Source: Ignavibacteriaceae bacterium
GTDB taxonomy: Bacteria; Bacteroidota; Ignavibacteria; Ignavibacteriales; Ignavibacteriaceae
Length of the DNA: 64,000 nucleotides
Direction: 5' to 3'
Assembly (NCBI GenBank): GCA_023231105.1
Contig: JALNWB010000001.1
Span: 18,276 to 82,275 of the forward strand
Part shown: piece by piece, positions 1 to 64,000 of the stretch
How the letters are laid out: each line of letters opens with the position of its first letter
Position numbering within the stretch: the stretch's first letter is position 1
Translations under genes and position numbers: made by a program
The notes under the pieces: generated by a model
What the model was told of the DNA's origin: nothing
Databases searched by the model: none
Seen by the model: the letters and a program-made list of their open reading frames with translations, nothing else

Positions 1-1
1 G

Positions 2-505
2 GATTATATAAACGAAAATCCAGGTAGATGGAAATATGCCGGGATTGGTGGTCTTGAAGAAAATCCAAAACACTATTTCGAAATATCATCTGGGAAACAT
101 TCGGTTTATTGCCCTTATGGTAAAATTGGTGATCAACTTTGGGTAAGGGAAACATTTGGAACAGATTTCTTTGGTACAATTTATTATAAAGCTGATGATT
201 TGTTTGTACCGGTTGGAGCAAAGGCAAAATGGAAACCGTCAATCTTTATGCCTCGCAAAGCTTCAAGGATACAGCTTGAAATAGTTAATATAGTGGTTGA
301 GAGATTAAATAACATTAGCGGCGTAGATTGCATTGCTGAGGGTATTGATAAAGAATTATGCAAAGATTACAACCATGACAATATTTTTCTTGACGAGGAA
401 GCGGCTAAAGAATATTATCAAGAACTATGGGAAAAGATAAACGGAAAAGGCTCCTGGGAGAAAAATCCTTGGGTATGGAAAATAGAATTTAAAAGAATTA
501 ACTAA
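2..505 (+). CDS. conserved phage protein of unknown function, 5'-truncated at window edge
   Basis: The frame is open from nt 2 to TAA at 503-505. The translation contains CPYGKIGDQLWVRETF and WKPSIFMPRKASRIQLEIV, a motif pair I recall from widespread phage hypothetical (ASCH-like) proteins. The TTG at 200 in the ORF track is probably internal. Confidence 0.6.
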   Translation, partial: DYINENPGRWKYAGIGGLEENPKHYFEISSGKHSVYCPYGKIGDQLWVRETFGTDFFGTIYYKADDLFVPVGAKAKWKPSIFMPRKASRIQLEIVNIVVERLNNISGVDCIAEGIDKELCKDYNHDNIFLDEEAAKEYYQELWEKINGKGSWEKNPWVWKIEFKRIN

Positions 506-517
506 ACCGGTGACAAA

Positions 518-691
518 ATGGATTTACGAAAGAAATTTATCGAAGACAATTTGAAGAAAGCGGAAATAAAGAAAGGCTTAACGGAATGGGAAAAAGAGCT
601 AATCGCTTCGGTAAAGGAGGATTTGAAGGAAAATCGTTTCGTATCGCAATGGAAATATAACCATTTAGAAATATTAGCAGAGAATAGATAA
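518..691 (+). CDS. small hypothetical protein (57 aa)
   Basis: An ATG-to-TAA ORF fills the gap between its neighbours. It is below the ORF-track size cutoff. It is Lys/Glu-rich and carries no recognisable motif. Confidence 0.4.
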   Translation: MDLRKKFIEDNLKKAEIKKGLTEWEKELIASVKEDLKENRFVSQWKYNHLEILAENR

Positions 692-701
692 AGGAGCAAT
701 A

Positions 702-1685
702 ATGGCAGCAGATACAAACATAGAATATTTAACAAAATCTTGGAACCCGATACAAACCATAATAAAAGGTGAGAGTGGGCAAGGTTATCACTGCACACAC
801 GTAGACGAAGGATGCCGTAATTGTTGGGCTGAGGGGATGAATAATCGGGTAGGGAATCGATTGCCTTTTGATACAAAAGTGTTTGAATATGAAATAAAGA
901 ATAGTGAGTTAGCCAAACCCTTATCATGGCGTAAACCGCAAATGATAGGAGTACAATTTATGGGAGATTTATTCCATAAAGATATTCCGTTTGAACTTAT
1001 TTTTAAAGTATTTATGGTAATGCAACGCGCAGAAAACCATACATTTTTAATTTTAACAAAAAGACCGGAGCGGATGTATGAATTCTTTTCCTTTCCAATG
1101 AATCACATTGACCCCAAATGGGTAAACCTTACATTAAATAACACTAAAGTTGGAGAGATGTTTTCTAACTGTAAAAATATTTGGTATGGCACATCGATAA
1201 GTGATCAACAAAGTGCAGACACACGAATACCGAAATTGTTAAAGCTTAAGGGAAGATTCCCAATGGTAAAGATTTGGTTAAGCATTGAGCCAATGATAAA
1301 AGCAATTGAACTACAACCGGTATGGTTTGGTAATTATAAAAGTTGTGATGGAATTCTCCCACGACAAATTGATTGGGTTGTTTGCGGAGGAGAAAGCGGG
1401 CCACATGCAAGACCATTACACCCAGATTGGGTACGCAGTTTACGTAATCAATGTAAAGAGGCAAACGTTTCATTTTTCTTTAAGCAATGGGGAGAATGGG
1501 TGCCAGAACCGGATATACACAAAGGCAGAACTCTTTGGTTCGATGGTTCGATGGATACGGGTATAGCAAGTGAAAACGGAATTGGAAGAAATGTAAGAAG
1601 AGTTGGGAAGAAAAAAGCGGGGCGATTGTTGGACGGAGTTGAACACAATGAATTTCCCGAAGGAGTAGGAAATGTTACTAAATAA
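702..1685 (+). CDS. phage Gp37/Gp68 family protein (DUF5131)
   Basis: The SD AAAGGAG lies 6 nt upstream of the ATG. The N-terminal WNPIQT...GYHCTHVDEGCRNCWAE Cys cluster and the C-terminal DWVVCGGESGPHARPLHPDWVRSLRNQC...FFFKQWGEW match the family signature as I remember it. Confidence 0.8.
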   Translation: MAADTNIEYLTKSWNPIQTIIKGESGQGYHCTHVDEGCRNCWAEGMNNRVGNRLPFDTKVFEYEIKNSELAKPLSWRKPQMIGVQFMGDLFHKDIPFELIFKVFMVMQRAENHTFLILTKRPERMYEFFSFPMNHIDPKWVNLTLNNTKVGEMFSNCKNIWYGTSISDQQSADTRIPKLLKLKGRFPMVKIWLSIEPMIKAIELQPVWFGNYKSCDGILPRQIDWVVCGGESGPHARPLHPDWVRSLRNQCKEANVSFFFKQWGEWVPEPDIHKGRTLWFDGSMDTGIASENGIGRNVRRVGKKKAGRLLDGVEHNEFPEGVGNVTK

Positions 1686-2061
1686 ATTATCAAAAGAGTG
1701 TTTTGAGAATGCAAAAGCAAAAGGTTTCCACAGTTTAACGGAAGAGAACAAAGATTTGGTTATTCCACGGGATCTTATGTTAATTGTTACAGAACTCAGC
1801 GAAGCAATGGAGGCGCTTAGGCATAACAGATGGGCGGAACTTCAGCTATATCAATTCGATACTGCGGCAAACAGTTCGGAAGATTTTAACAAGATAGGTT
1901 TTGAGGCGTACATAAAAGACCGGTTTGAGGATGAAATTTCCGATACGTTTATAAGGTTATTTCATCTTTGCGGACTGTTGAACATTGATATTGACGCGCA
2001 TGTGAAGCTGAAGATGGAGTACAACAAAACAAGGGAACATAAACACGGGAAGAAATTTTAA
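1672..2061 (+). CDS. MazG-like nucleotide pyrophosphohydrolase
   Basis: ECFENAKAKGFH and LMLIVTELSEAMEALRH (EXXE-type helix), followed by DRFEDEISDTFIRLFHL, are typical of phage all-alpha NTP-PPases. The gene overlaps the upstream gene by 14 nt. Confidence 0.7.
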   Translation: MLLNKLSKECFENAKAKGFHSLTEENKDLVIPRDLMLIVTELSEAMEALRHNRWAELQLYQFDTAANSSEDFNKIGFEAYIKDRFEDEISDTFIRLFHLCGLLNIDIDAHVKLKMEYNKTREHKHGKKF

Positions 2062-2072
2062 GGAGAAATAAT

Positions 2073-2309
2073 ATGATAGTTGCAAGATTATTAGAACAAG
2101 TTAAGGTTGGCATTGAAAATGGATACATAAATGAAAACTCCAAAGTTTTCTTCTCTGTTCCAGGAGAGGATGGATTTATTTTGGAAATAGAGAGTACTTG
2201 TCTTCCGGCATTAATACACAAGACAGCGCCAAAGAAAAGAGGTGTGTTATGTTTTACAAATGTAAAATTACCACAAGAGGAAGTTGGAGAGAACAGCAAT
2301 GAAAATTAA
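2073..2309 (+). CDS. hypothetical protein
   Basis: The ATG is preceded by TAAGGAGAAATAAT, and the ORF is tightly packed in the operon. Confidence 0.5.
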   Translation: MIVARLLEQVKVGIENGYINENSKVFFSVPGEDGFILEIESTCLPALIHKTAPKKRGVLCFTNVKLPQEEVGENSNEN

Positions 2310-2565
2310 CGTATCAGATGCAGTGATCGGGCATTTTTGGGAAGAGCCGCCGGAAGACAGTTGGGAGTTTTGGGCTTTTCTTTGGCCAGTTAAGGCGAAA
2401 GTTGGAGACACAATTTTCTTTTATTACAACAAAAAGTTAATTGCAAAAGCAGTGATAGCGAAGATAGAGAAACCGGGTGAAAGCGAATGCGAAGCAACGG
2501 GCAATTACTGGAACCGGTGGAAGGTTTATTGGACACAGGAAAGTTTTATTGATATGAGAAACTAA
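2299..2565 (+). CDS. hypothetical protein (possible ASCH/PUA-like small beta-barrel)
   Basis: I prefer the ATG at 2299 with GGAGAG 7 nt upstream over the TTG at 2284. The GDTIFFYYNKKLIAKAVIAKIE pattern is reminiscent of ASCH-type folds but the resemblance is weak. Confidence 0.45.
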   Translation: MKINVSDAVIGHFWEEPPEDSWEFWAFLWPVKAKVGDTIFFYYNKKLIAKAVIAKIEKPGESECEATGNYWNRWKVYWTQESFIDMRN

Positions 2566-2588
2566 AATAAATTCAAAGGAGAAATAGT

Positions 2589-3071
2589 ATGCCGTTAATT
2601 GAGGTTACGGAAAAGCAGTATGAGTTCTTAAAGAACTTGCAAAACGAGATCAACACACAGGATAATAGGGCGACCGCAAAGCCTTATTTCTTCCAGGTAA
2701 AAAAGACTGATAGAGTTTATGGAGAGAGTTTGTGCCAATCGGACGGGCACGGATATGTTGATAAAGATGAAAGCCAATTTTATGATGAGATCCCCGATAA
2801 GGAAGAAGCCGGGTATGAGGATATGGGTGATAGTGAATATCAAGATCGATTTGAAAGAACGGAATATCAAGAAATAGTTAGTTACGATAATTGTTTTTTT
2901 ACGGAGAAAGCATGCTTGCGGCATATTAAAGAGAATAAACATCATTATGCAGACGAAGAACCAATGCAGCTAACATATTTGAACGCAGCCTGGAGAAACC
3001 CGGAAATGGAAATGATGTTTGATATTATTAGTTCCGTAAAGTTTATGGATGAGGCAAAAAATGAAAGCTGA
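2589..3071 (+). CDS. hypothetical acidic protein
   Basis: The SD AAAGGAGAAATAGT precedes the ATG. A strongly acidic central segment is present (DEIPDKEEAGYEDMGDSEYQDRFERTEYQE). Confidence 0.55.
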   Translation: MPLIEVTEKQYEFLKNLQNEINTQDNRATAKPYFFQVKKTDRVYGESLCQSDGHGYVDKDESQFYDEIPDKEEAGYEDMGDSEYQDRFERTEYQEIVSYDNCFFTEKACLRHIKENKHHYADEEPMQLTYLNAAWRNPEMEMMFDIISSVKFMDEAKNES

Positions 3072-4806
3072 TATCGGAATAGGGATAAGTATTCAAAAAT
3101 TGATAGAGACGCGAGCGCTGGTGCAGGCGAACAGCGGAGGAGGGAAAAGCTACCTATTAAGGAAGCTGTTGGAAGAAACCCACGGCAAAGTGCAGCAAAT
3201 TATTTTGGATATCGAAGGGGAATTCTCATCCTTGCGCGAGAAGTTTGACTATGTAGTTTTTGGAGAGGGAGGCGATTATCCGTTAAGCATTAAGTATGCT
3301 GATCAGATGGCAAAATCATTAATGGAGTTAAGTGTTTCGGCGATAATCGATCTTTCGGAACTAGAGCATCATCACCGGATTATTTTTGTAGAACGGTTCC
3401 TTCACCGTTTAGTGAACTTGCCAAAGAATTATTGGAAGCCTTGTTTAATCGTAATTGATGAAGCGCATCAATTTTGCCCACAGAACGGGAATGTAAGCAG
3501 CGCAAAACCAGTAATTGATCTTTGTACACGAGGAAGAAAGCGGGGATATTCTGCAATTTTAGCAACACAGCGAATAAGCAAACTTCACAAAGACGCAGCG
3601 GCCGAAACTTTGAACAAGTTTATAGGGCGGACCGGATTAGATGTTGATATGAAGCGAGCAGCTGAGGAATTGGGTATGTCAACAAAGCAGGATATGTTAA
3701 GTCTTCGCGCATTGGGAGAAGGTGATTTTTTTGCTTTTGGTCCGGCTATAAGCAACGAGGTGACGAGATTTCATGTAGAGAAGGTAAAGACTAACCACCC
3801 AAGGAGCGGAAGCCGTATAGTTGAAGTACCGAAGCCATCGGACAAAATAAAAGAGTTATTGGGAAGATTGAAAGACCTACCGGAAGAGGCGGAGAAAGAA
3901 CAGAAGACAATTGATGATCTGAGGAGGGAGAATACGAATCTAAAAACTAAACTAACAATTATTGAGAGAACTCCGAAAACGATAAACGTTAGTCCGAAGG
4001 AGGTAGAACAAATTGAAAAGTTAAAAACTGAAAATAGCAGTTTGGAAGAAAACAGACAGAGCTTAATTAAGACGGTCAAAGAAATAAATTCTCTTAAAGC
4101 TTCTGTTAGTAAAATTATTGCTGATCTGATAAAAGGGGCAAATTCAGTTATAGAAAAATTTGAAATGGTGAATATTCCTACCGAAGAAGAAATAAAGCCT
4201 ATTGGATTTGTAGCGGCACTTGGTGGAGAACAAATTAAGCCAAGAATTGGGGGAAAGACTTATGATTATGAAATAAAATTTCTTCCAAATAGTCAAGCAG
4301 CAGTTTTACTTAACCCGGGTATAGAAAATATACAGCTCGGTAAATGCGCTTTTGAGGTTCTTAAATTCCTTGCAGTAAGACCATATAGTTCATTTAGTAG
4401 AACACAAATAGGGGCAATGACCGGATATGCGCCGAATGGAGGTTCATTCAATAATTCGATAAGTGAACTAAGGACAAAGGGATTAATTGATAAGAACGGA
4501 ACGAATACATTCTTGTTAAACCAAGGTGGAGTAGAATATTTAAAATCAAAAGGAGTTCAGCCGGGGGTTGGTGATTATAGCCCTCGCATTTGGTTGGAAA
4601 AACTACCGGCAGCGAGCAAAAAGATTTATGAAATATTGCTTTTAAATTCAGAACATAGTTTTAGTAAAGGCGCGTTGGGAGAAATGACGGGATATGAGCA
4701 TAACGGCGGATCATTTAACAATGCTATTTCTAAGCTTTGTGTTTTGGGACTAGCAGAAAGATACGGCGGGCAAATTAGATTAAATCAAGAATTAATTAAT
4801 ATTTAA
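3061..4806 (+). CDS. HerA/FtsK-like P-loop ATPase with coiled-coil and two C-terminal winged-helix-like repeats
   Basis: Walker A is present (NSGGGKSYLLRKLL) and Walker B is present (CLIVIDEAHQFCP), together with SAILATQRISKL. Two paralogous C-terminal modules are seen (MTGYAPNGGSFNNSISELRTKGLI and MTGYEHNGGSFNNAISKLCVLGLA). The start could be 3049 or 3061. Confidence 0.8.
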   Translation: MKADIGIGISIQKLIETRALVQANSGGGKSYLLRKLLEETHGKVQQIILDIEGEFSSLREKFDYVVFGEGGDYPLSIKYADQMAKSLMELSVSAIIDLSELEHHHRIIFVERFLHRLVNLPKNYWKPCLIVIDEAHQFCPQNGNVSSAKPVIDLCTRGRKRGYSAILATQRISKLHKDAAAETLNKFIGRTGLDVDMKRAAEELGMSTKQDMLSLRALGEGDFFAFGPAISNEVTRFHVEKVKTNHPRSGSRIVEVPKPSDKIKELLGRLKDLPEEAEKEQKTIDDLRRENTNLKTKLTIIERTPKTINVSPKEVEQIEKLKTENSSLEENRQSLIKTVKEINSLKASVSKIIADLIKGANSVIEKFEMVNIPTEEEIKPIGFVAALGGEQIKPRIGGKTYDYEIKFLPNSQAAVLLNPGIENIQLGKCAFEVLKFLAVRPYSSFSRTQIGAMTGYAPNGGSFNNSISELRTKGLIDKNGTNTFLLNQGGVEYLKSKGVQPGVGDYSPRIWLEKLPAASKKIYEILLLNSEHSFSKGALGEMTGYEHNGGSFNNAISKLCVLGLAERYGGQIRLNQELINI

Positions 4807-4819
4807 CTACGAGGTATTT

Positions 4820-5143
4820 ATGGAAATAGAGATAGAGCACGTAACAGAAATGGAAGGGATGATTAAACCAAAGAGGAAAAATATGATTGCATGGATTATT
4901 GGGCTTTTGGAGGAAAGAAGGAAAAAGAGAGATGTTCTTTTCCATTCGGCGAATGTAATTGTTGAAAAGAAAATGACATTTACGCAGGCGGTTGATCACT
5001 TGACCTCAAGTAAGATTAAATACGGCATAGAAATACAGAACGGCGAACGGAAACTTGAACTGTACACCGGTTTAGGGCGCGGTTCGTTTCTTTGGAATGA
5101 TGGGGGCGCGGTATTGGTCCATTATCAAGTAAAATTAAATTAA
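4820..5143 (+). CDS. hypothetical protein
   Basis: An ATG ORF that is contiguous with the operon. It has no motif I recognise. Confidence 0.5.
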   Translation: MEIEIEHVTEMEGMIKPKRKNMIAWIIGLLEERRKKRDVLFHSANVIVEKKMTFTQAVDHLTSSKIKYGIEIQNGERKLELYTGLGRGSFLWNDGGAVLVHYQVKLN

Positions 5144-5156
5144 CAAAGGCTTTATT

Positions 5157-6179
5157 ATGGCGCGTCCGACAAAAGTAGGGATAAGTTATTTCCCATATAA
5201 CGTTGACTTTTATGAAGATGAGAAAACTGAATTTATCCCGGCTAAGTACGGATTGATTGGGGAGGCAATTACAGCAAGATTGCTCGAACGTATTTACCGA
5301 AACGGATATTTAACGAAATGGGACGAAGATGTTAAGGTTTTGTTTGTAAGCAAATTGAGAGCGCCGGGATGTGATAATTTGAGTGAAATTGTTGACGGGG
5401 TTATAACAGAATTATTGAAAAGAGATTTTTTTAGTAAAGAGTTATTTGACAAGTACAAGGTTTTAACCGGGAGAGGAATACAAAAAAGGTATCTTAAAAT
5501 TTGTGCCGATGCAAAGCGGAAACATAGTGTTATTAGTCATGAATATAATTTGATTGATGAAGAGGAAACACCGAAAGTAACAACATTTGAGTTATTTCCA
5601 GAGGAAACCCCAATTACCACCGGAGTAATACCGGAGGAAACCACCATTAACACGGGAAATGCACCGGAGTTTAGTACACAAAGTAAAGTAAAGAAAACTA
5701 TAGAAAACAAAAGTAAAGAAGAGGAAACAAAAGCAGATGAAACTCCTTACTTCTTTACGTTTTCAAATTTTAACGATCTTTACTTTTTACAAGCAGCATT
5801 AAATGACATGATAGGGCACTACTGTTGGGAGTTGGATATAACAAAATCGGTAAGGACAAGGCTGTTTAATATCATTTCTGAGAGTGTTTTTCCTCGAGAT
5901 AGATGTTACAAAATTGCACTTAATGTTTTTATCGAGTACAAAGATTTTACAGCAGAACAGAAAAACTTCCGGTATCTTTTTTCAAGGATTGAAGGAAAGA
6001 TTGAGGATGCAATAATTATTTACCGCGAAGAATTGGCAGAGTTGGATAAGAATAAAGAGAAAATTGAAGCGGAAAAGATGCTGCACAATAACGAAGAAAG
6101 TCCACCAGGAGAAGAAAGTTTTAGTTCGATTCTTAAGGGAATGATTAATTCAAAAAGCATAGCGGAGAAAAAGGTATGA
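5157..6179 (+). CDS. DUF4373 (Lin1244/Lin1753-like N-terminal domain) replication-organiser-like protein
   Basis: The N-terminus MARPTKVGISYFPYNVDFYEDEKTEFIPAKYGLIGEAITARLLERIYRNGY matches my memory of the DUF4373 signature found in phage replication proteins. An internal 11-aa tandem repeat is present (PEETPITTGVI/PEETTINTGNA). Confidence 0.7.
   Translation: MARPTKVGISYFPYNVDFYEDEKTEFIPAKYGLIGEAITARLLERIYRNGYLTKWDEDVKVLFVSKLRAPGCDNLSEIVDGVITELLKRDFFSKELFDKYKVLTGRGIQKRYLKICADAKRKHSVISHEYNLIDEEETPKVTTFELFPEETPITTGVIPEETTINTGNAPEFSTQSKVKKTIENKSKEEETKADETPYFFTFSNFNDLYFLQAALNDMIGHYCWELDITKSVRTRLFNIISESVFPRDRCYKIALNVFIEYKDFTAEQKNFRYLFSRIEGKIEDAIIIYREELAELDKNKEKIEAEKMLHNNEESPPGEESFSSILKGMINSKSIAEKKV
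5598..5669 (+). repeat. 33-nt tandem repeat (2.2 units) in the DUF4373 gene
   Basis: CCAGAGGAAACCCCAATTACCACCGGAGTAATA is followed by CCGGAGGAAACCACCATTAACACGGGAAATGCA and then CCGGAG. The repeat encodes PEETPITTGVI/PEETTINTGNA/PE. Confidence 0.8.
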
Positions 6180-6376
6180 CAACATGGCATTGTTCTTCGA
6201 ATAACCCCACAACGTGGAGGAGTGATAATGGAGACCTTATCCGGCGTATGAAAAGTGGAGAATGGGAATATAGAACTACTGATATGCCTAGGGGATTTTG
6301 GTTGAAAGAGCGATCAAGAAAAACAGCTATTGAAGAAGTGGAAAAACTATTAAATAAAACGGAGAAAAAAGTATGA
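6176..6376 (+). CDS. hypothetical protein
   Basis: It has a 4-nt overlap (ATGA) with the upstream gene, which is typical of translational coupling. Confidence 0.45.
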   Translation: MTTWHCSSNNPTTWRSDNGDLIRRMKSGEWEYRTTDMPRGFWLKERSRKTAIEEVEKLLNKTEKKV

Positions 6377-6789
6377 GTTTAGAAAAAGTATTTAACCGGA
6401 AACAAGTGAAAGAGATTGCAGAACAAATACCTATGACCATTGGAGAGATGCAAAGAATGTTCAGTGATTACGGGATACGAGTATTTAACACAGAGACAAA
6501 CGAGCTTGAAATTGCGACTATACACACGGCAACAACCGCTGATTTGCTGAGTGTGATTAAATATTATGAGGATAATTTAACCCGCATAGCCAAAGAGAAT
6601 ACAGAAGAACAAGAACGTATAATCAGAATTGATGAAAGGATAAAAACATTCAAGTCTGCACAGGCGGTTTGGGGTTTTAATTTTCAAATTCCTATTGCAG
6701 AGAATGAAAGTTTGTTGGAAAGACTAAAATACGAACAGACACACAACCCACTTGCAACAGATGAAGGAGAAAAAGACAATGGGAAATGA
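6373..6789 (+). CDS. hypothetical protein
   Basis: It is coupled to the upstream gene by a 4-nt overlap. Confidence 0.5.
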   Translation: MSLEKVFNRKQVKEIAEQIPMTIGEMQRMFSDYGIRVFNTETNELEIATIHTATTADLLSVIKYYEDNLTRIAKENTEEQERIIRIDERIKTFKSAQAVWGFNFQIPIAENESLLERLKYEQTHNPLATDEGEKDNGK

Positions 6790-7174
6790 AGAAGATTGTT
6801 TGTTAAGAGCAATGAAGGAAGATGATATTATCGCTTCCGAAAATACTCCGATTATGGAGAAAGCAAGTAGAGAGAGAACGGAGAAAATTGCCCCAATTAT
6901 TTGGGAGAAACGTTACAGCACAACTGAAGCTGACGATAAGTTTGGAAGATGGATGAGGATAGGCAGAATAAATGAAATGACGGTAGCAATTATTACCAAA
7001 GCTGTTCACTTAGAGAAAATAAAATATGTTGTAAAGCTCCCGAATAATAAAGGAGATGAAAGTTTGCAAAGCGATATCATAGTGAACAGCGAGAACGAAG
7101 CAATGTTAGAAGCTGAGAAGTTTATTGCCGGGTATGTTGCAAATTTTAGAAAAATGGAAGTGATTGGAAAATAG
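6779..7174 (+). CDS. hypothetical protein
   Basis: I prefer the ATG at 6779, with GAAGGAG 9 nt upstream, over the start at 6752. Confidence 0.5.
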   Translation: MGNEEDCLLRAMKEDDIIASENTPIMEKASRERTEKIAPIIWEKRYSTTEADDKFGRWMRIGRINEMTVAIITKAVHLEKIKYVVKLPNNKGDESLQSDIIVNSENEAMLEAEKFIAGYVANFRKMEVIGK

Positions 7175-7201
7175 TTTTTGTAAATAATTAAAAAATGAAA
7201 T

Positions 7202-7234
7202 AAGTTAACACATGTAATTTTTAATAAATTAACA
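7202..7234 (+). promoter_or_regulatory. bipartite motif AAGTTAACA-N17-ATTAACA (copy 1)
   Basis: AAGTTAACA lies at 7202-7210 and ATTAACA at 7228-7234, in a 73-nt AT-rich gap before the gene at 7248 and ssb. Confidence 0.4.
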
Positions 7235-7247
7235 TAGGAGCTGAAGC

Positions 7248-7577
7248 ATGGAAAAAAGAATGAGAACTAAGCCGCGATTTGATGTTGAAGAGATCAAAAA
7301 AATATTTTCCGAATTAACGAACAAGGGGAAAACACAAGGGGAGATTACGACAAAGATAGTTACCAGGTGGAGACGGGGAGAGTTGAAAAGGATTGAGGTA
7401 AACAACGAAGACTTAGGCGTAAGCCAACGCCATTTTTACGAATCGAAAATAATAAAAGTTCTGTTGATGAGCGGGAGATTTCGCCCAAATTTTACCGGAC
7501 GGTTAGAGTTTGAGATTACAACAAATGAAGGCACGGCTAAGAAAGTACATTATCAAATAAGCAATTTTATTATTTAA
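7248..7577 (+). CDS. hypothetical protein (first gene after AT-rich intergenic region)
   Basis: TAGGAG lies 7 nt upstream of the ATG. The gene is preceded by the AAGTTAACA-N17-ATTAACA motif. Confidence 0.5.
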   Translation: MEKRMRTKPRFDVEEIKKIFSELTNKGKTQGEITTKIVTRWRRGELKRIEVNNEDLGVSQRHFYESKIIKVLLMSGRFRPNFTGRLEFEITTNEGTAKKVHYQISNFII

Positions 7578-7590
7578 CAAAGAAGTGAAT

Positions 7591-8007
7591 ATGTCATTTA
7601 CATTAAATCAGGTTACACTATTAGGAACGTTGGGGAAAGATTGCGAGACGAGAACAGCGGGGTCAAGCACTGTCTCATCATTTAGTATTGCAACGGAAAG
7701 AAGTTGGAAGGATAAAGCCGGAGAGTGGAAAAAGGAAACGGACTGGCATAACATTACAGTTTGGAACCCCTCAGATTACATAAAGGAGAGATTGAAAAAA
7801 GGGGCAAAGGTTTTAGTTACCGGAGAAATGCGAACTGACAAATATGAGAAAGATGGGGTAACTCACTACAATACCAAAGTTGTAGCAAAGCAAGTTATTA
7901 CGTTGGACCGGAAAGGTGAGGCGCAAAGCGAAAGCGGCGAACAAAGTCATCAGGAAGAAGAGCGCGGAGAATTACAACCAGGAACGGAAGAAGACCTTCC
8001 ATTTTAA
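7591..8007 (+). CDS. ssb: single-stranded DNA-binding protein
   Basis: The OB-fold signature LNQVTLLGTLGKDCETRTAGSSTVSSFSIATERSWKDKAGEWKKETDWHNITVWN is present, followed by an acidic tail ending in DLPF. The start could be the GTG at 7585 or the ATG at 7591. Confidence 0.9.
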   Translation: MSFTLNQVTLLGTLGKDCETRTAGSSTVSSFSIATERSWKDKAGEWKKETDWHNITVWNPSDYIKERLKKGAKVLVTGEMRTDKYEKDGVTHYNTKVVAKQVITLDRKGEAQSESGEQSHQEEERGELQPGTEEDLPF

Positions 8008-8051
8008 AAAAAATAACAAAATTCAAACAACAAAACACAAAGGAACGTACT

Positions 8052-8936
8052 ATGAAAAAGTTACTCATTTCAATCTTGGCATTTATTTTTTCACCGATAA
8101 TCAACACGATAAAGGAGGTAGGGCATCAAATTATTGAAAGGAATCGGAATGCACTATTAGAATTAAGTATGTACGCTGAAGGTAAGATGAGGGAGTTAAT
8201 GGAACGGCTTGAAAAAATTGAACAGCGACAATTGGAAACAAATTACTTTATTGGTGGAGTTGCGGCAACAAAAGATGAGGGAGCGCAATTAGGGATAATA
8301 CAAGTGATGGGTAACTTATCTCAGCAGCTTAATCACATCGGAAGAAAAGCCACAATGCCGTTAATATTTACAGCCAAAGGGCTTGTTCTAAACGTTTTAC
8401 AATGCAAGAAGATCATGTTTGAGTGTAATTGGGATAACATTAACGTTATGCGTTTTCTGTTAATGGTTGACGGGACTAATGCAGATACGTTTGAATATAA
8501 CTTTGAAAAGATTTCGCTTGATCCGGGTTTTGAGAAGTCGGAAGATAAACCGGTATTTGATTTTGCACGGGTGTTTTTGAAAAAGCATACAACACTTACA
8601 AACGGGAAGAAGAATATCAGCATTATTGATCACATTGCAATACATGCAAGCAGGCTGTTAATTAGCTATGTGCCGCAAAGAGACATTCTCTATCATGCAG
8701 AGATTGATATGATTTGCTTCCGATCGATCATTTCCGCAGTAACTCCTTTTTACGAAAAAGAGAAAGCGGATAGCCAAGCACGGGATAAAGCGGAAGAACC
8801 GAAAGAAATAGAACAACCGAAAGAAGAGCAGAACAGTGAAGAAAAAGTAGAACAGACTAACATTTTCCCCTTAAATGATGCGGGTAGAACAGATGTTGCA
8901 GAACAGTCCGAAAAATCAGAACAAAAAGAACAGTAG
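8052..8936 (+). CDS. hypothetical protein with N-terminal hydrophobic segment and Glu/Lys/Gln-rich tail
   Basis: The N-terminus MKKLLISILAFIFSPII is hydrophobic. The C-terminal low-complexity tail reads KAEEPKEIEQPKEEQNSEEK. Confidence 0.55.
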   Translation: MKKLLISILAFIFSPIINTIKEVGHQIIERNRNALLELSMYAEGKMRELMERLEKIEQRQLETNYFIGGVAATKDEGAQLGIIQVMGNLSQQLNHIGRKATMPLIFTAKGLVLNVLQCKKIMFECNWDNINVMRFLLMVDGTNADTFEYNFEKISLDPGFEKSEDKPVFDFARVFLKKHTTLTNGKKNISIIDHIAIHASRLLISYVPQRDILYHAEIDMICFRSIISAVTPFYEKEKADSQARDKAEEPKEIEQPKEEQNSEEKVEQTNIFPLNDAGRTDVAEQSEKSEQKEQ

Positions 8937-8955
8937 ATAAGAACGGTCTATACCT

Positions 8956-9732
8956 ATGCGGACAAAAGAATTCGACCAAGAAATAGTTGAGCTTATCAAG
9001 AAGCACACTCCCTTTCGTGAAATAATGGAAAAATACGGCTTCAAGAGCACTTCCAAAATAGCAAGGATAAAAGCGGAGTACATTGATGAGCCAAAGGGGA
9101 AGAAGACGCGCAGGTCCAGACCGATGAAGCAAGCGCACAAGAATAAACTTAGCCTTACGGCAAATGCTATTGCCATAACGAACAAAAGTGAAATAATTGT
9201 AAACAACGTAATTGATATTCTTGCGGGGATGAGGTACAGTGTGCTTAATCTTGAGAGCATACAAGGTGAGCAGAAAGAGAAAAGCGAAAATGTTGTAAGT
9301 GAGCTGCAAGAGTTGAACAAGAAGGTTGATACTTTCTTGGATTGTGCGACCGAGGTTAGCACAGAAGCGGGAATGATTGAGCTACAAAAAGAAAAGGATG
9401 CACTAAACAAAAGGATAGGACAGGCAATAGCTGAAGCGGGAAACTTTTATGCAAGAGATACGCTGCGGATAAAAGCAATTGCGGAGTTGAGGAATCAGTT
9501 TAAGGCATTTGTGGATTTGGAAATTGTAGCTAAGGGGCTAACGCAAGTTAAGGAAGTTTTAGACACACTATTTATAGCAATGCAAGTATTATCAGACGAC
9601 ACTTATGTTAGATTTAGAAACAGAGCAATCGAAATTAACGCCGTGGTTAGAGAGTTATTCGCCCAAAACGAAGAGAAGGTGGCAGAACGAAGAGAACCAA
9701 CGGAAGTACACATTATCGATACAAACGAGTAA
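8956..9732 (+). CDS. putative small terminase subunit (HTH plus coiled-coil), by position
   Basis: An N-terminal HTH-like segment is present (IVELIKKHTPFREIMEKYGFKSTSKIARIK), followed by a long helical region. The gene lies immediately upstream of TerL. The functional call is positional only. Confidence 0.35.
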   Translation: MRTKEFDQEIVELIKKHTPFREIMEKYGFKSTSKIARIKAEYIDEPKGKKTRRSRPMKQAHKNKLSLTANAIAITNKSEIIVNNVIDILAGMRYSVLNLESIQGEQKEKSENVVSELQELNKKVDTFLDCATEVSTEAGMIELQKEKDALNKRIGQAIAEAGNFYARDTLRIKAIAELRNQFKAFVDLEIVAKGLTQVKEVLDTLFIAMQVLSDDTYVRFRNRAIEINAVVRELFAQNEEKVAERREPTEVHIIDTNE

Positions 9733-9772
9733 AAACACAATTTACCGGCGCGATGTTGGTGAGGTTGCGGAC

Positions 9773-11629
9773 GTGATTTCTTTCCTAAGAGAATTCTTAG
9801 GGAGAGAGCCGGGCAAACTTCAGCGAGAAGCTTATCTTGCCGTTTGGGGGAACGATCCCTCTGTATGGGATAAGAAATTTCACGAAATAGTGTTGCTGGT
9901 TGGAATGAAGGGAGGGAAGAACTATTGGGCTGAGGGTGATATTGCTTACGCAACTTACAGGATAAGCTGTTTAGAAAATCCACATGAATATTTTGGAGAA
10001 GTTACGGGATCATTGGTGCCGTATCCTCCGGAAAAAACCTTTGATCTTGTGAACGTTAGTATGGTAAACGAATTACAAGCAAAGCGAGCGTTCTTTGAAA
10101 GTGTGAAAAATGTACTGAAGCTAACAAAAGACCCGAAAACGGGAGATAATTGGTTTGAGAGATACGCCGGGCTAGACCTTCGGGAACAGTTTGGAGATCT
10201 GAAAAAGAAAGAAATAGTTTTCCCGGTAAAGAAGAGCGGAGGAGGAAGCATAAGGCTTTTATCTTATAACAGCAGCAAACAAGCGCCGGAAGGAATACAC
10301 ATGCTTAGGGGTTATGCAGACGAACTTTCGCGAGCAGAAACAAAAGTAACTTACGCGCAGGCGGAAGGATTGTTGGAGCTTCTTTTAGGCAACACAAAGG
10401 CAAGTTTTCCGGGCAACATAGGGAAAACAATGGAATGGGCTTATCCGAACGAAACAGATTTTGATTTAACAAACTACCGGTTTGAACTTTCACAAGAGTT
10501 GGACGAACAAGGGAAGTTAAAGAATCCCGACATGTATGGAATGAAAGCCACAACCTGGGATTTTAACCCGGCAAGAACGAAAGAGATGTTTGAAAAAGAA
10601 TTCAGGACAAATCCATTACGCGCGAATTGCCGGTTTGGTTGTGTTAAGCCGATAAGCAAGGATAATTTTTACCAGCCGTATTCTTTTAAACTAAAAGAAG
10701 CTGTTGACACAAGCATAAAGAACAAAATTCATTACAAACCGAAGAAGGTTTACCGAAAATTAGACAACGGGAACACAAGCACGTTTTCAAGTATTGAAGT
10801 GCTGAAGATTGAAGGGGACAAACGCGAAAGATGCCTTGCGTATGACGCGGGGAAAACAAAGGATAGGTTTATTATCGGTTTGGGGTACGGTGAAACGATT
10901 GACGCGAAGAGGATGGAGTTGTTTATCGATTCAGAGATTGAGGTTATTCTTACGAACAAAAAGCCGGTAATTGATGTACTTGTAATAATCGAACCAACGC
11001 CAGGTTGTCCGGTTGATTATCTTAAAATAGGCGATATCCTTTCAATCTTCTTAAAAGCATTCCCGAACATAAAATCCGCAAACAGTGATCACTTCCAGAA
11101 CGAAAAATTAAGGCAGGAGATAATTGCCAAGGGGATTGATGCACAGACTTACAACTTCAGCAATAAGCAGCAAGTGAAGCTTTACGAAATGGTAAGGTGG
11201 AATACTTGGAATAACAACATTGCTATTTGTGGAGATGATGAAGAGACGCACAAAGTACAAATTCTTTTAGTTAAAATTTCTCCCTCCGGACTTTGGGTAT
11301 TGGAAGGGGAAAAGCTTATGAACTTAGGAAATAAAATCGATCACCCGGCGGGATACAGCAAGGATGTGCAGGACGTTGTAGCAATATTAAACCACGATAT
11401 TATGGCGCTTGAGACGCAAGGAGTAGCAGGCATGGCAGATGGAATAGACGGACTGAGTGAAAGCAAGTTGCGGGAACTTGCAGAGCGGTTTATGGATATT
11501 AAGAGCGACTTATTAAGGGAAGAAGTTGAACCGGACAAGATGCTGAAGATGATAGCGGAAAAGATGAATCTTGACTTGCGGCGCACAGTAAAGTTAGCCG
11601 AATATGTAAGGGAAATTTATGATTATTGA
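9773..11629 (+). CDS. terL: terminase large subunit
   Basis: A Walker A-like motif (VLLVGMKGGKNYWAE) and a Walker B-like motif (LRGYADELSRAE) are present, and the size and position fit TerL. The start is ambiguous. The open frame begins with an ATG at 9605, which would overlap the upstream gene by 128 nt. A GTG at 9773 follows a GTGAGG SD-like site. Confidence 0.7.
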   Translation: MISFLREFLGREPGKLQREAYLAVWGNDPSVWDKKFHEIVLLVGMKGGKNYWAEGDIAYATYRISCLENPHEYFGEVTGSLVPYPPEKTFDLVNVSMVNELQAKRAFFESVKNVLKLTKDPKTGDNWFERYAGLDLREQFGDLKKKEIVFPVKKSGGGSIRLLSYNSSKQAPEGIHMLRGYADELSRAETKVTYAQAEGLLELLLGNTKASFPGNIGKTMEWAYPNETDFDLTNYRFELSQELDEQGKLKNPDMYGMKATTWDFNPARTKEMFEKEFRTNPLRANCRFGCVKPISKDNFYQPYSFKLKEAVDTSIKNKIHYKPKKVYRKLDNGNTSTFSSIEVLKIEGDKRERCLAYDAGKTKDRFIIGLGYGETIDAKRMELFIDSEIEVILTNKKPVIDVLVIIEPTPGCPVDYLKIGDILSIFLKAFPNIKSANSDHFQNEKLRQEIIAKGIDAQTYNFSNKQQVKLYEMVRWNTWNNNIAICGDDEETHKVQILLVKISPSGLWVLEGEKLMNLGNKIDHPAGYSKDVQDVVAILNHDIMALETQGVAGMADGIDGLSESKLRELAERFMDIKSDLLREEVEPDKMLKMIAEKMNLDLRRTVKLAEYVREIYDY

Positions 11630-11957
11630 TGGACAAGTTAAAATGAGAGAGAAGCGGATTTGTGAATATCCGCCGTGTAATAACGAGGTAACATCTCCAA
11701 ACAAAGCGGTAACACATTGCTGTTGTGAATGCGGGTGTGCTCACCGATTGTTGAAGGTGAAGAACTGTAAACAATGCGGAGGGGAAATTGATAGGAAGGG
11801 ATTTATCTGTAAAAAGTGTTTTAGGGAAAATGACGAAGCGCAGCATAAAAAGGATAATGCAAAAAGAGGGGGGAGAAAGAAATCTGATTTTGAAAAGAAG
11901 TATGAAATCCCCTTACGGCATGACATAGTTGCGCGAGCGTATGGATGGGTGAGCTAA
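11619..11957 (+). CDS. Cys-rich zinc-ribbon protein
   Basis: Multiple CxxC-type pairs are present (CEYPPCNNE, CCCECGC, CKQCGGE, CKKCF). Confidence 0.5.
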   Translation: MIIDGQVKMREKRICEYPPCNNEVTSPNKAVTHCCCECGCAHRLLKVKNCKQCGGEIDRKGFICKKCFRENDEAQHKKDNAKRGGRKKSDFEKKYEIPLRHDIVARAYGWVS

Positions 11958-12017
11958 GAAGAAAATTATAAATGTTAATATATGATTTATCTTATATAAT
12001 AACTTTGAGGAAAATAT

Positions 12018-12161
12018 ATGTTAAGTTTGAAACTGAAATATAAAATTAAATACTACTACACAAAGGTTTGCCATTTGTTAGGCTTTTGCCCAAAGTGTTT
12101 TACGAATGTTAATTATACGCAAAGCGGCAAAGCTATTTGTCCCAAAGGATGCAAGTATTGA
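12018..12161 (+). CDS. possible small Cys-rich ORF (47 aa)
   Basis: An ATG-to-TGA ORF lies in an otherwise non-coding AT-rich gap and carries CPKCF...CPKGC. It has no clear SD, so it may not be expressed. Confidence 0.2.
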   Translation: MLSLKLKYKIKYYYTKVCHLLGFCPKCFTNVNYTQSGKAICPKGCKY

Positions 12162-14041
12162 GAAATATAATATTACAAGGGAATGTACTCGAAAGGTTGA
12201 AAGATATGGAAGCCGGAAGGGTACACTGCATGATAACTTCACCACCTTATTATGGAGTTAGAAATTACGGAACACAGCCGCAGATATGGAAGCCGGAAGG
12301 GTACACTGCATGCGGCGAACATGAATTTTATGAAGGGGAAAAGAAACATAATTTAGGCGGATGCAGCAGCAAAAGCACATTAAGGGATACCCCCGGACAA
12401 AAGGCAAAAGAGAATTGGGCAAAAGGTGTTAGTTGTGAGCATGAGTTTGATAATAGTATTTCTGTAAAAGACAAAGCGCAGAAAGATTTTTCAAAAAGCG
12501 GATTGAAGAATGACGGAAGACCGGAAGAAAAGAGAATAGCCACACTAATAAATTCCAAATATCATACTTGTGAACATGAGTTTGAAGAGAAAACAAATCA
12601 ATTAGCTGAAGGGAAAATTGGGGCGAAGACTACTTTAGATTATGGCAACGCTAAAAACAACAATAATTCTTACGCGACTAAAAAGAAAGAATATGTTTCC
12701 GGTTTCTGTTTAAAGTGCGGTGCATGGAAAGGGGAACTTGGACTTGAACCAACGCCGGAGCTTTACATAGAACATGTTGTACAAATCTTCCGTGAGATAA
12801 AAAGAGTATTGAGAAAGGACGGTACGGCATGGTTGAACCTTGGCGATAGTTATTGGGGAAGCGGAAATGCAAGCGGGCACACAGAAGAAACTGAAAACTT
12901 TGGACTGAAAACCGATAGTTACGGCACAACCAAAGGGCATACCACAAAGAAACATACCATTTTAAAACCAAAAGATCTGATAGGAATACCCTGGAGAGTT
13001 GCAATAGCTTTACAGCAAGACGGCTGGTGGTTAAGGAGCGATATAATTTGGAGCAAAAAGAACCCGATGCCGGAGAGTGTAACGGATAGACCAACAAAAG
13101 CGCATGAGTACATATTCTTGCTTACGAAAAGTCAAAAGTATTATTACGACGCAGAAGCGATAAGAGAAGAACCGGCGAGTGGTCCAAGTGATTTGAAAAA
13201 GATGTATGAGCAGAAAGATAGGATTGGAGGGAAGACGCTTAATGCTGATGACCCGTTGTATAAAGCAAATATGTCAACCAATATAGGACAGAAACGTGGA
13301 GTTGGTGATCCTTCGGGAAGGAATAAGCGGAGTGTTTGGGAGGTAACCACAACGCCGTTTGCGGAGGCGCACTTTGCTACATTTCCTCAAAAGCTGATTG
13401 AACCTTGCATACTTGCCGGAACGAGTGAACGCGGAGTTTGTGCGGAATGCGGGAAGCCGTATGAAAGGATTTTGGAGAAAGTTTCTAAAAGAGATTTCTT
13501 GAAAGATGCAGACAAACAATACCGAAGCAGAGCAACCGAGCATCAAATAACGCCGAAAGATCAACCGAACCGAGGTTCGGTTGATAGGGTGACAAGTGTT
13601 AATGAGGATACAGAACAAAAAATGCGGATGTATAACAGCAAGTACAATGAAGCGGAGACGGGGCAGCAGCTTAACGCATTTATGAGGGAACAAACCATAG
13701 TTGCAGAAAGAGATGAGAGCAGAATTGAAGCGGAGGAGTTGTACCCGGGTGATCCTTTAATGCAGAAAAAGTACATAAATTATATTCACGAACACGGGCA
13801 GCTAAGAAAAACCAAAACAATAGGCTGGAAGAAAACTTGCAAGTGTGAGACGGACAAAGTAAAACCGGCGATAGTGCTTGATCCTTTCTTTGGTGCCGGA
13901 ACAACCGGTTTAGTTGCGCTGAGGAGCGGAAGAAATTTCATAGGGATAGAGTTGAACGAAAATTACATAAAGATTGCTGAGAAAAGGTTAGCTCCATTTA
14001 TGCTAAACTTGTTCGATCAACCGGAAGAGGAGGCAGCGTAA
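12149..14041 (+). CDS. DNA methyltransferase, N6_N4_Mtase (beta-class) type with SPPY motif IV and large Cys/His insertions
   Basis: Motif IV is VHCMITSPPYYGVRNYG and C-terminal motif I is VLDPFFGAGTTGLVALRSGRNFIGIELN. The conserved core LGLEPTPELYIEHVVQIFREIKRVLRKDGTAWLNLGDSYWG is present. SPPY is the motif usually linked to N4-cytosine enzymes. I prefer the ATG at 12149 over the TTG at 12137. Confidence 0.85.
   Translation: MQVLRNIILQGNVLERLKDMEAGRVHCMITSPPYYGVRNYGTQPQIWKPEGYTACGEHEFYEGEKKHNLGGCSSKSTLRDTPGQKAKENWAKGVSCEHEFDNSISVKDKAQKDFSKSGLKNDGRPEEKRIATLINSKYHTCEHEFEEKTNQLAEGKIGAKTTLDYGNAKNNNNSYATKKKEYVSGFCLKCGAWKGELGLEPTPELYIEHVVQIFREIKRVLRKDGTAWLNLGDSYWGSGNASGHTEETENFGLKTDSYGTTKGHTTKKHTILKPKDLIGIPWRVAIALQQDGWWLRSDIIWSKKNPMPESVTDRPTKAHEYIFLLTKSQKYYYDAEAIREEPASGPSDLKKMYEQKDRIGGKTLNADDPLYKANMSTNIGQKRGVGDPSGRNKRSVWEVTTTPFAEAHFATFPQKLIEPCILAGTSERGVCAECGKPYERILEKVSKRDFLKDADKQYRSRATEHQITPKDQPNRGSVDRVTSVNEDTEQKMRMYNSKYNEAETGQQLNAFMREQTIVAERDESRIEAEELYPGDPLMQKKYINYIHEHGQLRKTKTIGWKKTCKCETDKVKPAIVLDPFFGAGTTGLVALRSGRNFIGIELNENYIKIAEKRLAPFMLNLFDQPEEEAA
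12202..12312 (+). repeat. perfect 31-bp direct repeat (two copies, 80 bp apart) inside the SPPY methyltransferase gene
   Basis: AGATATGGAAGCCGGAAGGGTACACTGCATG occurs at 12202-12232 and again at 12282-12312. The 80-nt offset places the two copies in different reading frames. Confidence 0.95.
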
Positions 14042-14475
14042 TGGGAAGGTTTAGCGGATGGACAGCGGGAGCAGTTGCAAAATTGCAAAATAACAAGATT
14101 GAAAGATTTGATGATAAAGAGAGTACGATTAAGATTAGGATTAAGAAAAAGGATGAGGAGGATGTTATCGGGAAAATTGTTTCGGCTTTGAGCGCAATTG
14201 GATTTAAGGCAACAAGGGAATATAAGTTTTTGAGGGACAGAAGGTTTCGCTTCGACATGGCATTACCGGCACATAAAATTGCATTTGAATTTGAAGGAGG
14301 CGTATATAGCCAAGGAAGACATGTAAGAGGAAAAGGATACACCAATGATTGCAAAAAATATACCTTAGCCGCGATGGAAGGATGGACATTGTTAAGATAT
14401 ACGGTTGATGTTACCAAGGAAAAGAATTATGAGTACCGGATAGCTGATGATATTAGGAGGCTGATTGAAAAGTGA
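14041..14475 (+). CDS. Vsr/DUF559-like (PD-(D/E)xK superfamily) endonuclease
   Basis: RFRFDMALPAHKIAFEFEGGVYSQGRHVRGKGYTNDCKKYTLAAMEGWTLLRYT follows the D...E-x-E/G...H...D..K...GW.LLR pattern of Vsr/DUF559-type nucleases. Its ATG overlaps the methylase stop codon (TAATG). Confidence 0.55.
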   Translation: MGRFSGWTAGAVAKLQNNKIERFDDKESTIKIRIKKKDEEDVIGKIVSALSAIGFKATREYKFLRDRRFRFDMALPAHKIAFEFEGGVYSQGRHVRGKGYTNDCKKYTLAAMEGWTLLRYTVDVTKEKNYEYRIADDIRRLIEK

Positions 14476-14806
14476 CGGCGACATACTGTTTTTGCGGATA
14501 AAAAATGTTGCTTTGCAGAATCCGCAACGGGATGAGGAGTTTAAGGATTTGGTTAGAGAGCAAATACCGGGGAGTGAATTTCATCATGTATTTACAAGTA
14601 CGGTAGGGATGAAGAGCACGGATTTATTGGGTGTAGCGGTAAGACCGGAAGATCACAATGAAAACCAAACGAACCGGGATTGGTTAATTGAGAAGATCCC
14701 GGGAGCAATAAGAAATTTAATAATGTATGTAATTAAGCTGAAGAAGGAAATTATTCAATTTAAAAAGGAGCTGAGAGATGAGCGAAATAAAAAATCCGTT
14801 GGGTGA
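14465..14806 (+). CDS. hypothetical protein (degenerate HNH/DUF968-like His motif)
   Basis: A TTG start follows AGGAGG. The pattern GSEFHHV...GMKSTDLLGVAVRPEDHNE resembles DUF968/HNH-like arrangements only loosely. Confidence 0.4.
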   Translation: MKSDGDILFLRIKNVALQNPQRDEEFKDLVREQIPGSEFHHVFTSTVGMKSTDLLGVAVRPEDHNENQTNRDWLIEKIPGAIRNLIMYVIKLKKEIIQFKKELRDERNKKSVG

Positions 14807-15008
14807 AATAATAAGTGATGAGCAGTTTGAGCAATTGCAAAAGAAAGGAGTGCTTGATTTTATTGCGATAAGAAATATCGGAATAAGAAAAGAGTATTTC
14901 CGGTTACGTGAGTTAAGAATAAACTCAAATGCATGCATTGAGTTATTGATGGATGAATACAAGTCGTTAGCCTTTGAAACGATAAGAAAGATCGTGATGA
15001 ACAAATGA
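14778..15008 (+). CDS. small HTH protein, Mor-like transcription activator candidate
   Basis: IRNIGIRKEYFRLRELRINSNACIELLMDEYKSLAFETIRKIV follows the RN..I..eF...g.....eLa.eY.lS...I..I pattern of Mor/C-type phage activators as I recall it. Confidence 0.35.
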   Translation: MSEIKNPLGEIISDEQFEQLQKKGVLDFIAIRNIGIRKEYFRLRELRINSNACIELLMDEYKSLAFETIRKIVMNK

Positions 15009-15484
15009 AAGAAAGATTAGACATAAACGCGGAAAAGATTTTAGAGGAAGCCATAGAGATAGCTGAGGGCTTGGCTTGCGGTTATAGCAACGAGAGCGGC
15101 GATGCTATGAGCACTTATCTTAGTGTGTTGGTTACTTACCTTGCCCGTTTGCCGAAGATGGAAGCAGACGCGGAGTACTTAATGAATTACAGCAAGGGAG
15201 ATTATGGAGATACGGAAGCGAAGAAGCCGAAAAAAGATCAGTTGATGGCTACACATTTTAAGGAAGTAATGGGGAGAGAGGTAGCTGTTTATGCAAGGGT
15301 TTACAAATTTATTTATAGACTAAATAAAAACATAATTGAGATACAGAAATCTGTAATAACGCAGCTTAGTTACTTAAAATCAACGATGCCAAGGAATATT
15401 AATGAAAGTGAGTTGATAAAGAAGATAGAGGGCTTAACTCGGGAAGTTTCGGCGCTGAAGAAGTGGAAAGAAGAAATACTTTAG
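15005..15484 (+). CDS. hypothetical protein
   Basis: It is coupled to the upstream gene by a 4-nt overlap. Confidence 0.5.
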   Translation: MKERLDINAEKILEEAIEIAEGLACGYSNESGDAMSTYLSVLVTYLARLPKMEADAEYLMNYSKGDYGDTEAKKPKKDQLMATHFKEVMGREVAVYARVYKFIYRLNKNIIEIQKSVITQLSYLKSTMPRNINESELIKKIEGLTREVSALKKWKEEIL

Positions 15485-15486
15485 TT

Positions 15487-15507
15487 GAAAGTAGAAAGTA
15501 GAAAGGA
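15487..15507 (+). repeat. tandem heptamer array, GAAAGTA/TTGAAAG type (3 units), intergenic
   Basis: The units are GAAAGTA GAAAGTA GAAAGGA, just upstream of the ATG at 15515. Confidence 0.8.
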
Positions 15508-15514
15508 AAGCAAG

Positions 15515-15751
15515 ATGTGTGTAATGGTTTACAAGGGAGAGGAAGTGATTGGAACGGTGGGAGAGTTGAAAAAGGAGTTCCCGGATGTGCCGTTAATTCT
15601 TTGCAACGGTTATGAGAATAGTGAGGTGAGGGATGAGTATTGTTTGTGTCCGATTGACCTGGACAAAATGTTTAAGGGCGCGGGGATAAGTTTTAAATAC
15701 GATTATGATTATGATTATACCATTTTAAATAAAGTAGAAGAAATAAAATGA
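15515..15751 (+). CDS. hypothetical protein
   Basis: I prefer the ATG at 15515 after AAAGGAAAG. The TTG at 15485 in the ORF track would translate the GAAAGTA heptamer array. Confidence 0.45.
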   Translation: MCVMVYKGEEVIGTVGELKKEFPDVPLILCNGYENSEVRDEYCLCPIDLDKMFKGAGISFKYDYDYDYTILNKVEEIK

Positions 15752-16146
15752 AATTTGGTATTGAGATAGTTTTAAGCATTACACATAAGAAATTAATAAC
15801 AAGTATGGACAATGTTTACAAGATATTGAACTATATGCTTGATGATAATCTATTTACACACCAATTACCAAGAGCCGCGCGTTTTTGCAAAAGTTTTGTT
15901 ATTGCCGAGCATCCACAATTAGACGAATGGAATGATTTTAACGAACAGATAACTTCTGAAAATTATAAAGAGTATGTTGAAAAAGCCGAAACAATGTTTG
16001 GTAAGGAATTAGAAATATCAAAAGTGCCAGGAGGTGTTTGGACTTTAAAAGATGCGGTTGAAGAACTTGAGGGAATGGTCCCCAAAGAAAAAATTATAAG
16101 TATAAAGATTGAAGATAAGTCCAATAATAATATTTGCTTAAACTAA
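15748..16146 (+). CDS. hypothetical protein
   Basis: It is coupled to the upstream gene by a 4-nt overlap. Confidence 0.5.
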   Translation: MKFGIEIVLSITHKKLITSMDNVYKILNYMLDDNLFTHQLPRAARFCKSFVIAEHPQLDEWNDFNEQITSENYKEYVEKAETMFGKELEISKVPGGVWTLKDAVEELEGMVPKEKIISIKIEDKSNNNICLN

Positions 16147-16161
16147 AAATGAAAGTGAACA

Positions 16162-16356
16162 ATGAAGAAAAAAGAAGATCCGGTTTATTTGTTGCAGGAG
16201 GCAAGAAACGGGCTTTATGTAGCAGAGTTAGGGCATACAACGCAAGCAGTTTATGGTAGAAGGTTTACGGAAAAGGAAGCGGAGAAGTATTTGAGAAAGC
16301 ATCCTGAGGGTTATGAAAAGATATTGGTGCGGGAATGGGAAGAGGGGCATCTTTAG
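16162..16356 (+). CDS. hypothetical protein
   Basis: A short ATG ORF within the operon. Confidence 0.45.
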   Translation: MKKKEDPVYLLQEARNGLYVAELGHTTQAVYGRRFTEKEAEKYLRKHPEGYEKILVREWEEGHL

Positions 16357-16359
16357 ACA

Positions 16360-16530
16360 ATGGGTAAGGCGGTAAGAAAAAGAATGTGTACCGGGAAAAA
16401 AGTTTATAAAACTTTCTTTCAGGCTTTTGTGTATGCATGTAAATATAGTCAACGTATTTATCGATGTCCATTTTGCAAAAAATATCATTTGTCGTCAAAA
16501 GATACATGGATACCGAAAGTAAAAAAATAG
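16360..16530 (+). CDS. small zinc-ribbon protein (56 aa)
   Basis: It is not in the ORF track because it is under 60 aa. The sequence MCTGKKVYKTF...RIYRCPFCKKYHLSS resembles the small C..K.Y...A....R.YRCP.C..YHLTS phage protein family I recall. Confidence 0.4.
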   Translation: MGKAVRKRMCTGKKVYKTFFQAFVYACKYSQRIYRCPFCKKYHLSSKDTWIPKVKK

Positions 16531-16542
16531 AAGGACTAACAA

Positions 16543-16845
16543 ATGAAAATCAATGGAGAAGAGATAAATGTTTTGGAGGAGGGGAAGGAAAGTTTGTTGG
16601 ATGAGACGGTGAATAAGTTTTTTGTGATCAAGAAGTTTCTACAGGAAAACAAACTACCGCCGCATGAGAGTAATTATGTCAAATACTTTAGGGAAAATTA
16701 TAAGTTAGAGTTTGATGTTGAGGAAATGATTGAATTCCGTTCTTTTTGTGAAGAGGATTACGCGGGTTGGAAACAGTCGCAGATAGCAGATGAATTTGCG
16801 CGGGGAGGATCGTTTGTGGACTTAAAAGGTATGGGGCTTGAGTAA
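16543..16845 (+). CDS. hypothetical protein
   Basis: An ATG ORF with AAGGA upstream. Confidence 0.5.
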   Translation: MKINGEEINVLEEGKESLLDETVNKFFVIKKFLQENKLPPHESNYVKYFRENYKLEFDVEEMIEFRSFCEEDYAGWKQSQIADEFARGGSFVDLKGMGLE

Positions 16846-16862
16846 TTCCGCCAGAGGCGGAC

Positions 16863-16897
16863 AAGTAGGAATTGTCAATTAGGAATTAGGAATTAAA
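16863..16897 (+). repeat. tandem heptamer array, AATTAGG type (5 units)
   Basis: The units are AAGTAGG AATTGTC AATTAGG AATTAGG AATTAAA. Confidence 0.85.
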
Positions 16898-16913
16898 ACC
16901 AAAGGAGAACAAT

Positions 16914-17210
16914 ATGGAAAATCTATTATGGCAAAAAGAAAAACCAAATTACGCTTGCGTATTCTTAACAAGATACAACGGCGAATATAATCTTTGGAAG
17001 TTCGTTTGGGAACCCGGAGAACCTCCCGAAACTGAACACGATGAAGAAAGTAGATATTATTATTTAGCGTGGACAGATAAAGACGGCGATACTTGGGATG
17101 ACATTGAAGAATGCACTTATGATGAATATCTCGTTTTAGAAAAACTTCCAACGATGGAACAAGTGCACGAACAGTACATTGAATCTTTAAAACAAAATAT
17201 TGATTACTGA
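16914..17210 (+). CDS. hypothetical protein
   Basis: AAAGGAG lies 7 nt upstream of the ATG. The gene follows an AATTAGG heptamer array. Confidence 0.5.
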   Translation: MENLLWQKEKPNYACVFLTRYNGEYNLWKFVWEPGEPPETEHDEESRYYYLAWTDKDGDTWDDIEECTYDEYLVLEKLPTMEQVHEQYIESLKQNIDY

Positions 17211-17222
17211 GAAGGAAGGATT

Positions 17223-17438
17223 ATGAAAGAAAATGGCAAATATTATCCTATAGAAAACGGATTAATCCCGTTAAAAGGTGGAAAGTGTTTTGAATATAAC
17301 TTACAAACCGAACTAACAAGAGAAAAATACCAACGTACTTTAGCAGCTACCATTATTTCGTCTTGCGAAATTATTTGCGAGAGAGACAATCCCATCCCTA
17401 CCCTTCCCCTTATCAAGGGGAAGGAGAATGAAAGTTGA
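17223..17438 (+). CDS. hypothetical protein whose C-terminus is encoded by a hairpin element
   Basis: GAAGGAAGGA precedes the ATG. The last roughly 15 codons (PIPTLPLIKGKENES) are read through the CCTTCCCCT/AGGGGAAGG hairpin, so the 3' end may be fortuitous. Confidence 0.35.
   Translation: MKENGKYYPIENGLIPLKGGKCFEYNLQTELTREKYQRTLAATIISSCEIICERDNPIPTLPLIKGKENES
17402..17424 (+). repeat. CCTTCCCCT-TATCA-AGGGGAAGG hairpin (family copy 1, inside ORF 17223-17438)
   Basis: A 9-bp perfect stem lies 18 nt upstream of late element copy A. Confidence 0.6.
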
Positions 17439-17476
17439 ATTTTCAACCCTTCGGAGAATAAATAAATAACTAAATC
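17436..17476 (+). promoter_or_regulatory. late regulatory element copy A (TTCAACCCTTCGGAGA-N12-CTAAAT)
   Basis: The core lies at 17442-17457 and CTAAAT at 17470-17475, 38 nt upstream of the portal ATG. Confidence 0.6.
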
Positions 17477-17513
17477 GGATTGTTAGTTTGTTAATATATA
17501 GGAACTCATCACA

Positions 17514-19313
17514 ATGAACATATTTTTAGACGAAAGCGCAAAAAATCCCAAAGATACCGAAGAACATGTACAAAGTACGGAGGAATTGTTAGACGGTATG
17601 ATGATGGATGAAGCGTTGCAAAAACGTTTGAACGAGCAAGGAAAATCGGGGGGAATAGTTTTACCGCTTGCGGAGGAGATGAATTCCGTATTACAAGAGA
17701 TTGAAGGTTTTAATTTTGAATATTCCGGACAGCAAAGGATCATCAATTGGGAGAACATGGATGTGCCGTACCGTGTATTAAGACGGGCAGGCAATACTGA
17801 AGCGGGAAGATTGGTGAAGAACCATCGGCGGCTTGGTTTGTCGCAATATGGAAGAGTCCCAAAGGCGGACGGGATACAAAGAGGCGGCAGGCTTATCTTT
17901 TGTGATCCAGATTATTCACCCACGAAAGATGAAAAGTTAAGGTTAAGAATTTGGGAAGATAAGATTTTTAAGAATTTCTTTTTCCCGGCAAACGATAGAT
18001 GGGCGAACTTTGCAAAGTTTATTGGGAACGCTTATGAGGATTGGTTTGATTATGATGACATAACTTGTGAGATTAGGCGTGACGGATTAGGCGACCCGAT
18101 AGCGATGCATTTGCAAGACCCGATTATTTATAAACCGGTTTTGAAGAAGAGCAGGGTTTATCCTAATTGGCGAGGCGAGGAAGACTATATGACACCTTAT
18201 CTTGAAGATTGGGAAACAATGGTAACAGGTAAACGGGCTTTTATTGGTGAGGATGAATTACCGGTAGAACCGGATTTTGTATTGCATTACAATAACATGC
18301 GATTAGGAGCAACAACGGATTATAACGTAAGAAAGTTCCACTTTTTTACCAGGAGCGATTTTAGGTTTACACAAAGAGGTTACGGGATAGTTGAACAATC
18401 TATTAACATTCTAACTTACATTATTAACGCGCTGAAGATGAACGCAAGTAATTTTATGAACAACAAATTACCCAAAGGATTCGTGCTATTCACCGGCGGC
18501 GGAATTGGAGCGCTTCAGCTAGAGAAATTGAAAAAGGTAATGAGCGCGTACATGGGCGGAACCGCGCCAAACCGTTTTCCGATAATGGGATTGAACAGCG
18601 AGAAAGGGGATGGGAAATGGGTAGGGATAGGCGGGAATAGTCGTGAGATGGAATATCATTTATGGATAACATTATTGTTTTCTATTTTTTGCCGGTTGAG
18701 TGGAACAGATCCGCGCGAAGTTAGTTTAGGCGCACACAGTGATGCAATTCGACCACAGAGTATAGGGGAAAAAAGCGCGGACGGAGTTGTAAACGAGAAT
18801 AGGGATATGGGTGAAAGAACTTTTCTTACGCATCTGAAAGATTCACTTAACGTTACGGATAAATACGGATTGAATTTATTTCAGCAGATCACTCAGATGA
18901 AAGTTGAGTTGGATTTTGCCGGGTTTGAAATTGAAGATAAGAAACTAAAGCAAGAAATAACAAAGTTGAATTTACAGACTTTCAAAAGCTTTAATGATGT
19001 TTTGGCAGAAGAGGACAAAGAGAAATACACGTTAATGATTGATGAGGAGACGAATCTTTTTGACATCCCCGGAGTAAATAGTGAAGTAATAAGATCTGCG
19101 GTTCAGTTTAAGATGCAATCTTTTTCAAATAAGCAAGCGGCAGAACAGCAGCAGCAGGCAGTTGGCAGTGATCAGTCGGCAGTAGGCAATGGTGAACAAG
19201 GACAGCCAGGAGGAGAGGAAGGGAGTGACGGATTAACTGAGGATGATAAGGCGCTAATTGAAAAATACAAAGGAGCTAGTAATGTTGAGATTGATAAGGA
19301 GTTGCAGCAATGA
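17514..19313 (+). CDS. portal protein (by size and position upstream of MuF-like gene)
   Basis: This 599-aa protein is the first gene after late element copy A. It is followed by a small ORF and then the MuF/SPP1-gp7-like gene, which is the usual portal-MuF arrangement. Its acidic Gln/Gly-rich C-terminal tail contains a CAGTCGG-type heptamer array. Confidence 0.7.
   Translation: MNIFLDESAKNPKDTEEHVQSTEELLDGMMMDEALQKRLNEQGKSGGIVLPLAEEMNSVLQEIEGFNFEYSGQQRIINWENMDVPYRVLRRAGNTEAGRLVKNHRRLGLSQYGRVPKADGIQRGGRLIFCDPDYSPTKDEKLRLRIWEDKIFKNFFFPANDRWANFAKFIGNAYEDWFDYDDITCEIRRDGLGDPIAMHLQDPIIYKPVLKKSRVYPNWRGEEDYMTPYLEDWETMVTGKRAFIGEDELPVEPDFVLHYNNMRLGATTDYNVRKFHFFTRSDFRFTQRGYGIVEQSINILTYIINALKMNASNFMNNKLPKGFVLFTGGGIGALQLEKLKKVMSAYMGGTAPNRFPIMGLNSEKGDGKWVGIGGNSREMEYHLWITLLFSIFCRLSGTDPREVSLGAHSDAIRPQSIGEKSADGVVNENRDMGERTFLTHLKDSLNVTDKYGLNLFQQITQMKVELDFAGFEIEDKKLKQEITKLNLQTFKSFNDVLAEEDKEKYTLMIDEETNLFDIPGVNSEVIRSAVQFKMQSFSNKQAAEQQQQAVGSDQSAVGNGEQGQPGGEEGSDGLTEDDKALIEKYKGASNVEIDKELQQ
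19152..19193 (+). repeat. tandem heptamer array, CAGTCGG type (6 units), inside the portal gene
   Basis: The units are CAGCAGG CAGTTGG CAGTGAT CAGTCGG CAGTAGG CAATGGT. They encode QQAVGSDQSAVGNG. Confidence 0.85.
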
Positions 19314-19597
19314 TAATTATTAAAATTTGGGGGCAGAAAGTTTTAGAAGTTGAAGGAATTGAAACAAAGGGAACGGTAAATAATTTTCATTATGCTAATT
19401 GCGTGTTTGGGCAGCCTATTGTTGCAACAATGAAGAGTGAGGGGGCAACGGCACAGCGAGAGGTTAAGAGAGAAACAATATCCGAAGAAAAATATCTTGA
19501 AATGGTTAAGAAAGTTTCGGATAAAACCGGTTTTAATGCAAGTGAAATAGAATGGATTTTACGTACAGCCGAAGGATATTTGGGAGGAGTTGAATAG
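19310..19597 (+). CDS. hypothetical protein
   Basis: It is coupled to the upstream gene by a 4-nt overlap. Confidence 0.5.
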   Translation: MIIIKIWGQKVLEVEGIETKGTVNNFHYANCVFGQPIVATMKSEGATAQREVKRETISEEKYLEMVKKVSDKTGFNASEIEWILRTAEGYLGGVE

Positions 19598-20649
19598 TGT
19601 TAATCTCACCGCTTGACGGAAAAATTCTGCATTTAAAAGAATTAGGAATGATTGAACAAATCCTTTTTGAAGAGGTTATTTCTCCCGAAGATTTTTACAA
19701 GGAACTAACATCATTTCTAAAGAAGAATTACGACCTTGATAGTAGGGCGATGTTTACCACACAGGAACTTGAGCAGGTTGATTCCTTTATTAAAAATTAC
19801 TTTACTACAAAAATAAACGAAGCGAAGGTTTGGCTTTTACGCGCGTATGTAATGGGGCGATATTTAGCGCATACCGATCTAACCGGGAACATCTTCAGAC
19901 TTGGGAATTTAAGCAGCTTACCAAAATATGTAACGGACGCGGCAAAGCAGTACGGACTTAGCATTGAGGAGGCAATGGCATTACAGCAGGCAGTAGAAGA
20001 AAGCGCCGTGCTGATGACTAACACAACGCAGAGCACCATCCAGACAGTACGTGAGGCACTTGTTGAAAACGTTAAGACACGAGGGGACGGGAAAAAGTTA
20101 ATTGGCAAGTTGCGGGAACTTTGCAAGGATGACGTGGGCGAAATTAATAGGAATTGGAAAAGGACAGCAATTACTGAAGCCAATTATATTTTTAATAACG
20201 GTTTTATATCAATGCAGGAAGAAGGCGCTTATGTTGTTGGACTAAGCATGCCGGATGCTTGCGGATTTTGTGCCGCTGAGATTAACGGGCAAGTTTTTAA
20301 AGTAAGAAAAGATATTCCGCCGGATTACACAACTATGAAGGGAGCGGAATATGAGAAGTGGGCGAAGGTTTGGGAAACTGAAATTTGGGTAGGTAAAAAT
20401 AATTACGGCAGAAGTACAAGCAATCGTAAACGGATTGATAAGCACAGAGGGAATAAGGAAGATAATTTGCGGGAGAAAGAACATCATGAACATTCGATGC
20501 CCGTTTGCCCGGCACACCCAGAATGTCATTGCAGATGGGTTGGTATTAAACCGGAGTTTATGTGGATTGACGAACATGGACAAATGAGGGCACGGGTTGA
20601 AGATGAAGATAAATGGCAAGAATGGTACGAGAATACAATTACGAATTAG
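19597..20649 (+). CDS. MuF / SPP1 gp7-like minor head protein
   Basis: NWKRTAITEANYIFNNGFISMQEEG matches the R.ARTE...A.N.G signature. The C-terminal HPECHCRW corresponds to the HPnCRC motif. A GTG start follows GGGAGGAG. Confidence 0.85.
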   Translation: MLISPLDGKILHLKELGMIEQILFEEVISPEDFYKELTSFLKKNYDLDSRAMFTTQELEQVDSFIKNYFTTKINEAKVWLLRAYVMGRYLAHTDLTGNIFRLGNLSSLPKYVTDAAKQYGLSIEEAMALQQAVEESAVLMTNTTQSTIQTVREALVENVKTRGDGKKLIGKLRELCKDDVGEINRNWKRTAITEANYIFNNGFISMQEEGAYVVGLSMPDACGFCAAEINGQVFKVRKDIPPDYTTMKGAEYEKWAKVWETEIWVGKNNYGRSTSNRKRIDKHRGNKEDNLREKEHHEHSMPVCPAHPECHCRWVGIKPEFMWIDEHGQMRARVEDEDKWQEWYENTITN

Positions 20650-20657
20650 GAATTAGG
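20635..20657 (+). repeat. tandem heptamer array, AATTAGG type
   Basis: The units are CAATTAC GAATTAG GAATTAG GA. The array contains the TAG stop of the MuF-like gene. Confidence 0.8.
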
Positions 20658-20667
20658 AGAAAACATT

Positions 20668-20853
20668 ATGAAAAATTTATTGAAGAAAGTTAAAGTGTTT
20701 TTTAAGGGGTTGTTCCCGAATATAGGGAAGGAAGTTAAACCGGTTGTGATTGAAGAGATTGTACCGAAGCTTGGACCAAAGAAGCGAAAAAGAATTGTTA
20801 AAAAGGTAAAGAGCGGAGCGCAAACGATTAATGAAAAGGGAAAAAGGAAATGA
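20668..20853 (+). CDS. small Lys-rich basic protein
   Basis: The sequence is MKNLLKKVKVFFKGLFPNIGKE...KKRKRIVKKVKSG. The N-terminus resembles the xFG leader motif seen in the polyvalent proteins. Confidence 0.4.
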   Translation: MKNLLKKVKVFFKGLFPNIGKEVKPVVIEEIVPKLGPKKRKRIVKKVKSGAQTINEKGKRK

Positions 20854-21581
20854 CTACGCCGCAACATGGCATACAGGCTGCATTAATACAGTACGTCATT
20901 TATCCTAAGTGGTATTTAATAATTGCAGCAGCTTTATTGGGGATGCGCCCCGACTTAACGAGATTATTCCAAAAAAATCGGTCTGATTGGGCTGGATATA
21001 ATAAACTCCATGCACTTACTTTTTTAAACTTGTCGATCCCTTATTCAAACATCCACATTCTTCTTGATTCGTTTATGCACGATAAGAAAACCGGTGAGTG
21101 GAAGGCTTGGGTAAAATACGCAGAGGGAGTTTTTTGGGTAGTAGAATGGTTTTTAATGTTAAAAATATTTTATAAAGGTAAGGGAATGTTAATAGTTATT
21201 ACAGTTGGTTTATTATTTGTGACTTGTGCTGCGTTGGCAGAGAGCTATGAATATCGCGAAAGATATGTTGTTACGGATATTTTGCAGGACAGGTATTTGA
21301 CTAAGTCTTGGCATTGGTTCCAATTGTTTGAGCGTGTATTTGCAATACTCTTTGGTTATTGCTTGTCTTCCTATTTGATAAGCATAGGCGAGGCTGTTAA
21401 GGTGGTTTTCTTAATAGCCTCAGTTTTCTGGACAGCTTATGACGGGGCAATAAATATTGCGCGTAATAAGAATATTTTTTTTATAAGCGGGCAGAGCACA
21501 AGTACGTTTGATGTTTTTGCTCATCCTTGGTTAAAGATCGGTTTACTAATCACTTCACTTATTATTTTATTGTTTTTATGA
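20850..21581 (+). CDS. multi-pass integral membrane protein
   Basis: At least six hydrophobic helices are present (for example MLIVITVGLLFVTCAALA, VFAILFGYCLSSYLISIG, VVFLIASVFWTAY, LKIGLLITSLIILLFL). Confidence 0.55.
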   Translation: MTTPQHGIQAALIQYVIYPKWYLIIAAALLGMRPDLTRLFQKNRSDWAGYNKLHALTFLNLSIPYSNIHILLDSFMHDKKTGEWKAWVKYAEGVFWVVEWFLMLKIFYKGKGMLIVITVGLLFVTCAALAESYEYRERYVVTDILQDRYLTKSWHWFQLFERVFAILFGYCLSSYLISIGEAVKVVFLIASVFWTAYDGAINIARNKNIFFISGQSTSTFDVFAHPWLKIGLLITSLIILLFL

Positions 21582-21594
21582 AAGGAACAAAGCA

Positions 21595-22047
21595 ATGGCG
21601 GATGGAAAAGACGAACTTACAAGAGAATTTAACAATGAATTCTTTAAAGCAGATTATAATGAGTTTAAGGAAGAGATTAGGAACAGTCATAATTTGATTA
21701 TGAAAAAACTTGAATCGTTTGATCTTATCTATATTGTGAATGGTGGTAGTGACGGTAAGGAAGTAGGCTGGAAGAGAAAAGATTTATTTCAGGTGCTTTA
21801 TGATAATGGAGTAAAAAAGACTAAAGCGATGGAAGAAAGTTTTAAGGCGGAAATAAAAAAAATAAGAGAAGAGCTTACAGACCATATGGATAGCGGGTTT
21901 AAGAGCGGGATAGGCAAGTTAAATTGGTGGAGTTCAAAGTTATTGCCGATAATAATTTTAGCTGGGGTGATCGTATCGATTATTCTTGTGCTGATAGGGC
22001 AGCATGAATTAGCGGAAAAAATACAGAGTATTACAAAAAGCAATTAG
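21595..22047 (+). CDS. tail-anchored membrane protein
   Basis: A single C-terminal TM segment (LLPIIILAGVIVSIILVLIG) follows a helical soluble domain. Confidence 0.5.
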   Translation: MADGKDELTREFNNEFFKADYNEFKEEIRNSHNLIMKKLESFDLIYIVNGGSDGKEVGWKRKDLFQVLYDNGVKKTKAMEESFKAEIKKIREELTDHMDSGFKSGIGKLNWWSSKLLPIIILAGVIVSIILVLIGQHELAEKIQSITKSN

Positions 22048-22055
22048 GAATTAAA
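22042..22055 (+). repeat. heptamer pair, AATTAGG type
   Basis: The units are AATTAGG AATTAAA. The pair contains the TAG stop of the gene at 21595 and abuts the ATG of polyvalent protein 1. Confidence 0.7.
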
Positions 22056-22057
22056 AA

Positions 22058-25000
22058 ATGTTTTTATATAAGTTACCGGATTATGAAGGGGGATTTGTTA
22101 CTAAATCTATTGAGTGCAATTGCATAGTAACAAGAGATGCAAACGGGCACTTGCTGGACAGTAAACCGGTTAATTGTGTAAAGAAGGGAGTGAAAACAAA
22201 TTTTGGAAAGGTTGTGGATTATTCGAAGAATTTTGTAATTCTGAAAAAAGGGACTGAGCTTAAAAGGGTGAAAAGGGAAGTTCTGAATAATATTTTGTTA
22301 AAGAGTTTGGAACAACCCGAGATAACTTTAGAAAAGATAAAGGTATCGGGAAAATTTAATACACTTGCGGGGAAAGTGTTGGTAAAAAGTGAAAGTGAAA
22401 TTGTTAGGGATGTATTAACTGATCCCGATAAAGTTTTGAGTAAGGGGAAAAGTGTTATTTTTTCTAAGACGATAAATGGGAAAGAGGTTGAGGCTAAGGT
22501 TGAGAAAACCTCAATGTTTATGAATACGTTTTTACATAAAAGTATAACCGTAAAGGAAAGTGTTGCGGCGAAAAGAATTTTAATAAAGGGAATTGCAACA
22601 ACGCTTAGAGCGCCGAAGGTGTTTAATATTCAGTCGGCAGTCGGCAGTAGGCAATCGACAATGGGTGGAACTGCATGGAACGCGAAAGGGGGAATGAAAC
22701 CGAATCATAAGTACATTGAACGGAAACCGGCGAAAAGTGGAGACGGGTATATTTATCTGTATGAACTCCCTTCCGGTAAAAAGGAATGGAGAGATGAAGC
22801 GGGAAAAGCTGTTGAGGGGGGACAGACGAGCGCCGATTATCAGTTGGAAGATTTTAAGGTGGGCGACATTGTTAGGCAGGATAATAAACTCGGCCGGATA
22901 ATGGAAGCATCAACAAATATGCTTGCGGTAAATTTCGGCGGGGAAATGAAGGTGATCAACAAAAAAGAGCATGTTGAAAAGGTTAAGCAGCATCAACTAA
23001 TGAAGGAAGGGGCCACGATGCAGTATGAGGGGAACGATGCAAAGATATTGAGGATAACCGGCAAAGCGGCATTGATAAACACGGCTGATAATAAGCTAAA
23101 GGTGATCAATCTTGAAAAGCAGTTGGAGAAATACGAACCGAAGAAAGAGGAGAAACGGTTAAATAAATACAGTGATGTTTACCAGGGTGAAGCGGAGCGA
23201 AGGATAGGGAGCGGGGGAGCGGATAATTACAACATCAGTTATGAAGAGCAGCCTAAGTATAAAAATTTTGTTGACGCGGCGAAGAAAACGGGATTTGGGA
23301 GAAAGAACGATCTTGAAATGGTGAAGCGCGTTGAAACGGAAAACGGGCTTAGAACGGTAAGGTGGAACTATAACCCGGAGGATCAGAATATTAGTTTTAT
23401 GGTTGACGGGAAAGAAGATTATACTATGAATTTTATGGGGAAGAAGTATAAAATAAGGGATATTACGGAAGACGGTTACAGTTTGGAAGATGCAGAAACT
23501 AAGGAACGGGGATTGTTCCTTTCTCACAAAGATTATAATAATGATTTGAAACAACAAAGAGACGAGGAGAGAAAGAATGTTGTAGTTGAAAGAACGGGAG
23601 GGGTGAACGGATTTGAAACGGTTAAAGAACCGGCGCGAACTTTTAGGTTTAAACCGGAATACAGTGATGAAGAAAAAGAAAGGTTTGAGAAACGAGGGGG
23701 AAGAAGACCGAGCCGATGGACGCGAAGAAAAGATGAACCTTTGCAAAGCGAAGAGGAGAAGAAACGATTAACTGAATTGCAGGACGAGAGGGATAAAAAG
23801 AATAAGGAAGTTTTGGGAACGAAGGATTTTGCAGACTTTGAGAAGTTACACAAAGAGAGAGGCTTTACAATTGGTGCAAATAGATTCCATGCAGCAAAAG
23901 AAATTGAGGCAGGCGGAAGAACATTCAGAATAAAGAGTGAGTTTAAGCCGGAGAAAATGAGCTGGCAGACTTCCATCGATGGACCTGTTAAGAAATTGCA
24001 GTTGGGAGAAAAACATTTACCGATAACGGATATTTCAAAAGATAAAGTTTTCTACCACGAAGGGGGGGATGAAAAAAGTATAACCTTTGATGAGTTGAAA
24101 ACGATTAACGGCAAGAGTTTGTTTGAACCCACAAAAGAGAGTAAAGGAATTGTAAGTAATTTAGATCCGGTGAAGATATATTTTGACGATAAAGATGTAA
24201 CGAGCGGGACTTATGAAATTGTTGAAGCTAATGAAATAATTGCTTCCCACAAAACGGATGGAACGCCAAACAGAGATTACACGATATCAGACGCGCAAAA
24301 TAGAGACCGCAGCACTCCGCAAAGTATTGCACAAATAAACAAGATCGCAGCGAATCCGAATTTTGACTTTTTAAGCGACAGTAAGACCGCGCAGGACGGC
24401 GCACCCATTGTTGATGAAGATTATAACGTAATTGCCGGGAACGGGCGGGGAATAGGCGTACAGCTTCATTACAGCAACAAAGGGGAGAAGTATCGAAATG
24501 ATCTGTTGAAAAAGGTTGAGAAGTACGGTTTTAGTCGAGACGATGTTGAGAAGATGAAACAGCCTATTTTGGTAAGGCGAACGAATGTTGACGCAAAAGA
24601 GGCGCAACGATTGGGAGCAATTAGCAATACCTCACAGATGCTTGCAACAGAGGAACGGGAAGCGGCAAAAGGAAAGGCAACAAGAATTGATGACGCTACA
24701 ATAAATAATTTAGCCGATATGTTCACAAAAGGGAACCATGAATCACTTAATCAATATTTGGATGAGATTGGACCGGATGTGGTAGGTGAGTTACTGAAGA
24801 AGAAAATTATCCCGGAGAATGAAGCGCACTTGTATATTGACCCGAAGAGCGGGAAAATGGATGCAGGGCACAAAGAAAAGGTTAAGCAAATATTAACGCA
24901 ATCGGTTTTGGGAGAGAGCAGTAAGCATTTTGAGAAGATACCGGAAGCGGCGAGAGCGGGAACGGTTAAAAGTCTTGGAGATATTTTTGCGCTGAAGGGG

Positions 25001-27154
25001 AAAGCGGGTGATCTTGTTCCTCACTTACAGGAAGCGATAAAGGTTTTAGCAAAGTATGAAGCGGTTAAGAATAACTTTAAATCGCCGGATGATTTTGTTA
25101 AGCAGGCGGCAAATGACGCATTTGAACCGTTGAAAGGAAGTAAAGAAGGATTGGCTTTATTTGATCTATTAGCAGACCCGATAAGAGAAGTAACGAAGGA
25201 AAACGGAAAGAAGGAAAAGAAAAACGTAATAAGTGATTTTATCCGTAAATATAAGTTAAGTTTAGAAGGGGATATGTTTGGCGAAGGCAAACCGGCGAAG
25301 GAAGCGTTTGATGAAGTGTTCAAGCCGAGGTACGAGAAGGGAGTGAATAAGAGTTTGTTTAGCAGATTGCGTATATTTGGTAAAAAAGTTTTTATGAAAT
25401 CTGTTGATACGACAAAGAATATTTTAGCGCCGAGTAAAAAGAATCCGGGTGTAAAACGTTGGCAAAAGGTTGAGAGCGGAAAGTTGAAAGTTGCAAGTGG
25501 AAAGGTTGAGGATAAAACACAAGTGACAAGTGACAAAAAGCAAGGGGAAGAAAAGATACGACTAAAAGATGTAACAAAATGGCATGAATACACAAAAGGA
25601 AGAATGATTGAAACAATTAGAAAAAATGCCGTAGAAGGATTAAATAAAGAAATAGATAAACATCAAGCAGAAATCAAATCATATGTATATGTTCCCGATC
25701 CTTATGATTTTCGTGATACAGAGAACCCAATAGAAATTAGTTTCTCGGGAAAAGAAAAAACAGGACAACCTATAATTATCAGGAATGGATTTGAATATAA
25801 ATTTGCATATCAGAGCAATAAATACGATAGATATGATAGATCACTCACAGATAAAGAGATGCAAGAAAAAACAGACAAGAAGAAAAAAGACATCCAATGG
25901 TTGATTGATTATAATAAAAAGAAAATTGACGATATTAATAATGGTTTGATAGATAATAAATTGTTTGACGAAGAGCAGAAAAGAATTGCAAAAGAAAAAG
26001 ACGACCGAGAAATTGAAATCGCAAATAAATTCTATCCAAGTAAAAGTCTTTCCCGATCTTTAAGGGATATAACAGGAAAGAAACTAGGTTTGTCTTTGCA
26101 CGACTTTCATGATGCAAAGGGTAATTCGGCGTATATAATAACTGATAAATTTAAAATACGATTTTCTGATCATGAGAGTAGAACTGAACAGGATTTCTAT
26201 AGATTGGATGAAAAGGATAAACCTTTTCGTCCAGTTGAATATGAACCAGAGGACATTGACATAATAATTTACAAAGACCGGAGAGGGGACGCTGTTGTTA
26301 CAATCGATGGGAATAACTATGGAATTGCGGATTATAATATTGATTCAATTGAAGATTTAAGCGAGTTCATACTTGAAAAGATAAATAAAAAAGTCGTTGA
26401 TTCCGTAGAACCAACGACTACAAATGAAAGCAAACCACAATCGCTTAAGACAGAGCCGAACGCTAAAAGCGGAGCGGATGACTTAGGCAGTGATAAACGT
26501 GCCGAAGCACAGACGAAAAGTAGTGAAGAGAAAGGAGAAAAGCAAATACCGCAAACGGAGACGGAGAATTTTAAGAAGTGGTTTGGGGAGAGTAAGGTAG
26601 TGGATAGTGAGGGGAAGCCGTTGGTGGTTTATCATGGCAGCAAAACACAGTTTGAGGTATTTGATAAAGTAAATGGCGAATCATCATCTTCCGGTAGATT
26701 TGAAGGGTTTCACTTTGGGACATTAGACCAAGCCAAAATGCGGAACGGTAAAATGGTTATGGCTCTGTTTCTAAAAGCTGAAAAATTACAACGGAGTAAA
26801 GATGAAGGAGGTAGGTGGTGGAAGAAAATTCAATCTGCAAAAAGTAGAAATTATGATGGCATAATTTATTTGAACAGATATGAAGGCATCCCTCTTGAAG
26901 AATATGATGAAGCAGAAAAACGAGGAGTTAAAACAGATGCCGATTCGCTTGATCGAATGAGTGATGAGCAATTTAGAAAAAATTTCCCATCAGCAAAAGA
27001 TAGCTATATCGTTTTTTCTCCAACTCAGATTAAATCCGCTATTGATAATGACGGAAGTTTTGATCCGGAGAATGCGGATATTACCAAGGGGACGAAAATA
27101 ACGAGGCGGATAATATTTAAGAAAAAGAAGAAGGATGAAACTTTTTTATTGTAG
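22058..27154 (+). CDS. polyvalent protein 1 (1698 aa): ParB/Srx-like domain plus C-terminal ART-PolyVal-like ADP-ribosyltransferase domain
   Basis: An HKYIERKPAKSGDGYIYLYE motif is present. A ParB-like block is present (YEIVEANEIIASH...QNRDR...INKIAANPNFDFL...GAPIVDEDYNVIAGNGRG). The C-terminus FKKWFGESKVVDSEGKPLVVYHGS...YIVFSPTQIKSAIDNDGSFDPENADI matches the ART-in-polyvalent-proteins signature as I recall it. Confidence 0.85.
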   Translation: MFLYKLPDYEGGFVTKSIECNCIVTRDANGHLLDSKPVNCVKKGVKTNFGKVVDYSKNFVILKKGTELKRVKREVLNNILLKSLEQPEITLEKIKVSGKFNTLAGKVLVKSESEIVRDVLTDPDKVLSKGKSVIFSKTINGKEVEAKVEKTSMFMNTFLHKSITVKESVAAKRILIKGIATTLRAPKVFNIQSAVGSRQSTMGGTAWNAKGGMKPNHKYIERKPAKSGDGYIYLYELPSGKKEWRDEAGKAVEGGQTSADYQLEDFKVGDIVRQDNKLGRIMEASTNMLAVNFGGEMKVINKKEHVEKVKQHQLMKEGATMQYEGNDAKILRITGKAALINTADNKLKVINLEKQLEKYEPKKEEKRLNKYSDVYQGEAERRIGSGGADNYNISYEEQPKYKNFVDAAKKTGFGRKNDLEMVKRVETENGLRTVRWNYNPEDQNISFMVDGKEDYTMNFMGKKYKIRDITEDGYSLEDAETKERGLFLSHKDYNNDLKQQRDEERKNVVVERTGGVNGFETVKEPARTFRFKPEYSDEEKERFEKRGGRRPSRWTRRKDEPLQSEEEKKRLTELQDERDKKNKEVLGTKDFADFEKLHKERGFTIGANRFHAAKEIEAGGRTFRIKSEFKPEKMSWQTSIDGPVKKLQLGEKHLPITDISKDKVFYHEGGDEKSITFDELKTINGKSLFEPTKESKGIVSNLDPVKIYFDDKDVTSGTYEIVEANEIIASHKTDGTPNRDYTISDAQNRDRSTPQSIAQINKIAANPNFDFLSDSKTAQDGAPIVDEDYNVIAGNGRGIGVQLHYSNKGEKYRNDLLKKVEKYGFSRDDVEKMKQPILVRRTNVDAKEAQRLGAISNTSQMLATEEREAAKGKATRIDDATINNLADMFTKGNHESLNQYLDEIGPDVVGELLKKKIIPENEAHLYIDPKSGKMDAGHKEKVKQILTQSVLGESSKHFEKIPEAARAGTVKSLGDIFALKGKAGDLVPHLQEAIKVLAKYEAVKNNFKSPDDFVKQAANDAFEPLKGSKEGLALFDLLADPIREVTKENGKKEKKNVISDFIRKYKLSLEGDMFGEGKPAKEAFDEVFKPRYEKGVNKSLFSRLRIFGKKVFMKSVDTTKNILAPSKKNPGVKRWQKVESGKLKVASGKVEDKTQVTSDKKQGEEKIRLKDVTKWHEYTKGRMIETIRKNAVEGLNKEIDKHQAEIKSYVYVPDPYDFRDTENPIEISFSGKEKTGQPIIIRNGFEYKFAYQSNKYDRYDRSLTDKEMQEKTDKKKKDIQWLIDYNKKKIDDINNGLIDNKLFDEEQKRIAKEKDDREIEIANKFYPSKSLSRSLRDITGKKLGLSLHDFHDAKGNSAYIITDKFKIRFSDHESRTEQDFYRLDEKDKPFRPVEYEPEDIDIIIYKDRRGDAVVTIDGNNYGIADYNIDSIEDLSEFILEKINKKVVDSVEPTTTNESKPQSLKTEPNAKSGADDLGSDKRAEAQTKSSEEKGEKQIPQTETENFKKWFGESKVVDSEGKPLVVYHGSKTQFEVFDKVNGESSSSGRFEGFHFGTLDQAKMRNGKMVMALFLKAEKLQRSKDEGGRWWKKIQSAKSRNYDGIIYLNRYEGIPLEEYDEAEKRGVKTDADSLDRMSDEQFRKNFPSAKDSYIVFSPTQIKSAIDNDGSFDPENADITKGTKITRRIIFKKKKKDETFLL
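22631..22665 (+). repeat. tandem heptamer array, CAGTCGG type (5 units), inside polyvalent protein 1
   Basis: The units are CAGTCGG CAGTCGG CAGTAGG CAATCGA CAATGGG. They encode QSAVGSRQSTMG. Confidence 0.9.
25470..25539 (+). repeat. tandem heptamer arrays, TTGAAAG type (6 units) then ACAAGTG type (3 units), inside polyvalent protein 1
   Basis: The first array is TTGAGAG CGGAAAG TTGAAAG TTGCAAG TGGAAAG GTTGAGG. The second, at 25519-25539, is ACAAGTG ACAAGTG ACAAAAA. Together they encode ESGKLKVASGKVEDKTQVTSDKK. Confidence 0.8.
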
Positions 27155-27172
27155 GTGAAAAAAAGATTATTT

Positions 27173-27205
27173 AAGTTAACATATAACATTTTATATGAAT
27201 TAACA
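27173..27205 (+). promoter_or_regulatory. bipartite motif AAGTTAACA-N17-ATTAACA (copy 2)
   Basis: AAGTTAACA lies at 27173-27181 and ATTAACA at 27199-27205, with the same 17-nt spacing as copy 1, before the gene at 27241. Confidence 0.4.
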
Positions 27206-27240
27206 CAACAAACAACAATAACTCTAAAGGAGAAAAGACC

Positions 27241-27705
27241 ATGTTACAATTCCCATTACTCACCGATGCCCAGGTTGCGGCAAAGGATTTTATGAATCAA
27301 GGAGATACTTTAAAAGCGTTAGACCTTTTGCAGAATCTTCCTTACGTAAACGTTTCCGCCGCATTAGCTGCGGGTGCAACGGGCGTAACTACAAATGAGC
27401 ACATCTTTGTAGCGCCGTGCAAATTGGAAATTTTGGAAGCGAAGTTCATCACTACTGTAATTAACACCGGTACAAGCAACGAACCGGAAGTAAAATTGCT
27501 TGCGGGCACCGACATTGTTGGTGTTAGCGGTGCAATTATCTTAGCAGGCGCAGCAGTTGGTGATGTTGCAACGTTAACGCTTGATGCAACAAAAGTTGTT
27601 GTAGCGGCAGGGACAAAACTTATTCTTAGAATAGTTAATCCTACTGCAACAATTACTACTCCGTTAACCGGAAAGCTTCAGTTCATCTGGAAACCAACTG
27701 TTTAG
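27241..27705 (+). CDS. hypothetical Ala/Thr/Val-rich beta protein (candidate capsid decoration or other abundant virion protein)
   Basis: It has a strong SD (AAAGGAGAAAAGACC ATG), its own upstream AAGTTAACA-N17-ATTAACA motif, and its own 11-bp-stem terminator. The function was not recognised. Confidence 0.5.
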   Translation: MLQFPLLTDAQVAAKDFMNQGDTLKALDLLQNLPYVNVSAALAAGATGVTTNEHIFVAPCKLEILEAKFITTVINTGTSNEPEVKLLAGTDIVGVSGAIILAGAAVGDVATLTLDATKVVVAAGTKLILRIVNPTATITTPLTGKLQFIWKPTV

Positions 27706-27722
27706 TTCATTAGTACGGTTGT

Positions 27723-27760
27723 AAGTGGTTAGTAGTAATGTGTGACTAACCACTTTTTTA
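27723..27760 (+). terminator. intrinsic terminator
   Basis: An 11-bp stem (AAGTGGTTAGT/ACTAACCACTT) is followed by TTTTTT. Confidence 0.75.
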
Positions 27761-27773
27761 ATTACGAATTCTC

Positions 27774-27794
27774 AATTAGGAATGAGGAATTATG
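27774..27794 (+). repeat. tandem heptamer array, AATTAGG type (3 units)
   Basis: The units are AATTAGG AATGAGG AATTATG. The last unit contains the ATG of the DPPY methylase. Confidence 0.8.
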
Positions 27795-28424
27795 CTTAGC
27801 GAAGCTTTTAATATTGATTGTATGGAAGGGATGAAACAGTTCCCCGATAAGTATTTTGAATTAGCTGTGGTTGACCCGCCGTATGGTTTGCCCAAAGATG
27901 CTGTACACGGTAGAGGCAAGCTAAAGGCGAGAGCAATAAATGCAATGGATATGGGATGGGATGTTGCCCCAAACGAAGATTATTTTAAAGAATTGTTTAG
28001 AGTTTCTGAAAAACAAATTATTTGGGGTGGAAATTATTTTGCGCTTATGCCTACAAGGTGTTGGTTAATTTGGGATAAAGAACAGCCTTTTGAAAATTTT
28101 AGCGCGTTTGAAATGGCTTGGACTTCTTTCGAGTCTCCGTCGAAAATTTACAGGCAAAGGACGGTTGAACCCGATCCAGATGGGAAAATCCATCCGACAC
28201 AAAAAACAATTAAACTTTACGATTGGATATTTATGAACTACGCAAAGCAAGGGGATAAGATTTTAGACACGCATTTAGGGAGTGGAAGCAGTAGAATATC
28301 AGCACACAAAGCTGGGCTTGATTTTACAGCGTACGAATTAGATAAAGATTATTTCGACAAACAGGAGAAACGCTTCAACAACTTTATTTCGCAATTGCAA
28401 TTAGATTTTGCGATTGCAATATAA
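27792..28424 (+). CDS. DNA N6-adenine-type methyltransferase (DPPY motif IV, small N6_N4_Mtase)
   Basis: Motif IV is FELAVVDPPYG and motif I is ILDTHLGSGSSRISAHKAGLDFTAYELD. Confidence 0.85.
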   Translation: MLSEAFNIDCMEGMKQFPDKYFELAVVDPPYGLPKDAVHGRGKLKARAINAMDMGWDVAPNEDYFKELFRVSEKQIIWGGNYFALMPTRCWLIWDKEQPFENFSAFEMAWTSFESPSKIYRQRTVEPDPDGKIHPTQKTIKLYDWIFMNYAKQGDKILDTHLGSGSSRISAHKAGLDFTAYELDKDYFDKQEKRFNNFISQLQLDFAIAI

Positions 28425-28436
28425 TTAGGAATAGGA

Positions 28437-28556
28437 ATGAACGGCAGGATGAGAATAGGCGAAGCTAGGTTTAGTTACTGGACAAATAGAGAGAGAAAAG
28501 AAGTTGCCGGGAATGAAGATCAATTTAATTTATTCACCCAGACCGAGGCAGCGTAA
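28437..28556 (+). CDS. possible small ORF (39 aa) coupled to the DarB-like gene
   Basis: The ATG follows TAGGAATAGGA, and the stop overlaps the next start (TAATG). It carries no motif. Confidence 0.25.
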   Translation: MNGRMRIGEARFSYWTNRERKEVAGNEDQFNLFTQTEAA

Positions 28557-31500
28557 TGAAATTATTTGGAATGACAATAGCAAAGAGTAAAGATAAACCG
28601 AAATTGCTTAAAGCATTCGGGGTAATATTAAAAGCCTTCGGTACGCAGTTAGGAATGTTTAATGATGAAGTGATTGAAGGGCAGACGAAGCAGAAAGACG
28701 GGCACAGCTATGTAGTTAAGAGAAGTAACAAGAATCCTCTTGTAAAAAGATTATTCAGGGCGGATAAGGAGGAGAGTAAGCCGAAGGAACTGAGTTTGTT
28801 TGATAAGAAAGTTACAGTAGGCAGTCGGCAATCGGCAGTCGGCAATCGGGCAGAAAGTAAACCACCGAAAGCGGAACCAATAAGACACACAGAGCAACCG
28901 GAAGCAAAGGACGATCTCTTCAATCAACCAAAGGAAGAGAGAAAAGAGCCGAAGGCAGAAATTAAAGTTGTTAAGGGGAAGAAAAACCGTAAAGAGATTA
29001 ACGCTAAGGTTGAGGAGTTATTAAAGACAAAGAAAAATGATGAGATGAGCGCTGAGGATGTTGAATTATTAGCGCAGTACACCGGACGCGGCGGATTGTT
29101 AGGAGATACGCTTGAGGATATCTCGCTTAATGAATTTTACACACGTAAGGATGAAGCGGAATTTATTTGGGATATGATAGGGAAGTTAGGTTTTAAGGGA
29201 GGAAATGTTTTAGAGCCTTCGATGGGAACGGGAATTTTTGTTGAGACAGCACCGGAGAAAGCGCTTGTAACCGGAATTGAGATTGAGGAGACGAGTGGAA
29301 GAATCGGACAGATTTTACACGGCAATGAACACGATATCAGAATTCAGAGTTTTGAACAGTTTGTAAAAGACTATGATAATATGGGAGCGGATTTAGAAGG
29401 GGGAGAATATGACGCGATAGTTGGGAATTGTCCGTTTGGTAAAAGGGGATTGAGCGCAATGGATGATAGGGAAAAGAGCGATATAAAATTCCATGAGCAA
29501 TATTTTATTGATCGAGGTTTGGATATGTTGAAGCCGGGGGGGATAATGGCAATGATCGTTCCAACAAGTATAATGGATAACCAACTTAATCAATGGCGGG
29601 GAGAGGTAAACAAAAAAGGGGAATTTTTAGGAGCAATACGAGTACCAACCGGAGCATTCAAACACACAGACGCGCAAGTAACCACAGATATAGTTTTCTT
29701 TAAGAAAAGACCGCCGGAAGTAATTGATCACTTGAACAAACTTTCCAAGGAAGAACTTGGGGAAGCTTATGACGATATGGTAATGGATGCTGATTTTGTT
29801 TCGGGGAATTTCTTTAAGAATAATCCGGAGTATGCATTGGGCACGGAAACAAGCGGAATGTTCGGAATGAAGATTTGGAAGGGAGATATTACAAAGGCTG
29901 ATCTTGAAAAAGTCGGTGAGTTATTAAACCATGAGGCAAGAGATTACAGCAGTTTAGGAATTGATGTTAGTAAATATGGTGAGTTAGAAAAAGAACTTGA
30001 ACCGGGAGATGTAAAGATATTAAACGGAAGAACTTACATACTTAATAAAAACCATAGATGGGAAAGATTGAAAGATCAGGAAGTAGTATTACAAAACTTA
30101 CCGGAAGACATTAAAAAACTTGGTATTACGAGTTGGGATGAATGGAGAATTAAGAGTGAGGACACAGCTTATTTATACGGTTTGGATAAGGACCAACTTA
30201 AACTTTTCGGACAAACAAGAATAGTTAATGAGCTGGATGGATACAACGGCAAGAATGATTTTCAGACGGAATATTTAACAAAGGGAGTTGTGTTAGGTTT
30301 AGCAGTAAAGGATTTCAGAAAAGAGTTGCAAGACGGAAGATTATCCGCTGAAGAGGCGCAAATGGAAGCGGGGAAACTGAAGATATTGCTAAAGGATTTT
30401 ATTGAAAAGTATGGACACCCGATTGAGAATTTAAAGTTAAATAAATTTTTTAAGAACAGCGGAAACGCGCCACTTCTTAATTTGGCAGGTAGCTATGATA
30501 AGAACGGCAACACTATCAAGATGTTTGATGATCCGCTGTCTTTTTATAAAGTTTATCAAACGAAGAGCGAAATAGGAACAGTTGATAGGAATAATATTGT
30601 TTCGGTAATCGGTTTTCTTTTTGCAAATAATTTTCCAACGGATTATCAAACGGTACGAGGCGAGTATGAGGGGGATGGAGATATTGAAAGAGAGCTTGCA
30701 TATAGCGATGAAATTTATTTTGATGAAGAAGGAAATTATAAACCGAAAGAGGAAGTCCTTTACGGTTACATTTACGAAAAAATTGACGCTTGGGAAAAGC
30801 AACGAACCGAACTGAAGAAGGAATCCAAGAACGAAAAGTTAAGCGATAAAGAAAAAGAACTTAACGCGCAAAAAATGCGAAAGCTCGAAGATCAGATAAT
30901 TGAGGCGAAGACGAGAGCGAATATCAGGGAGATTAAGCAGCTACCAATAATGTTAAGCGATGCAGGGAGTATTTACGATATTGGTATTTTAAACAAATAT
31001 TTGGAAGAAAAGATAGGGGCGCATTTCTTAGGTGAATTACGCAAAGATGAAAAGAGTGGTTTCATTCTTCCGGTTGATGAGAGTTCGGCAAAATTATATT
31101 TAAGTTATGCAGATATTACGAAAGAGGGGAAATCAACAGATGTAAAACGGGAATTGCGGGATCTCTTTAATAAAGATGAGCATCCGTTGTTATTTATGAT
31201 TTTAAATAAGATGAATGGATTAGGTTTACCGGCATTACGGACAGAGGAAGGGATTGCTAAGAAAGAACAAGTCTTACAACTTGAAACAGATTTTAAGCAG
31301 TATTTATCCGATAGTGAAGAAGCTGATAAAATTGCAGATACTTATAACAGGTTGTTTAATTCTTACATACAAAAAACGTATGATGAAAAACCGATAGAGG
31401 GAATAAAGCATTTTGCTTATGATAGAGTAGTTGGAAAAGACGCAAGCGGAAAAGATATAACCGGAAAAGATAAGGCGGGCGGGCATACTTGGGCAACGGT

Positions 31501-34500
31501 ACGCAGAATGTATGAACAGGGTAAGGGGATGATTGCTCACGGAGTTGGATTAGGGAAAACTTTGGAGGCATTAACTTTAACTTTATTAAGTAAAGAAACC
31601 GGAAGAGCAAATAAGCCTTGTATTGTTTCTCCGAAATCAGTTTTATTAAATTGGGTTGCAGAAATTGAGAAGTGGACACATGGAGTAAATTATTTATTAG
31701 TCGGTTATTCCAAAAAAAATGAAAGCGAAGGATGGACGGAAGAAAATACGATAGAAGATAGCCGCGAAGTAAAAGAATTGAAGTTGCAACGTGCGGCGAA
31801 CGAAGATTTTGACATGATTTTGATGAGTAGGGATTTATTCGGTACAATTGACTTTTCGCCGGAAACGAAAAAGAATATGCTTAATGAATTGATGGATAAG
31901 TATTACCCGGAGGGGAACCGGTTATCAACATTCTCTGATGGAGATAGTAAGTACGCGAAGAATGTGAAAAAGAAAAGAGATACGTTGTTAAGAAATCTTT
32001 CCGAAATGATGGACATACCGGAACCATTGGGAGGAGTTTATCTTGACAACATAGGAATAGATATGTTGGTAAGGGATGAAGCGCACGACACGAAGAACTT
32101 ATTAGTACCGATGGAAAGTGAAATTAGCGGAGTGAACAGCAGTACATCCCAACGAGCGATGCACAATTTATTTGCAAGCAAGATCATACGCGGACAAAAT
32201 AATGATATGGGATATTTTGGGTTGACGGCAACACCGATAAGTAATTCACCGTTAGAAGTTTTTAATATGATGGTGCCGTTTGCAGAGAAGGAACTTGAAA
32301 AATTACAAGTCCAAAATATGGATGACTTTGTTAGCAGGTTTGCCGACATTGATAATATCCCAACCACAAGTGCAGACGGAAGAGTTATAGTAAAGAATAA
32401 ATTCTCGGGCTGGAAGTCGGCCGAGGCATTAAGAAACACTTTCTTTAGATTTGTTGATTATAAGACAAAAGATGATGTTGAAAGCGTAAAGGCAAATATA
32501 AAATTCCCAAAAGAGAAAGCGGCAAATGTGCTGAGTGATTTGAATGAAGGGCAAAAAGAAATAGTGAAGCATTGCAAGTTAAGGTTATGGATGTTAAGCA
32601 GCCGTGTATTTGATAAGGATAATAAGACATGGGATTTTAATGCTGACAAGTTACAAGAAAAAGTAGGTGAGGGATTAATTAGCCAGGACGAAGCAACGGA
32701 AGTTTTGAATTATTTTAATGATGAATATTTACCTAAATATGAAGCATTGAATGCGAGGCTTGGTCCGGACGATACACCGAATGACGATCACTTTTTTAAA
32801 GTGCAGCAGGATCTAATTAAAGCAACGAGTGATCTGCCCTGGTATAAAGATAAGCACAGCGAATATTCAAAAGAAGTTGATGATGATTTGGTTAAACAAC
32901 ATAGCGATTTAAAGAAGTTCGCGCAGTTGAATGAGAGCGCATTATCAATACATAAGAGCGGGGGGAAGCAAATTATCTTTGCCATCAACACGGCATTGCA
33001 CGAAAAGATCAAAAATGATTTAGTGAAATCGGGAATACCGGAAAATGAAATAGTAATTGTAAACGGGAAAACGGTGAGCAGCTCGAGTAAAAGATTGCAG
33101 ATAAGCAAAGCTTACAATGATGGGAAATATAAGGTAGTAATAGGCAATTACGCAACTATGGGAGAGGGATTAAATTTTAACTATATGACAAGCGATATTC
33201 ACCATTTGCAACCGGCTTGGAACCATTTACAGATAGAACAGGGGAACGGAAGAGGGATACGGCAAGGGAATCCATTAGACAGTGTAAATACGCATTACTA
33301 TTTAACGAAGGGGAGTATTGACGGATTTATGAATACCAAGATTATGGATAAGGCGGGAATGGTTGATAAGTTCTTAAAGGGTGAAACGAGCCGTTGGGAT
33401 GACGAGGTTCAGCTAGAGGCGGATGAAATGATGATTGAGTTAGCCGATAATCCGGAACAAGCAAAGGCATTATTAGCTTTCAGAAATAAAAAATTACAAG
33501 ATGCACTTGCAGAGCAGCAACGGCAATCTAACTATAAACAGTTGGATAGATTGTATGAAGTGAAAAGAAAAAAATCGGGAATGGCAGAAAAAACTTCTAA
33601 ACAATATCAGATGATGGAACAGGAAGAAAGAAGTTTAACGGAAAAACTTATTGAAGCTAATTTTGAGCATAAAGGAAAACTTGATTATGATAGAACACCG
33701 GTAATACTACCAGGGATAAATAAAGTAATCCCGGTAGGTGGTATTTTAGAGGGGAAAAGCGGAGAGTTTTATGTTGTTGAAGATTATGCGCCATCGACCC
33801 AAAGAGTGAAGATAAGAACGTATAAAGCCGGAACGCAGGGTGATATGGTGGGAACCCGTGCGATAAGTGCAAAAGAACTAGACAAAGAATTTAACGCATT
33901 ACATAAAGAAACCGACTTAGATTTGGGAGGGATGTTCAAAAAAATTATTGATGATAATGAAGAAGTTGGAATTAATTTTATTAGCAAAATCCCAAAGGAA
34001 ATTTTGCAAATAAATAAAGTTAAACTGCTTGAGAAACTTAACAATACCGATGAAGTATTATATCAGACCATGGACGGTGATTTCAAAGTTGCAGATTACG
34101 AAAGCGCAAAGGATGAAATTGCAACCGAAGGAGGGAAGATAATTTTTCCGCAAGAGAAACCGGAATTCCCGAAAATATTAAATGAATTGATAAAACTGCA
34201 TAAACCAAAGCAAAATTGGGGAGAGGGTTATTATCAATTTAGAAAATATAAGAATTTTGCAACTTCTATTTATGGTGAGAACTATGAGAACGCAATTAAG
34301 AAAGAGATCAAACGGTTAAACGGTGAAGCAACTGAAACAAGTTTTGCCATCCATACAACCGGCGCGAAATATAAAAAGACATTGAAGGATTTAGCCGATA
34401 ATGGATATATGAATGATTACACTTATAAAAGGATAATGCAAGGTAAAGCTTATGATGAATTATCAGAATTTAGTAACGCGCTTAGGGCGGAGTTTTTTGA

Positions 34501-34672
34501 TAATTATAATATAAGACAACAAGATAAACACGGCGATTATTGGCTTGAATCCGGGAAGATAACACCCGAGATGTTAGATAGGGCGCGGGCAATTGATGAG
34601 ATAAAGAGTGATGACAACAAAGATTTATTAGAGGATATACTTACAAATAAACTAAGAGGAGAAGCGGCATAA
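28556..34672 (+). CDS. polyvalent protein 2 (2038 aa): DarB-like N6-adenine methyltransferase plus SNF2/DEAH helicase
   Basis: MTase motif I is VLEPSMGTGIF and motif IV-like is AIVGNCPFGKRG. The helicase motifs are GVGLGKTLEAL (I), LVRDEAHDTKN (II), GLTATPISNSPLE (III) and QIEQGNGRGIRQGN (VI). This architecture matches phage P1 DarB. Confidence 0.9.
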   Translation: MKLFGMTIAKSKDKPKLLKAFGVILKAFGTQLGMFNDEVIEGQTKQKDGHSYVVKRSNKNPLVKRLFRADKEESKPKELSLFDKKVTVGSRQSAVGNRAESKPPKAEPIRHTEQPEAKDDLFNQPKEERKEPKAEIKVVKGKKNRKEINAKVEELLKTKKNDEMSAEDVELLAQYTGRGGLLGDTLEDISLNEFYTRKDEAEFIWDMIGKLGFKGGNVLEPSMGTGIFVETAPEKALVTGIEIEETSGRIGQILHGNEHDIRIQSFEQFVKDYDNMGADLEGGEYDAIVGNCPFGKRGLSAMDDREKSDIKFHEQYFIDRGLDMLKPGGIMAMIVPTSIMDNQLNQWRGEVNKKGEFLGAIRVPTGAFKHTDAQVTTDIVFFKKRPPEVIDHLNKLSKEELGEAYDDMVMDADFVSGNFFKNNPEYALGTETSGMFGMKIWKGDITKADLEKVGELLNHEARDYSSLGIDVSKYGELEKELEPGDVKILNGRTYILNKNHRWERLKDQEVVLQNLPEDIKKLGITSWDEWRIKSEDTAYLYGLDKDQLKLFGQTRIVNELDGYNGKNDFQTEYLTKGVVLGLAVKDFRKELQDGRLSAEEAQMEAGKLKILLKDFIEKYGHPIENLKLNKFFKNSGNAPLLNLAGSYDKNGNTIKMFDDPLSFYKVYQTKSEIGTVDRNNIVSVIGFLFANNFPTDYQTVRGEYEGDGDIERELAYSDEIYFDEEGNYKPKEEVLYGYIYEKIDAWEKQRTELKKESKNEKLSDKEKELNAQKMRKLEDQIIEAKTRANIREIKQLPIMLSDAGSIYDIGILNKYLEEKIGAHFLGELRKDEKSGFILPVDESSAKLYLSYADITKEGKSTDVKRELRDLFNKDEHPLLFMILNKMNGLGLPALRTEEGIAKKEQVLQLETDFKQYLSDSEEADKIADTYNRLFNSYIQKTYDEKPIEGIKHFAYDRVVGKDASGKDITGKDKAGGHTWATVRRMYEQGKGMIAHGVGLGKTLEALTLTLLSKETGRANKPCIVSPKSVLLNWVAEIEKWTHGVNYLLVGYSKKNESEGWTEENTIEDSREVKELKLQRAANEDFDMILMSRDLFGTIDFSPETKKNMLNELMDKYYPEGNRLSTFSDGDSKYAKNVKKKRDTLLRNLSEMMDIPEPLGGVYLDNIGIDMLVRDEAHDTKNLLVPMESEISGVNSSTSQRAMHNLFASKIIRGQNNDMGYFGLTATPISNSPLEVFNMMVPFAEKELEKLQVQNMDDFVSRFADIDNIPTTSADGRVIVKNKFSGWKSAEALRNTFFRFVDYKTKDDVESVKANIKFPKEKAANVLSDLNEGQKEIVKHCKLRLWMLSSRVFDKDNKTWDFNADKLQEKVGEGLISQDEATEVLNYFNDEYLPKYEALNARLGPDDTPNDDHFFKVQQDLIKATSDLPWYKDKHSEYSKEVDDDLVKQHSDLKKFAQLNESALSIHKSGGKQIIFAINTALHEKIKNDLVKSGIPENEIVIVNGKTVSSSSKRLQISKAYNDGKYKVVIGNYATMGEGLNFNYMTSDIHHLQPAWNHLQIEQGNGRGIRQGNPLDSVNTHYYLTKGSIDGFMNTKIMDKAGMVDKFLKGETSRWDDEVQLEADEMMIELADNPEQAKALLAFRNKKLQDALAEQQRQSNYKQLDRLYEVKRKKSGMAEKTSKQYQMMEQEERSLTEKLIEANFEHKGKLDYDRTPVILPGINKVIPVGGILEGKSGEFYVVEDYAPSTQRVKIRTYKAGTQGDMVGTRAISAKELDKEFNALHKETDLDLGGMFKKIIDDNEEVGINFISKIPKEILQINKVKLLEKLNNTDEVLYQTMDGDFKVADYESAKDEIATEGGKIIFPQEKPEFPKILNELIKLHKPKQNWGEGYYQFRKYKNFATSIYGENYENAIKKEIKRLNGEATETSFAIHTTGAKYKKTLKDLADNGYMNDYTYKRIMQGKAYDELSEFSNALRAEFFDNYNIRQQDKHGDYWLESGKITPEMLDRARAIDEIKSDDNKDLLEDILTNKLRGEAA
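28815..28849 (+). repeat. tandem heptamer array, CAGTCGG type (5 units), inside polyvalent protein 2
   Basis: The units are CAGTAGG CAGTCGG CAATCGG CAGTCGG CAATCGG. They encode VGSRQSAVGNR. Confidence 0.9.
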
Positions 34673-35046
34673 TGGAACTAAAAGAAAAAACAATTGAGGA
34701 TAGCAGCAAGTCATTTGTGGATAAATTCAAATGGGAGGGGATGAGTGAAGAAGGATATAAACAAGCGAATACCGCCCTAGCTGATTATAACAAAAAAATG
34801 TGTGACGAAATTGATTTCTCAGAAGCGGGGAATGGATTCCCAAGAATAATATTAGGTGATATTGAGTTTATGGTTCTCCCCTACCACAGAATAAAGCATT
34901 TTGCAACTGACCATGGTACTGCCGGAACAATTGGTTTTGGTAGTGGGAAATATTTATTAAAAGAGTGTACACTGATGCCCGCAATTTGTGACCCGGAATG
35001 TAATTTTGCAATTGCTCCAGCACAAAAGAAAATAGAGGAGAAATAG
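34672..35046 (+). CDS. hypothetical protein
   Basis: It is coupled to the upstream gene (TAATG). Confidence 0.5.
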   Translation: MELKEKTIEDSSKSFVDKFKWEGMSEEGYKQANTALADYNKKMCDEIDFSEAGNGFPRIILGDIEFMVLPYHRIKHFATDHGTAGTIGFGSGKYLLKECTLMPAICDPECNFAIAPAQKKIEEK

Positions 35047-35050
35047 CATA

Positions 35051-35428
35051 ATGGAACTAAGAGAGAAAGTTAAGCTATTGCTTAACACGTGGATACAAAC
35101 GGAAGATGGAACGGGAACTTTTAAGTTGACCGGACCATATTGGGAAGTGCTTTACCCAATACTGAAAAAGCACGAACCGGATTTGTTAAAGCAGTATGAA
35201 AATAAATTGCAAGAAGTGTTCGAAAACTTTAACGAAGAAATTAGAGAGAAAGTTTCTTCGGGAGATGAAGAGCAGGACTATGTTAATGCAATTAACTACA
35301 TGAATGCGCGGGAGAAGCAGTACGCAAATAACGGCGATGTTCATTATGTAGATAATGACGGAGATGATTACGCATACATTCCGAATGTAAGCATTGATCA
35401 GAATGAACATTTTGGAAGAGAAGTTTAG
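35051..35428 (+). CDS. hypothetical acidic protein
   Basis: Its N-terminus MELREK... is paralogous in its first residues to the preceding ORF (MELKEK...). Confidence 0.5.
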   Translation: MELREKVKLLLNTWIQTEDGTGTFKLTGPYWEVLYPILKKHEPDLLKQYENKLQEVFENFNEEIREKVSSGDEEQDYVNAINYMNAREKQYANNGDVHYVDNDGDDYAYIPNVSIDQNEHFGREV

Positions 35429-35500
35429 CGGCGTAAAATTACGCCGGAATTAAAAGGAGCTTGTTCACGGGATACACAAATCTAAAATGTAGGAATAGAG

Positions 35501-35983
35501 ATGGAAGTGTGTGACGTAGACGAGGAAGTGTTAGAAAAGTTAATAAAAGAATTTACTGATGAATTTGGTGAAGAAGTGCTTAAGGAGGTTTACCGATTTC
35601 ACCGGAAATTAGCTAATAAAATGTATGTGAAGAATTTTCCGGCAGCGGAAATTTATCATAGACTTTTGATTAAAGATATCCGCAATGGTAAGTATGCAAA
35701 TATGAGTGTACGTGCAATTGCGGCGATTGAAAAGGTTAGTGAAGGTACGATCTATAACATTATCGGGAAAGCGTGTAGAGTTAAGAAACCGATTTATCAA
35801 TACTCGGTTAGGGGTAAATTAATAAAGAAATGGAACAGCGGAACGGAAATAGAAAAAGAATTGGGCTATAATGCAAGTCCAATACGGGCAAGCTGTAGAG
35901 AGGGGAACGATAGAGCGACTTATGGTTTTGTTTGGAGATACCAGGAGCTAACGGGAGAAGAACTTTTGGCAATTAGGAATTAG
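35501..35983 (+). CDS. DNA-binding protein: HTH plus NUMOD1-like module, no nuclease domain (candidate transcription regulator)
   Basis: MSVRAIAAIEKVSEGTIYNIIGKA is an HTH resembling sigma region 4 or resolvase. PIYQYSVRGKLIKKWNSGTEIEKELGYNASPIRASCREGNDRATYGFVWRY matches the NUMOD1-type DNA-binding module of homing endonucleases. Confidence 0.5.
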   Translation: MEVCDVDEEVLEKLIKEFTDEFGEEVLKEVYRFHRKLANKMYVKNFPAAEIYHRLLIKDIRNGKYANMSVRAIAAIEKVSEGTIYNIIGKACRVKKPIYQYSVRGKLIKKWNSGTEIEKELGYNASPIRASCREGNDRATYGFVWRYQELTGEELLAIRN

Positions 35984-35984
35984 G
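35971..35984 (+). repeat. heptamer pair, AATTAGG type
   Basis: The units are AATTAGG AATTAGG. The pair contains the TAG stop of the gene at 35501. Confidence 0.75.
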
Positions 35985-36026
35985 ATAAAGTTTACATTAT
36001 TTTTACAAGATAAAAAGGAGCTTCAA

Positions 36027-36314
36027 ATGAGTTATACTAAAATTTCACTATTTGGGGAAAGAAAAGGCGTTGGAACTTTTGAGACCTTTTTCAACACGGG
36101 CAAATACAAATCTATTGATGAGGCAATAAAAATAAATGATTATGTAATAGTAGACTTTGTAAAAGATGATAAGGGCATAATTTATTTTGAGATAAAACAT
36201 TCACAACGCCAAAACGAAAGCATATATCACCGCCTTAATATACAGAGACCAATATGTGGAATTGATGTGTCTGATGATGTTGTTTGTTGTGAAATTGTGG
36301 AAACTTTATTATAA
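36027..36314 (+). CDS. hypothetical protein
   Basis: AAAAGGAG lies 7 nt upstream of the ATG. Confidence 0.5.
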   Translation: MSYTKISLFGERKGVGTFETFFNTGKYKSIDEAIKINDYVIVDFVKDDKGIIYFEIKHSQRQNESIYHRLNIQRPICGIDVSDDVVCCEIVETLL

Positions 36315-36332
36315 AAGTGTAAAGTTTTGGGG

Positions 36333-36375
36333 TTACATATTTTTCTTACATAATATTTTACATATTCTGCATATG
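36333..36375 (+). repeat. three TTACATA direct repeats at 12-13-nt spacing plus a TGCATATG near-palindrome (core CATATG)
   Basis: TTACATA occurs at 36333, 36346 and 36358, in the gap between the gene at 36027 and the terminator at 36383. Confidence 0.6.
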
Positions 36376-36382
36376 TTTTTGG

Positions 36383-36420
36383 AACCTCCGGAGTGAAAGC
36401 TTCGGGGGTTTTTAGTTTTT
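36383..36420 (+). terminator. intrinsic terminator
   Basis: The stem AACCTCCGGAG/CTTCGGGGGTT (two G-U pairs) is followed by TTTTAGTTTTT. Confidence 0.7.
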
Positions 36421-36440
36421 AAAGCGACCTCATCCCATTT

Positions 36441-36463
36441 CCCTCTCCTTGCGAAGGAGAGGG
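36441..36463 (+). repeat. CCCTCTCCTT-GCG-AAGGAGAGGG hairpin element (family copy 2)
   Basis: A perfect 10-bp stem is preceded by CGACCTCATCCC and lies 50 nt upstream of late element copy B. Confidence 0.7.
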
Positions 36464-36507
36464 TTGGATATTATTTAACACATAAAAGAACCAACCTATT
36501 AACAATC

Positions 36508-36549
36508 TTCAAATTTCAACCCTTCGGAGAAAATCGCATTCCTTAAATA
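36508..36549 (+). promoter_or_regulatory. late regulatory element copy B
   Basis: The core lies at 36515-36530 and TTAAAT at 36543-36548, upstream of the protease-scaffold gene. Confidence 0.6.
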
Positions 36550-36574
36550 TGCAATAAAAAAAGAGTGAACAATT

Positions 36575-37951
36575 TTGAATAACACGTTTGAATTTTTTGC
36601 ACCGGCTTATTTGGTTAAAAGCGGAAGTAAAACCGAACCTTACAAGGTTGGCGGAACAATTTCTACAGAGAACCGGGATACTGATAATGAAATAATGAAG
36701 AGTATCGATTGGAGTTATTTCACTTCCGGTTTTGGCAAAATTAAATACGAACATAAGGATATCCCAGAACCGCATTGTTTTATTGGCTTTCCGACAAAGT
36801 TAGGGAAGAGCGGGAAATCATGGAACTTTGAAGGAGAACTTGTTGCATACGATCCGGAATTGCCGGATGAGAAATTAACACAACAGCAAAAACTTGCAAA
36901 AAGCACGGTTACTCTTTTACAGCACATGGATGAATTTAATAAACGTCATCCAAATGCGATGCAAAAAGCGGGATGGAGTGTTGAGGGAGAATATTTGTCG
37001 AAAAGCAAGGACGGGGTTGTTTCGGCAAGAGTTGTAAATGTAGTATTTACAACTAAACCACGGAACAGAGAAACGTTTGCAAAATTAGTTAAGAGTTTAG
37101 AAGTGGGGTATGGAATGACACCCGATACACAAACGGGATTTGGGGCGACAAGAAAAGAATCAATTGATCATAACATTAAACTAAATGGAGTTACAAAAAT
37201 GGAAACGAAAAATGATGTGTACAAAAAATGCTTAGCCAAAGGGATGAAACCGGAAGAGGCTAAGAAAGCGGCTGATGAATTTGAAGCAAAGCAAAAAGGA
37301 GAGATGAACGAAAGTTTTGAGACCGCTGCAAAATCATTGGGCACGGCGAAATTATCTCTTCAAAAATCGCTTGATACAGCTAAATCAATCTCTGAAATAG
37401 AGTTTGAAGTTGATATTAAAGCGCAGGAAAAAAGTTTGCAAAAATCAATCGCGCTGATGAACAAAGGCGGAGAAGAAGCAGATATTTCCGATTACCTTGA
37501 AAAATCCTCTGAAATTTCTTTGAACGCATTGAAAGCGCTGGACGCAATTAATCAAAAAGTTGATCTGTTGGCAAAATCGATTGTTCTTTTAGCAGAAGGA
37601 CAGTTGAATCAAGTCTCAGGTGATGAACATTTGGTAAAATCTCTTGATTTGGTGAATAACCAAGTTGAAGATCAACGGATGGGACTTTTAACCTTGGTGA
37701 GCAAGCTTAGAAAAAGTACCGGCAATAATTTGTTGACCGACAATATCACTTTTGCTGAAAACAACAAGGATTTAGGGACAGGCGTAGAACTTAACAAAGC
37801 GCAAAAAGTAAAAGTGCTTGAAAAATTGGTTGCGGAAAAATCGGTTGACGAAATTGTTTTGGTTGACTTTAGCGCCGGTGGTACACAGGCAACTTTGCCG
37901 GAATCGGTTGAACAGTTGGTGAAATCAAAAGCTGTTGACATGTTCAAGTAA
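36575..37951 (+). CDS. prohead protease (HK97/S78-like) fused to coiled-coil scaffolding domain
   Basis: A TTG start follows late element copy B. KIKYEHKD is the His region, AGWSVEGEY is a G.S.G-type Ser region, and VVNVVFTTKPRNRETF corresponds to the evSlV..PAn strand. The C-terminal 270 aa are helical and Lys/Glu-rich, as expected of a scaffold. Confidence 0.65.
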   Translation: MNNTFEFFAPAYLVKSGSKTEPYKVGGTISTENRDTDNEIMKSIDWSYFTSGFGKIKYEHKDIPEPHCFIGFPTKLGKSGKSWNFEGELVAYDPELPDEKLTQQQKLAKSTVTLLQHMDEFNKRHPNAMQKAGWSVEGEYLSKSKDGVVSARVVNVVFTTKPRNRETFAKLVKSLEVGYGMTPDTQTGFGATRKESIDHNIKLNGVTKMETKNDVYKKCLAKGMKPEEAKKAADEFEAKQKGEMNESFETAAKSLGTAKLSLQKSLDTAKSISEIEFEVDIKAQEKSLQKSIALMNKGGEEADISDYLEKSSEISLNALKALDAINQKVDLLAKSIVLLAEGQLNQVSGDEHLVKSLDLVNNQVEDQRMGLLTLVSKLRKSTGNNLLTDNITFAENNKDLGTGVELNKAQKVKVLEKLVAEKSVDEIVLVDFSAGGTQATLPESVEQLVKSKAVDMFK

Positions 37952-38019
37952 GAAAATGTTAATACATAAGAAAAATTAACAAGTAACTTTTAATAATATA
38001 AAAAATTGGAGTAAATAAA

Positions 38020-39453
38020 ATGGACGATTTAATGTTTGGCGAACTTGCCGTAAACGGATCAGCTTATGGCGGCGCATCAACAGTAAAAGAACTCCAGGAC
38101 TTAGCCAAAGCTCTTGAGGTTGGTTATGCGATGGGGACAACGGACCAAACCGGATTTGGAGCCACAAGACTTGAAAGCCTTGACCCGGTTGTAAAATGGC
38201 TTACCCTAAACGAATCTTCCCCGGCATTCTTTAGAGCAATACGAAAAGGGAAGGCTTCCAGCACGGTTGAAGAATTTGTAACCATGAATGAGGTAGGAGA
38301 TGCTAATTTTTATTCTGAAGGCGGATTACCGGACGAATATGATGAAGATATCCGAAGAGAATTTGAGCAGGTAAAATACATCGGAACCGTAGGTAAAATT
38401 CCTTTGCAGGCTTTAATGGTAAAAAGCAATACCAATAACGAAGCGCTTGTTACAAGAGCCAAAGCACTTGCGATAATGAAAACCGCAGATAGCAAAATAA
38501 TCTATGGTGATGCTGCTCGTAATCCTTACGAATGGAATGGTTATTACAAACAATTTAAAACAAAAGCAAAGAATGTAAGCCAAAACACAATTGATTTGCG
38601 CGGTAAACGTGTTAGACCGGAAACCTTAAATGAATCGGTACAAATTATTGCCGATAACTGGGGAAACGCAAATAACGTAAAATGCTGGATGAGCGCCAAA
38701 GATTTTCAATTTTATACCGATGAATTGTTAGCCGGTAGAAGATTTGTGGTAGGAAGTTCTGAAGCCCGTGATCTTATCGCTTCCGCGAAAAGATTTGAAC
38801 TTGGGAACGGAAAAGGAAATATTGAAACCGATATTCTTTTGAAATACAAGGGTCAAAATTATATAGGCGCAGAGTATCCTAAAACAAACACCGCGATGAC
38901 AGTATTTGCAGCAACAAACAGCAAAGCACCAGCCACCCTTAACTCAAGCACTGCAACTATTTCAGTTGATACTGATGCAGCTACCTTGCTTGACGCAGCA
39001 ACTTACGATTACGCATTTGTACCGGTTAATAAATACGGTGCGGGCGCAGCATTTGAAGTTAAAACAAACGTTGTTGCAGCTTCTAAACGCTGTACTTTTA
39101 CCTTAACTGATAACGGTTCACCTTCAGGACAAGAAGCAACAAGTTTTGATATTTACCGTAAACTTTCATCCGCAACTGCAATTACAAGTTATAGATATTT
39201 AACTTCGTTTACAGCAGCCGAAGCAAAGATCGATAACGGTGAATGGATACCGGGAGCGACTAATATTTTCTTATGGGATTGGGACTTTGAACAAGTACTC
39301 GATTTCCGTCAATTACTGCCAATGACTAAGATGGGATTGGCTCAAATTGATGATTCCAAGAGATGGATGCAAAAATTATGGGCAGTGCCGATTCTTGTAG
39401 CACCAAACAAAATGGTGATGATAAAGAACGCGGGTTCTACTGCTTGGGCTTAA
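38020..39453 (+). CDS. major capsid protein
   Basis: This 477-aa protein lies directly after the protease-scaffold gene, and GGAG lies upstream of its ATG. A large hairpin follows it. Its N-terminal segment shares a 26-aa motif with the protease-scaffold protein. Confidence 0.7.
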   Translation: MDDLMFGELAVNGSAYGGASTVKELQDLAKALEVGYAMGTTDQTGFGATRLESLDPVVKWLTLNESSPAFFRAIRKGKASSTVEEFVTMNEVGDANFYSEGGLPDEYDEDIRREFEQVKYIGTVGKIPLQALMVKSNTNNEALVTRAKALAIMKTADSKIIYGDAARNPYEWNGYYKQFKTKAKNVSQNTIDLRGKRVRPETLNESVQIIADNWGNANNVKCWMSAKDFQFYTDELLAGRRFVVGSSEARDLIASAKRFELGNGKGNIETDILLKYKGQNYIGAEYPKTNTAMTVFAATNSKAPATLNSSTATISVDTDAATLLDAATYDYAFVPVNKYGAGAAFEVKTNVVAASKRCTFTLTDNGSPSGQEATSFDIYRKLSSATAITSYRYLTSFTAAEAKIDNGEWIPGATNIFLWDWDFEQVLDFRQLLPMTKMGLAQIDDSKRWMQKLWAVPILVAPNKMVMIKNAGSTAWA

Positions 39454-39477
39454 CGGATTAACAAACAAACAAATTTC

Positions 39478-39513
39478 TATTCCCCTCTTCCGTTTATGCG
39501 GCGGAGGGGAATA
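39478..39513 (+). terminator. large hairpin after the major capsid gene (possible terminator or RNA-stability element)
   Basis: A 10-bp stem (TATTCCCCTC/GAGGGGAATA) contains an inner CCG/CGG stem. No U-run follows, so termination activity is uncertain. Confidence 0.4.
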
Positions 39514-39539
39514 AATTAAAACACATCAGAGGCTAAAAA

Positions 39540-39971
39540 ATGGTTAAGCATACATACCTTAAAAATTTAACGTTAAATGTACCAACTTCCGTTAACAGTA
39601 CGGGCAAACTTCACTTGGATGAAGACGGTTGTATAGTTGAGGAATTGAGTTTTGAGCAAGAGAGCGAATTGATTGATCACCCGGATTTTGTTACAGTAGA
39701 AAGTGAAAAGTCGCAAGTAGAAAGCAAAGAGTTGCAATCCGCCGAAGGCGGAGAAAGTAACGATCAAGAGAACAACCAAGAGCAAGAAGAAAAAACCGCA
39801 GAGCAAGAGAGCGGAGAAAATTCTGAAGGGAAAGCCGGGGAACAATCCGAAGACGAACTAAAAGAATTGGATACTAAAATTGTAAACGGGAAAGGGTTCA
39901 TCTACAAGAAAAACGTGAAAGATGTTTTGATGTGGTTACGGCATCCAGAGCTTGATGAAAAGGGTAAATAA
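39540..39971 (+). CDS. hypothetical highly acidic protein
   Basis: A low-complexity tract is present (ESEKSQVESKELQSAEGGESNDQENNQEQEEKTAEQESGENSEGKAGEQSEDE). Confidence 0.5.
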   Translation: MVKHTYLKNLTLNVPTSVNSTGKLHLDEDGCIVEELSFEQESELIDHPDFVTVESEKSQVESKELQSAEGGESNDQENNQEQEEKTAEQESGENSEGKAGEQSEDELKELDTKIVNGKGFIYKKNVKDVLMWLRHPELDEKGK

Positions 39972-40331
39972 ATGTTGGTAATAGAAGTGTTGATTTATCT
40001 TGCCGCTGTTTTTTTGTTGACGGCGTTTGGAGCGTTACTTTATATTGTATTGACTAATCCGTACAGAGATAAATTATTAAAAAGATTAGATACAATGTTA
40101 TGCGAGAAAGACGGTTTTTGGAGTAGTACCCGTTTCAGATTTCTCTTGGAAACACTTATTGCTAACGCATCATTTTGGGGATTGGTAATTTATCTAACCA
40201 TAAAGAACAGCAAATTTCCCAACATCCCGGAAAGCATTTTAATTGCTTACGGAGGCATACAGATAATTTCAGCAGTATTAAAATTTAAACAGAAAACCGT
40301 TGAGACGGAAGAACCGGCAGAAGAGAAGTAG
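39972..40331 (+). CDS. small membrane protein (3 predicted TM helices)
   Basis: The predicted helices are VLIYLAAVFLLTAFGALLYIVL, ANASFWGLVIYLTI and ILIAYGGIQIISAVL. Confidence 0.5.
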   Translation: MLVIEVLIYLAAVFLLTAFGALLYIVLTNPYRDKLLKRLDTMLCEKDGFWSSTRFRFLLETLIANASFWGLVIYLTIKNSKFPNIPESILIAYGGIQIISAVLKFKQKTVETEEPAEEK

Positions 40332-40340
40332 AGATGTGCA

Positions 40341-41417
40341 ATGAAGACAATAAAAAAAGGGATTTCACAACTTATAACCCTTGATCAGACATTATTAGGC
40401 AGCGGAAAACACGTTTACTTGACGATGATCGGTGAAGACGGTTCGGTGATTAAAAACTCTTCAGCGGCAGATATAAAAGATTTATCACTTTCCTACAACG
40501 CAACTTCATCTCTCTATGAAGCAGCCGTAACTGTAGCCTCGGATGAGCCGGAACAATATGTCCGGCTCTTCTTTTATGCTACAGACGCGAACGTAGAGAA
40601 TAAATATTATCCGGAAGATGCAAAATTGGAAGCAGTAGCCGGCATAATTACAACCGAGGCTGAAATTGTACCGGTACAGTTTTTTATTGATTATGTTCTG
40701 GCTTCTTCAAGCAGATTAGACCCGGCGTATGAAGCGGCGATAACGGCTTTTTCGGAGGATAGAGCGGGATTAAGAAGTTACTTAAAGAGCGCACAAGATA
40801 CTCTTGAAAAACAATGCGAGCTTTATTTTACCGAACGGACAAAGACCGAGAACCGTGATAATTATTTTGAAAAATTCAGTATGAATCTTTGGCAAATACA
40901 AGTTTATAACCCACCAATAAATGATTTAACAAGTGTAAAGATAAAGTACGGCAATACCGAGTTAATGGGTATTGGTGTTGATCTTTTTACGTTTGACCGC
41001 ATGACGGGAATAATTGAATTTTTACCTTTACCAACTGGTGGAACAGCAGGGCTTTATACTTTGCTGTTAGGCAGTTTAAGCGCGTTGGGTTTATCTGTTT
41101 TAACCGGCGGAGCGCTGGAACGGATACCAAACTTTTTTGAGGTAACGTACAAAACGGGGTTAGTTTATGCAGGCGCAGACCCGTTTGAAGTTGAAGGGAT
41201 AAGACAGGCTATTTGCCGCAGAGCATTCCTAAGTTTGGTCCATCATGTAGATCCCGCGGCAAGAGTAGTTAGCGAAAGTGAAAGCATTGACGGAGTTGCA
41301 AGCAGTATTAGTTCGGGAGTTGCTAAGGTAATTACCGAACTGAAACAGGACGAAGTAAGTTATTTAAACGGTTTGCGGCAGAAGTACGGGAAGAACTTTA
41401 ATGTAGTTATCGGGTAA
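40341..41417 (+). CDS. virion structural protein (head-completion/neck candidate, by position)
   Basis: The ORF sits in the head module and has no recognisable motif. Confidence 0.45.
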   Translation: MKTIKKGISQLITLDQTLLGSGKHVYLTMIGEDGSVIKNSSAADIKDLSLSYNATSSLYEAAVTVASDEPEQYVRLFFYATDANVENKYYPEDAKLEAVAGIITTEAEIVPVQFFIDYVLASSSRLDPAYEAAITAFSEDRAGLRSYLKSAQDTLEKQCELYFTERTKTENRDNYFEKFSMNLWQIQVYNPPINDLTSVKIKYGNTELMGIGVDLFTFDRMTGIIEFLPLPTGGTAGLYTLLLGSLSALGLSVLTGGALERIPNFFEVTYKTGLVYAGADPFEVEGIRQAICRRAFLSLVHHVDPAARVVSESESIDGVASSISSGVAKVITELKQDEVSYLNGLRQKYGKNFNVVIG

Positions 41418-41443
41418 TTAGGAATTAGGAATTAGGAATAAAC
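41416..41443 (+). repeat. tandem heptamer array, AATTAGG type (3 perfect units plus 1 degenerate)
   Basis: The units are AATTAGG AATTAGG AATTAGG AATAAAC. The array starts inside the TAA stop of the gene at 40341. Confidence 0.9.
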
Positions 41444-41575
41444 TTGGAACAATATTTTGAAGCCGTTAGAAAATTGCCGGTTGGGGATTGGAAAGTAATT
41501 GCGGAGTTCCATAGGATAATTATGAATTATAAAAAGATGAAGCGGTTAGCTGATAAGCATAAAATAAAATGTTAA
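41444..41575 (+). CDS. possible small ORF (43 aa, TTG start)
   Basis: An open frame begins directly after four AATTAGG-type heptamers and overlaps the next start. It is weakly supported. Confidence 0.2.
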   Translation: MEQYFEAVRKLPVGDWKVIAEFHRIIMNYKKMKRLADKHKIKC

Positions 41576-42360
41576 AAATTATTGATGAAAATATTGTACG
41601 GAGTCTAAGACGGTTCGGGCAAACGGTAAAGCATTACCCGGGCACGTTGTGCAGTTGCATTGGTGAAAATAACGGTGTGCCGTTATTAAACCATACTTGC
41701 AACCAGGGTTATTATTACGGAGCGCCGGAAACAATTATTGCAATACGCACGGCGATATCTTACAAATACCTAAACACGCCGCAAGGGGTAATTTATGACG
41801 GAGGCGCAACATTTACCATCCCAAGATTGAATTTAAGCGGAGCCGAACAGAGAGCTTATTCTGTTATTACGCACGGAGATATTTTGGTTTGTGATAATAA
41901 GACCAGACGTGACACAGATATACTGAAGCGTGGAACCCGTGATTTTATTTACGCTTTTGATATTACCGAAGTAATTGGCATATACCGTAACAACACAAAA
42001 TATGATGCAACGGATTACACAATTATTGAGGATGATTATAAAACGTTACTTGGTGATGACGGTTTACCGCTTACCGATGAGAACGGAGTACCAACGGGAG
42101 AAGTAAGAGACAAAGCGGATATTGTGGGTAAATTAATGGCGGTTGTTTGGGCAACCGGCAAAGGACCGGCAACGGGTGAAAGTTACACGGTGGAATTCAT
42201 TTGTGCTCAACAGTTTAAAGTATGGGAAGATGCGGGAAGTGATAGGGGAACGGATGAAAACAGACTACCGAAAAAGATGCTTACCGTATTAAGAAGATTT
42301 GTTACACCGGTGGAAAATAACCTTGACACCGTAGAAACGACACAGGAGTTGTACACATGA
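41569..42360 (+). CDS. virion structural protein (by position)
   Basis: An ATG ORF coupled by ATGA to polyvalent protein 3. Confidence 0.45.
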   Translation: MLKIIDENIVRSLRRFGQTVKHYPGTLCSCIGENNGVPLLNHTCNQGYYYGAPETIIAIRTAISYKYLNTPQGVIYDGGATFTIPRLNLSGAEQRAYSVITHGDILVCDNKTRRDTDILKRGTRDFIYAFDITEVIGIYRNNTKYDATDYTIIEDDYKTLLGDDGLPLTDENGVPTGEVRDKADIVGKLMAVVWATGKGPATGESYTVEFICAQQFKVWEDAGSDRGTDENRLPKKMLTVLRRFVTPVENNLDTVETTQELYT

Positions 42361-45300
42361 TAATTACATTATTTGGAAAGTCAATAAAATTTGGGAAGAA
42401 CCCGAACCAGATAGATATGTTTGCAACCGCCGGAGCGGAAAAGGAATTTGCGCCAGGGGATAAACGCAGACTTGAACTTACAAGCGGCGGGAAGTTGCGT
42501 TGGAAGAATGCGGATGAGGAAGGGAGTGGAAAGTTGAAGGTTGAAAGTGGAAAGAATGCAACTCCGAACAATCAAAACATTAGAGAGGAAAAAGGTTTAT
42601 TCAAAGAAGCGTATGAACAAACGCAAGATGAATATGCGCAAAAGATGTTCAGAGGACCAATAGCTGAAGTTAAAAAATTTAAAGACCCGAATGATTTGGA
42701 AGATATTGCAATCTCTAACGAACAGCACAAAGTTATTATTAAACACGCTATTCGAGAAGGTAAAGAGATCCCGGATGCAGTAATTGAACCTTACAAAAAT
42801 TCGCATTGGGCGAAGGAATATTTGAGTAAAAAAGTTGATTACTCACAAGAGCTTATAAACACCGCGCAAACAAGTAAGACTTTCGATAAGTTTTTAACAA
42901 ATGTTAGAATCCATGTATTCCCAAACGAGTTTCTTAAAAAAGAGTTGGGGTTAGGAGATGACAACGTACAAAATAGAAAAAAACTTAATGACTATTACAA
43001 CAGGCAAAAAGCAGAGCATAGAGAACAACGTAAAAAAGATAAAGAAGAAGGGGATAAGGCAATTGCCGAATTGCATGTAGATCAAATAGAAAAATTAGCA
43101 CTTCAACAGTATGGCGGGAAAGTGGGGAAAGAAAAAAAGATTGATGATGATAAAATTGCAGAGTTGTATAGGAATAGCCCGATATCTATTCAAGTGGATA
43201 AGATGAGCAATAAAGCGCAAGAAATTTATAATAACGCCGGGAACCAGGCAGAAAAACAAATTGCATTTGATCTTTGGAATTATGGGAATGGGATACAGGA
43301 TGAGTTTGTAGAAAAGTACGTTAAAGGGGAAAAGATAAGTACTGAAGATGTTATGGAAGTAAAGAGAATTGCAAACATATTGATAAAAGGCGCTGATGAA
43401 GAATTTGAGAAAGTAAAAAATGGGAGTAAGGCAAAAATTACGATCAAGAAAAAGAAAGAAGAGCCGGTTAAAAAAGAACCTTGGGAGAGAACTTTATCGG
43501 ATATGATACAAAATGAAATTACAAACCGTGAAATTTTTGGACCGGAAAGTTATCCTAAATGGATAACGGATAATACTAAAGTGGAAATTGCAGACCGAAG
43601 AACCGGAATTGTTTATGATCATTTTACTCTTGCAAGCCCAACACAGGAAAGATTAAAACATTATGGGAAACTTGCACATTATGAAATTATAAAGCGAGCC
43701 TTAGTTGACGGCAAGCCCGTACCGCCGGAAGTGTTGAGGGATTATCCGGAGTTGGAAAAGGAAACTTCACTTATAAGTGAATTACCTTTTACTGCATCAT
43801 TAAAAAAAGATTTAGAAAGTTACGGCGAAAAGACAAAAAATATTTTAGTTGAAGGGACGTATCAACCATTTGCTGATTGGTTTAAGAAACAATACCCGGA
43901 TCAAGAATTTAAAATCGGTAAACATCAAGATGGAGGACCATTTATCGCTATAACTGGAGGAGGAGAAATTAGATATTCAGCTTATCAGAAAGATAATTCT
44001 GAAAACGAAATAAAATTATCAAAGTTAAAAAAACGGAAAGAAGTTCTTGGGGAAAAACTTTACTCCGAGAAACTTAAAAATCACAAGAAAGTATCTAATA
44101 TTGGTTTTGGCACAAATATGAGGGGATATCAAAAAACGAAACAATTAAGTTTTAGAAGAGAAGATGAATTGCAACAAAAAATAAAAGAGATTAACGAAGA
44201 AATAAAAGATTTATTACCAAAGAATGTTAGTGAATCAAATAAAAGCATCTTCAAAAATTTATTTAAAGCCTTTGGGAAACAAATATCAATGTTTGGAGCG
44301 CAGCCATATCAAAAGGAAGGGCAGACGAAAGAGGGACGCGGAGGCACGTTGAAATTAACGAGGGACAGCTCGGGAAAGGGAGCGCATTGGAAGTTAGTCG
44401 GCAAAGGGCAATCGGCAGTGGACGGTCAGCAGTCGGCAGTTGGCAGTGGGCAAGAAAAACAAACTGGCGGAAAGATAATTACTCCGGCTAATGCTTTTGA
44501 ATTGTTGCAGGATAAAATTGGTAATAGTGTGTTACTGCAGGACAATGAAGGAAACTTGTTAGGTGAGGGAGCGTTACAGCTTGTGAACGAAAACAGTGAA
44601 GGCAATTATTCTTTGTTCTTAAAAGAGGCAAATGGATTTGATTCTCTCGTATCGATACCAAAGAACCAGGCAGTTGTACAGAAGGAAGACGGGATAAGTT
44701 TTAAGTTTGCAGATAAGAATATTTTAATATCAACAATTGAGAAAAGCAAAATTCCCAATAAGCCGGTTGAAATGGAAAAAGCCGAAGAGAACGCGAAACA
44801 TGCGCGTAACTTAGAGAAGATGCGGAATTTTAACGAATGGCAAAAGAAAGCCGACAGTTATGCAAGAACAGCGAACGGGCAAAAGGATTGGTTTTTTGGT
44901 GATATGGAAATTGCCGCCGACGCTGAAGGTTTAGAGTTTGGAGTGAAGAACCGCATCATTAAAAAAGCCGATACACTGTTTAAGGAAATAAAGAGGAACG
45001 CAACAAGGGATGATAAGGCTGAGATATACAGCGCACTAATCGGAGCATTTGAAGTGAAAAGCGTTGCTAAGGCAAAAGCTGTTATTTCCAACTTAAAGAA
45101 GAAGGGGTATGAAATAGACGCTGATCAGTTGGACCAACCGAAGGATAAAGAAAACTTTTTTACAAGGATAAAAATAAGCAAAGGGGAAAACGATCCTTTG
45201 CCGAAGGAGTTGCAGTTTGCAACCGGTGAATATGCCTTGGCATTTGAAGAGTGCGCGAAGAAACCAAATCCTTTAAGAGAAACAGAAATGAGTTTGGGCT

Positions 45301-46385
45301 TAAAGATCAATGCTGAAGGGGTGCCGGAGTTTAACACAATTAAGAAACAATTGTTTAACCTGGCCGGAGAAGGATTGGGACAATTATGGGTTACGGGTGG
45401 TTTACCGGGAAGCGGAAAGAGCAGCACACTTGGAGGTGAGTTTTATAAAAACAAAGTTTTGATAGATCCCGACAAAATAAAATATATGCTTGCTGAGGAA
45501 AGAGGAATATCGCAAGAAGAGGTAAATAAAAAGCCTTGGGAATTGCATGAGGAAAGTTCGAATATTGCCAAGCATTTGGTCCGTGAAGCAATACGCGAAA
45601 AGAAAGATGTAATTTATGATGTTACCATGAAGGGGACGGAAAATTTAAACGATCTTCTTTACATGGTGAACAGCGATACTTTTCAGGCGAATGCTGAGTT
45701 TATTCATCTCCCGATTGAAAAGGGAATTGAGCGCGACAAAGCAAGAGGAGAAAGCGGCGGAAGAAGCATAGGCGCTGATCTGTATAAGAAATTGTTTGGT
45801 GGTTATCCTACACACAAAGCTTTTTTTGAGTTGAAGGATAGTTTTGATAATTTTAGAGTATATGATAACAGCGCACCGTTGGGAGAAGGGGCAAAACTAT
45901 TTTATGTAAAAAATGACGGACAAGAAAAAATATTGCACCCGGGAATTCACGATGAATTCAAGAAATTTGGTTTGAAGCAAATGGGGAAATCACTATATTT
46001 GAGATACCAAAGGAGAAAATTAGTGAAAGCAATCGAACCCACACCCAAAACAAACGAAACCCAATTACCGGAAAGCGAAAAGTTAAAACTTCTTTTAGGT
46101 TTTAAAGAGCAAGGGATAGACCGGGACATTGATCCGGAACAAGATTTCTTTGCTTTGGGAATGCTGAAGATGCACGGATTGATCGATGAGAATATGAATC
46201 TAACACCGGAAGGTGAGCAGAAATATCAATTTCAATTTGGCAGTAAGTTTAGCAACATGAACGGAGAAGAAAGCGATGTTGAACAGGTCGTGAATCCGAG
46301 AAAAAATATTGCTGAAGAAAATAAAGAGAAAAAACCAGCCATAAAAGCATTCGGGAAAGAATTCAATAAAAAGAAACCTGAGTAA
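42357..46385 (+). CDS. polyvalent protein 3 (1342 aa) with duplicated H..IIK.A...GK.(I/V)P..V(I/L) modules and C-terminal Zeta-toxin-like P-loop kinase domain
   Basis: The Walker A motif LWVTGGLPGSGKSSTLGGEFY, together with VLIDPDKIK, HEESSNIAKHLVREAIREKKDVIYDVTMKG and RVYDNS, resembles Zeta toxin/UNAG-kinase domains. Two copies of a polyvalent-associated module are present (HKVIIKHAIREGKEIPDAVIEPY and HYEIIKRALVDGKPVPPEVLRDYPEL). A second internal leader is present (FKAFGKQISMFGAQ...). Confidence 0.85.
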   Translation: MIITLFGKSIKFGKNPNQIDMFATAGAEKEFAPGDKRRLELTSGGKLRWKNADEEGSGKLKVESGKNATPNNQNIREEKGLFKEAYEQTQDEYAQKMFRGPIAEVKKFKDPNDLEDIAISNEQHKVIIKHAIREGKEIPDAVIEPYKNSHWAKEYLSKKVDYSQELINTAQTSKTFDKFLTNVRIHVFPNEFLKKELGLGDDNVQNRKKLNDYYNRQKAEHREQRKKDKEEGDKAIAELHVDQIEKLALQQYGGKVGKEKKIDDDKIAELYRNSPISIQVDKMSNKAQEIYNNAGNQAEKQIAFDLWNYGNGIQDEFVEKYVKGEKISTEDVMEVKRIANILIKGADEEFEKVKNGSKAKITIKKKKEEPVKKEPWERTLSDMIQNEITNREIFGPESYPKWITDNTKVEIADRRTGIVYDHFTLASPTQERLKHYGKLAHYEIIKRALVDGKPVPPEVLRDYPELEKETSLISELPFTASLKKDLESYGEKTKNILVEGTYQPFADWFKKQYPDQEFKIGKHQDGGPFIAITGGGEIRYSAYQKDNSENEIKLSKLKKRKEVLGEKLYSEKLKNHKKVSNIGFGTNMRGYQKTKQLSFRREDELQQKIKEINEEIKDLLPKNVSESNKSIFKNLFKAFGKQISMFGAQPYQKEGQTKEGRGGTLKLTRDSSGKGAHWKLVGKGQSAVDGQQSAVGSGQEKQTGGKIITPANAFELLQDKIGNSVLLQDNEGNLLGEGALQLVNENSEGNYSLFLKEANGFDSLVSIPKNQAVVQKEDGISFKFADKNILISTIEKSKIPNKPVEMEKAEENAKHARNLEKMRNFNEWQKKADSYARTANGQKDWFFGDMEIAADAEGLEFGVKNRIIKKADTLFKEIKRNATRDDKAEIYSALIGAFEVKSVAKAKAVISNLKKKGYEIDADQLDQPKDKENFFTRIKISKGENDPLPKELQFATGEYALAFEECAKKPNPLRETEMSLGLKINAEGVPEFNTIKKQLFNLAGEGLGQLWVTGGLPGSGKSSTLGGEFYKNKVLIDPDKIKYMLAEERGISQEEVNKKPWELHEESSNIAKHLVREAIREKKDVIYDVTMKGTENLNDLLYMVNSDTFQANAEFIHLPIEKGIERDKARGESGGRSIGADLYKKLFGGYPTHKAFFELKDSFDNFRVYDNSAPLGEGAKLFYVKNDGQEKILHPGIHDEFKKFGLKQMGKSLYLRYQRRKLVKAIEPTPKTNETQLPESEKLKLLLGFKEQGIDRDIDPEQDFFALGMLKMHGLIDENMNLTPEGEQKYQFQFGSKFSNMNGEESDVEQVVNPRKNIAEENKEKKPAIKAFGKEFNKKKPE
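42527..42554 (+). repeat. tandem heptamer array, TTGAAAG type (4 units), inside polyvalent protein 3
   Basis: The units are TGGAAAG TTGAAGG TTGAAAG TGGAAAG. They encode SGKLKVESGK. Confidence 0.8.
44395..44450 (+). repeat. tandem heptamer array, CAGTCGG type (8 units), inside polyvalent protein 3
   Basis: The units are TAGTCGG CAAAGGG CAATCGG CAGTGGA CGGTCAG CAGTCGG CAGTTGG CAGTGGG. They encode VGKGQSAVDGQQSAVGSG. Confidence 0.85.
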
Positions 46386-46443
46386 TACAGGACGAGAAAC
46401 TTAATATAAGAGTTAACTTATAAGTTAAGTTTAAAGAAACAGC

Positions 46444-47493
46444 ATGAATTACCAAATTGTTTATGATATTGATTACAGCAAAGTCTATGAGCTGATAAAC
46501 CACATTGAACAGCAATTAGGCAAAGAAGCTGAGTTACCGCAAGCGATTGAAGCGGCGGGAGATTTAGCAACACAGACATGGTTAAATGTTGCGGCAAGTA
46601 AGTTTAAGCATTCGCAAGGGGGATATGCAAACGGAATTGTATCGGGGGCGAAATATCCTTATCAGAGCGATAGACTTCATTATAAGATCATTCACACCAG
46701 CCCACATGCAAAAGCCCTGGAAGAAGGTTTTGAAAGTTTTGACATGAAGAAGGCGCTTGATACTTCGCCAAAAGTAAGGATAGGAAAAGACGGTAAAAAA
46801 TATTTAGTTATTCCTTTTCAACACGGTACACCGGGAACGACAAGTTTTAGGGCAATGCCTAAAGAAGTTTATGATAAAGCGCCGGTTTACCAGCGCGAAG
46901 TGCTAATGGGGAAAGTGAAATATTCTTTGGATGAAACGAGAACCGGAGCAAAAAACTTGCGGCATTCCGTTGCTGTAAAAATGTTTAACGAGGGAAGCAT
47001 AAGGGGAGCGCGAGACCAAGCGGACGCAGAATTAATGAGAAGAAATAATCCTGAGCGTGTACAGCGAACAATGTATTCGTGGAGCGACAAAATTAAGAAC
47101 ACTGGACAACCGTTGCTTAGAGCGGAGCCAAAGGAATATACGATTAGCGATAAAGCAACCGGTGAAAAGTTTAAGGTAACATCTCCTCCGCACAAAACTT
47201 CTATCTACGAAAATATGGTGAGATTTCAAACCAATCCCAATGTGAACAGGTTTAATTTCGGTAAGTTTATTTTTAAACCGCACAACCAGACGGAGAACAT
47301 GAGGAACTCAAGCGCTTATTTTACTTTTAGAATTATGTCTGAAAATAGTCAAGGTTGGATTCACCCGGGATTAAGCGGAATGTTTATTTTAAGGGAAACG
47401 AAAGAAAAAATAGAACAGCCGGTTATGATGATGTTGGGGGAAGCGGCGAAAAAAGATTTGAGTACCACAATTTCGGCATTTAACCAAAGTTAA
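46444..47493 (+). CDS. virion structural protein (by position)
   Basis: This is the last gene of the head block and is followed by a strong intrinsic terminator. Confidence 0.45.
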   Translation: MNYQIVYDIDYSKVYELINHIEQQLGKEAELPQAIEAAGDLATQTWLNVAASKFKHSQGGYANGIVSGAKYPYQSDRLHYKIIHTSPHAKALEEGFESFDMKKALDTSPKVRIGKDGKKYLVIPFQHGTPGTTSFRAMPKEVYDKAPVYQREVLMGKVKYSLDETRTGAKNLRHSVAVKMFNEGSIRGARDQADAELMRRNNPERVQRTMYSWSDKIKNTGQPLLRAEPKEYTISDKATGEKFKVTSPPHKTSIYENMVRFQTNPNVNRFNFGKFIFKPHNQTENMRNSSAYFTFRIMSENSQGWIHPGLSGMFILRETKEKIEQPVMMMLGEAAKKDLSTTISAFNQS

Positions 47494-47564
47494 AGAATTA
47501 GTAAGTTTGTACTGCAATATAAATCATACCCGTGATTTAGAAAGCTCCTTTGAATAGTTCCTGG

Positions 47565-47597
47565 AATCCCGCTGCAAAGAGCGGGATTTTTCATTTT
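47565..47597 (+). terminator. intrinsic terminator ending the head block
   Basis: A 9-bp stem (AATCCCGCT/AGCGGGATT) is followed by TTTTCATTTT. Confidence 0.8.
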
Positions 47598-47649
47598 AAA
47601 CGGTTTGCAAAAAAAAGTGAAAATAATTTAAACTTTTTTTGAAAAAGAC

Positions 47650-47679
47650 TTGACTTTAATATACAAACGTTTGTATATT
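47650..47679 (+). promoter_or_regulatory. sigma70-type promoter (TTGACT-N18-TATATT) overlapped by a perfect 22-bp palindrome (operator)
   Basis: TTGACT lies at 47650-47655 and TATATT at 47674-47679. The palindrome AATATACAAACGTTTGTATATT lies at 47658-47679. Confidence 0.6.
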
Positions 47680-47712
47680 TGTAGTGAAAGAAAAACAAAA
47701 AAGGAACCTCAA

Positions 47713-48228
47713 ATGAAAAGCGAAAACAAACCTAAATTTAACCCAACACCGGAAATGATAACTGCAACAAAAGCTGTTCTTGCGGCGAAAGCATTAGTGC
47801 TAACTATTCGCCCGATAGTTGAAGGTTATGAAAAAGAAATCTTGGCAAAACATCGATTTACAAACAAAGCAGAAGTAGCAATGCTTACAGAGCATGGACA
47901 TGAAGCAAAGGAAAGAGTGATCTTAGATCCGAAAGAGAGCTACCAAATGGGTGATGAAGACTTTAACGCTTATTGGAACGAGTGCAAAGCGGAAAGAGAA
48001 AGAAACGGATTAAAGGTTGAGCGTGATGATTTTTGTCCTTTGTTAGTAGCTGAAAATTTAGAGCGACAAGCAAATAGGGTTCTTTTAGAAGCGATGCAAC
48101 CCATAACCGGTATTGACCCGGACGATCTTTGGAACATGGACCACCGAAAACAACTAATTGATTTGAGTATTAAATTAATTGCAGCTTATTGTAGAGAAAA
48201 TAATATTGATCTAGAGGGAGGGTTCTAA
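47713..48228 (+). CDS. hypothetical protein, first gene of autonomous cassette
   Basis: The ATG follows AAAAAGGAAC, downstream of the TTGACT-N18-TATATT promoter. The TTG at 47650 in the ORF track coincides with the promoter -35 element and I reject it as a start. Confidence 0.5.
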   Translation: MKSENKPKFNPTPEMITATKAVLAAKALVLTIRPIVEGYEKEILAKHRFTNKAEVAMLTEHGHEAKERVILDPKESYQMGDEDFNAYWNECKAERERNGLKVERDDFCPLLVAENLERQANRVLLEAMQPITGIDPDDLWNMDHRKQLIDLSIKLIAAYCRENNIDLEGGF

Positions 48229-48229
48229 A

Positions 48230-48706
48230 ATGAAAACCGAAGCCGCATTAGTTTCAAAAAGAATAAAGAAAGAATTGAAAGAACTTTTTCCCAAGATAAA
48301 GTTTTCCGTAACCAGCAGTAACTATTCCGGCGGGAATTCTGTTCGTATTGAATATAATGATTTTTTACCGACAAGTGTTTTGGAAGATCATTTTGAGAAA
48401 TATGAAGATGGGAAATTTGATAGTTCCCAAGATTTGTATGAGTACAAAAAAAACGCACATGAAGTAAATCCTAACGGTATTTTAGAAGCCCTCCCAAGAA
48501 CAAAATATTTGTTTTTCGAGCGGAGAGTTTCGCCGGAAATGAGAGAAGAAGCGAAAAAATATATTTTGAATACTTTTGATTGTGTCGAGAAACACGAAAC
48601 GCAAATACACACAGCAGTACATCGGTTAACCGTAAATATGGATTTAAGTTTTGGTTTTGACAAAAAGTATGCAGAAAATTTTCCTCACGGGTTATTTGAT
48701 TATTAG
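48230..48706 (+). CDS. hypothetical protein resembling a polyvalent-protein-associated (LPD-type) domain
   Basis: KRIKKELKELFPKIKFSVTSSNYSGGNSVRIEYNDFLPTSVLEDHFEKYEDGKFDSSQDLYEYKK resembles a domain I recall from conjugative-element and phage polyvalent proteins (..FP.VKFSV.S..ysGG.Si.v.w.dgP....v......Y..G.FDgm.D.Y.Y). The exact family name is uncertain. Confidence 0.45.
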   Translation: MKTEAALVSKRIKKELKELFPKIKFSVTSSNYSGGNSVRIEYNDFLPTSVLEDHFEKYEDGKFDSSQDLYEYKKNAHEVNPNGILEALPRTKYLFFERRVSPEMREEAKKYILNTFDCVEKHETQIHTAVHRLTVNMDLSFGFDKKYAENFPHGLFDY

Positions 48707-48736
48707 TTATTTTTCACTAAAGAAAAGGACAAAATA

Positions 48737-48928
48737 ATGATTTGCACTGAATGTAAGAAAGAAGCAAAAACAACTTATGCAGGATATTGGCATAATGATG
48801 GTAGCAAAGATGGCGTATGGGTGATCAAAGAAGGCGAGCATCTATGCGAAGATTGCGCGGAGAAAAGAACAGGGTTTAAAACACTTAGAGAGATTAATAA
48901 TTCAAGAAAACTGAAAAAATTAAAATGA
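48737..48928 (+). CDS. small zinc-ribbon protein
   Basis: The sequence reads MICTECKKEAK...HLCEDCAEK. Confidence 0.45.
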   Translation: MICTECKKEAKTTYAGYWHNDGSKDGVWVIKEGEHLCEDCAEKRTGFKTLREINNSRKLKKLK

Positions 48929-49167
48929 CAACCATACACGAAAAAATAGCAAAAACAATTCCGGCGGAGTTTGTGCATAAAGACTTTGAGGTATTGGAAC
49001 TAATTCACCAGCGGGGGAAATTACCGGCGGGGAAGTGGTATTCAATTCAAGAGTACATGAAGAAAGCCAATCTTAAAACACGGCGCAGTGTGTACCAAAG
49101 AATTGAAAGCGGGGAACTTGAGACAACGAAGATAGATAAATTCACTTTTGTAAAAGAGACCAAGTAA
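48925..49167 (+). CDS. small HTH (excisionase/MerR-like HTH_17-type) DNA-binding protein
   Basis: WYSIQEYMKKANLKTRRSVYQRIESGELETTKIDKFTFV follows the Xis/HTH_17 pattern. It is a candidate ligand for the 22-bp palindromic operator at 47658-47679. Confidence 0.5.
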   Translation: MTTIHEKIAKTIPAEFVHKDFEVLELIHQRGKLPAGKWYSIQEYMKKANLKTRRSVYQRIESGELETTKIDKFTFVKETK

Positions 49168-49200
49168 AAACGACCTCACTTTAATTCGACCTCACCCCTA

Positions 49201-49229
49201 CCCCTCTCCTTTGTAAGGAGAGGGGTTTT
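49201..49229 (+). terminator. intrinsic terminator; CCCCTCTCCTT-TGT-AAGGAGAGGGG hairpin (family copy 3)
   Basis: An 11-bp perfect stem is followed by TTTT. It closes the cassette at 47.6-49.2 kb. Confidence 0.75.
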
Positions 49230-49244
49230 CCACTTTAAACAATC

Positions 49245-49286
49245 TTCAAATTTCAACCCTTCGGAGAGAAACGCATTCCTTAAATA
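49245..49286 (+). promoter_or_regulatory. late regulatory element copy C
   Basis: The core lies at 49252-49267 and TTAAAT at 49280-49285, upstream of the gene at 49331. Confidence 0.6.
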
Positions 49287-49330
49287 ACGGCTGTATTTAA
49301 CAAAGTATTATCTCTTAGTATAACATCAAC

Positions 49331-50221
49331 ATGATTACACCACTTGCATCATTAGAAGTTACTGTTTCACCGCTTGGAAGCGAACTCAATATTTTTTGGA
49401 CTTTGCCTACAACATTGCCAACAAATTATAAAGTTTACATTTTCCAACGCAGTCAAACTGATGTTACGCAATTAGAGATAGACGAATACTTTTCTCACAT
49501 CGCCGACCTTTCAGCCTTTACTTACAACGGATTATATGTTTTTGATAAGATTAAAAACGGTCAGGAAGGGATGGGCGTTTATGAGGTTATTAACGGTTTG
49601 GTTTATTATTACAAAGCTGTAATTAGAGACGAAACCACGGGCGAATATTCCGCAACAATTTCAGCGAACGCAACACCTAACGCGGATGTACTTGTAGAAA
49701 TACATGACGGAAAAGAGATCGTAGCGAAAACATTAAGGAAGATGTTGGACGGATTGAAAAACGCAACCGGGAAGAAAATACAAGTAAGCAGAGATATTGA
49801 AGTTGTGAAACAATTTACCATGGGCGAGCCAAGAAACGATCAGTTTATGGTTGAACGGGTAAACGGAGCTAGCTATCAAAACTATTGGGGCAACATATTA
49901 TCAGCGCACGGGCAAGCTGTTATACTTGGCGACATGGATGCTGATGTAATTAGAGCAACGTACATAACTATAAGCGGACCGGACAGAAGAGACTTAATGA
50001 CCTCGATATGCAGAGGGCGCAAACCATTCTTAAAGATAATGGCAAAGAAATTAGGTGCGACCGACTGCCAGGTTACTATTGAGGGGGATTATTATAATCC
50101 TTCCTTTCACGGAGCTAACGTAGTGGGTACAACAATGATATTTACACTATTAATTGAGAACAAAACAAAAATAGATTACGCAGAAATTAATGAACATATA
50201 ACCGATATGAAGGTGGTTTAA
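49331..50221 (+). CDS. virion structural protein (neck/tail-completion candidate)
   Basis: It is the first gene after late element copy C. Confidence 0.45.
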   Translation: MITPLASLEVTVSPLGSELNIFWTLPTTLPTNYKVYIFQRSQTDVTQLEIDEYFSHIADLSAFTYNGLYVFDKIKNGQEGMGVYEVINGLVYYYKAVIRDETTGEYSATISANATPNADVLVEIHDGKEIVAKTLRKMLDGLKNATGKKIQVSRDIEVVKQFTMGEPRNDQFMVERVNGASYQNYWGNILSAHGQAVILGDMDADVIRATYITISGPDRRDLMTSICRGRKPFLKIMAKKLGATDCQVTIEGDYYNPSFHGANVVGTTMIFTLLIENKTKIDYAEINEHITDMKVV

Positions 50222-50222
50222 A

Positions 50223-50447
50223 ATGGCAAAAAAAATAAACGATGAAGAAAACTTTAGTATGGCCGAAGAACAAGTGAAAGCGTATGAAGGTAAAGAAGAA
50301 ATTGAGGTAAACCTCAATACTTTTATTCATTTGAAAAGTCTTCCAAGTTGGGCGAAGACCCGCTTAGAACATTATTTGGCACTTAATCCAAAAGCAAAAA
50401 CAGAAAATACGGTAGAGCAATGGGAAAAGATTTTAGCAAAACTTTAA
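50223..50447 (+). CDS. hypothetical protein
   Basis: A short ATG ORF with no TM segment. Confidence 0.45.
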   Translation: MAKKINDEENFSMAEEQVKAYEGKEEIEVNLNTFIHLKSLPSWAKTRLEHYLALNPKAKTENTVEQWEKILAKL

Positions 50448-51193
50448 AGCTTTGGTCAACCGGCGCTGAGGTAGAGCTTTGGCAGAAACTTCTTAAGCAG
50501 AAGGGATATTTTGCTGAAGAAGTTGACGGCGTATTTGGTGATAAGTTAAACGCGGCGACAAAGAAATACCAGGCAGCAAACGGACTTCTTAACGATGGAG
50601 TGGTAGGTAAAATTACATGGGGCTTTGCTTTTGCCAACGTTAAGGAAGTAAAAGACGAGCATATAAAAACCGAAGTTAATTTGCTGGCGTGGATAAAAAG
50701 AGATTTAGGTCCATACATAAAAAAGGCTATTGCCGGATCAATATTTACGGAAGATTGGCTTGGGGCAATCGCAGCTCGAGAAACTGGTTTTCTCATCATT
50801 AGGTATGTGAATAAAGGTTATGATCTAGACACAATAACTAAATTGATGAAAGGTGATTTCAATAACGGCATCTACCACGGATTTAGTTTTTGGCAGATCG
50901 ATATTAGATCGTTTCCGGAGTTTATTAATTCCGGTAAATGGTTAGACATTCAGGCGAGCGCAAATAAAGCGGTTGATGTTTTAACCGGTAAAATGAAATA
51001 TTTGAAAAAGCATGAAGAGAAACTTGGAGAGTATTGGTTTAGCCGTGCGATAACCGCGGCTTACAATTGCGGAGAAGGCAACGTAGAAAAAGCGATCTTA
51101 GCCGGGAAGGATATTGATTCACGGACTTTTAATAAAGATTATTCAAAAGAAGTATTTCGAATGAAAGAGGTTTATAAAAGTGTTAATATATAA
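50420..51193 (+). CDS. peptidoglycan hydrolase: PG_binding_1 domain plus SLT/lysozyme-like catalytic domain
   Basis: GAEVELWQKLLKQKGYFAEEVDGVFGDKLNAATKKYQAANGLLNDGVVGKITW is a PG_binding_1 repeat. ARETG (catalytic Glu), GFSFWQID and AAYNCGEGNV parallel the E-S, GLMQ and AYNAG motifs of lytic transglycosylases. Confidence 0.8.
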   Translation: MGKDFSKTLKLWSTGAEVELWQKLLKQKGYFAEEVDGVFGDKLNAATKKYQAANGLLNDGVVGKITWGFAFANVKEVKDEHIKTEVNLLAWIKRDLGPYIKKAIAGSIFTEDWLGAIAARETGFLIIRYVNKGYDLDTITKLMKGDFNNGIYHGFSFWQIDIRSFPEFINSGKWLDIQASANKAVDVLTGKMKYLKKHEEKLGEYWFSRAITAAYNCGEGNVEKAILAGKDIDSRTFNKDYSKEVFRMKEVYKSVNI

Positions 51194-51231
51194 GAAATTC
51201 AATAAAACAACTAATTTAGGAGAATAAGACC

Positions 51232-52953
51232 ATGCCATTGACATTAGAAGGAAAAACCTATACCGTGCCCGGAGTTTACGGAACGGTGGAGATTATAAAT
51301 CTTGGCAGTACAGCATTACCGGTTTTTAATACGCTGCTAATTGTAGCGGGAGCGAAAAAGGGTGTGCCGTATAATGCAACGGGGAAGAAAGGGTACGAAG
51401 TAATTCTACCGTTTTCATCCTTAAACACAGTGAAGGAATATTACGGAGTAAGTGATATTTCCCGCGCATTTGAGTATGCGAAAAAAGGAGGCGCTGGTGT
51501 TGTGTACTGCATTAACGCAGCATCTTTAACAAGAGCGAACGCAACAATACTTGATAACGCCGGAATACCGGTAAACGCTTTTGATGTTTATCCGCGAGAT
51601 AATTTTTACGGAGCGGCTGGGAATGACATTTCGATAACAATGTCAACCGCAACCAGCTTGTTAACTCTAACCATTATTCCGCCGAAGTTGACGAAGTTTT
51701 TAACAGCAAACGCAAGCACTTCATCCCCATTTATTACTCTTGGAGATGTTGAAGGACTTGCAGTTGGTATGGCTGTGAAAGTTTACAGCAACGCAATTAC
51801 AAGCGCACCGGATGCAGTAACTATTGTTAGTATTGATACCGTAAACAACCAGGTAGAACTTAGCGCAAACCCAACGGCGGCTTTTGCTACTTCGGCTTGG
51901 GCGCGTTTATTTGTGGAAGATACCGACAAACAAGCAACAACAACCTTTACCGCAACCGCAACAGTTACGGATGTGATCAACTGGATCAACTCCGGGAATA
52001 TTTTAACTGCGGATAGAAAAACTTACGCGGGAATAAAACCAACAACTTTAGCTAAAGTTTATTTGCAGAACATTACAAGTGCAACAAAAGGAACTTCTCC
52101 GGCAGCGACAGAAACCGGCGGCGGAGATTTTGATCTTCTTGCAGGTTTAGCGCCGCAATTATTTGAAGAGTTGACCAACTACACCAAACAAAGAATAAGA
52201 TTAGTGAACGTTGTAAGCAGCTCATCTTCAGTACATGCAGTTTATAAAACACTTGCGGTAACTGAGAGGGCGGCAAATAAATCGATACAGCTTATTCTTG
52301 GTTGTGCAACGGGAGACATTCTTCTTGCCGCAGATAACGCCGCGCACCCCAAAGCACGTGCAAAAGTATTAAATAGTGATGATTGTATTCTTGCCGGAAT
52401 GGGTATGGATGGCAAAGCATCTTATTTAAGTTTTGCTCCTTTTGTCGGAGGATTGATAAGCGCAAATTCCGTTAAACGGAACTTTACAAATGATGCAGTT
52501 GACGCGCAAAGCGTTGAAAAAACTTTCGGTGAGTTTAACAAAGAAACTGATACCGCCGGATACCTTGCAAACGGTGTATTGTTAATCGGTACGGGTAAGA
52601 ACGGGTATTACATCATTCAAGGAATTAACACCTACCAGAACCAAGCCACTATTTGGAATACAGACGATAAGAAAACCTATTTAATTCAGCAACGGCAGAT
52701 CGTGGACTACGTTTACGAAGGCTACAAGAACGAAATGGAACTTGGTGTAGGCGCTGATGGATATGGACCAAGCGTAGCATCGGTACAAGGCGGAAGAATA
52801 TTAAAGAAATATCAGGATGATGGATTTATTTCTGATTGGAAGATTGTAAACGCATACCAGGAAGGTAATGCAGTAATAACCGAGCCGCAGATCAATCCTA
52901 TTGATGCTGTTGATTTTGTCGGGTTTAAATTAAAAGTAATTGTTGACGCATAA
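51232..52953 (+). CDS. contractile tail sheath protein
   Basis: The N-terminus LEGKTYTVPGVYGTVEIINLG...LLIVAGAKKGVPYN is typical of sheath proteins. The protein is 573 aa and is followed by a tube-sized gene. Confidence 0.8.
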   Translation: MPLTLEGKTYTVPGVYGTVEIINLGSTALPVFNTLLIVAGAKKGVPYNATGKKGYEVILPFSSLNTVKEYYGVSDISRAFEYAKKGGAGVVYCINAASLTRANATILDNAGIPVNAFDVYPRDNFYGAAGNDISITMSTATSLLTLTIIPPKLTKFLTANASTSSPFITLGDVEGLAVGMAVKVYSNAITSAPDAVTIVSIDTVNNQVELSANPTAAFATSAWARLFVEDTDKQATTTFTATATVTDVINWINSGNILTADRKTYAGIKPTTLAKVYLQNITSATKGTSPAATETGGGDFDLLAGLAPQLFEELTNYTKQRIRLVNVVSSSSSVHAVYKTLAVTERAANKSIQLILGCATGDILLAADNAAHPKARAKVLNSDDCILAGMGMDGKASYLSFAPFVGGLISANSVKRNFTNDAVDAQSVEKTFGEFNKETDTAGYLANGVLLIGTGKNGYYIIQGINTYQNQATIWNTDDKKTYLIQQRQIVDYVYEGYKNEMELGVGADGYGPSVASVQGGRILKKYQDDGFISDWKIVNAYQEGNAVITEPQINPIDAVDFVGFKLKVIVDA

Positions 52954-52971
52954 ACATAAGGAATTAAAAAA

Positions 52972-53520
52972 ATGGGATTCGGAGAAATATTATCACCACG
53001 AATTAAAGTTGGGACGGTCGATAACCCGGAGCTTTATTACAAAGCATTGTCGGGTTCTCAACTTGTTCTTTCCGTCTTAGACGGTTCAAATAATTTAGTT
53101 GCAAGAGGAACCGGAATGAATTGGAATGAACAGTTTCAACAAACCGATTTAGCGGAATGGGGACAACGCCATTCCTTGGAAATTGTTACCGGCAGACAAC
53201 CGATCGGACAATTAACGATCCAGACGTTTTTCTTTATGCACTTGAATGATTCATTGCCAACTACTTCAGGATTAAAAGAATGGGCTGTTAGTGAACTGAG
53301 CGCAATTGTACAAATAGCAGAACATGAAGATCCGGCTATGGCAGGAACTATCATTGATGCCTTTGAAGGTGTAAAAATTGCCGGACAAAGCGGTAATTGG
53401 AACGCGCAAAGTCAGTACATGAAAAATATGTCATTGGTTTATCGAGTCCGTCTTAACGGACTTGAATGGAAGCAAATCCATGCAGATGGAGTTGCATATC
53501 CGGCTAAGAAAGCATCTTAA
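52972..53520 (+). CDS. tail tube protein
   Basis: This 182-aa gene lies directly after the sheath gene. Confidence 0.65.
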   Translation: MGFGEILSPRIKVGTVDNPELYYKALSGSQLVLSVLDGSNNLVARGTGMNWNEQFQQTDLAEWGQRHSLEIVTGRQPIGQLTIQTFFFMHLNDSLPTTSGLKEWAVSELSAIVQIAEHEDPAMAGTIIDAFEGVKIAGQSGNWNAQSQYMKNMSLVYRVRLNGLEWKQIHADGVAYPAKKAS

Positions 53521-53589
53521 TTAATTATTCACCATATCCTCCCGCCTTTTGTGTAAAAGCAAGGGGTGGGAGTAATTTTAGAGGCAAAA

Positions 53590-54051
53590 ATGGACAGCAG
53601 CATTAGAGAAAAGATTTCGTTTACGATAGATGAAAAGACCTTTGAATTCTTTGCAGAAGCAACAGCAATAGAAAGCAGACAAATACGCAACGAGATGGCG
53701 GAACTTCTTGGAGGTATCGAGAATTTATTAAGTCTGGAAAATTTGATAAGTCGAGAGTATAGTGCATACTATGACAAACTTGATAAGTTACCCGGGAGCA
53801 AAGAAGCGGAAGAAAAGAAGGATGAAGTTTTTGACGCAATGATAAAAGATCAGAAATTTTATTTAAAGCTCTTATCGGTAATCAATGAAAAGAAAAACTT
53901 ACAGCAGCTTGCCTTCTTAAAGGTAATGTGCATTAAGCCTTATGGATATGATTTCTATTCGCAGAAGGAAGAGTACCTAAGAAAAATTGTTGTAGAGTTA
54001 GACAAGAAATTAGATGAAGTAAAAAAAAAGTTACCAGGCTTAGAGGCTTAA
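53590..54051 (+). CDS. tail assembly chaperone (gpG-like, frame 0 product)
   Basis: It lies downstream of the tube gene and ends 20 nt after an A9G slippery run. I prefer the ATG at 53590 after GAGGCAAAA over the GTG at 53566. Confidence 0.6.
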   Translation: MDSSIREKISFTIDEKTFEFFAEATAIESRQIRNEMAELLGGIENLLSLENLISREYSAYYDKLDKLPGSKEAEEKKDEVFDAMIKDQKFYLKLLSVINEKKNLQQLAFLKVMCIKPYGYDFYSQKEEYLRKIVVELDKKLDEVKKKLPGLEA

Positions 54052-54362
54052 TAAATCTTGACGGAAATGAGTGTTTACTCTCTGATGATTTCGCAAAGGA
54101 AATAGAAGATCGTTCTACTTTCAGGCAATTCTGGAAAGACCACTATGGATACAGCAGTAACGATGAACGGTATCTAACAGCTACTGATTCTCAGATATTA
54201 AGCGACTACCTTGATCTTAAAATAAAGGGCTTTAAAGAAAAATATCCGGACGCATTTATCTTAAAGACGGCGAAGAATAGAGCCTTGGATCCACGGTATG
54301 ATGAAAAAACAAATTTGGCATTCAAGGAAGCTTTAAAAAATATTGAGATAGTGCATATATAA
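53590..54362 (+). CDS. tail assembly chaperone, -1 frameshift product (gpGT-like)
   Basis: The -1 frame is open for 110 codons from 54030 to TAA at 54360-54362. It has no usable internal start until near its end. Entry would occur via A AAA AAA AAG at 54021-54030. Confidence 0.55.
54021..54030 (+). other. -1 programmed ribosomal frameshift slippery site (A9G)
   Basis: The run AAAAAAAAAG lies 20 nt before the frame-0 stop of the chaperone gene, and the -1 frame is open for 110 further codons. Confidence 0.6.
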
Positions 54363-54445
54363 AAGTTAATACAAGACTTGTTTTATAAAATAACATTTTA
54401 TAAGTTTGTATTGTCATTTAAAACAATTATTCAAAGGAAAAACAA

Positions 54446-54901
54446 ATGGACAAGGAAATTAACCACGAAAGCAAAGATCAAGGACTCGAGGATTTCCTAA
54501 AATTCAGAGCAGATCTTTTTAACCAACGATTAAAATCTTTAGGTATAAACGCCAAGATAAGCGTAAACACCGACGAAGAAAAGATGACATTTCTTAATTG
54601 CTTAAGAGAAATTACGGATGAAGATCCTCTCAAAGAACAAAAAACCGATTTAGAAAAATTTGTTGAGTTATATTTATCCTTTGGGGTACAGTGCATTGTT
54701 AAAGAGGGGATAGACGAGAAATCAAAACAAGAAGTTAAAACAATCCGGTTCCAAAACACAAACGGATTGAATGAATATGGACTTGACAATCTACCAGAAG
54801 GTTTAACCACCTCAGAAAAGTTTGACGGATACGGTGATTCATTTACGCTGATAACCTTTTCTAAAGACGGGGAATTTTTATGCCAAGGATTTTGGGGATA
54901 A
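54446..54901 (+). CDS. hypothetical protein (cassette between chaperone and tape measure)
   Basis: AAAGGAAAAACAA precedes the ATG. An AT-rich region with inverted repeats lies upstream. Confidence 0.5.
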   Translation: MDKEINHESKDQGLEDFLKFRADLFNQRLKSLGINAKISVNTDEEKMTFLNCLREITDEDPLKEQKTDLEKFVELYLSFGVQCIVKEGIDEKSKQEVKTIRFQNTNGLNEYGLDNLPEGLTTSEKFDGYGDSFTLITFSKDGEFLCQGFWG

Positions 54902-54929
54902 ACCATAACAGGCTTAAAGGAGCAGAGAA

Positions 54930-55127
54930 ATGAGCAAAAGAATCATCAGTTTTATTAGAATATTCTTCACTTTAATGTTGATTGATGCTGTTTATCTTGA
55001 GGCGGGGATATTCACAGCTATATCAATATCTTTAATTGCGATTGCATTAGAGATACAAGCAGAATTAAATAAGCATTATTTGAAAGAGGGAGATGACAAG
55101 CCACGGGCGGTGAAAAATGATATTTAA
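54930..55127 (+). CDS. small membrane protein (2 TM)
   Basis: AAAGGAG precedes the ATG. The predicted helices are IISFIRIFFTLMLIDAVYL and IFTAISISLIAIALEI. Confidence 0.5.
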   Translation: MSKRIISFIRIFFTLMLIDAVYLEAGIFTAISISLIAIALEIQAELNKHYLKEGDDKPRAVKNDI

Positions 55128-55350
55128 ACCGAAAGATATTCTGACAAAAAAGATAAAATTAAAAGACTCCTTAAAAGAGAATTATGAAGATAACTTTGAG
55201 GAAGATGAATGCAAGAAAATGTTAAGTGGAAAATGTAAAATACTAGAAATAAACGAAAATGGTGAATTTGCCATTGGCTATAGAGGTAAACTATTATTGG
55301 CATGGTTAGACTTAGAAGACTTTGAATTTGTAGTTGCAAATTCCATTTAA
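55117..55350 (+). CDS. hypothetical protein
   Basis: It overlaps the upstream gene by 11 nt and is followed by a strong terminator. Confidence 0.45.
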   Translation: MIFKPKDILTKKIKLKDSLKENYEDNFEEDECKKMLSGKCKILEINENGEFAIGYRGKLLLAWLDLEDFEFVVANSI

Positions 55351-55380
55351 TCACCAACTAACCCGCAATTAAATAAAAAT

Positions 55381-55420
55381 AAACCTCCGAAGTTTTTAAA
55401 ATTTCGGAGGTTTTTCATTT
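55381..55420 (+). terminator. intrinsic terminator
   Basis: The stem AAACCTCCGAA/TTCGGAGGTTT is followed by TTTTTCATTTT. Confidence 0.8.
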
Positions 55421-55431
55421 TAAAACCTTTC

Positions 55432-55473
55432 CTCAAATTTCAACCCTTCGGAGAATAAGTAAATGATTAAATA
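55432..55473 (+). promoter_or_regulatory. late regulatory element copy D
   Basis: The core lies at 55439-55454 and TTAAAT at 55467-55472, upstream of the tape measure gene. Confidence 0.6.
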
Positions 55474-55521
55474 AGCGTCGTATTTAACCAAGTATTTACT
55501 CAGTATCATCTCTATAAATCT

Positions 55522-58500
55522 ATGAATAATGACAGCGAATTAGCTCTTTCCATAAGAGCAAAAATTTTACCGATGATTGAGGGAAGCAATGAATTTTTCT
55601 CCCAACTTGAACAAACCCCACAGCGTATTACCGCACCAATGCAACAGCTTACGCAAAATCCAATATTTCAGCAAGGAATGTCTCCGAAGGCGATGCAGCA
55701 GGCAAATGCCCTTGCTAATGACTTTGAAGGACTTGAGGATTATGAGAAAAGAATAAGGGATTTACGGAATGAAATTGCAACTACTATTAAAGCTTCAGAA
55801 CTGAGTGAACAGCCGTTGACAAGACGCGATGTGTTTGGCGTGCATAAAAAGATGTTACAAGAACAAGCTGAATTAGAAGATTTTCAAAAAAAACAAATGG
55901 CGGCTATTGATGAAATGGATTTCTCGAAAGAAAAAAGAAGAAAACTGAAGAGCCTAGACTATGATAAAGATCGGCAATTAAGCGATATAGACAGAGATAA
56001 AGGTTGGCAATTAAGCGAGTTAGACAAAGATAAGAAAAGAAGAGACATATTGCATAAACCTCTCACAGAAGAAGAAATAAAAACGAAGCAGGAAAGCATA
56101 GAAGAAGAGACAAAAACGAAAAAGGAAAGCATATCTAAACAATACGATGAACAGCGTTTAGTTTTGCTTGACGAAATAAAATCTTTGGACATGAAAAAAG
56201 AGTTTATGAAGGAAGCTCTTGTAAGCGGAATAAAAGACGCATCCTCCGGGTTAGACGAGTTGAACCCGAAGTTGAAAGAAATGGTTGGGCAGATGAAAGA
56301 AGGGGGCGAGGCGGGAAAAGGCATCTATACAATGCTACAGCAAGGAGGTTATTTGGCTTTGATGGGAAACGCAACGCAGACGGCTATGAATTGGACATTA
56401 AGTGAAGCAAGAATAAGCGCGAAAGAACTTACATCATTTAACTTAACCTCTCCAATGGGAAGTTATGCAGCCGGAGAAGAAGCGAAGGTTTTTAAGGAAA
56501 CAACTGAACGGACAAGAGAAAGTGAACTTATAGGCAAGCTTGTTGGCGCTGTTGCGGCTATAGCATTAACCACGGTTACCGGAGGCGCGGGAGCGATACC
56601 AATTGCGGCGATGGCTGCGGGCGGTTCTATGTTCGGCGGAATGATAGGAGGACAATTTGCGGAAATAGAAAATACCGAGAGCAGGGCAAAGTTAGAGGCG
56701 GATATTAAATACAGATCAGAGGCTTATGCAGAGGCATCAAGATTAGTTCAATCTTCTATGGCTTATGATATCAGCAAGTTTAAGGCAGGACAAAGATTTG
56801 GGAAAGAAGGTATTGGCGGAAGTGTGCTTGGTTATTCACCGGACGAGACTTTGGAGTTACAGAAAAGTTTTGCCGAACAATACGGAAAGATGGATGAAGA
56901 TTTGTTTAAGGAACAAACTTTATTTGCACGTAAAAGCGGACTTGATCCAAGGCAGATGTATCAGTTTGGAGAAATGGAACGGTTGACGGGGAACAAACTT
57001 AGTTACGGTGAATTTTCGGAAGTGGAGAAGAAATCGCAACAGTTGTTTGGAACCGACGTTGATAAGGAGAGAGTAGTTGACATACTGAAGGATATTCGTG
57101 ATGTATCAATGAAGCAACTTAAAGCTGGAATTGATACGCACGAGGCGATTAGGTTTGCGGTGGATTTGCCGAGAATGTTAATGGGGAACGCTTCTCCCTA
57201 CGGAAGAGCGGGAGATTTAGGGGCGGAAACATCAAGCGCGTTTGAGAGATTTGGGAACCCGCAAAACTTGGCGCAAGAATCGGTGTTAATGAGAGCTTGG
57301 GGAGAAAACGGGATGTTTGGAGACGATGGATATTTGTCCCGAAGACGAGAAGGGATAATGAACCCAAGAAACTTTAGATCGGCAATAGAAGAATACAGGC
57401 GAGAAGGCGGTTACACAGATAAAGGAGCGCAGGCAATAATGGAGGGGATTGATCCGGGAAGGACTATGGCTAAACCAATTTACGATAAATTTGTTGGTTT
57501 GTTTGGAGAAAAAGGTGAGGCGCAGTATGATGAATATAAACTTGATAAGAATGGGAAAAGAATAGCGATAAAGGGCGAAAAAGATGAGAAGGGGGAACAA
57601 AAATATGAGATGGAATCGAAGACGGTAAAGTTAGAAGAATTCTATAAAATGGTAGAAAGCGAAGGAAAGGCAATAGGTGAGGGAGGAAAAGAATTTCTTG
57701 AAACGCTGAAACAGGCAAACAGTTTTAGAAGTGCAGAGGAAGCGCAACAGGTGTTAATTAGGGAAAAGAATCTTGCATCCGCAGAAGCATTTAAGCAGAC
57801 AATTTTTGACGGGCAAAAAGCGCAGGCGGGGTTTTGGGTAGATATGGGTAAGAACGCCGATGTCCAAAAAGATATGATTGAAACGGTGCGGAAAGGGATT
57901 GATGCACAGTATGCATGGATGATAACGAGCGGGATTGAAAAGAATCCGGTTAAGATCAAAGATTTTCTTAACGAGCAAAAAGAAGAGGCTTATGAACGGG
58001 CGGGGATAAAAGACCCGAACAAACTTAGTATTGAGAAAAGACGTGAAATACTTGAAGAACAAGGATACAAAGAAATAGAGCGAAGAGTTCAACAAGCCGG
58101 ATCATTACCGGATGAAATGAAAGATTCAAGGTTTTCTGATGAAAAAAACAAAGCAGATAAAGGACATGGGTTTAAAGAAGATAGAGATGCAATAAAGGAA
58201 TTAAAAAAACAAAAAGAGGGGGAACCGAATGAAGCAATAATAGATGTGTTAAAATACATAGATCAGCCATCGGAACTTCCCGGCAAGGAGAAGGCAAAGA
58301 ATTTAATGGAGATGCTAAATGAGATAAAGCAATCGATGAAGCTGGAACCTCAATCTTCCCTTTATGGTGAACCGCAAAGACAAACACCGGAGACAAAAGA
58401 ATTAACCGCAAGATTAGAAGGATTAGAAACGCTAAATAGAACTATTGATGTTCTTATTAACCGGTTCGATACTTTGGGGGATAAAATAGAGATTGCGTCC

Positions 58501-58590
58501 CTTCGGCAAGGCGGTGTAAGGGTTGAAGTTAAGAGCGCGGACAAAGATGTTTACGGACAGCAAACTGATTTTATTGAAGATAGAGCTTAA
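55522..58590 (+). CDS. tail tape measure protein
   Basis: This 1022-aa protein has long helical Lys/Glu-rich regions and a central Gly/Ala hydrophobic segment (GAVAAIALTTVTGGAGAIPIAAMAAGGSMFGGMIGGQF). It is the first gene after late element copy D. Confidence 0.8.
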   Translation: MNNDSELALSIRAKILPMIEGSNEFFSQLEQTPQRITAPMQQLTQNPIFQQGMSPKAMQQANALANDFEGLEDYEKRIRDLRNEIATTIKASELSEQPLTRRDVFGVHKKMLQEQAELEDFQKKQMAAIDEMDFSKEKRRKLKSLDYDKDRQLSDIDRDKGWQLSELDKDKKRRDILHKPLTEEEIKTKQESIEEETKTKKESISKQYDEQRLVLLDEIKSLDMKKEFMKEALVSGIKDASSGLDELNPKLKEMVGQMKEGGEAGKGIYTMLQQGGYLALMGNATQTAMNWTLSEARISAKELTSFNLTSPMGSYAAGEEAKVFKETTERTRESELIGKLVGAVAAIALTTVTGGAGAIPIAAMAAGGSMFGGMIGGQFAEIENTESRAKLEADIKYRSEAYAEASRLVQSSMAYDISKFKAGQRFGKEGIGGSVLGYSPDETLELQKSFAEQYGKMDEDLFKEQTLFARKSGLDPRQMYQFGEMERLTGNKLSYGEFSEVEKKSQQLFGTDVDKERVVDILKDIRDVSMKQLKAGIDTHEAIRFAVDLPRMLMGNASPYGRAGDLGAETSSAFERFGNPQNLAQESVLMRAWGENGMFGDDGYLSRRREGIMNPRNFRSAIEEYRREGGYTDKGAQAIMEGIDPGRTMAKPIYDKFVGLFGEKGEAQYDEYKLDKNGKRIAIKGEKDEKGEQKYEMESKTVKLEEFYKMVESEGKAIGEGGKEFLETLKQANSFRSAEEAQQVLIREKNLASAEAFKQTIFDGQKAQAGFWVDMGKNADVQKDMIETVRKGIDAQYAWMITSGIEKNPVKIKDFLNEQKEEAYERAGIKDPNKLSIEKRREILEEQGYKEIERRVQQAGSLPDEMKDSRFSDEKNKADKGHGFKEDRDAIKELKKQKEGEPNEAIIDVLKYIDQPSELPGKEKAKNLMEMLNEIKQSMKLEPQSSLYGEPQRQTPETKELTARLEGLETLNRTIDVLINRFDTLGDKIEIASLRQGGVRVEVKSADKDVYGQQTDFIEDRA

Positions 58591-58592
58591 AC

Positions 58593-60242
58593 ATGGGGAG
58601 AATAATTGAGATAAAACAACCGAAGCAGCGGAAAGTTATTCCGGAGGTAATTGTTTACCGGAACCATGCAAAAAATCTTGCGGACTTACAATTTGACGCG
58701 AGTAGGTATGCATACTCAATTAATACTTTTAATGATGTTGACGGAATTCTTGCGACGGCAAGGTTAACATTCACCTCAGCAATAGCTCCGGCTGGATTGA
58801 ACATTGGTCATAATCAATTTTATAATTTGATGAAAGTAAAAGTTGCAGTAGGGAGTATCATCACTATTAAAATTGATGGACGAACCGATAAACCGGATTT
58901 TCTCGGGATGGTGGACCGGATTTATGAAGGCAAAGTTTCGGACGGAAGCAGTGTTGGCAGAACAGTAAATATTAATTGCAGCCTTCTTCTTCCAAAGTTG
59001 TTGATAAAAGATTCTATTCCAAACTCACCCGTGTTAAGCGCGGACAAAGAATATTTAGAACCGAGACTTGGAAAGGAAAGATTAAAGTTTTGGACATACT
59101 TAAGGGGAGCGAATATTGATGCAGAGGATTACCCCTTTAACAAACCGCCGATAAACGGTATAAAATGGGTGTTGGAAAACATGCCAGGTACGAATATCAT
59201 AAACAGTCCATTGCAGAAAACGGTAAAAGAAATACTTGACGGTAATGTTACAGACGCGGACGGAGTACCTATTTTTAATTTCGAAATGTTGAATAACGAA
59301 ATAATGTTCGATCCTTCAAGTTCGGTATTTTTTGGAACGGTGTACGAGTACCTACGAAAATTTTTAGATAATTATTTTTATGAATTGTTTTTCGATACGG
59401 TAAAGGGGAAAAACGGAGAGGCGTACAACCAGATGACGATAAGAACAAAACCTTACTCTTACAGTGATAGCAAGAAAAACGGCTGGAAAATTTGGAATGA
59501 TCTTGACACGGTTGTTTTTAAATCGGAATACAGAATCCGTGAGGAATTAGGTACGGATGATTTTGAGCTGAAGAATTTCTTTTCAACCACATATACAAGC
59601 AGCTTAATAGCAAACCAGGAATTAGCATTAGGGAAACTTGGAGTAATGTTTCCGATCATAAACTTAGCGAGCATAAAAGAATATGGATTGAGGGAAATTG
59701 CAGTAAACTCAACAAATTTGAACATACGCGAACTGACCGATGAGATAAAGAAAAAATTAGAAAACGGCGAAACACCAACGGAAGAAGAAAAGGGAAAAGA
59801 GTTTGAATGGTTGTTAAACAAGCGAGATAAGGTTTTTGAATGGAATGTTTGTAATGAACTTTTCGATAAGGGGACACTTACGGCATTGGGGAATAGTGGA
59901 TACAGAATAGGAAGAAAACTTTTCTACCAGGACAAAGAGTATTGGTATCCTTATGATGATATGGAAAATAAAACCCAAAAATTTACCGGAGTTGAATACT
60001 ATATAAAGAACGTTGCTCAAAGTTGGACTTACGGCGCTGAATGGCATTCAACAATGCAACTGACGCGCGGGCAAGCAAAGGGAGTAATTGAAAAACATAT
60101 TAAGGCTTTAGAAGCGGCCGCAGATACTATTTACAAGAAAAACAATTTGGAAGGGAAAACAACAGCCACAACGCCGATAGATACTTCAGAGAATAGAGAT
60201 AATTATGAGAAAGACATTAACGGATTATTTAACATAGCATGA
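58593..60242 (+). CDS. baseplate hub / distal tail protein (by position)
   Basis: It lies immediately after the tape measure gene and has no motif I recognise. Confidence 0.4.
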   Translation: MGRIIEIKQPKQRKVIPEVIVYRNHAKNLADLQFDASRYAYSINTFNDVDGILATARLTFTSAIAPAGLNIGHNQFYNLMKVKVAVGSIITIKIDGRTDKPDFLGMVDRIYEGKVSDGSSVGRTVNINCSLLLPKLLIKDSIPNSPVLSADKEYLEPRLGKERLKFWTYLRGANIDAEDYPFNKPPINGIKWVLENMPGTNIINSPLQKTVKEILDGNVTDADGVPIFNFEMLNNEIMFDPSSSVFFGTVYEYLRKFLDNYFYELFFDTVKGKNGEAYNQMTIRTKPYSYSDSKKNGWKIWNDLDTVVFKSEYRIREELGTDDFELKNFFSTTYTSSLIANQELALGKLGVMFPIINLASIKEYGLREIAVNSTNLNIRELTDEIKKKLENGETPTEEEKGKEFEWLLNKRDKVFEWNVCNELFDKGTLTALGNSGYRIGRKLFYQDKEYWYPYDDMENKTQKFTGVEYYIKNVAQSWTYGAEWHSTMQLTRGQAKGVIEKHIKALEAAADTIYKKNNLEGKTTATTPIDTSENRDNYEKDINGLFNIA

Positions 60243-61159
60243 AAAAGAAAAATGAAAATATTGTAGCAAAAGAGAAAGTATTTTTTCTCGGTAAATTAAT
60301 TTTTGACCGGAAGCAGATGAATACTTTTTTCCGTGATCAAAACGGAGTGCTGCATGATTTACTGAAGATTAGTTTTTCTTCCAAAGAATTTAACAGCGAA
60401 GACGGCGATTTGATTTTACCGAAGCCGGAGATCATAGATGGGAACGGCGCTATTGAAGAATCGGGTGATATGTTGCTTTACAGTTATATAAACGGGAACC
60501 CCGATGATATTGTAATAATATCTTCCATTTATAACATAAAACTTTCGCATGTAGATAAACAGTTGAGGATGGGAACGGATGATATTGACGCGATAAGAAA
60601 GCGAATTGGGGTAAGAAATAACAAGAAACGCTATTTGGTGATAAATGATGACGGTGCCGGTAATTATTATTTTTATCTGAAGGGAAAGGACAAAAACGGG
60701 AATGTAGCGGTAAAAATAACCGGTGACGGCGAAGGGAACGGAAATTTTAAGTTTGAGTTGAACGGAAAATGTTTGCTTAAACAGGTTGACGACAAAGGGG
60801 AATTGATAAGTAAAATATTTATGGATAACACCAAGGACGCAGAAAAAACCATATTTGAGGATAAGCACCAAAACGTAATTACCATGAGCAAGGATGGAGT
60901 GACTATTACCGATCAGAATAAGAATTTGGTGGAACTGAACAAAAAAGGAATGATCGTTAAAGGGGAATGTATTGATGTAAAAGGGAGAGATTCAACGGGC
61001 ACATTAACTCTTAAAAAAATATTAACTGATTTAGTGCAAGCAATACTAGCAATGACACAACCAACAAACACCGGCGCTACCGTAGGTCCACCGGTTAATA
61101 TGGCTGACTTTTTAAAAGTAAAACAAGACGCGGAAAAATTGTTAAAGGAGAATAGTTGA
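60239..61159 (+). CDS. baseplate central spike-like protein (by position)
   Basis: It is coupled to the upstream gene by a 4-nt overlap. It is beta-rich with a conserved-looking C-terminal helix. The call is weak. Confidence 0.3.
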   Translation: MKKKNENIVAKEKVFFLGKLIFDRKQMNTFFRDQNGVLHDLLKISFSSKEFNSEDGDLILPKPEIIDGNGAIEESGDMLLYSYINGNPDDIVIISSIYNIKLSHVDKQLRMGTDDIDAIRKRIGVRNNKKRYLVINDDGAGNYYFYLKGKDKNGNVAVKITGDGEGNGNFKFELNGKCLLKQVDDKGELISKIFMDNTKDAEKTIFEDKHQNVITMSKDGVTITDQNKNLVELNKKGMIVKGECIDVKGRDSTGTLTLKKILTDLVQAILAMTQPTNTGATVGPPVNMADFLKVKQDAEKLLKENS

Positions 61160-61160
61160 A

Positions 61161-61412
61161 ATGGCATTAGCGACAATGGCACTACAAACAGCATTAGAGG
61201 CAGCATTAACTGCGAACATCCCTTCAGCCGAAGGTACTGAAAAAGCAAAAGCCATGGCAAAAGCTTTGGCAACGGCAATGGCTACCGCAATGGAAACGTT
61301 TGTAAGAAGCGGCACGGTGGCATTTGCCCCGGGGACAGTGACCGGGATAGCAACTCCGGTAACCGGAGGACCAATAACGGCGGGAGCTGCAACCGGCGGG
61401 GCGATTACGTGA
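61161..61412 (+). CDS. small Ala/Thr/Gly-rich protein
   Basis: The sequence reads MALATMALQTALEAALTAN...GTVTGIATPVTGGPITAGAATGGAIT. Compositional bias also creates two minus-strand shadow ORFs here. Confidence 0.4.
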   Translation: MALATMALQTALEAALTANIPSAEGTEKAKAMAKALATAMATAMETFVRSGTVAFAPGTVTGIATPVTGGPITAGAATGGAIT

Positions 61413-61415
61413 AAA

Positions 61416-61457
61416 TTCAAATTTCAACCCTTCGGAGAGAGAGAGAATACTTAAATA
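61416..61457 (+). promoter_or_regulatory. late regulatory element copy E
   Basis: The core lies at 61423-61438 and TTAAAT at 61451-61456, upstream of the gene at 61501. Confidence 0.6.
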
Positions 61458-61500
61458 ACGAACGTATTAAACAAAGTATTTACCCTAAGTATTATTGCCA

Positions 61501-62259
61501 ATGAAACTCTATTTCAACATACCACAAATGCCCTATATCGTTTTTGAACTTTTGAGGATCAAGATAGATGATTACGTGGATGAAAACTATGTAGCTGAGA
61601 GTGTAGATACTATTTATTTGCAAACTTTCCCGGAACAGTATGATTTTAGGTTAAGGGCAAGAGACGCAATGACGCAAACCGATAGCGAAGTATTTATAAA
61701 TAAATATGATTTTGCACCGGAACGATTGAGTTTTAATGGTACGTTTGGGGTAAAAGACCGGGGTATGATGAGCGGATACAACAGGTTAAAACAGTTCGAG
61801 AAAGAAATTATCAGAAGAAGTAAAACAGCAAGTTTACCTAACGCCGGAGACGGCGAACGGTTTATTTATGTAGTAAATTTTTATGGATTTGAATTCGGCA
61901 AGTTTGGGAATATAAATGTTTCTACGTGGAATACTCGCGGAAACGCTAGAGAAAATTCGGACTTAATAAAATATTCTTTTGAATTTGATATTATCGGTAA
62001 ACTTGTAAAAACAAATTCGAAAGACCCTTTGCTTACGGCGCTGAATGAAGTTTTCGGGGAAGACGGACTTATTGCCGATGCACTTGATTACGTGAATAGT
62101 AATGAGACGGTGCAGAATGTTTACCAGGGTATGGGAACCATGAAGCAGCTTTCAACTTTACCTCAGCAAGGATTAAGCTTTGTTGCTGATACCATAACAA
62201 ACGCAATTAAAGATGTAGGGAAATTTGTTACTACAAGACCGGAAGGGGGAATATTCTAA
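61501..62259 (+). CDS. baseplate/tail protein (by position)
   Basis: It is the first gene after late element copy E. I prefer the ATG at 61501 over the TTG at 61495. Confidence 0.45.
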   Translation: MKLYFNIPQMPYIVFELLRIKIDDYVDENYVAESVDTIYLQTFPEQYDFRLRARDAMTQTDSEVFINKYDFAPERLSFNGTFGVKDRGMMSGYNRLKQFEKEIIRRSKTASLPNAGDGERFIYVVNFYGFEFGKFGNINVSTWNTRGNARENSDLIKYSFEFDIIGKLVKTNSKDPLLTALNEVFGEDGLIADALDYVNSNETVQNVYQGMGTMKQLSTLPQQGLSFVADTITNAIKDVGKFVTTRPEGGIF

Positions 62260-63047
62260 TGACTTACAACCAATACAAAAGTGATCTTGAAACCTCCTTG
62301 ATGGTAGTAAGTTATCTTATTGGCAATGTTGAGGCAAATGTAACAGATGAATTCGACACAATTAATTACGCTGAGGTGTTATTAAATTTAAACATTCTCC
62401 AACAAAGGGTTAAAAGATTATTGTCAGCTCATAAATTTTTGAAAGTGAGTGAAGAAGAATTTTCGATGATGTTTGAGGGGAAAACTAATAGATCGATTGA
62501 AATTATACACAATGTTACAGGTTATGATTCTTTGATGAGCATTGCAAAGAAATACAACATTACCGAAGAGCAAATACTACAGAAGAACAATGTTTTAAGC
62601 AGTGAAATAATCGCCGGTATGCAGTTAGTAGTTGAAGTTGAGAGCAGCAAAGGTCTGAACAAGATTTATGAGCAGATTGCAGTTTATGGAAGCCAAATAG
62701 GAACGGAAATTTTAGGAACGGATTTACCAAATGAACTTGTCGAAAACGGTGTTGGAGATCTGAAAATATTAACGAATGAAGAAACCGTTAGCCAGGGAGT
62801 GCAGAACAGAATTTATACGAAGGCGGGCGATTATCCGTTGGAACCAAATTTTGGGATAGAGCTTGCGGGAAGTGAGATACCGGCGGATTTAATGAACGGA
62901 ATGTTAATGCTAAAAATAGTTGATCAACTTGAAAATGATTTACGCATAAGTGATGTTGAAAGCTTAGAGATTGAAAAAGCCGGAAATGCTTTAATAATAA
63001 CTGCGGCAGTGAGAACAATTAATAACCAAATATTGGAAATAAAATAA
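62259..63047 (+). CDS. LysM domain fused to gp25/GPW-like baseplate wedge domain
   Basis: The LysM domain is VTGYDSLMSIAKKYNITEEQILQKNNVLSSEIIAGMQLVV. The gp25-like segment is QNRIYTKAGDYPLEPNFGIELAGSEIP. Confidence 0.7.
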   Translation: MTYNQYKSDLETSLMVVSYLIGNVEANVTDEFDTINYAEVLLNLNILQQRVKRLLSAHKFLKVSEEEFSMMFEGKTNRSIEIIHNVTGYDSLMSIAKKYNITEEQILQKNNVLSSEIIAGMQLVVEVESSKGLNKIYEQIAVYGSQIGTEILGTDLPNELVENGVGDLKILTNEETVSQGVQNRIYTKAGDYPLEPNFGIELAGSEIPADLMNGMLMLKIVDQLENDLRISDVESLEIEKAGNALIITAAVRTINNQILEIK

Positions 63048-63376
63048 TGAATACGAAAGAATACACAGATTTAACTTTTGTCGGTACAGACAGTCCGGCA
63101 ATATATTTAGCAAAACATATTCTAACGGCATTAGTTATACCGGTTGATACTGATTATGACGGAAAGAGTTTAACCGTAAAAGCCGGGAACTCAACAACCG
63201 ATCTTAAACAAGTTTACGATCAGGACGGCGATGCGGTGGTAATACAAATAGGAAGCAATAGGTATATTTTTCTTGATCTGCAAAATTTTGCCGGAGCAAC
63301 TTATTTACAATTTGTTGCAAGTGCATCTTTAGACGGAAAGACGATAAAAGCCGTAACATTTAACACACAAGAATAA
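63047..63376 (+). CDS. hypothetical baseplate-region protein
   Basis: It is coupled to the upstream gene (TAATG). Confidence 0.45.
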   Translation: MNTKEYTDLTFVGTDSPAIYLAKHILTALVIPVDTDYDGKSLTVKAGNSTTDLKQVYDQDGDAVVIQIGSNRYIFLDLQNFAGATYLQFVASASLDGKTIKAVTFNTQE

Positions 63377-63389
63377 CAGTGTATTAACA

Positions 63390-63503
63390 ATGAAAATCTT
63401 ATTGCTAATAAACAGACTAAAACAATATTTAAAAAAATATCTCCTCGATGAAACTAAAAAATTCATCCGGGATGAGAACGGAAATCATATACAAGGAGAT
63501 TAG
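63390..63503 (+). CDS. possible small ORF (37 aa)
   Basis: An ATG-to-TAG ORF fills the gap. It is weakly supported. Confidence 0.2.
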   Translation: MKILLLINRLKQYLKKYLLDETKKFIRDENGNHIQGD

Positions 63504-63505
63504 AA

Positions 63506-64000
63506 ATGCCTAAGATAAGTGAATATACAGAATTAGTAACCCCTACCGATGACGACCTATTGATAACGGTAAGCGCAGGCGTTACAAAAAAAATAAAACG
63601 AGCAAATTTTTTAGGGAAAACATTGAATTACATTGGCATTGCCGGAACCACCGGTTTTGGTGTTGGTATTTGTCCGAATACTTTGCCCGCAGGGATGCTT
63701 CCTCTTGTTGGTTATGACGTTATTGGTCACGACCAATACGGAAACTACCAATACAGTGACGGCAGTATAATGGTTTGGGTGCCGAAATTTTATTACAAAG
63801 TCTTGCATGACGGTTCAACGAATATTAACAAAGTGCTTATTGCCAGCGTTTATGATTACGAGAACGAAACAGCCGCTAATGCAGCCGGATATGCTCTACA
63901 CCGCGCTTTCATTGACGGCGGAGTAATTAAAGATGGCTTCTTTATTGATAAGTACAAATGGAGCTTAACGGCTTTTGTTAACGGTAGCGCGGGCATAGCC
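63506..64000 (+). CDS. tail fibre / receptor-binding protein, 3'-truncated at window edge
   Basis: AAGGAG lies 5 nt upstream of the ATG. The N-terminus MPKISEYTELVTPTDDDLLITVSAGVTKKIK matches the common fibre/tailspike N-terminal anchor motif (IS.L........DL......G.TKK). The frame is open to the end of the window. Confidence 0.55.
   Translation, partial: MPKISEYTELVTPTDDDLLITVSAGVTKKIKRANFLGKTLNYIGIAGTTGFGVGICPNTLPAGMLPLVGYDVIGHDQYGNYQYSDGSIMVWVPKFYYKVLHDGSTNINKVLIASVYDYENETAANAAGYALHRAFIDGGVIKDGFFIDKYKWSLTAFVNGSAGIA

Follow-up and report, generated by a model that had tools for sequence, protein, structure and literature searches.

The 64,000-nucleotide stretch of DNA analysed here (the window) carries a phage gene for a 1342-aa protein, P0001. 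Two terminator-like hairpins enclose it along with the genes of the protease-scaffold and the major capsid (Table 1). The start ATG of this gene shares 4 bases with the stop codon of a 263-aa ORF upstream, and the same gene order is kept in a 92.6-kb relative. The neighbours of P0001 are a DarB-like MTase-helicase and a DdrB-ParB + ART-PolyVal protein, and an LPD29 gene is found 1.8 kb downstream. The phage may be temperate, since contig C1 carries an integrase-like gene.

Table 1. Features of the P0001 gene and of the transcription unit around it (positions in the window; aa numbering of P0001).
Feature	Positions	Strand	Remarks
Terminator-like hairpin upstream of the protease-scaffold gene	36381..36412	+	Probable left boundary of the head-gene transcription unit
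Polyvalent protein gene P0001, 1342 aa	42357..46385	+	ORF call
Leader tag 1, aa 1-56: FGKSIKFG...NQIDMF...EKEFAPGDKRRLELTSGGKLRW	42357..42524	+	Repeats elsewhere
Unit 1 cargo, aa 57-626	42525..44234	+	Differs between relatives
Leader tag 2, aa 627-686: KAFGKQISMFG...EGQTKEGRGGTLKLTRDSSGKGAHW	44235..44414	+	
Unit 2, part upstream of the kinase, aa 700-1007	44454..45377	+	Without known family
Zeta_toxin-family P-loop kinase domain, aa ~1008-1192	45378..45932	+	Pfam, AlphaFold2, Foldseek, clade profile
Walker A / P-loop GGLPGSGKSS; K1021 = Zeta K46	45396..45425	+	
D-P-D-K-I-K; D1039 = catalytic base Asp67 of Zeta	45465..45482	+	
H-E-E-S, clade-specific, start of helix 3	45546..45557	+	Zeta has P-Y-S-N there
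D-V-T-M-K, aligned to Zeta E116-G-T-G-R120 (GTXR)	45618..45632	+	
Lid R1126...R1130...G-R1136; R1130 = Zeta R158, R1136 = Zeta R171	45732..45764	+	
C-terminal region, aa 1193-1327, conserved helical module (DPEQDFFALGMLKMHGLIDENMNLTPEGE)	45933..46337	+	Without known family
Third leader start (IKAFGKEFNKK), then stop codon	46338..46382	+	
Terminator-like hairpin after the 349-aa gene	47563..47590	+	Probable right boundary of the unit with the capsid genes and P0001

P0001 is built of units headed by a ~55-aa leader, which is common to P0001, the DarB-like giant of 2038 aa and the ParB+ART giant of the phage. The first copy begins with the N-terminus MIITLFGKSIK, kept in the homologues P0002, P0006 and P0007, and is repeated within P0001 at aa 627-686; the DarB-like protein carries it N-terminally, and it also occurs in the homologues P0014-P0016. 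The cargo of the first unit (aa 57-626) had no match in the family search, and its position is occupied by a RadC/JAB domain in 5 homologues. A candidate RnlB_antitoxin match in this unit (Pfam, E 0.1, 13 bits against a cut-off of 27) was dismissed as noise. After leader tag 2, a linker rich in Q, S, A, V and G extends up to about aa 699, and the following region (aa 700-1007) is predicted, in a model of low confidence, to pass from a beta-rich part through long helices to a small alpha/beta module. The last ~130 aa of this region accompany the kinase in the distant relatives P0014 and P0016. Both flanks of the kinase (aa 700-1000 and 1196-1342) were without a match in Pfam or among the PDB sequences, and the AlphaFold2 model of aa 700-1342 (643 aa; 7 close homologues) reached a pLDDT of 60 and a pTM of 0.37. 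P0008 and P0010 run on past the position of the third leader with extra units; relatives swap the N-terminal unit for RadC/JAB or lengthen the C-terminus.

P0001 has just a single domain with a match to a curated (Pfam) family, namely the kinase of the second unit. Its best match, Zeta_toxin (PF06414; aa 1012-1172, E 1.7e-11, 44.4 bits), is far beyond chance, the curated gathering cut-off being 22.3 bits, and the isolated domain scores 48.1 bits; AAA_33 comes second at E 5e-8. An earlier note, made from the letters alone, had read a Zeta-toxin-like kinase at 45380-45900, which is essentially right, as the domain covers about nt 45378-45932, and every motif string that it quoted is present in the 1342-aa ORF (42357..46385, forward strand): GGLPGSGKSSTLGGEFY at aa 1014-1030 (nt 45396-45446), LIDPDKIK at aa 1035-1042, HEESSNIAKHL at aa 1064-1074 and DVIYDVTMKG at aa 1084-1093. 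The placement at the end of the protein needs a slight amendment, as ~150 residues follow, including the conserved helical module.

The membership in the Zeta/PezT family, likewise proposed in that note, is supported, since Zeta comes out best in Pfam, among the PDB sequences and by fold. When the single domain was compared with the PDB sequences by phmmer, only chance matches were obtained, and a profile of the clade was therefore needed for this comparison. It retrieved Zeta first (2e-20) and then PezT (7e-17, 65 bits), with the RNA-repair kinase Pnkp1 nearly level with the latter (5.5e-16, 62 bits) and AvrRxo1 at 8e-7. All 38 sampled clade relatives match Pfam Zeta_toxin, with a best E of 1e-34 against 3e-16 for AAA_33. 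The AlphaFold2 model of the kinase domain (pLDDT 94) has Zeta (1gvn_B) as its best Foldseek match and AvrRxo1 as the second (the latter with TM 0.70-0.72 on the query). The match to Zeta spans under half of that protein (TMt 0.48), the domain having ~190 aa and Zeta about 270. The tightest superposition is with the Pnkp kinase of C. thermocellum (rmsd 2.8-2.9 A, TM 0.74 on the target). The top viral structural matches are phage proteins of 346-1499 aa (TM 0.72-0.80), annotated, where named, as Zeta toxin domain proteins. As Pnkp1 nearly equals PezT and the best PHROG match of the protein is phrog_505, a polynucleotide kinase, homology does not fix the substrate class.

At the nucleotide level the gene had no megablast match among 50,697 phage records, and tblastn against the same records, with either the full-length protein or the kinase domain as query, gave only weak matches of 24-30% identity, those in actinophages being annotated as polynucleotide kinase. 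The scan of GTDB species genomes found no relative, and NCBIfam and PADLOC gave no match. Metagenomic relatives of the clade number more than 1000, counted as 1320 representative clusters (E <= 0.001).

Residue conservation was counted over 151 aligned clade relatives and in a second set of 13 full-length homologues. The former shows no or almost no variation at K1021, D1039, K1042, D1088, T1090, R1126, R1130 and R1136, and the same eight sites are invariant in the latter, T1090 nearly so. The Walker A Lys is kept in 148 of the 151 relatives, the equivalents of D1039 and R1130 in all of them and R1136 in 150; K1042, three residues past the catalytic Asp, is Lys in 146 and Arg in 5. The domain thus retains the residues known from Zeta and PezT of the epsilon-zeta and PezAT type II systems (PDB 1gvn, 3q8x, 2p5t), with which it shares the P-loop phosphotransferase fold: the Walker A Lys, D67 (D1039), Thr118, Arg158 and Arg171. 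It differs from Zeta in being about 80 aa shorter, in the conservative replacement of E116 by D1088, and in the additional invariant H-E-E-S and Arg (R1126).

The substrate site departs further from the Zeta pattern. The GTXR motif (Zeta G117-T121) is needed for UNAG binding (PMC6362051), and in P0001 it reads V1089-T-M-K1092, with Thr kept, Gly changed to Val and Arg to Lys. Across the clade (n=151) its fourth position is K in 61 relatives, D in 28, S in 20, A in 20 and R in only 8. No counterpart of Zeta Glu100, a residue of the substrate site, was seen in the profile alignment, where this position falls on A1071, with the conserved acids E1065 and E1066 placed two turns earlier along the helix. 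A Zeta-like (UNAG) specificity is therefore not borne out, and UDP-GlcNAc is probably not the substrate, because GTXR is not kept and the substrate pocket would hold the clade-specific H-E-E-S.

Several features of P0001, i.e. its large size, multiple modules, setting among virion genes and shuffled effector domains, fit the class of phage polyvalent proteins. RadC/JAB, MuF, ART and LPD1 modules are exchanged among its relatives, and in ten large relatives examined the same-clade kinase is fused to a Phage_Mu_F head domain in four (P0018, P0020, P0026 and P0061) and to ADP-ribosyltransferases in three. Iyer, Burroughs, Anand, de Souza and Aravind (2017, J Bacteriol 199:e00245-17, PMC5512222) included zeta-toxin-like kinases, either as MuF fusions or as parts of polyvalent proteins, in their account of such proteins from phages and conjugative elements; those of phages are probably injected with the phage DNA. 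Like P0001, those proteins are giant and multi-module, lie among virion genes, carry a Zeta-like kinase module and have genes for DarB-like MTase-helicase, DdrB-ParB + ART-PolyVal and LPD29 proteins nearby. P0001 differs from them in its single Pfam-recognisable domain; moreover, the leader tag that heads its units is unmentioned in that article, and the UNAG substrate assumed there is not supported by the motifs of its kinase. It also lacks the N-terminal Phage_Mu_F of MuF-fused effectors and MuF polymorphic toxins, neither this domain (PF04233) nor another recognised head-anchoring domain having been found in P0001 with Pfam.

On the balance of this evidence we consider it fairly probable, as one joint reading, that the domain belongs to the Zeta_toxin family as an ATP-dependent phosphotransferase with its catalytic site intact, and that it serves as the enzymatic cargo of a packaged, co-injected polyvalent effector, is probably not specific for UDP-GlcNAc and does not belong to a toxin-antitoxin pair. 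The kinase would be the payload of the second 'effector unit' of P0001, which would be transcribed together with the capsid genes. The product is most likely packed in the head and, like P1 DarB, would reach the host along with the DNA. Inside the host, by analogy with the mechanism of Zeta and PezT, Lys1021, Arg1130 and Arg1136 would hold ATP and Asp1039 would take the proton from the substrate hydroxyl. A nucleotide-type host molecule is the most likely substrate, candidates being a UDP-sugar, an NAD-type nucleotide or a nucleic-acid end.

A toxin-antitoxin module was rejected because no antitoxin was found and the gene has a late-operon position; furthermore, the kinase is internal to the 1342-aa ORF. 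Among the ten ORFs around the gene, none matched an antitoxin family (Pfam, E <= 0.01), in agreement with the earlier note, and no antitoxin domain was accepted in P0001 itself (Pfam, E <= 1). Both the cis antitoxin domain of the EzeT type and the upstream antitoxin gene of epsilon/zeta and PezAT are accordingly absent in Pfam searches, and P0001 departs from Zeta and PezT in this respect, in its embedding in a large protein and in VTMK for GTXR. A cis inhibitor may nevertheless lie within P0001, as the 643-aa model (aa 700-1342) was of low confidence. The preference of the earlier note for an injected kinase over such a module appears sound, as the setting argues in its favour (head-gene unit, leader shared with the DarB-like protein, MuF-fused relatives).

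The same domain could be a classic Zeta-type kinase of UDP-GlcNAc or another UDP-sugar which, delivered by the phage or expressed, would inhibit the synthesis of peptidoglycan and weaken the wall, as proposed by Iyer et al. (2017, PMC5512222) for the Zeta-like kinases of polyvalent proteins. Zeta and PezT are its best sequence and fold matches, the equivalents of Asp67, Thr118, Arg158 and Arg171 are kept, D1088 is a conservative substitute for E116, and Lys1092 might be a functional stand-in for the GTXR Arg (Arg120). We regard this as unlikely, given VTMK in place of the UNAG-binding motif (PMC6362051), the scarcity of Arg at its fourth position, the alignment of Glu100 to Ala1071 and a compact domain that matches less than half of the Zeta fold. 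An equally doubtful reading is that of a polynucleotide 5'-hydroxyl kinase which heals broken RNA or DNA ends and, like T4 PseT, undoes for example anticodon-nuclease or other nuclease defences of the host. The score of Pnkp1 with the clade profile, the superposition on the C. thermocellum enzyme, the PHROG match and the annotation of the actinophage matches point to it, and polynucleotide kinases (Pnkp1 4xrp, C. thermocellum Pnkp 4gp7, T4 Pnk 1ltq) share with P0001 a compact fold of ~170-190 aa with Walker A, a general base (Asp) that follows strand 2, and the R-x3-R type of lid (R1126, R1130). However, Pfam revealed no phosphatase or ligase partner domain in P0001 or its neighbours, the sampled clade members all match Zeta_toxin, whose best E-value is far better than that of AAA_33, and the conserved acidic H-E-E-S in the pocket would disfavour a polyanionic substrate. 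Moreover, three residues past the catalytic Asp the P0001 kinase agrees with Zeta in having Lys, at a position where the clade-profile alignment shows Arg in Pnkp1 and PezT. This Arg (R38) is essential in T4 Pnk.

Packaging was deduced from context alone, and it is conceivable, if quite improbable, that P0001 stays unpackaged and works late during infection in the producing cell, e.g. by switching off a host pathway prior to lysis, or that it benefits the prophage as an addiction or fitness factor. The lack of a recognised head-anchoring domain and the integrase-like gene of a possibly temperate phage would agree with this, but the place within the head-gene unit is kept in relatives, the leader is common with the DarB-like protein, whose P1 homologue is known as packaged, and clade relatives carry MuF fusions; the absence of an antitoxin-like neighbour counts against an addiction module.

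The design of a polyvalent, probably injected kinase effector has been known since 2017, and the P0001 kinase adds a further member (Iyer et al. 2017, PMC5512222), which would be another well-documented case of host-directed enzymes loaded in phage capsids. As the UNAG motif is absent from a clade that counts more than 1000 metagenomic relatives, the 'Zeta toxin' label and the usual UNAG-kinase function should not be transferred to these phage kinases. Once found, the substrate of the clade would tell what these phage effectors, a common but uncharacterised class, do. In this regard, AvrRxo1 (PDB 4z8q; compared by name), a type III effector of Xanthomonas and Zeta-like NAD 3'-kinase, is an example of a Zeta-fold kinase delivered into another cell and shows that the fold can accept NAD-type substrates, although its sequence kinship with the P0001 kinase is weak (the profile E given above), its delivery machine is another one and it has its own antitoxin-like partner. 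A speculative and decidedly long-shot extension is that the H-E-E-S clade, with the P0001 kinase in it, forms a phage-specific effector family of virion-delivered counter-defence kinases, which would phosphorylate an NAD or nucleotide immune signal (cyclic oligonucleotide or ADP-ribose-derived) rather than a cell-wall precursor and so inactivate it at DNA entry. The hints in this direction are the loss of GTXR, the conserved acidic pocket, the fusions to ADP-ribosyltransferases in the clade and one structural relative, a phage protein of 1134 aa which bears the name 'Anti-CBASS protein Acb1'.

The Zeta-toxin-like P-loop kinase domain that the earlier note had proposed for a 1342-aa phage protein, P0001, was borne out by family searches. 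The motif strings quoted there were all found in the open reading frame (ORF), and the best Pfam-A match was Zeta_toxin (PF06414; aa 1012-1172, E 1.7e-11, 44.4 bits, cut-off 22.3), with AAA_33 ranking second; in PHROGs, phrog_505 'polynucleotide kinase' matched at 1.9e-7. The resemblance is real and chance is ruled out. With the domain as phmmer query, 1.84 billion cluster representatives yielded a clade of 1320 proteins at E <= 0.001 (114 at E <= 1e-10), ranging from 176 to 4070 aa, and 38 of 38 sampled members matched both Zeta_toxin (best 1e-34) and AAA_33 (best 3e-16). When a profile built from these 38 was searched against PDB sequences, it retrieved Zeta (1gvn_B, E 2e-20), PezT (2p5t_B, 6.7e-17) and Pnkp1 (4xrp, 5.5e-16), as well as PSTK, C. 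thermocellum Pnkp, AvrRxo1 and T4 Pnk (1e-7 to 7e-6). AlphaFold2 modelled aa 1002-1192 confidently (pLDDT 94, pTM 0.89), and Foldseek ranked Zeta, AvrRxo1 and C. thermocellum Pnkp, in this order, among PDB structures (all TM 0.65-0.72 on the query), the lowest rmsd being that of PNK (2.8-2.9 A). Among predicted viral structures, the best matches were phage proteins of 346-1499 aa (TM 0.72-0.80); the top ones with names carry the annotation 'Zeta toxin domain containing protein', and one match is a 1134-aa phage protein named 'Anti-CBASS protein Acb1'. Three more Zeta_toxin matches above the Pfam cut-off are found in the same assembly outside the phage, at C21:7546-7866, C238:4-225 and C233:3761-4039.

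Features of P0001 and its surroundings (nt, window positions; aa, P0001 residues)
Feature	nt	aa	Strand	Basis
P0001 ORF, 1342 aa	42357-46385		+	
GGLPGSGKSSTLGGEFY	45396-45446	1014-1030	+	string search
LIDPDKIK		1035-1042		string search
HEESSNIAKHL		1064-1074		string search
DVIYDVTMKG		1084-1093		string search
Leader (~55 aa), first copy		1-56		
Leader, second copy		627-686		
Leader, truncated third copy	46338-46385	extreme C-terminus		
Leader core QIDMF	42408-42422			
Leader core QISMF	44280-44294			
Leader core QLGMF	28646-28660			
Module upstream of kinase	45033-45356	~893-1000		
Portal-like	17514			PHROG
Terminator-like hairpin	36381-36412		+	
Head protease and scaffold	36575			PHROG
Major head protein	38020			PHROG, 1.6e-65
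Terminator-like hairpin	47563-47590		+	
LPD29 gene	48230			
Protein matching endolysin-family PHROGs	50420			PHROG
Tail protein with lysin activity	58593			PHROG
Baseplate	62259			PHROG

That the domain belongs to this family, keeps its active site intact and is conserved among relatives is established. In the profile alignment, Zeta K46, D67, E116, T118, R158 and R171 correspond to K1021, D1039, D1088, T1090, R1130 and R1136, and the signature GG.(P)G(S/A)GKS ... D.D.(I)K ... H-E-E-S ... D-(G)-T ... R...R.....GR ... DN is invariant or nearly so over 151 aligned domain copies. UNAG (UDP-GlcNAc) binding is reported to need the GTXR motif (Zeta G117-T121) plus Asp67 and Glu100 (PMC6362051). At the GTXR site, however, P0001 reads V-T-M-K, the fourth position across the clade being K in 61 copies, D in 28, S in 20, A in 20 and R in 8 (n=151); Ala1071 is the counterpart of Glu100, and instead of the P-Y-S-N at the helix start of Zeta the same helix carries the clade-invariant H-E-E-S. 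Since the catalytic residues are kept but GTXR and Glu100 are not, the domain combines, at the level of motifs, Zeta-type catalytic machinery with a loss of UNAG-recognition features.

By analogy with Zeta, D1039 would activate a substrate hydroxyl, onto which the ATP gamma-phosphate would move. Zeta-fold enzymes vary in substrate, including UNAG, UNAM at the 4'-OH and NAD (PMC5923241). A nucleotide-type small molecule other than UNAG is our tentative candidate for P0001. A UDP-sugar seems rather unlikely in a domain that has Zeta as nearest match and lacks its UNAG-recognition features, and we give similarly little weight to a nucleic-acid 5'-OH, with polynucleotide kinases among the matches and Zeta ranked ahead of them; what probability remains falls to something else. 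The P0001 kinase belongs to an already described kind of phage protein, the Zeta-like kinases of polyvalent proteins having been proposed to weaken the wall during DNA entry (Iyer et al., PMC5512222). New here are the motif-level case for a substrate that is probably something other than UNAG, the delineation of the H-E-E-S clade, and the location of the kinase in a unit headed by a recurring tag, the leader.

The leader positions make the kinase the recognisable enzyme of the second unit (aa ~700-1327). The C-terminal half of P0001 (about aa 626 to the end) is common to 12 homologues, 47-86% identical overall, while the N-terminal half varies, with a RadC/JAB domain in five. The third leader reads IKAFGKEFNKK and then stops; in the homologue alignment, P0008 and P0010 read past this point into further units (…NPNVRRWQ…), a pattern that points to the leaders as the exact places where units are added or removed. 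The same leader starts the DarB-like protein (MKLFG...KAFGTQLGMFNDEVIEGQTKQ) and, in the more divergent homologues P0014-P0016, is found both N-terminally and at internal seams. Just upstream of the kinase, a module of ~110-130 aa for which no family match was found is co-conserved in P0014 and P0016, whose kinases are only 42-49% identical to that of P0001; its role could be to recognise the substrate of the kinase or to regulate the enzyme. A cis-inhibitory module may also exist in P0001, the multi-domain model being of low confidence. In the variable first unit, a sub-threshold RnlB_antitoxin match (aa 285-345, window 43209-43391, E 0.1, 13 bits, Pfam cut-off 27) is probably noise; an anti-RnlA module, if real, would suit counter-defence cargo.

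The leader core has the consensus Q-h-[DSNG]-[ML]-F, with QLDMF, QMDLF, QINLF and QTDLF in homologues, and three of the only five such pentapeptides in the three forward frames of the window lie in leaders. Bacterial proteins bind the beta sliding clamp through a QL[SD]LF motif, e.g. QADMF in Pol III alpha, which we take to be closely similar. The core may be a clamp-docking signal, or the likeness may be a coincidence inside a capsid-targeting or processing tag.

The window (C1:18276-82275, on a 119-kb contig of a 4.19-Mb assembly in 307 contigs) is a structural region of a tailed phage, with two further giant genes among the head genes, one of 1698 aa with ddrB-ParB and ART-PolyVal domains and one encoding the 2038-aa DarB-like methyltransferase-helicase. 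Eight genes lie between the two hairpins, namely the protease-scaffold, the capsid, four smaller ones, the 1342-aa gene, which overlaps the upstream stop by 4 bases, and a 349-aa gene. Related contigs in IMG/VR measure 28-92.6 kb; around its homologous gene, the 92.6-kb one keeps the gene order (DarB-like, protease-scaffold-sized, capsid-sized, several smaller, 357 aa, 244 aa, polyvalent, 305 aa), with a 572-aa gene further on. An integrase-like gene is present near the contig start (C1:477-938), outside the window, and could point to a temperate or integrated phage.

From this context, P0001 would be expressed late together with the capsid genes, packaged into the virion and co-injected; packaging and co-injection are suggested by the leader shared with the DarB-like protein and by the MuF and ART fusions, seen in four and three, respectively, of ten large clade relatives. 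The earlier note had seen no epsilon-like antitoxin gene adjacent, and in Pfam neither the neighbouring ORFs nor P0001 matched an antitoxin family; as the domain also lies inside a gene of the structural operon, it is very unlikely to act as part of a toxin-antitoxin pair. In the MuF-domain phage proteins P0018, P0020, P0026 and P0061, which are relatives from outside the window, the same-clade kinase occurs two or three times in tandem, and some of these proteins also carry ADP-ribosyltransferase domains.

Follow-up and report, generated by a model that had tools for sequence, protein, structure and literature searches.

A putative self-repressed accessory operon, resembling acr-aca operons in its build, at a cargo hot spot in a temperate Ignavibacteria phage

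Introduction

What is a compact four-gene unit, with what looks like its own host-type promoter, doing between the head and tail modules of a prophage? The question is raised by a stretch of 64,000 nucleotides (hereafter the window) from an Ignavibacteriaceae genome. The element is a prophage, whose 119-kb contig has a tyrosine integrase at its left end, host tsaD at its right end (84-90% identity to Ignavibacteria MAGs), and a divergent early region in which a 154-aa unannotated ORF faces a TTGACA promoter. The cassette of interest is flanked by genes for a 349-aa and a 296-aa protein, and its GC content (0.361) lies 2.5 points from that of the window (0.386; flanking genes, 0.39-0.41). A first-pass annotation made from the sequence had proposed a moron-type, autonomous and repressor-controlled accessory unit, with counter-defence as one option among several.

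Operons of anti-CRISPR genes autorepressed by the HTH proteins Aca1-Aca13, or by the RHH protein Aca14, are known as acr-aca operons (PMC9410906, PMC6765145, PMC13551039); one inverted repeat always lies within their core promoter, where Aca binding represses transcription (PMC9410906). Weighing the architecture of the cassette, its relatives and its cargo, we give somewhat better than even chances to the reading that we are dealing with an optional accessory operon that represses itself, placed at a cargo hot spot in a temperate Ignavibacteria phage, and that its build and probably its regulation follow the acr-aca pattern.

Architecture of the cassette

The four genes announced at 47713, 48230, 48737 and 48925 are all present and tightly packed (Table 1), separated by a 1-nt gap, a 30-nt gap and, between genes 3 and 4, a 4-nt ATGA overlap, with SD-like sequences present.

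Table 1. Features of the cassette and its borders, in window coordinates
Feature	Position	Strand	Basis or remark
Left intrinsic terminator, ends the head-module transcript	47563..47597	+	hairpin and T-run
A/T-tract region 5' of the -35 box, imperfect inverted repeat	47604..47645	+	possible UP-element
Putative promoter	-35 TTGACT 47650-47655, N18, -10 TATATT 47674-47679	+	hexamer match
Perfect palindrome AATATACAAACGTTTGTATATT, proposed operator	47658..47679	.	over spacer and -10 box
-10 box TATATT extended to TATATTTG (= TAnnTTTG)	47674..47681	+	motif enriched upstream of host genes
Predicted 5' UTR, short, A-rich, SD AAGGAA	47686..47712	+	start placed from the -10 position
Gene 1 (P1), 171 aa	47713..48228	+	all-alpha family, conserved FCPLLVAEN motif, no annotated relative
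Gene 2, 158-aa solo LPD29-domain protein	48230..48706	+	PF18847
Gene 3, 63-aa CxxC...CxxC zinc-ribbon-like protein, basic tail	48737..48928	+	sequence
Gene 4, 80-aa basic winged-helix protein, pI 9.6, proposed autorepressor	48925..49167	+	start overlaps gene 3 stop (ATGA)
Right intrinsic terminator	49200..49230	+	perfect 12-pair stem
Neighbouring late element (copy C) with the leader of the 296-aa tail-module gene, outside the cassette	49233..49321	+	repeat families D1 and D3

Strong predicted terminators do flank the cassette on both sides, where the first-pass annotation had placed them. The left one has an 11-pair stem (47563-47590) followed by a T-run (dG -16.8 kcal/mol, z -3.3), and its position in relatives is taken by four different hairpins (one shared by the window and L001, the others in L010, L016 and L025), each again followed by a T-run. 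The right one (stem 49200-49226, dG -21.5, z -4.1) was missed by a simple terminator scan because its T-run is short; it is kept in all close relatives irrespective of cargo and is invariant in the window, L001, L003 and L025. Late-element copy C, one of five copies in the window, is kept in relatives as well, and the GTATTTAAC leader is present even at the empty site of the more distant prophage L059. C-rich terminators akin to the right one also stand before late elements A and B, so that the right terminator forms part of a recurrent composite of terminator and late element (copies A, B and C) and is therefore probably ancestral to the insertion site. Of the proposed insulation on both sides, then, the paired terminators stand, and ownership of the right one by the cassette probably does not.

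Promoter and palindrome

The hexamer pair TTGACT-N18-TATATT matches the consensus at 10 of 12 positions and is the top plus-strand promoter site within 45000-52000. As a class, sigma-70-like matches show no enrichment around the cassette (12 observed, 16.6 expected), and we therefore base the promoter call on position, score and conservation rather than on counts. The overlap of this promoter with a perfect 22-bp palindrome is just as first described, and the statement that no other host-type promoter in the window has an operator is correct under the strict pattern TTGAC-N16-19-TAnnnT; one other intergenic match to that pattern exists on the contig, outside the window, at C1:4339 in the divergent early region of the prophage. 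The extended -10 motif TAnnTTTG is enriched two- to threefold at -50..-30 in the host genome, where 8 upstream regions and 0 coding controls contain the composite TTGAC-N-TAnnTTTG. The -35 box TTGACT is unchanged in L001, L010 and L016 and reads TTGACA in L044. The -10 region of the relatives, by contrast, is TATATTGC or TATATTGT and not TAnnTTTG, an observation that counts against our preferred reading. Upstream of the promoter, the two arms of the A/T tract (47604-47622 and 47627-47645; 79% complementary) are kept in L001 and L010. Downstream, the initial ~17 nt of the predicted 5' UTR are kept in L001, L010 and L016, with divergence beyond; this leader is predicted to be unstructured (MFE 0 kcal/mol), and no folded 5' UTR motif of the kind bound by Aca1 or Aca2 was found in it.

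The palindrome AATATACAAACGTTTGTATATT consists of two 11-nt arms that are 100% complementary, around the core TACAA-N4-TTGTA, and is the sole perfect palindrome with arms of at least 10 nt in the 119-kb contig. A search allowing up to 4 mismatches found no further copy in the 4.19-Mb genome, no other copies or half-sites were seen in prophage or host, and none of the five late elements has a copy nearby. Being unique in both prophage and genome, the palindrome is therefore not the operator of the main prophage repressor regulon. A palindrome scan of IMG/VR matched two contigs, both known already, and no others. An inverted repeat inside the core promoter is a hallmark of acr-aca operons (PMC9410906), and one is present here (47658-47679). 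A palindrome in a second cassette, ACAAGACTTGT (54371-54381), was considered as a second site for the 80-aa HTH protein and rejected: its half-site spacing is 3 rather than 4 nt, and other support is absent.

The terminal HTH gene

The last gene of the cassette encodes what is predicted to be a small (<150 aa) DNA-binding-type protein placed after the cargo, as in acr-aca operons. Its AF2 model, of moderate confidence (pLDDT 76), has two N-terminal helices, an HTH at residues 41-61 and a beta-hairpin at 65-78. Foldseek returned weak winged-HTH matches only (all E-values >=0.08), with Xis of mycobacteriophage Pukovnik at the highest probability (0.96). The protein itself has no Pfam match at E <= 1, the families of known Acas included (HTH_3, HTH_24, HTH_29, KORA, DUF1870 and YdaS_antitoxin). 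Among its homologues, P0026 approaches the HTH_17 cut-off (PF12728; 25.3 bits against 27), and P0028 and P0030 have weak precomputed matches to the same family. The original label of Xis/MerR-like HTH thus finds support in the winged-helix model, the Pukovnik Xis match and the HTH_17 matches of the homologues. We read gene 4 as best placed in an undescribed HTH_17-like regulator family, and it probably shuts off the promoter of its own operon.

The same fold suggests a different role, in which the 80-aa protein is an excisionase (RDF) or a late-gene regulator, the small genes 5' of it are unrelated hitch-hikers, and something else binds the palindrome. HTH_17 is the excisionase-type fold, Pukovnik Xis is the top Foldseek match by probability, the HTH gene is always followed directly by the terminator and late element that precede the 296-aa gene, and distant homologues also reside in packaging and head modules. 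However, some 65 kb separate the gene from the integrase, and the palindrome has no copy near any late element or elsewhere. Direct repeats in attP arms are the usual binding sites of excisionases. Moreover, the HTH gene is missing from the close relatives L003 and L025 and from five distant relatives, all of which keep the late element and flanking genes, and is therefore dispensable. We regard this role as very unlikely, and as the least probable of the alternatives considered here.

The insertion site in related phages

Homologues of the genes for the 349-aa and 296-aa proteins are adjacent, 140-300 nt apart, in five more distant prophages (L059, L061, L062, L063 and L064), and the site is therefore empty there. 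In close relatives the site is occupied by other cargo. The cassette is accordingly an accessory insertion and not a conserved structural component, as had been proposed from the single sequence; this variable presence supports the core of the moron-type interpretation.

In six lineages (the window, L001/L002/L019, L010, L014, L015 and L016/L017) the HTH protein is 80-100% identical and is encoded by the last or next-to-last gene, and the genes upstream of it differ. The same promoter and palindrome recur in all four of the lineages that have the 5' end of the operon on the contig (the window, L001 together with L002, L010 and L016/L017). At the site in L003/L022 and L025 stands an unrelated cassette, with neither palindrome nor HTH gene. 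Judged from these comparisons, the conserved unit is not the set of four genes; it is the frame of promoter-palindrome and terminal HTH gene, inside which the cargo is swapped. Two minor features of the site may be recorded. The occupant in L003 and L025 has an HNH-endonuclease-like motif (HIDHK..NLQPLW) and no Pfam match; the small terminal ORF of that cassette was considered as a ribbon-helix-helix protein, a candidate dropped for want of Pfam support. In G355, an LPD29 gene lies at the site in the opposite orientation.

Co-occurrence of palindrome and HTH gene among the close relatives amounts to about one evolutionary event, which weakens the case for our preferred reading. Stronger support comes from only two distant phages, whose HTH proteins are 40-50% identical to that of the window and whose operon promoters again have ACAAAC..TTGTATATT across the -10 box. 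In L044 (HTH 40% identical), the best promoter of the operon, TTGACA-17-TATATT (11/12), contains ACAAACGATTGTATATT at the same promoter position as the window palindrome, a match reached in none of 200 shuffles (0/200), and an additional TGTACAATTATTTGTA repeat lies 5' of the -35 box. In L045 (HTH 51% identical), ACACAAACAAATGTGTATATT occupies the corresponding promoter position. The cargo of both phages is unrelated to that of the window. No operator-like repeat was seen at the more distant HTH relatives L047 and L048/L050. Regulator and operator-like motif thus appear to have been retained as a pair, both among the close lineages and in L044 and L045.

These comparisons also bear on the proposal that the site is a recombination or homing hot spot for selfish or neutral DNA, with promoter and palindrome kept by recent descent and without coordinated regulation. 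HNH-endonuclease-like motifs such as that of the L003/L025 occupant are typical of homing genes (here, without Pfam support), the reversed LPD29 gene of G355 would fit such traffic, and the GC content of the cassette is hardly off that of the phage. Against it, the promoter-palindrome segment is nearly base-perfect in relatives in which the adjoining terminator hairpin and the first gene have both been replaced; the operator-like motif recurs in phages with far more divergent HTH proteins and unrelated cargo; and the overlapping stop/start packing indicates a single operon. We consider this proposal very unlikely.

Cargo genes

P1 has 20 homologues and no Pfam match. Its AF2 model is of high confidence (pLDDT 93.3), and a Foldseek search with it found no match in the PDB (all E > 0.9) and a single match in BFVD, to an uncharacterised viral protein. 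Genes for SSB, MazG, DUF4942, DUF6884 (twice), DpdA, H-NS and SLFN_AlbA_2 neighbour the homologues, so that, as far as gene content indicates, these neighbourhoods are of an early or conflict type.

Gene 2 had been suspected of encoding a polyvalent or conjugative-element-type domain, and the match to LPD29 (PF18847) is well above the gathering cut-off (E 3.9e-12; 47.1 bits against 27), with residues 8-99 aligned to positions 6-91 of the 93-position profile; its PHROGs match, phrog_15549, is annotated without a function. No close relatives of the gene were found in IMG/VR, nor was LPD30, the reported partner of LPD29, found here. Polyvalent proteins on the invader side contain LPD29 as a domain, and solo LPDs, which occur beside phage structural genes, have been proposed to ease early invasion (PMC5512222). 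LPD29 genes have also been found in aca4 operons, where an anti-defence role was suggested (PMC13551039).

For gene 3, the zinc-ribbon assignment holds from the CxxC..CxxC sequence, and its Pfam matches are all sub-threshold (DUF4428 at 8.4e-4, Gin and DZR_2).

None of the four cassette proteins matches NCBIfam or PADLOC, and no toxin, antitoxin or known defence model was matched among them (PADLOC for the four proteins, Pfam toxin domains). The P1, LPD29 and HTH sequences gave nothing under E 0.1 against PDB chains, ten cargo proteins from sister cassettes gave nothing significant against Pfam, and a 3.9-kb nucleotide query had no match among 50,697 phage records. Across Pfam, PHROGs, NCBIfam and PADLOC, no anti-CRISPR, anti-restriction or defence family was found among the cargo of the window or its relatives, which for an Acr is a weak negative. 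Because no cargo matches a known anti-defence family, we describe the unit as working like an acr-aca operon and not as being one. Compared with the prophage and its relatives, the 136 spacers of the host's type I CRISPR-Cas locus yielded only chance matches of 15-21 nt; no spacer targets the prophage, and there is therefore no self-targeting argument for an Acr.

Discussion

In the preferred reading, the host's housekeeping RNA polymerase would start at TTGACT-N18-TATATTTG once the DNA enters the cell, and transcription would proceed independently of the phage late elements, with the terminator on either side insulating the operon. The cargo (P1, LPD29 and zinc ribbon) would then be made in a burst, and the last gene, translationally coupled, would yield the HTH_17-like winged-helix protein. 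A dimer of that protein may then bind the palindrome across the spacer and -10 box, blocking polymerase, and expression would drop to a low steady level, in the lysogen included. The cargo would most likely act against host defences or otherwise ease takeover.

The acr-aca operons appear to be the closest known analogue, a sharper placement than in the first-pass annotation. The likeness lies in a strong promoter, here predicted, with an inverted repeat in the core promoter; in one or more small, poorly conserved cargo genes followed at the 3' end by a small conserved DNA-binding protein; in the exchange of cargo between related phages while the regulator is retained (six lineages here); in the position at a variable spot of a (pro)phage; and in the LPD29 genes reported from aca4 operons (PMC13551039). 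The differences are that Pfam, PHROGs, NCBIfam and PADLOC show no known Acr or homologue in the cassette cargo, that the regulator lies outside the Pfam families of known Acas, being a predicted HTH_17/MerR-Xis-like winged helix instead, that there is no structured 5' UTR motif, and that the host belongs to the Ignavibacteriaceae, a group without studied phage counter-defence. The acr spot of Pseudomonas Mu-like phages reportedly lies in the head-gene region, too.

A further step would be to regard the 80-aa protein as founding a new Aca-type family (HTH_17/MerR-Xis-like, with TACAA-N4-TTGTA over the -10 box), and the genes it controls as new immunity inhibitors in phages of Ignavibacteria and their neighbours. 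We offer this only tentatively. The candidate inhibitors would be the P1 family, solo LPD29, the zinc ribbon and a recurrent 225-aa protein of the sister phages, directed for example against the host's type I CRISPR-Cas system, a joint reading that we hold to be rather improbable. The HTH family is tiny, with 13 members among 1.84 billion representatives, and its members always lie inside structural-gene regions with unrelated cargo; it could therefore help to locate more genes of this kind, and if the new-family reading is true the regulator could anchor discovery by guilt-by-association. If the preferred reading is true, the locus would offer a compact switch composed of a single promoter, a single palindrome and the 80-aa protein, a handful of counter-defence candidates from Ignavibacteria, a lineage without studied phage-host conflict, and a functional context for the uncharacterised LPD29, noted independently in Aca4-regulated operons. 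If it is wrong, the locus would still illustrate cleanly how a regulatory frame can persist at a cargo hot spot.

Morons are known from lambdoid phages and from other temperate ones; in their classical form they are, by definition, expressed while the prophage is repressed, and their base composition is often deviant. The cassette resembles them in being an independent unit with its own predicted promoter and terminator, which separates two genes found side by side in related phages and sits in the late region of its temperate phage. Its GC content differs by only 2.5 points, and its dedicated operator and regulator appear to persist as a frame while the cargo changes. It could thus be a classical, lysogeny-expressed moron that benefits the lysogen by superinfection exclusion or anti-phage defence, its HTH protein merely setting the level of expression. 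The temperate character of the phage (its integrase, and the divergent early region with the 154-aa ORF opposite a TTGACA promoter), the predicted host-type promoter and terminators within a late region and the variable presence of the cassette all agree with such a role, and P2/P4 prophage hot spots between conserved genes reportedly often carry defence systems. However, the cassette has no PADLOC match, and its cargo shows neither enzymatic nor membrane domains of the sort usual in exclusion or defence genes. LPD29, moreover, is an invader-side polyvalent-protein domain (PMC5512222) reported in Aca-regulated operons (PMC13551039), and a strong promoter that shuts itself off would suit a pulse at entry better than constitutive expression in the lysogen. 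Because low-level expression in lysogens is also a property of acr-aca operons, the two readings overlap; a lysogen-serving moron nevertheless seems to us unlikely.

Two other known systems share parts of this picture with the proposed accessory operon. With polyvalent and solo LPD systems (Iyer et al. 2017, PMC5512222) it has in common a bona fide LPD29 protein and a phage that encodes giant multidomain proteins; here, however, LPD29 is free-standing at 158 aa under its own predicted regulated promoter rather than a domain of a virion-delivered giant protein, and its LPD30 partner was not found. With P2/P4-type defence hot spots it shares a fixed site between conserved phage genes and highly variable, horizontally exchanged content; it differs in having no PADLOC model match and small cargo proteins without enzymatic domains, and in possessing a conserved regulator/operator frame, which is not a known feature of those hot spots.

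One of the giant multidomain proteins of the phage, of 1342 aa and with a Zeta-toxin kinase domain, is encoded in the neighbourhood.

Layout of the cassette

The four-gene cassette lies between the 349-aa gene of the head module and the 296-aa gene of the tail module, and the sequence agrees with the layout given in the first-pass annotation: flanking terminators, a promoter overlapped by a palindrome, four genes, and copy C of the repeated late element. Genes 1 and 2 are 1 nt apart and genes 2 and 3 are 30 nt apart, genes 3 and 4 overlap by 4 nt (ATGA), and all four have an SD-like sequence.

Coordinates of the cassette and of related features (window positions unless a locus or contig is named)
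Feature	Position	Details
349-aa head-module gene	end 47493
Predicted left terminator	47563-47597	11-pair hairpin + T-run; dG -16.8 kcal/mol, z -3.3
A/T-tract region	between left terminator and -35
Predicted -35, TTGACT	47650	followed by 18-nt spacer
Perfect palindrome AATATACAAACGTTTGTATATT	47658-47679	spans spacer and -10 box
Predicted -10, TATATT	47674-47679
Gene 1 (P1)	47713-48228	171 aa
Gene 2 (LPD29)	48230-48706	158 aa
Gene 3 (ZnR)	48737-48928	63 aa
Gene 4 (HTH)	48925-49167	80 aa
Predicted right terminator	49200-49226	perfect 12-pair hairpin; dG -21.5, z -4.1
Late-element copy C	49233-49321	one of five copies; directly after right terminator
Terminators before late elements A, B, C	17380-17441, 36430-36480, 49190-49230
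221-226-aa cargo protein of relatives	L001 10630-11307; L010 1054-1731; L014 561-1229; L016 732-1397
Tyrosine integrase (PF00589)	left end of contig C1

With a score of 10/12, the cassette promoter is the top plus-strand promoter-like site in 45000-52000. Because the region shows no general excess of promoter-like matches (12 seen vs 16.6 expected), the call rests on position, score and conservation. Host upstream regions are enriched 2-3-fold for TAnnTTTG at -50 to -30 and about 1.7-fold for TTGAC at -70 to -60, an SD-like motif occurs at about 31% of host starts vs 6% in a control window, and the composite TTGAC-N16-19-TAnnTTTG is found in 8 host upstream regions vs 0 coding controls. The cassette promoter, TTGACT-N18-TATATTTG, fits this composite, so the earlier label of a host-type promoter is fair.

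The palindrome is the sole perfect one with arms of at least 10 in the 119-kb contig, no second site within 4 mismatches was found in the 4.19-Mb genome, and it is more than chance.

Exchangeable cargo at a conserved site

Five more distant prophages from other Ignavibacteriales genomes, in which identity to the 296-aa protein is 43-53%, have 140-300 nt between their homologues of the 349-aa and 296-aa genes, and the late leader GTATTTAAC is kept in at least one of them (L059). These are empty cassette sites, and they bear out the proposed insertion between structural modules. With its own predicted promoter and terminator, and a site whose flanking genes are neighbours in relatives, the cassette has both structural marks of a moron, as had been suggested.

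In the close relatives, whose flanking genes are 84-94% identical, the HTH gene is last or next-to-last in six lineages, the window included, and the genes upstream of it differ.

Cargo upstream of the HTH gene in the window and in close relatives
Locus	Cargo	HTH identity to window
Window	P1, LPD29, ZnR	reference
L001/L002/L019	P1 (75% identical), 152, 58, 69, 225 aa	100%
L010	50, 96, 58, 71, 225 aa; 110 aa after HTH	86%
L014	88, 97, 222 aa	80%
L015	131, 51, 95 aa	93%
L016/17	101, 70, 221, 79 aa	89%

The promoter-palindrome is found wherever the 5' end of the cassette is on the contig (window, L001, L010 and L016/17; L014 and L015 start inside the cassette and are excluded from this count), even where the first gene is unrelated. 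Because promoter-palindrome and HTH persist while the cargo differs, the conserved unit on this comparison is a frame of putative promoter-operator and terminal HTH gene rather than the set of four genes; with this and other refinements the earlier interpretation is supported.

The left terminator is represented among relatives by four distinct hairpin sequences at the same position, each followed by a T-run, a pattern that argues for selection on terminator function. In L003/L022 and L025 both terminators are kept around another cassette, which encodes an HNH-like-motif protein and a small terminal ORF, has a different promoter-like element flanked by a 15-17-nt inverted repeat, and lacks both palindrome and HTH; in G355, a sixth genome beside the five with an empty site, the position is filled by an LPD29 homologue in opposite orientation. 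Such replacements would suit an unregulated hot spot, a reading that we consider very unlikely in view of the frame retained around changing cargo.

The most recurrent cargo of the sister cassettes is a 221-226-aa protein with conserved motifs WTLSHLYRALAN and CTGHYTDDYAYDA and no Pfam match, usually encoded directly before the HTH gene; the window lacks it and has LPD29 and the zinc ribbon in that place. LPD29 homologues 36-39% identical also occur at other positions or orientations in related Ignavibacteriales prophages (G022:C32:108647-108979; G355:C558:2746-3045); in G022 the gene lies within a 259-aa open frame, some 9 kb upstream of the homologue of the 296-aa gene.

The cassette proteins

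P1 matches no family in Pfam, PHROGs, NCBIfam or PADLOC. Its 20 homologues share an invariant CPLL..A motif, and its model is confident and all-helical (pLDDT 93.3, pTM 0.82), with nothing similar in the PDB (all E > 0.9, TM < 0.3) and a single similar entry in BFVD, an uncharacterised phage protein. The neighbours of P1 homologues in other phages (SSB, MazG, DUF4942, DUF6884 twice, DpdA, H-NS and SLFN_AlbA_2) place them in early-region or conflict-type neighbourhoods. Gene 2, noted earlier for its resemblance to a polyvalent or conjugative-element domain, encodes a bona fide LPD29 domain above the Pfam cut-off (PF18847, 47.1 bits vs 27). The zinc ribbon proposed for gene 3 stands as to its CxxC...CxxC pattern, but all zinc-ribbon matches stay sub-threshold.

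The HTH protein is basic (pI 9.6) and is modelled (pLDDT 76) with two N-terminal helices, a helix-turn-helix at 41-61 and a beta-hairpin wing at 65-78. It has no Pfam match, and its homologues fall just under the HTH_17 threshold or have 'weak' precomputed matches. Foldseek matches are weak and all winged helices, the highest probability (0.96) going to mycobacteriophage Pukovnik Xis, followed by BldC and ArsR/HlyU, in keeping with the Xis/MerR-like assignment made from sequence. That the protein acts as the phage's Xis or late regulator would fit the Pukovnik match; since a second copy of the palindrome is absent from the prophage, the palindrome lies outside the regulon of the main repressor or the late regulator, and we consider this reading very unlikely.

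A regulator family and its candidate operator

HTH and palindrome co-occur perfectly in close relatives, which counts as roughly a single evolutionary event. An exhaustive profile search of 1.84 billion representatives yielded 13 family members, and the contexts of five were examined. In L044, where the HTH is 40% identical and the cargo unrelated, a divergent two-gene operon adjoins portal and capsid genes; its best promoter, TTGACA-17-TATATT (11/12), includes ACAAACGATTGTATATT, one mismatch from the window's sequence and matched in 0/200 shuffles, and a second TGTACAATTATTTGTA repeat is found just upstream of the -35. L045 (HTH 51% identical) has ACACAAACAAATGTGTATATT at the equivalent place before its first gene, with a weak -35, TTGCAT. 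The more distant L047 and L048/L050 have no such repeat, and L046, which lacks upstream sequence, is outside the comparison. Because spacers are not normally conserved between promoters, the ACAAAC..TTGTA core common to three lineages whose cargo is unrelated is the strongest available indication that the HTH family may recognise this core.

L048 (3840-3925) and L050 (2570-2660) have a tRNA- or tmRNA-like 3' end (GGTTCGACTCCGAGCAGCTCCAC) in the spacer that separates the HTH homologue from a 92-aa Cys-rich gene.

Comparison with acr-aca operons and proposed mechanism

By analogy, the layout is that of acr-aca operons, which always have one inverted repeat inside the core promoter, from which the Aca protein, encoded 3' of the cargo, represses (PMC9410906). 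The Aca family has lately been widened to the RHH regulator Aca14, control of neighbouring operons and non-Acr anti-defence cargo, and LPD29 genes are reported in aca4 operons, with an anti-defence role suggested (PMC13551039); on the proposal of Iyer et al., solo LPDs close to phage structural genes facilitate early invasion (PMC5512222). However, the cargo here matches no known Acr or anti-defence family in Pfam, PHROGs, NCBIfam or PADLOC, and the regulator none of the known Acas' Pfam families. Because strict membership fails on these two points, the cassette is better said to work like an acr-aca operon, and the candidate regulator belongs to an undescribed HTH_17-like family.

The most likely mechanism, which we hold at somewhat better than even, is that the cargo would be expressed as a pulse from the host-type promoter and then shut off by autorepression, with the terminal winged-helix protein acting at the palindrome; within this reading, the cargo may plausibly have an anti-defence role. 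A moron of benefit to the lysogen, or a defence cassette, would agree with the moron-like structure and the temperate phage that carries it; a promoter silenced by its own product would suit a pulse better, and we think this alternative unlikely. What is new is a regulator family with a proposed conserved operator core, the Ignavibacteria host, and P1 as a cargo family whose fold has no counterpart in the PDB.

Prophage and host setting

The genome comprises 307 contigs. On C1, which holds the window (C1:18276-82275), nearly all genes are on one strand; the left end has the integrase and a divergent early region, in which a TTGACA-N17-TATCTT promoter lies opposite an unannotated 154-aa ORF on the minus strand, and the right end has host tsaD (84-90% identity to Ignavibacteriaceae and Ignavibacteria MAGs), so the element is a prophage of a temperate phage in this Ignavibacteriaceae bacterium. 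In the integrase region (C1:417-4313, outside the window), the integrase lies beside a truncated serine-recombinase-like gene, with Recombinase and Zn_ribbon_recom domains and without the resolvase catalytic domain, followed by a 451-aa secreted or membrane protein and the 154-aa ORF (no Pfam match), which faces the early promoter at C1:4339.

A type I CRISPR-Cas locus (Cas1, Cas3, Cas7, Cas6) is present in the host, and none of its 136 spacers targets the prophage, which neither backs nor rules out an anti-CRISPR function. The array (C25:4286-13186, outside the window) has 137 repeats (GTTTCAATTCCAATATGGTTCGATTGGGAG) and spacers of 33-38 nt; the adjoining genes (C25:13675-25465, likewise outside) are cas1, cas4-like, cas3, cas5/7/8-like and cas6, in an I-B-like order. 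Most of the genome's 40 perfect 22-bp palindromes belong to one host family, GAGAC(T/A)TGCCATGGCA(A/T)GTCTC and variants, with some 30 sites spread over many contigs (e.g. C4:49026, C17:1282, C168:1946); it looks like a REP-like element or a dispersed protein-binding site.

Other elements in the window

A second small cassette (54363-55420), after the tail-chaperone gene, has the same layout: a GTTAAT...TAAAAT element holding the palindrome ACAAGACTTGT, three small genes (151, 63 and 77 aa) with no Pfam match and no DNA-binding gene evident, and a strong terminator (55384-55412, dG -18.7) followed by late-element copy D. An AAAnGTTAAT...TAACA element occurs three times in the window (11967-12004, 51175-51212, 54358-54395); in the alternative cassette (L003 9159-9200, L025 743-782) it makes up the promoter-like element and takes the form of the 15-17-nt inverted repeat. 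It could represent a second type of phage promoter or operator.

A similar C-rich terminator (CCTCAyCCC...CCCTCTCCTT/AAGGAGAGGG type) stands before each of late elements A, B and C, and terminator plus late element looks like one composite module boundary. Because it resembles those before A and B, the right terminator of the four-gene cassette is probably native to the site. Just upstream of the cassette, a 1342-aa protein (42357-46385) has a Zeta-toxin/AAA_33 kinase domain (PF06414, 1.7e-11, residues 1012-1172) and an N-terminal third strongly divergent among close relatives (L001, L003); it looks polyvalent and is probably virion-delivered.
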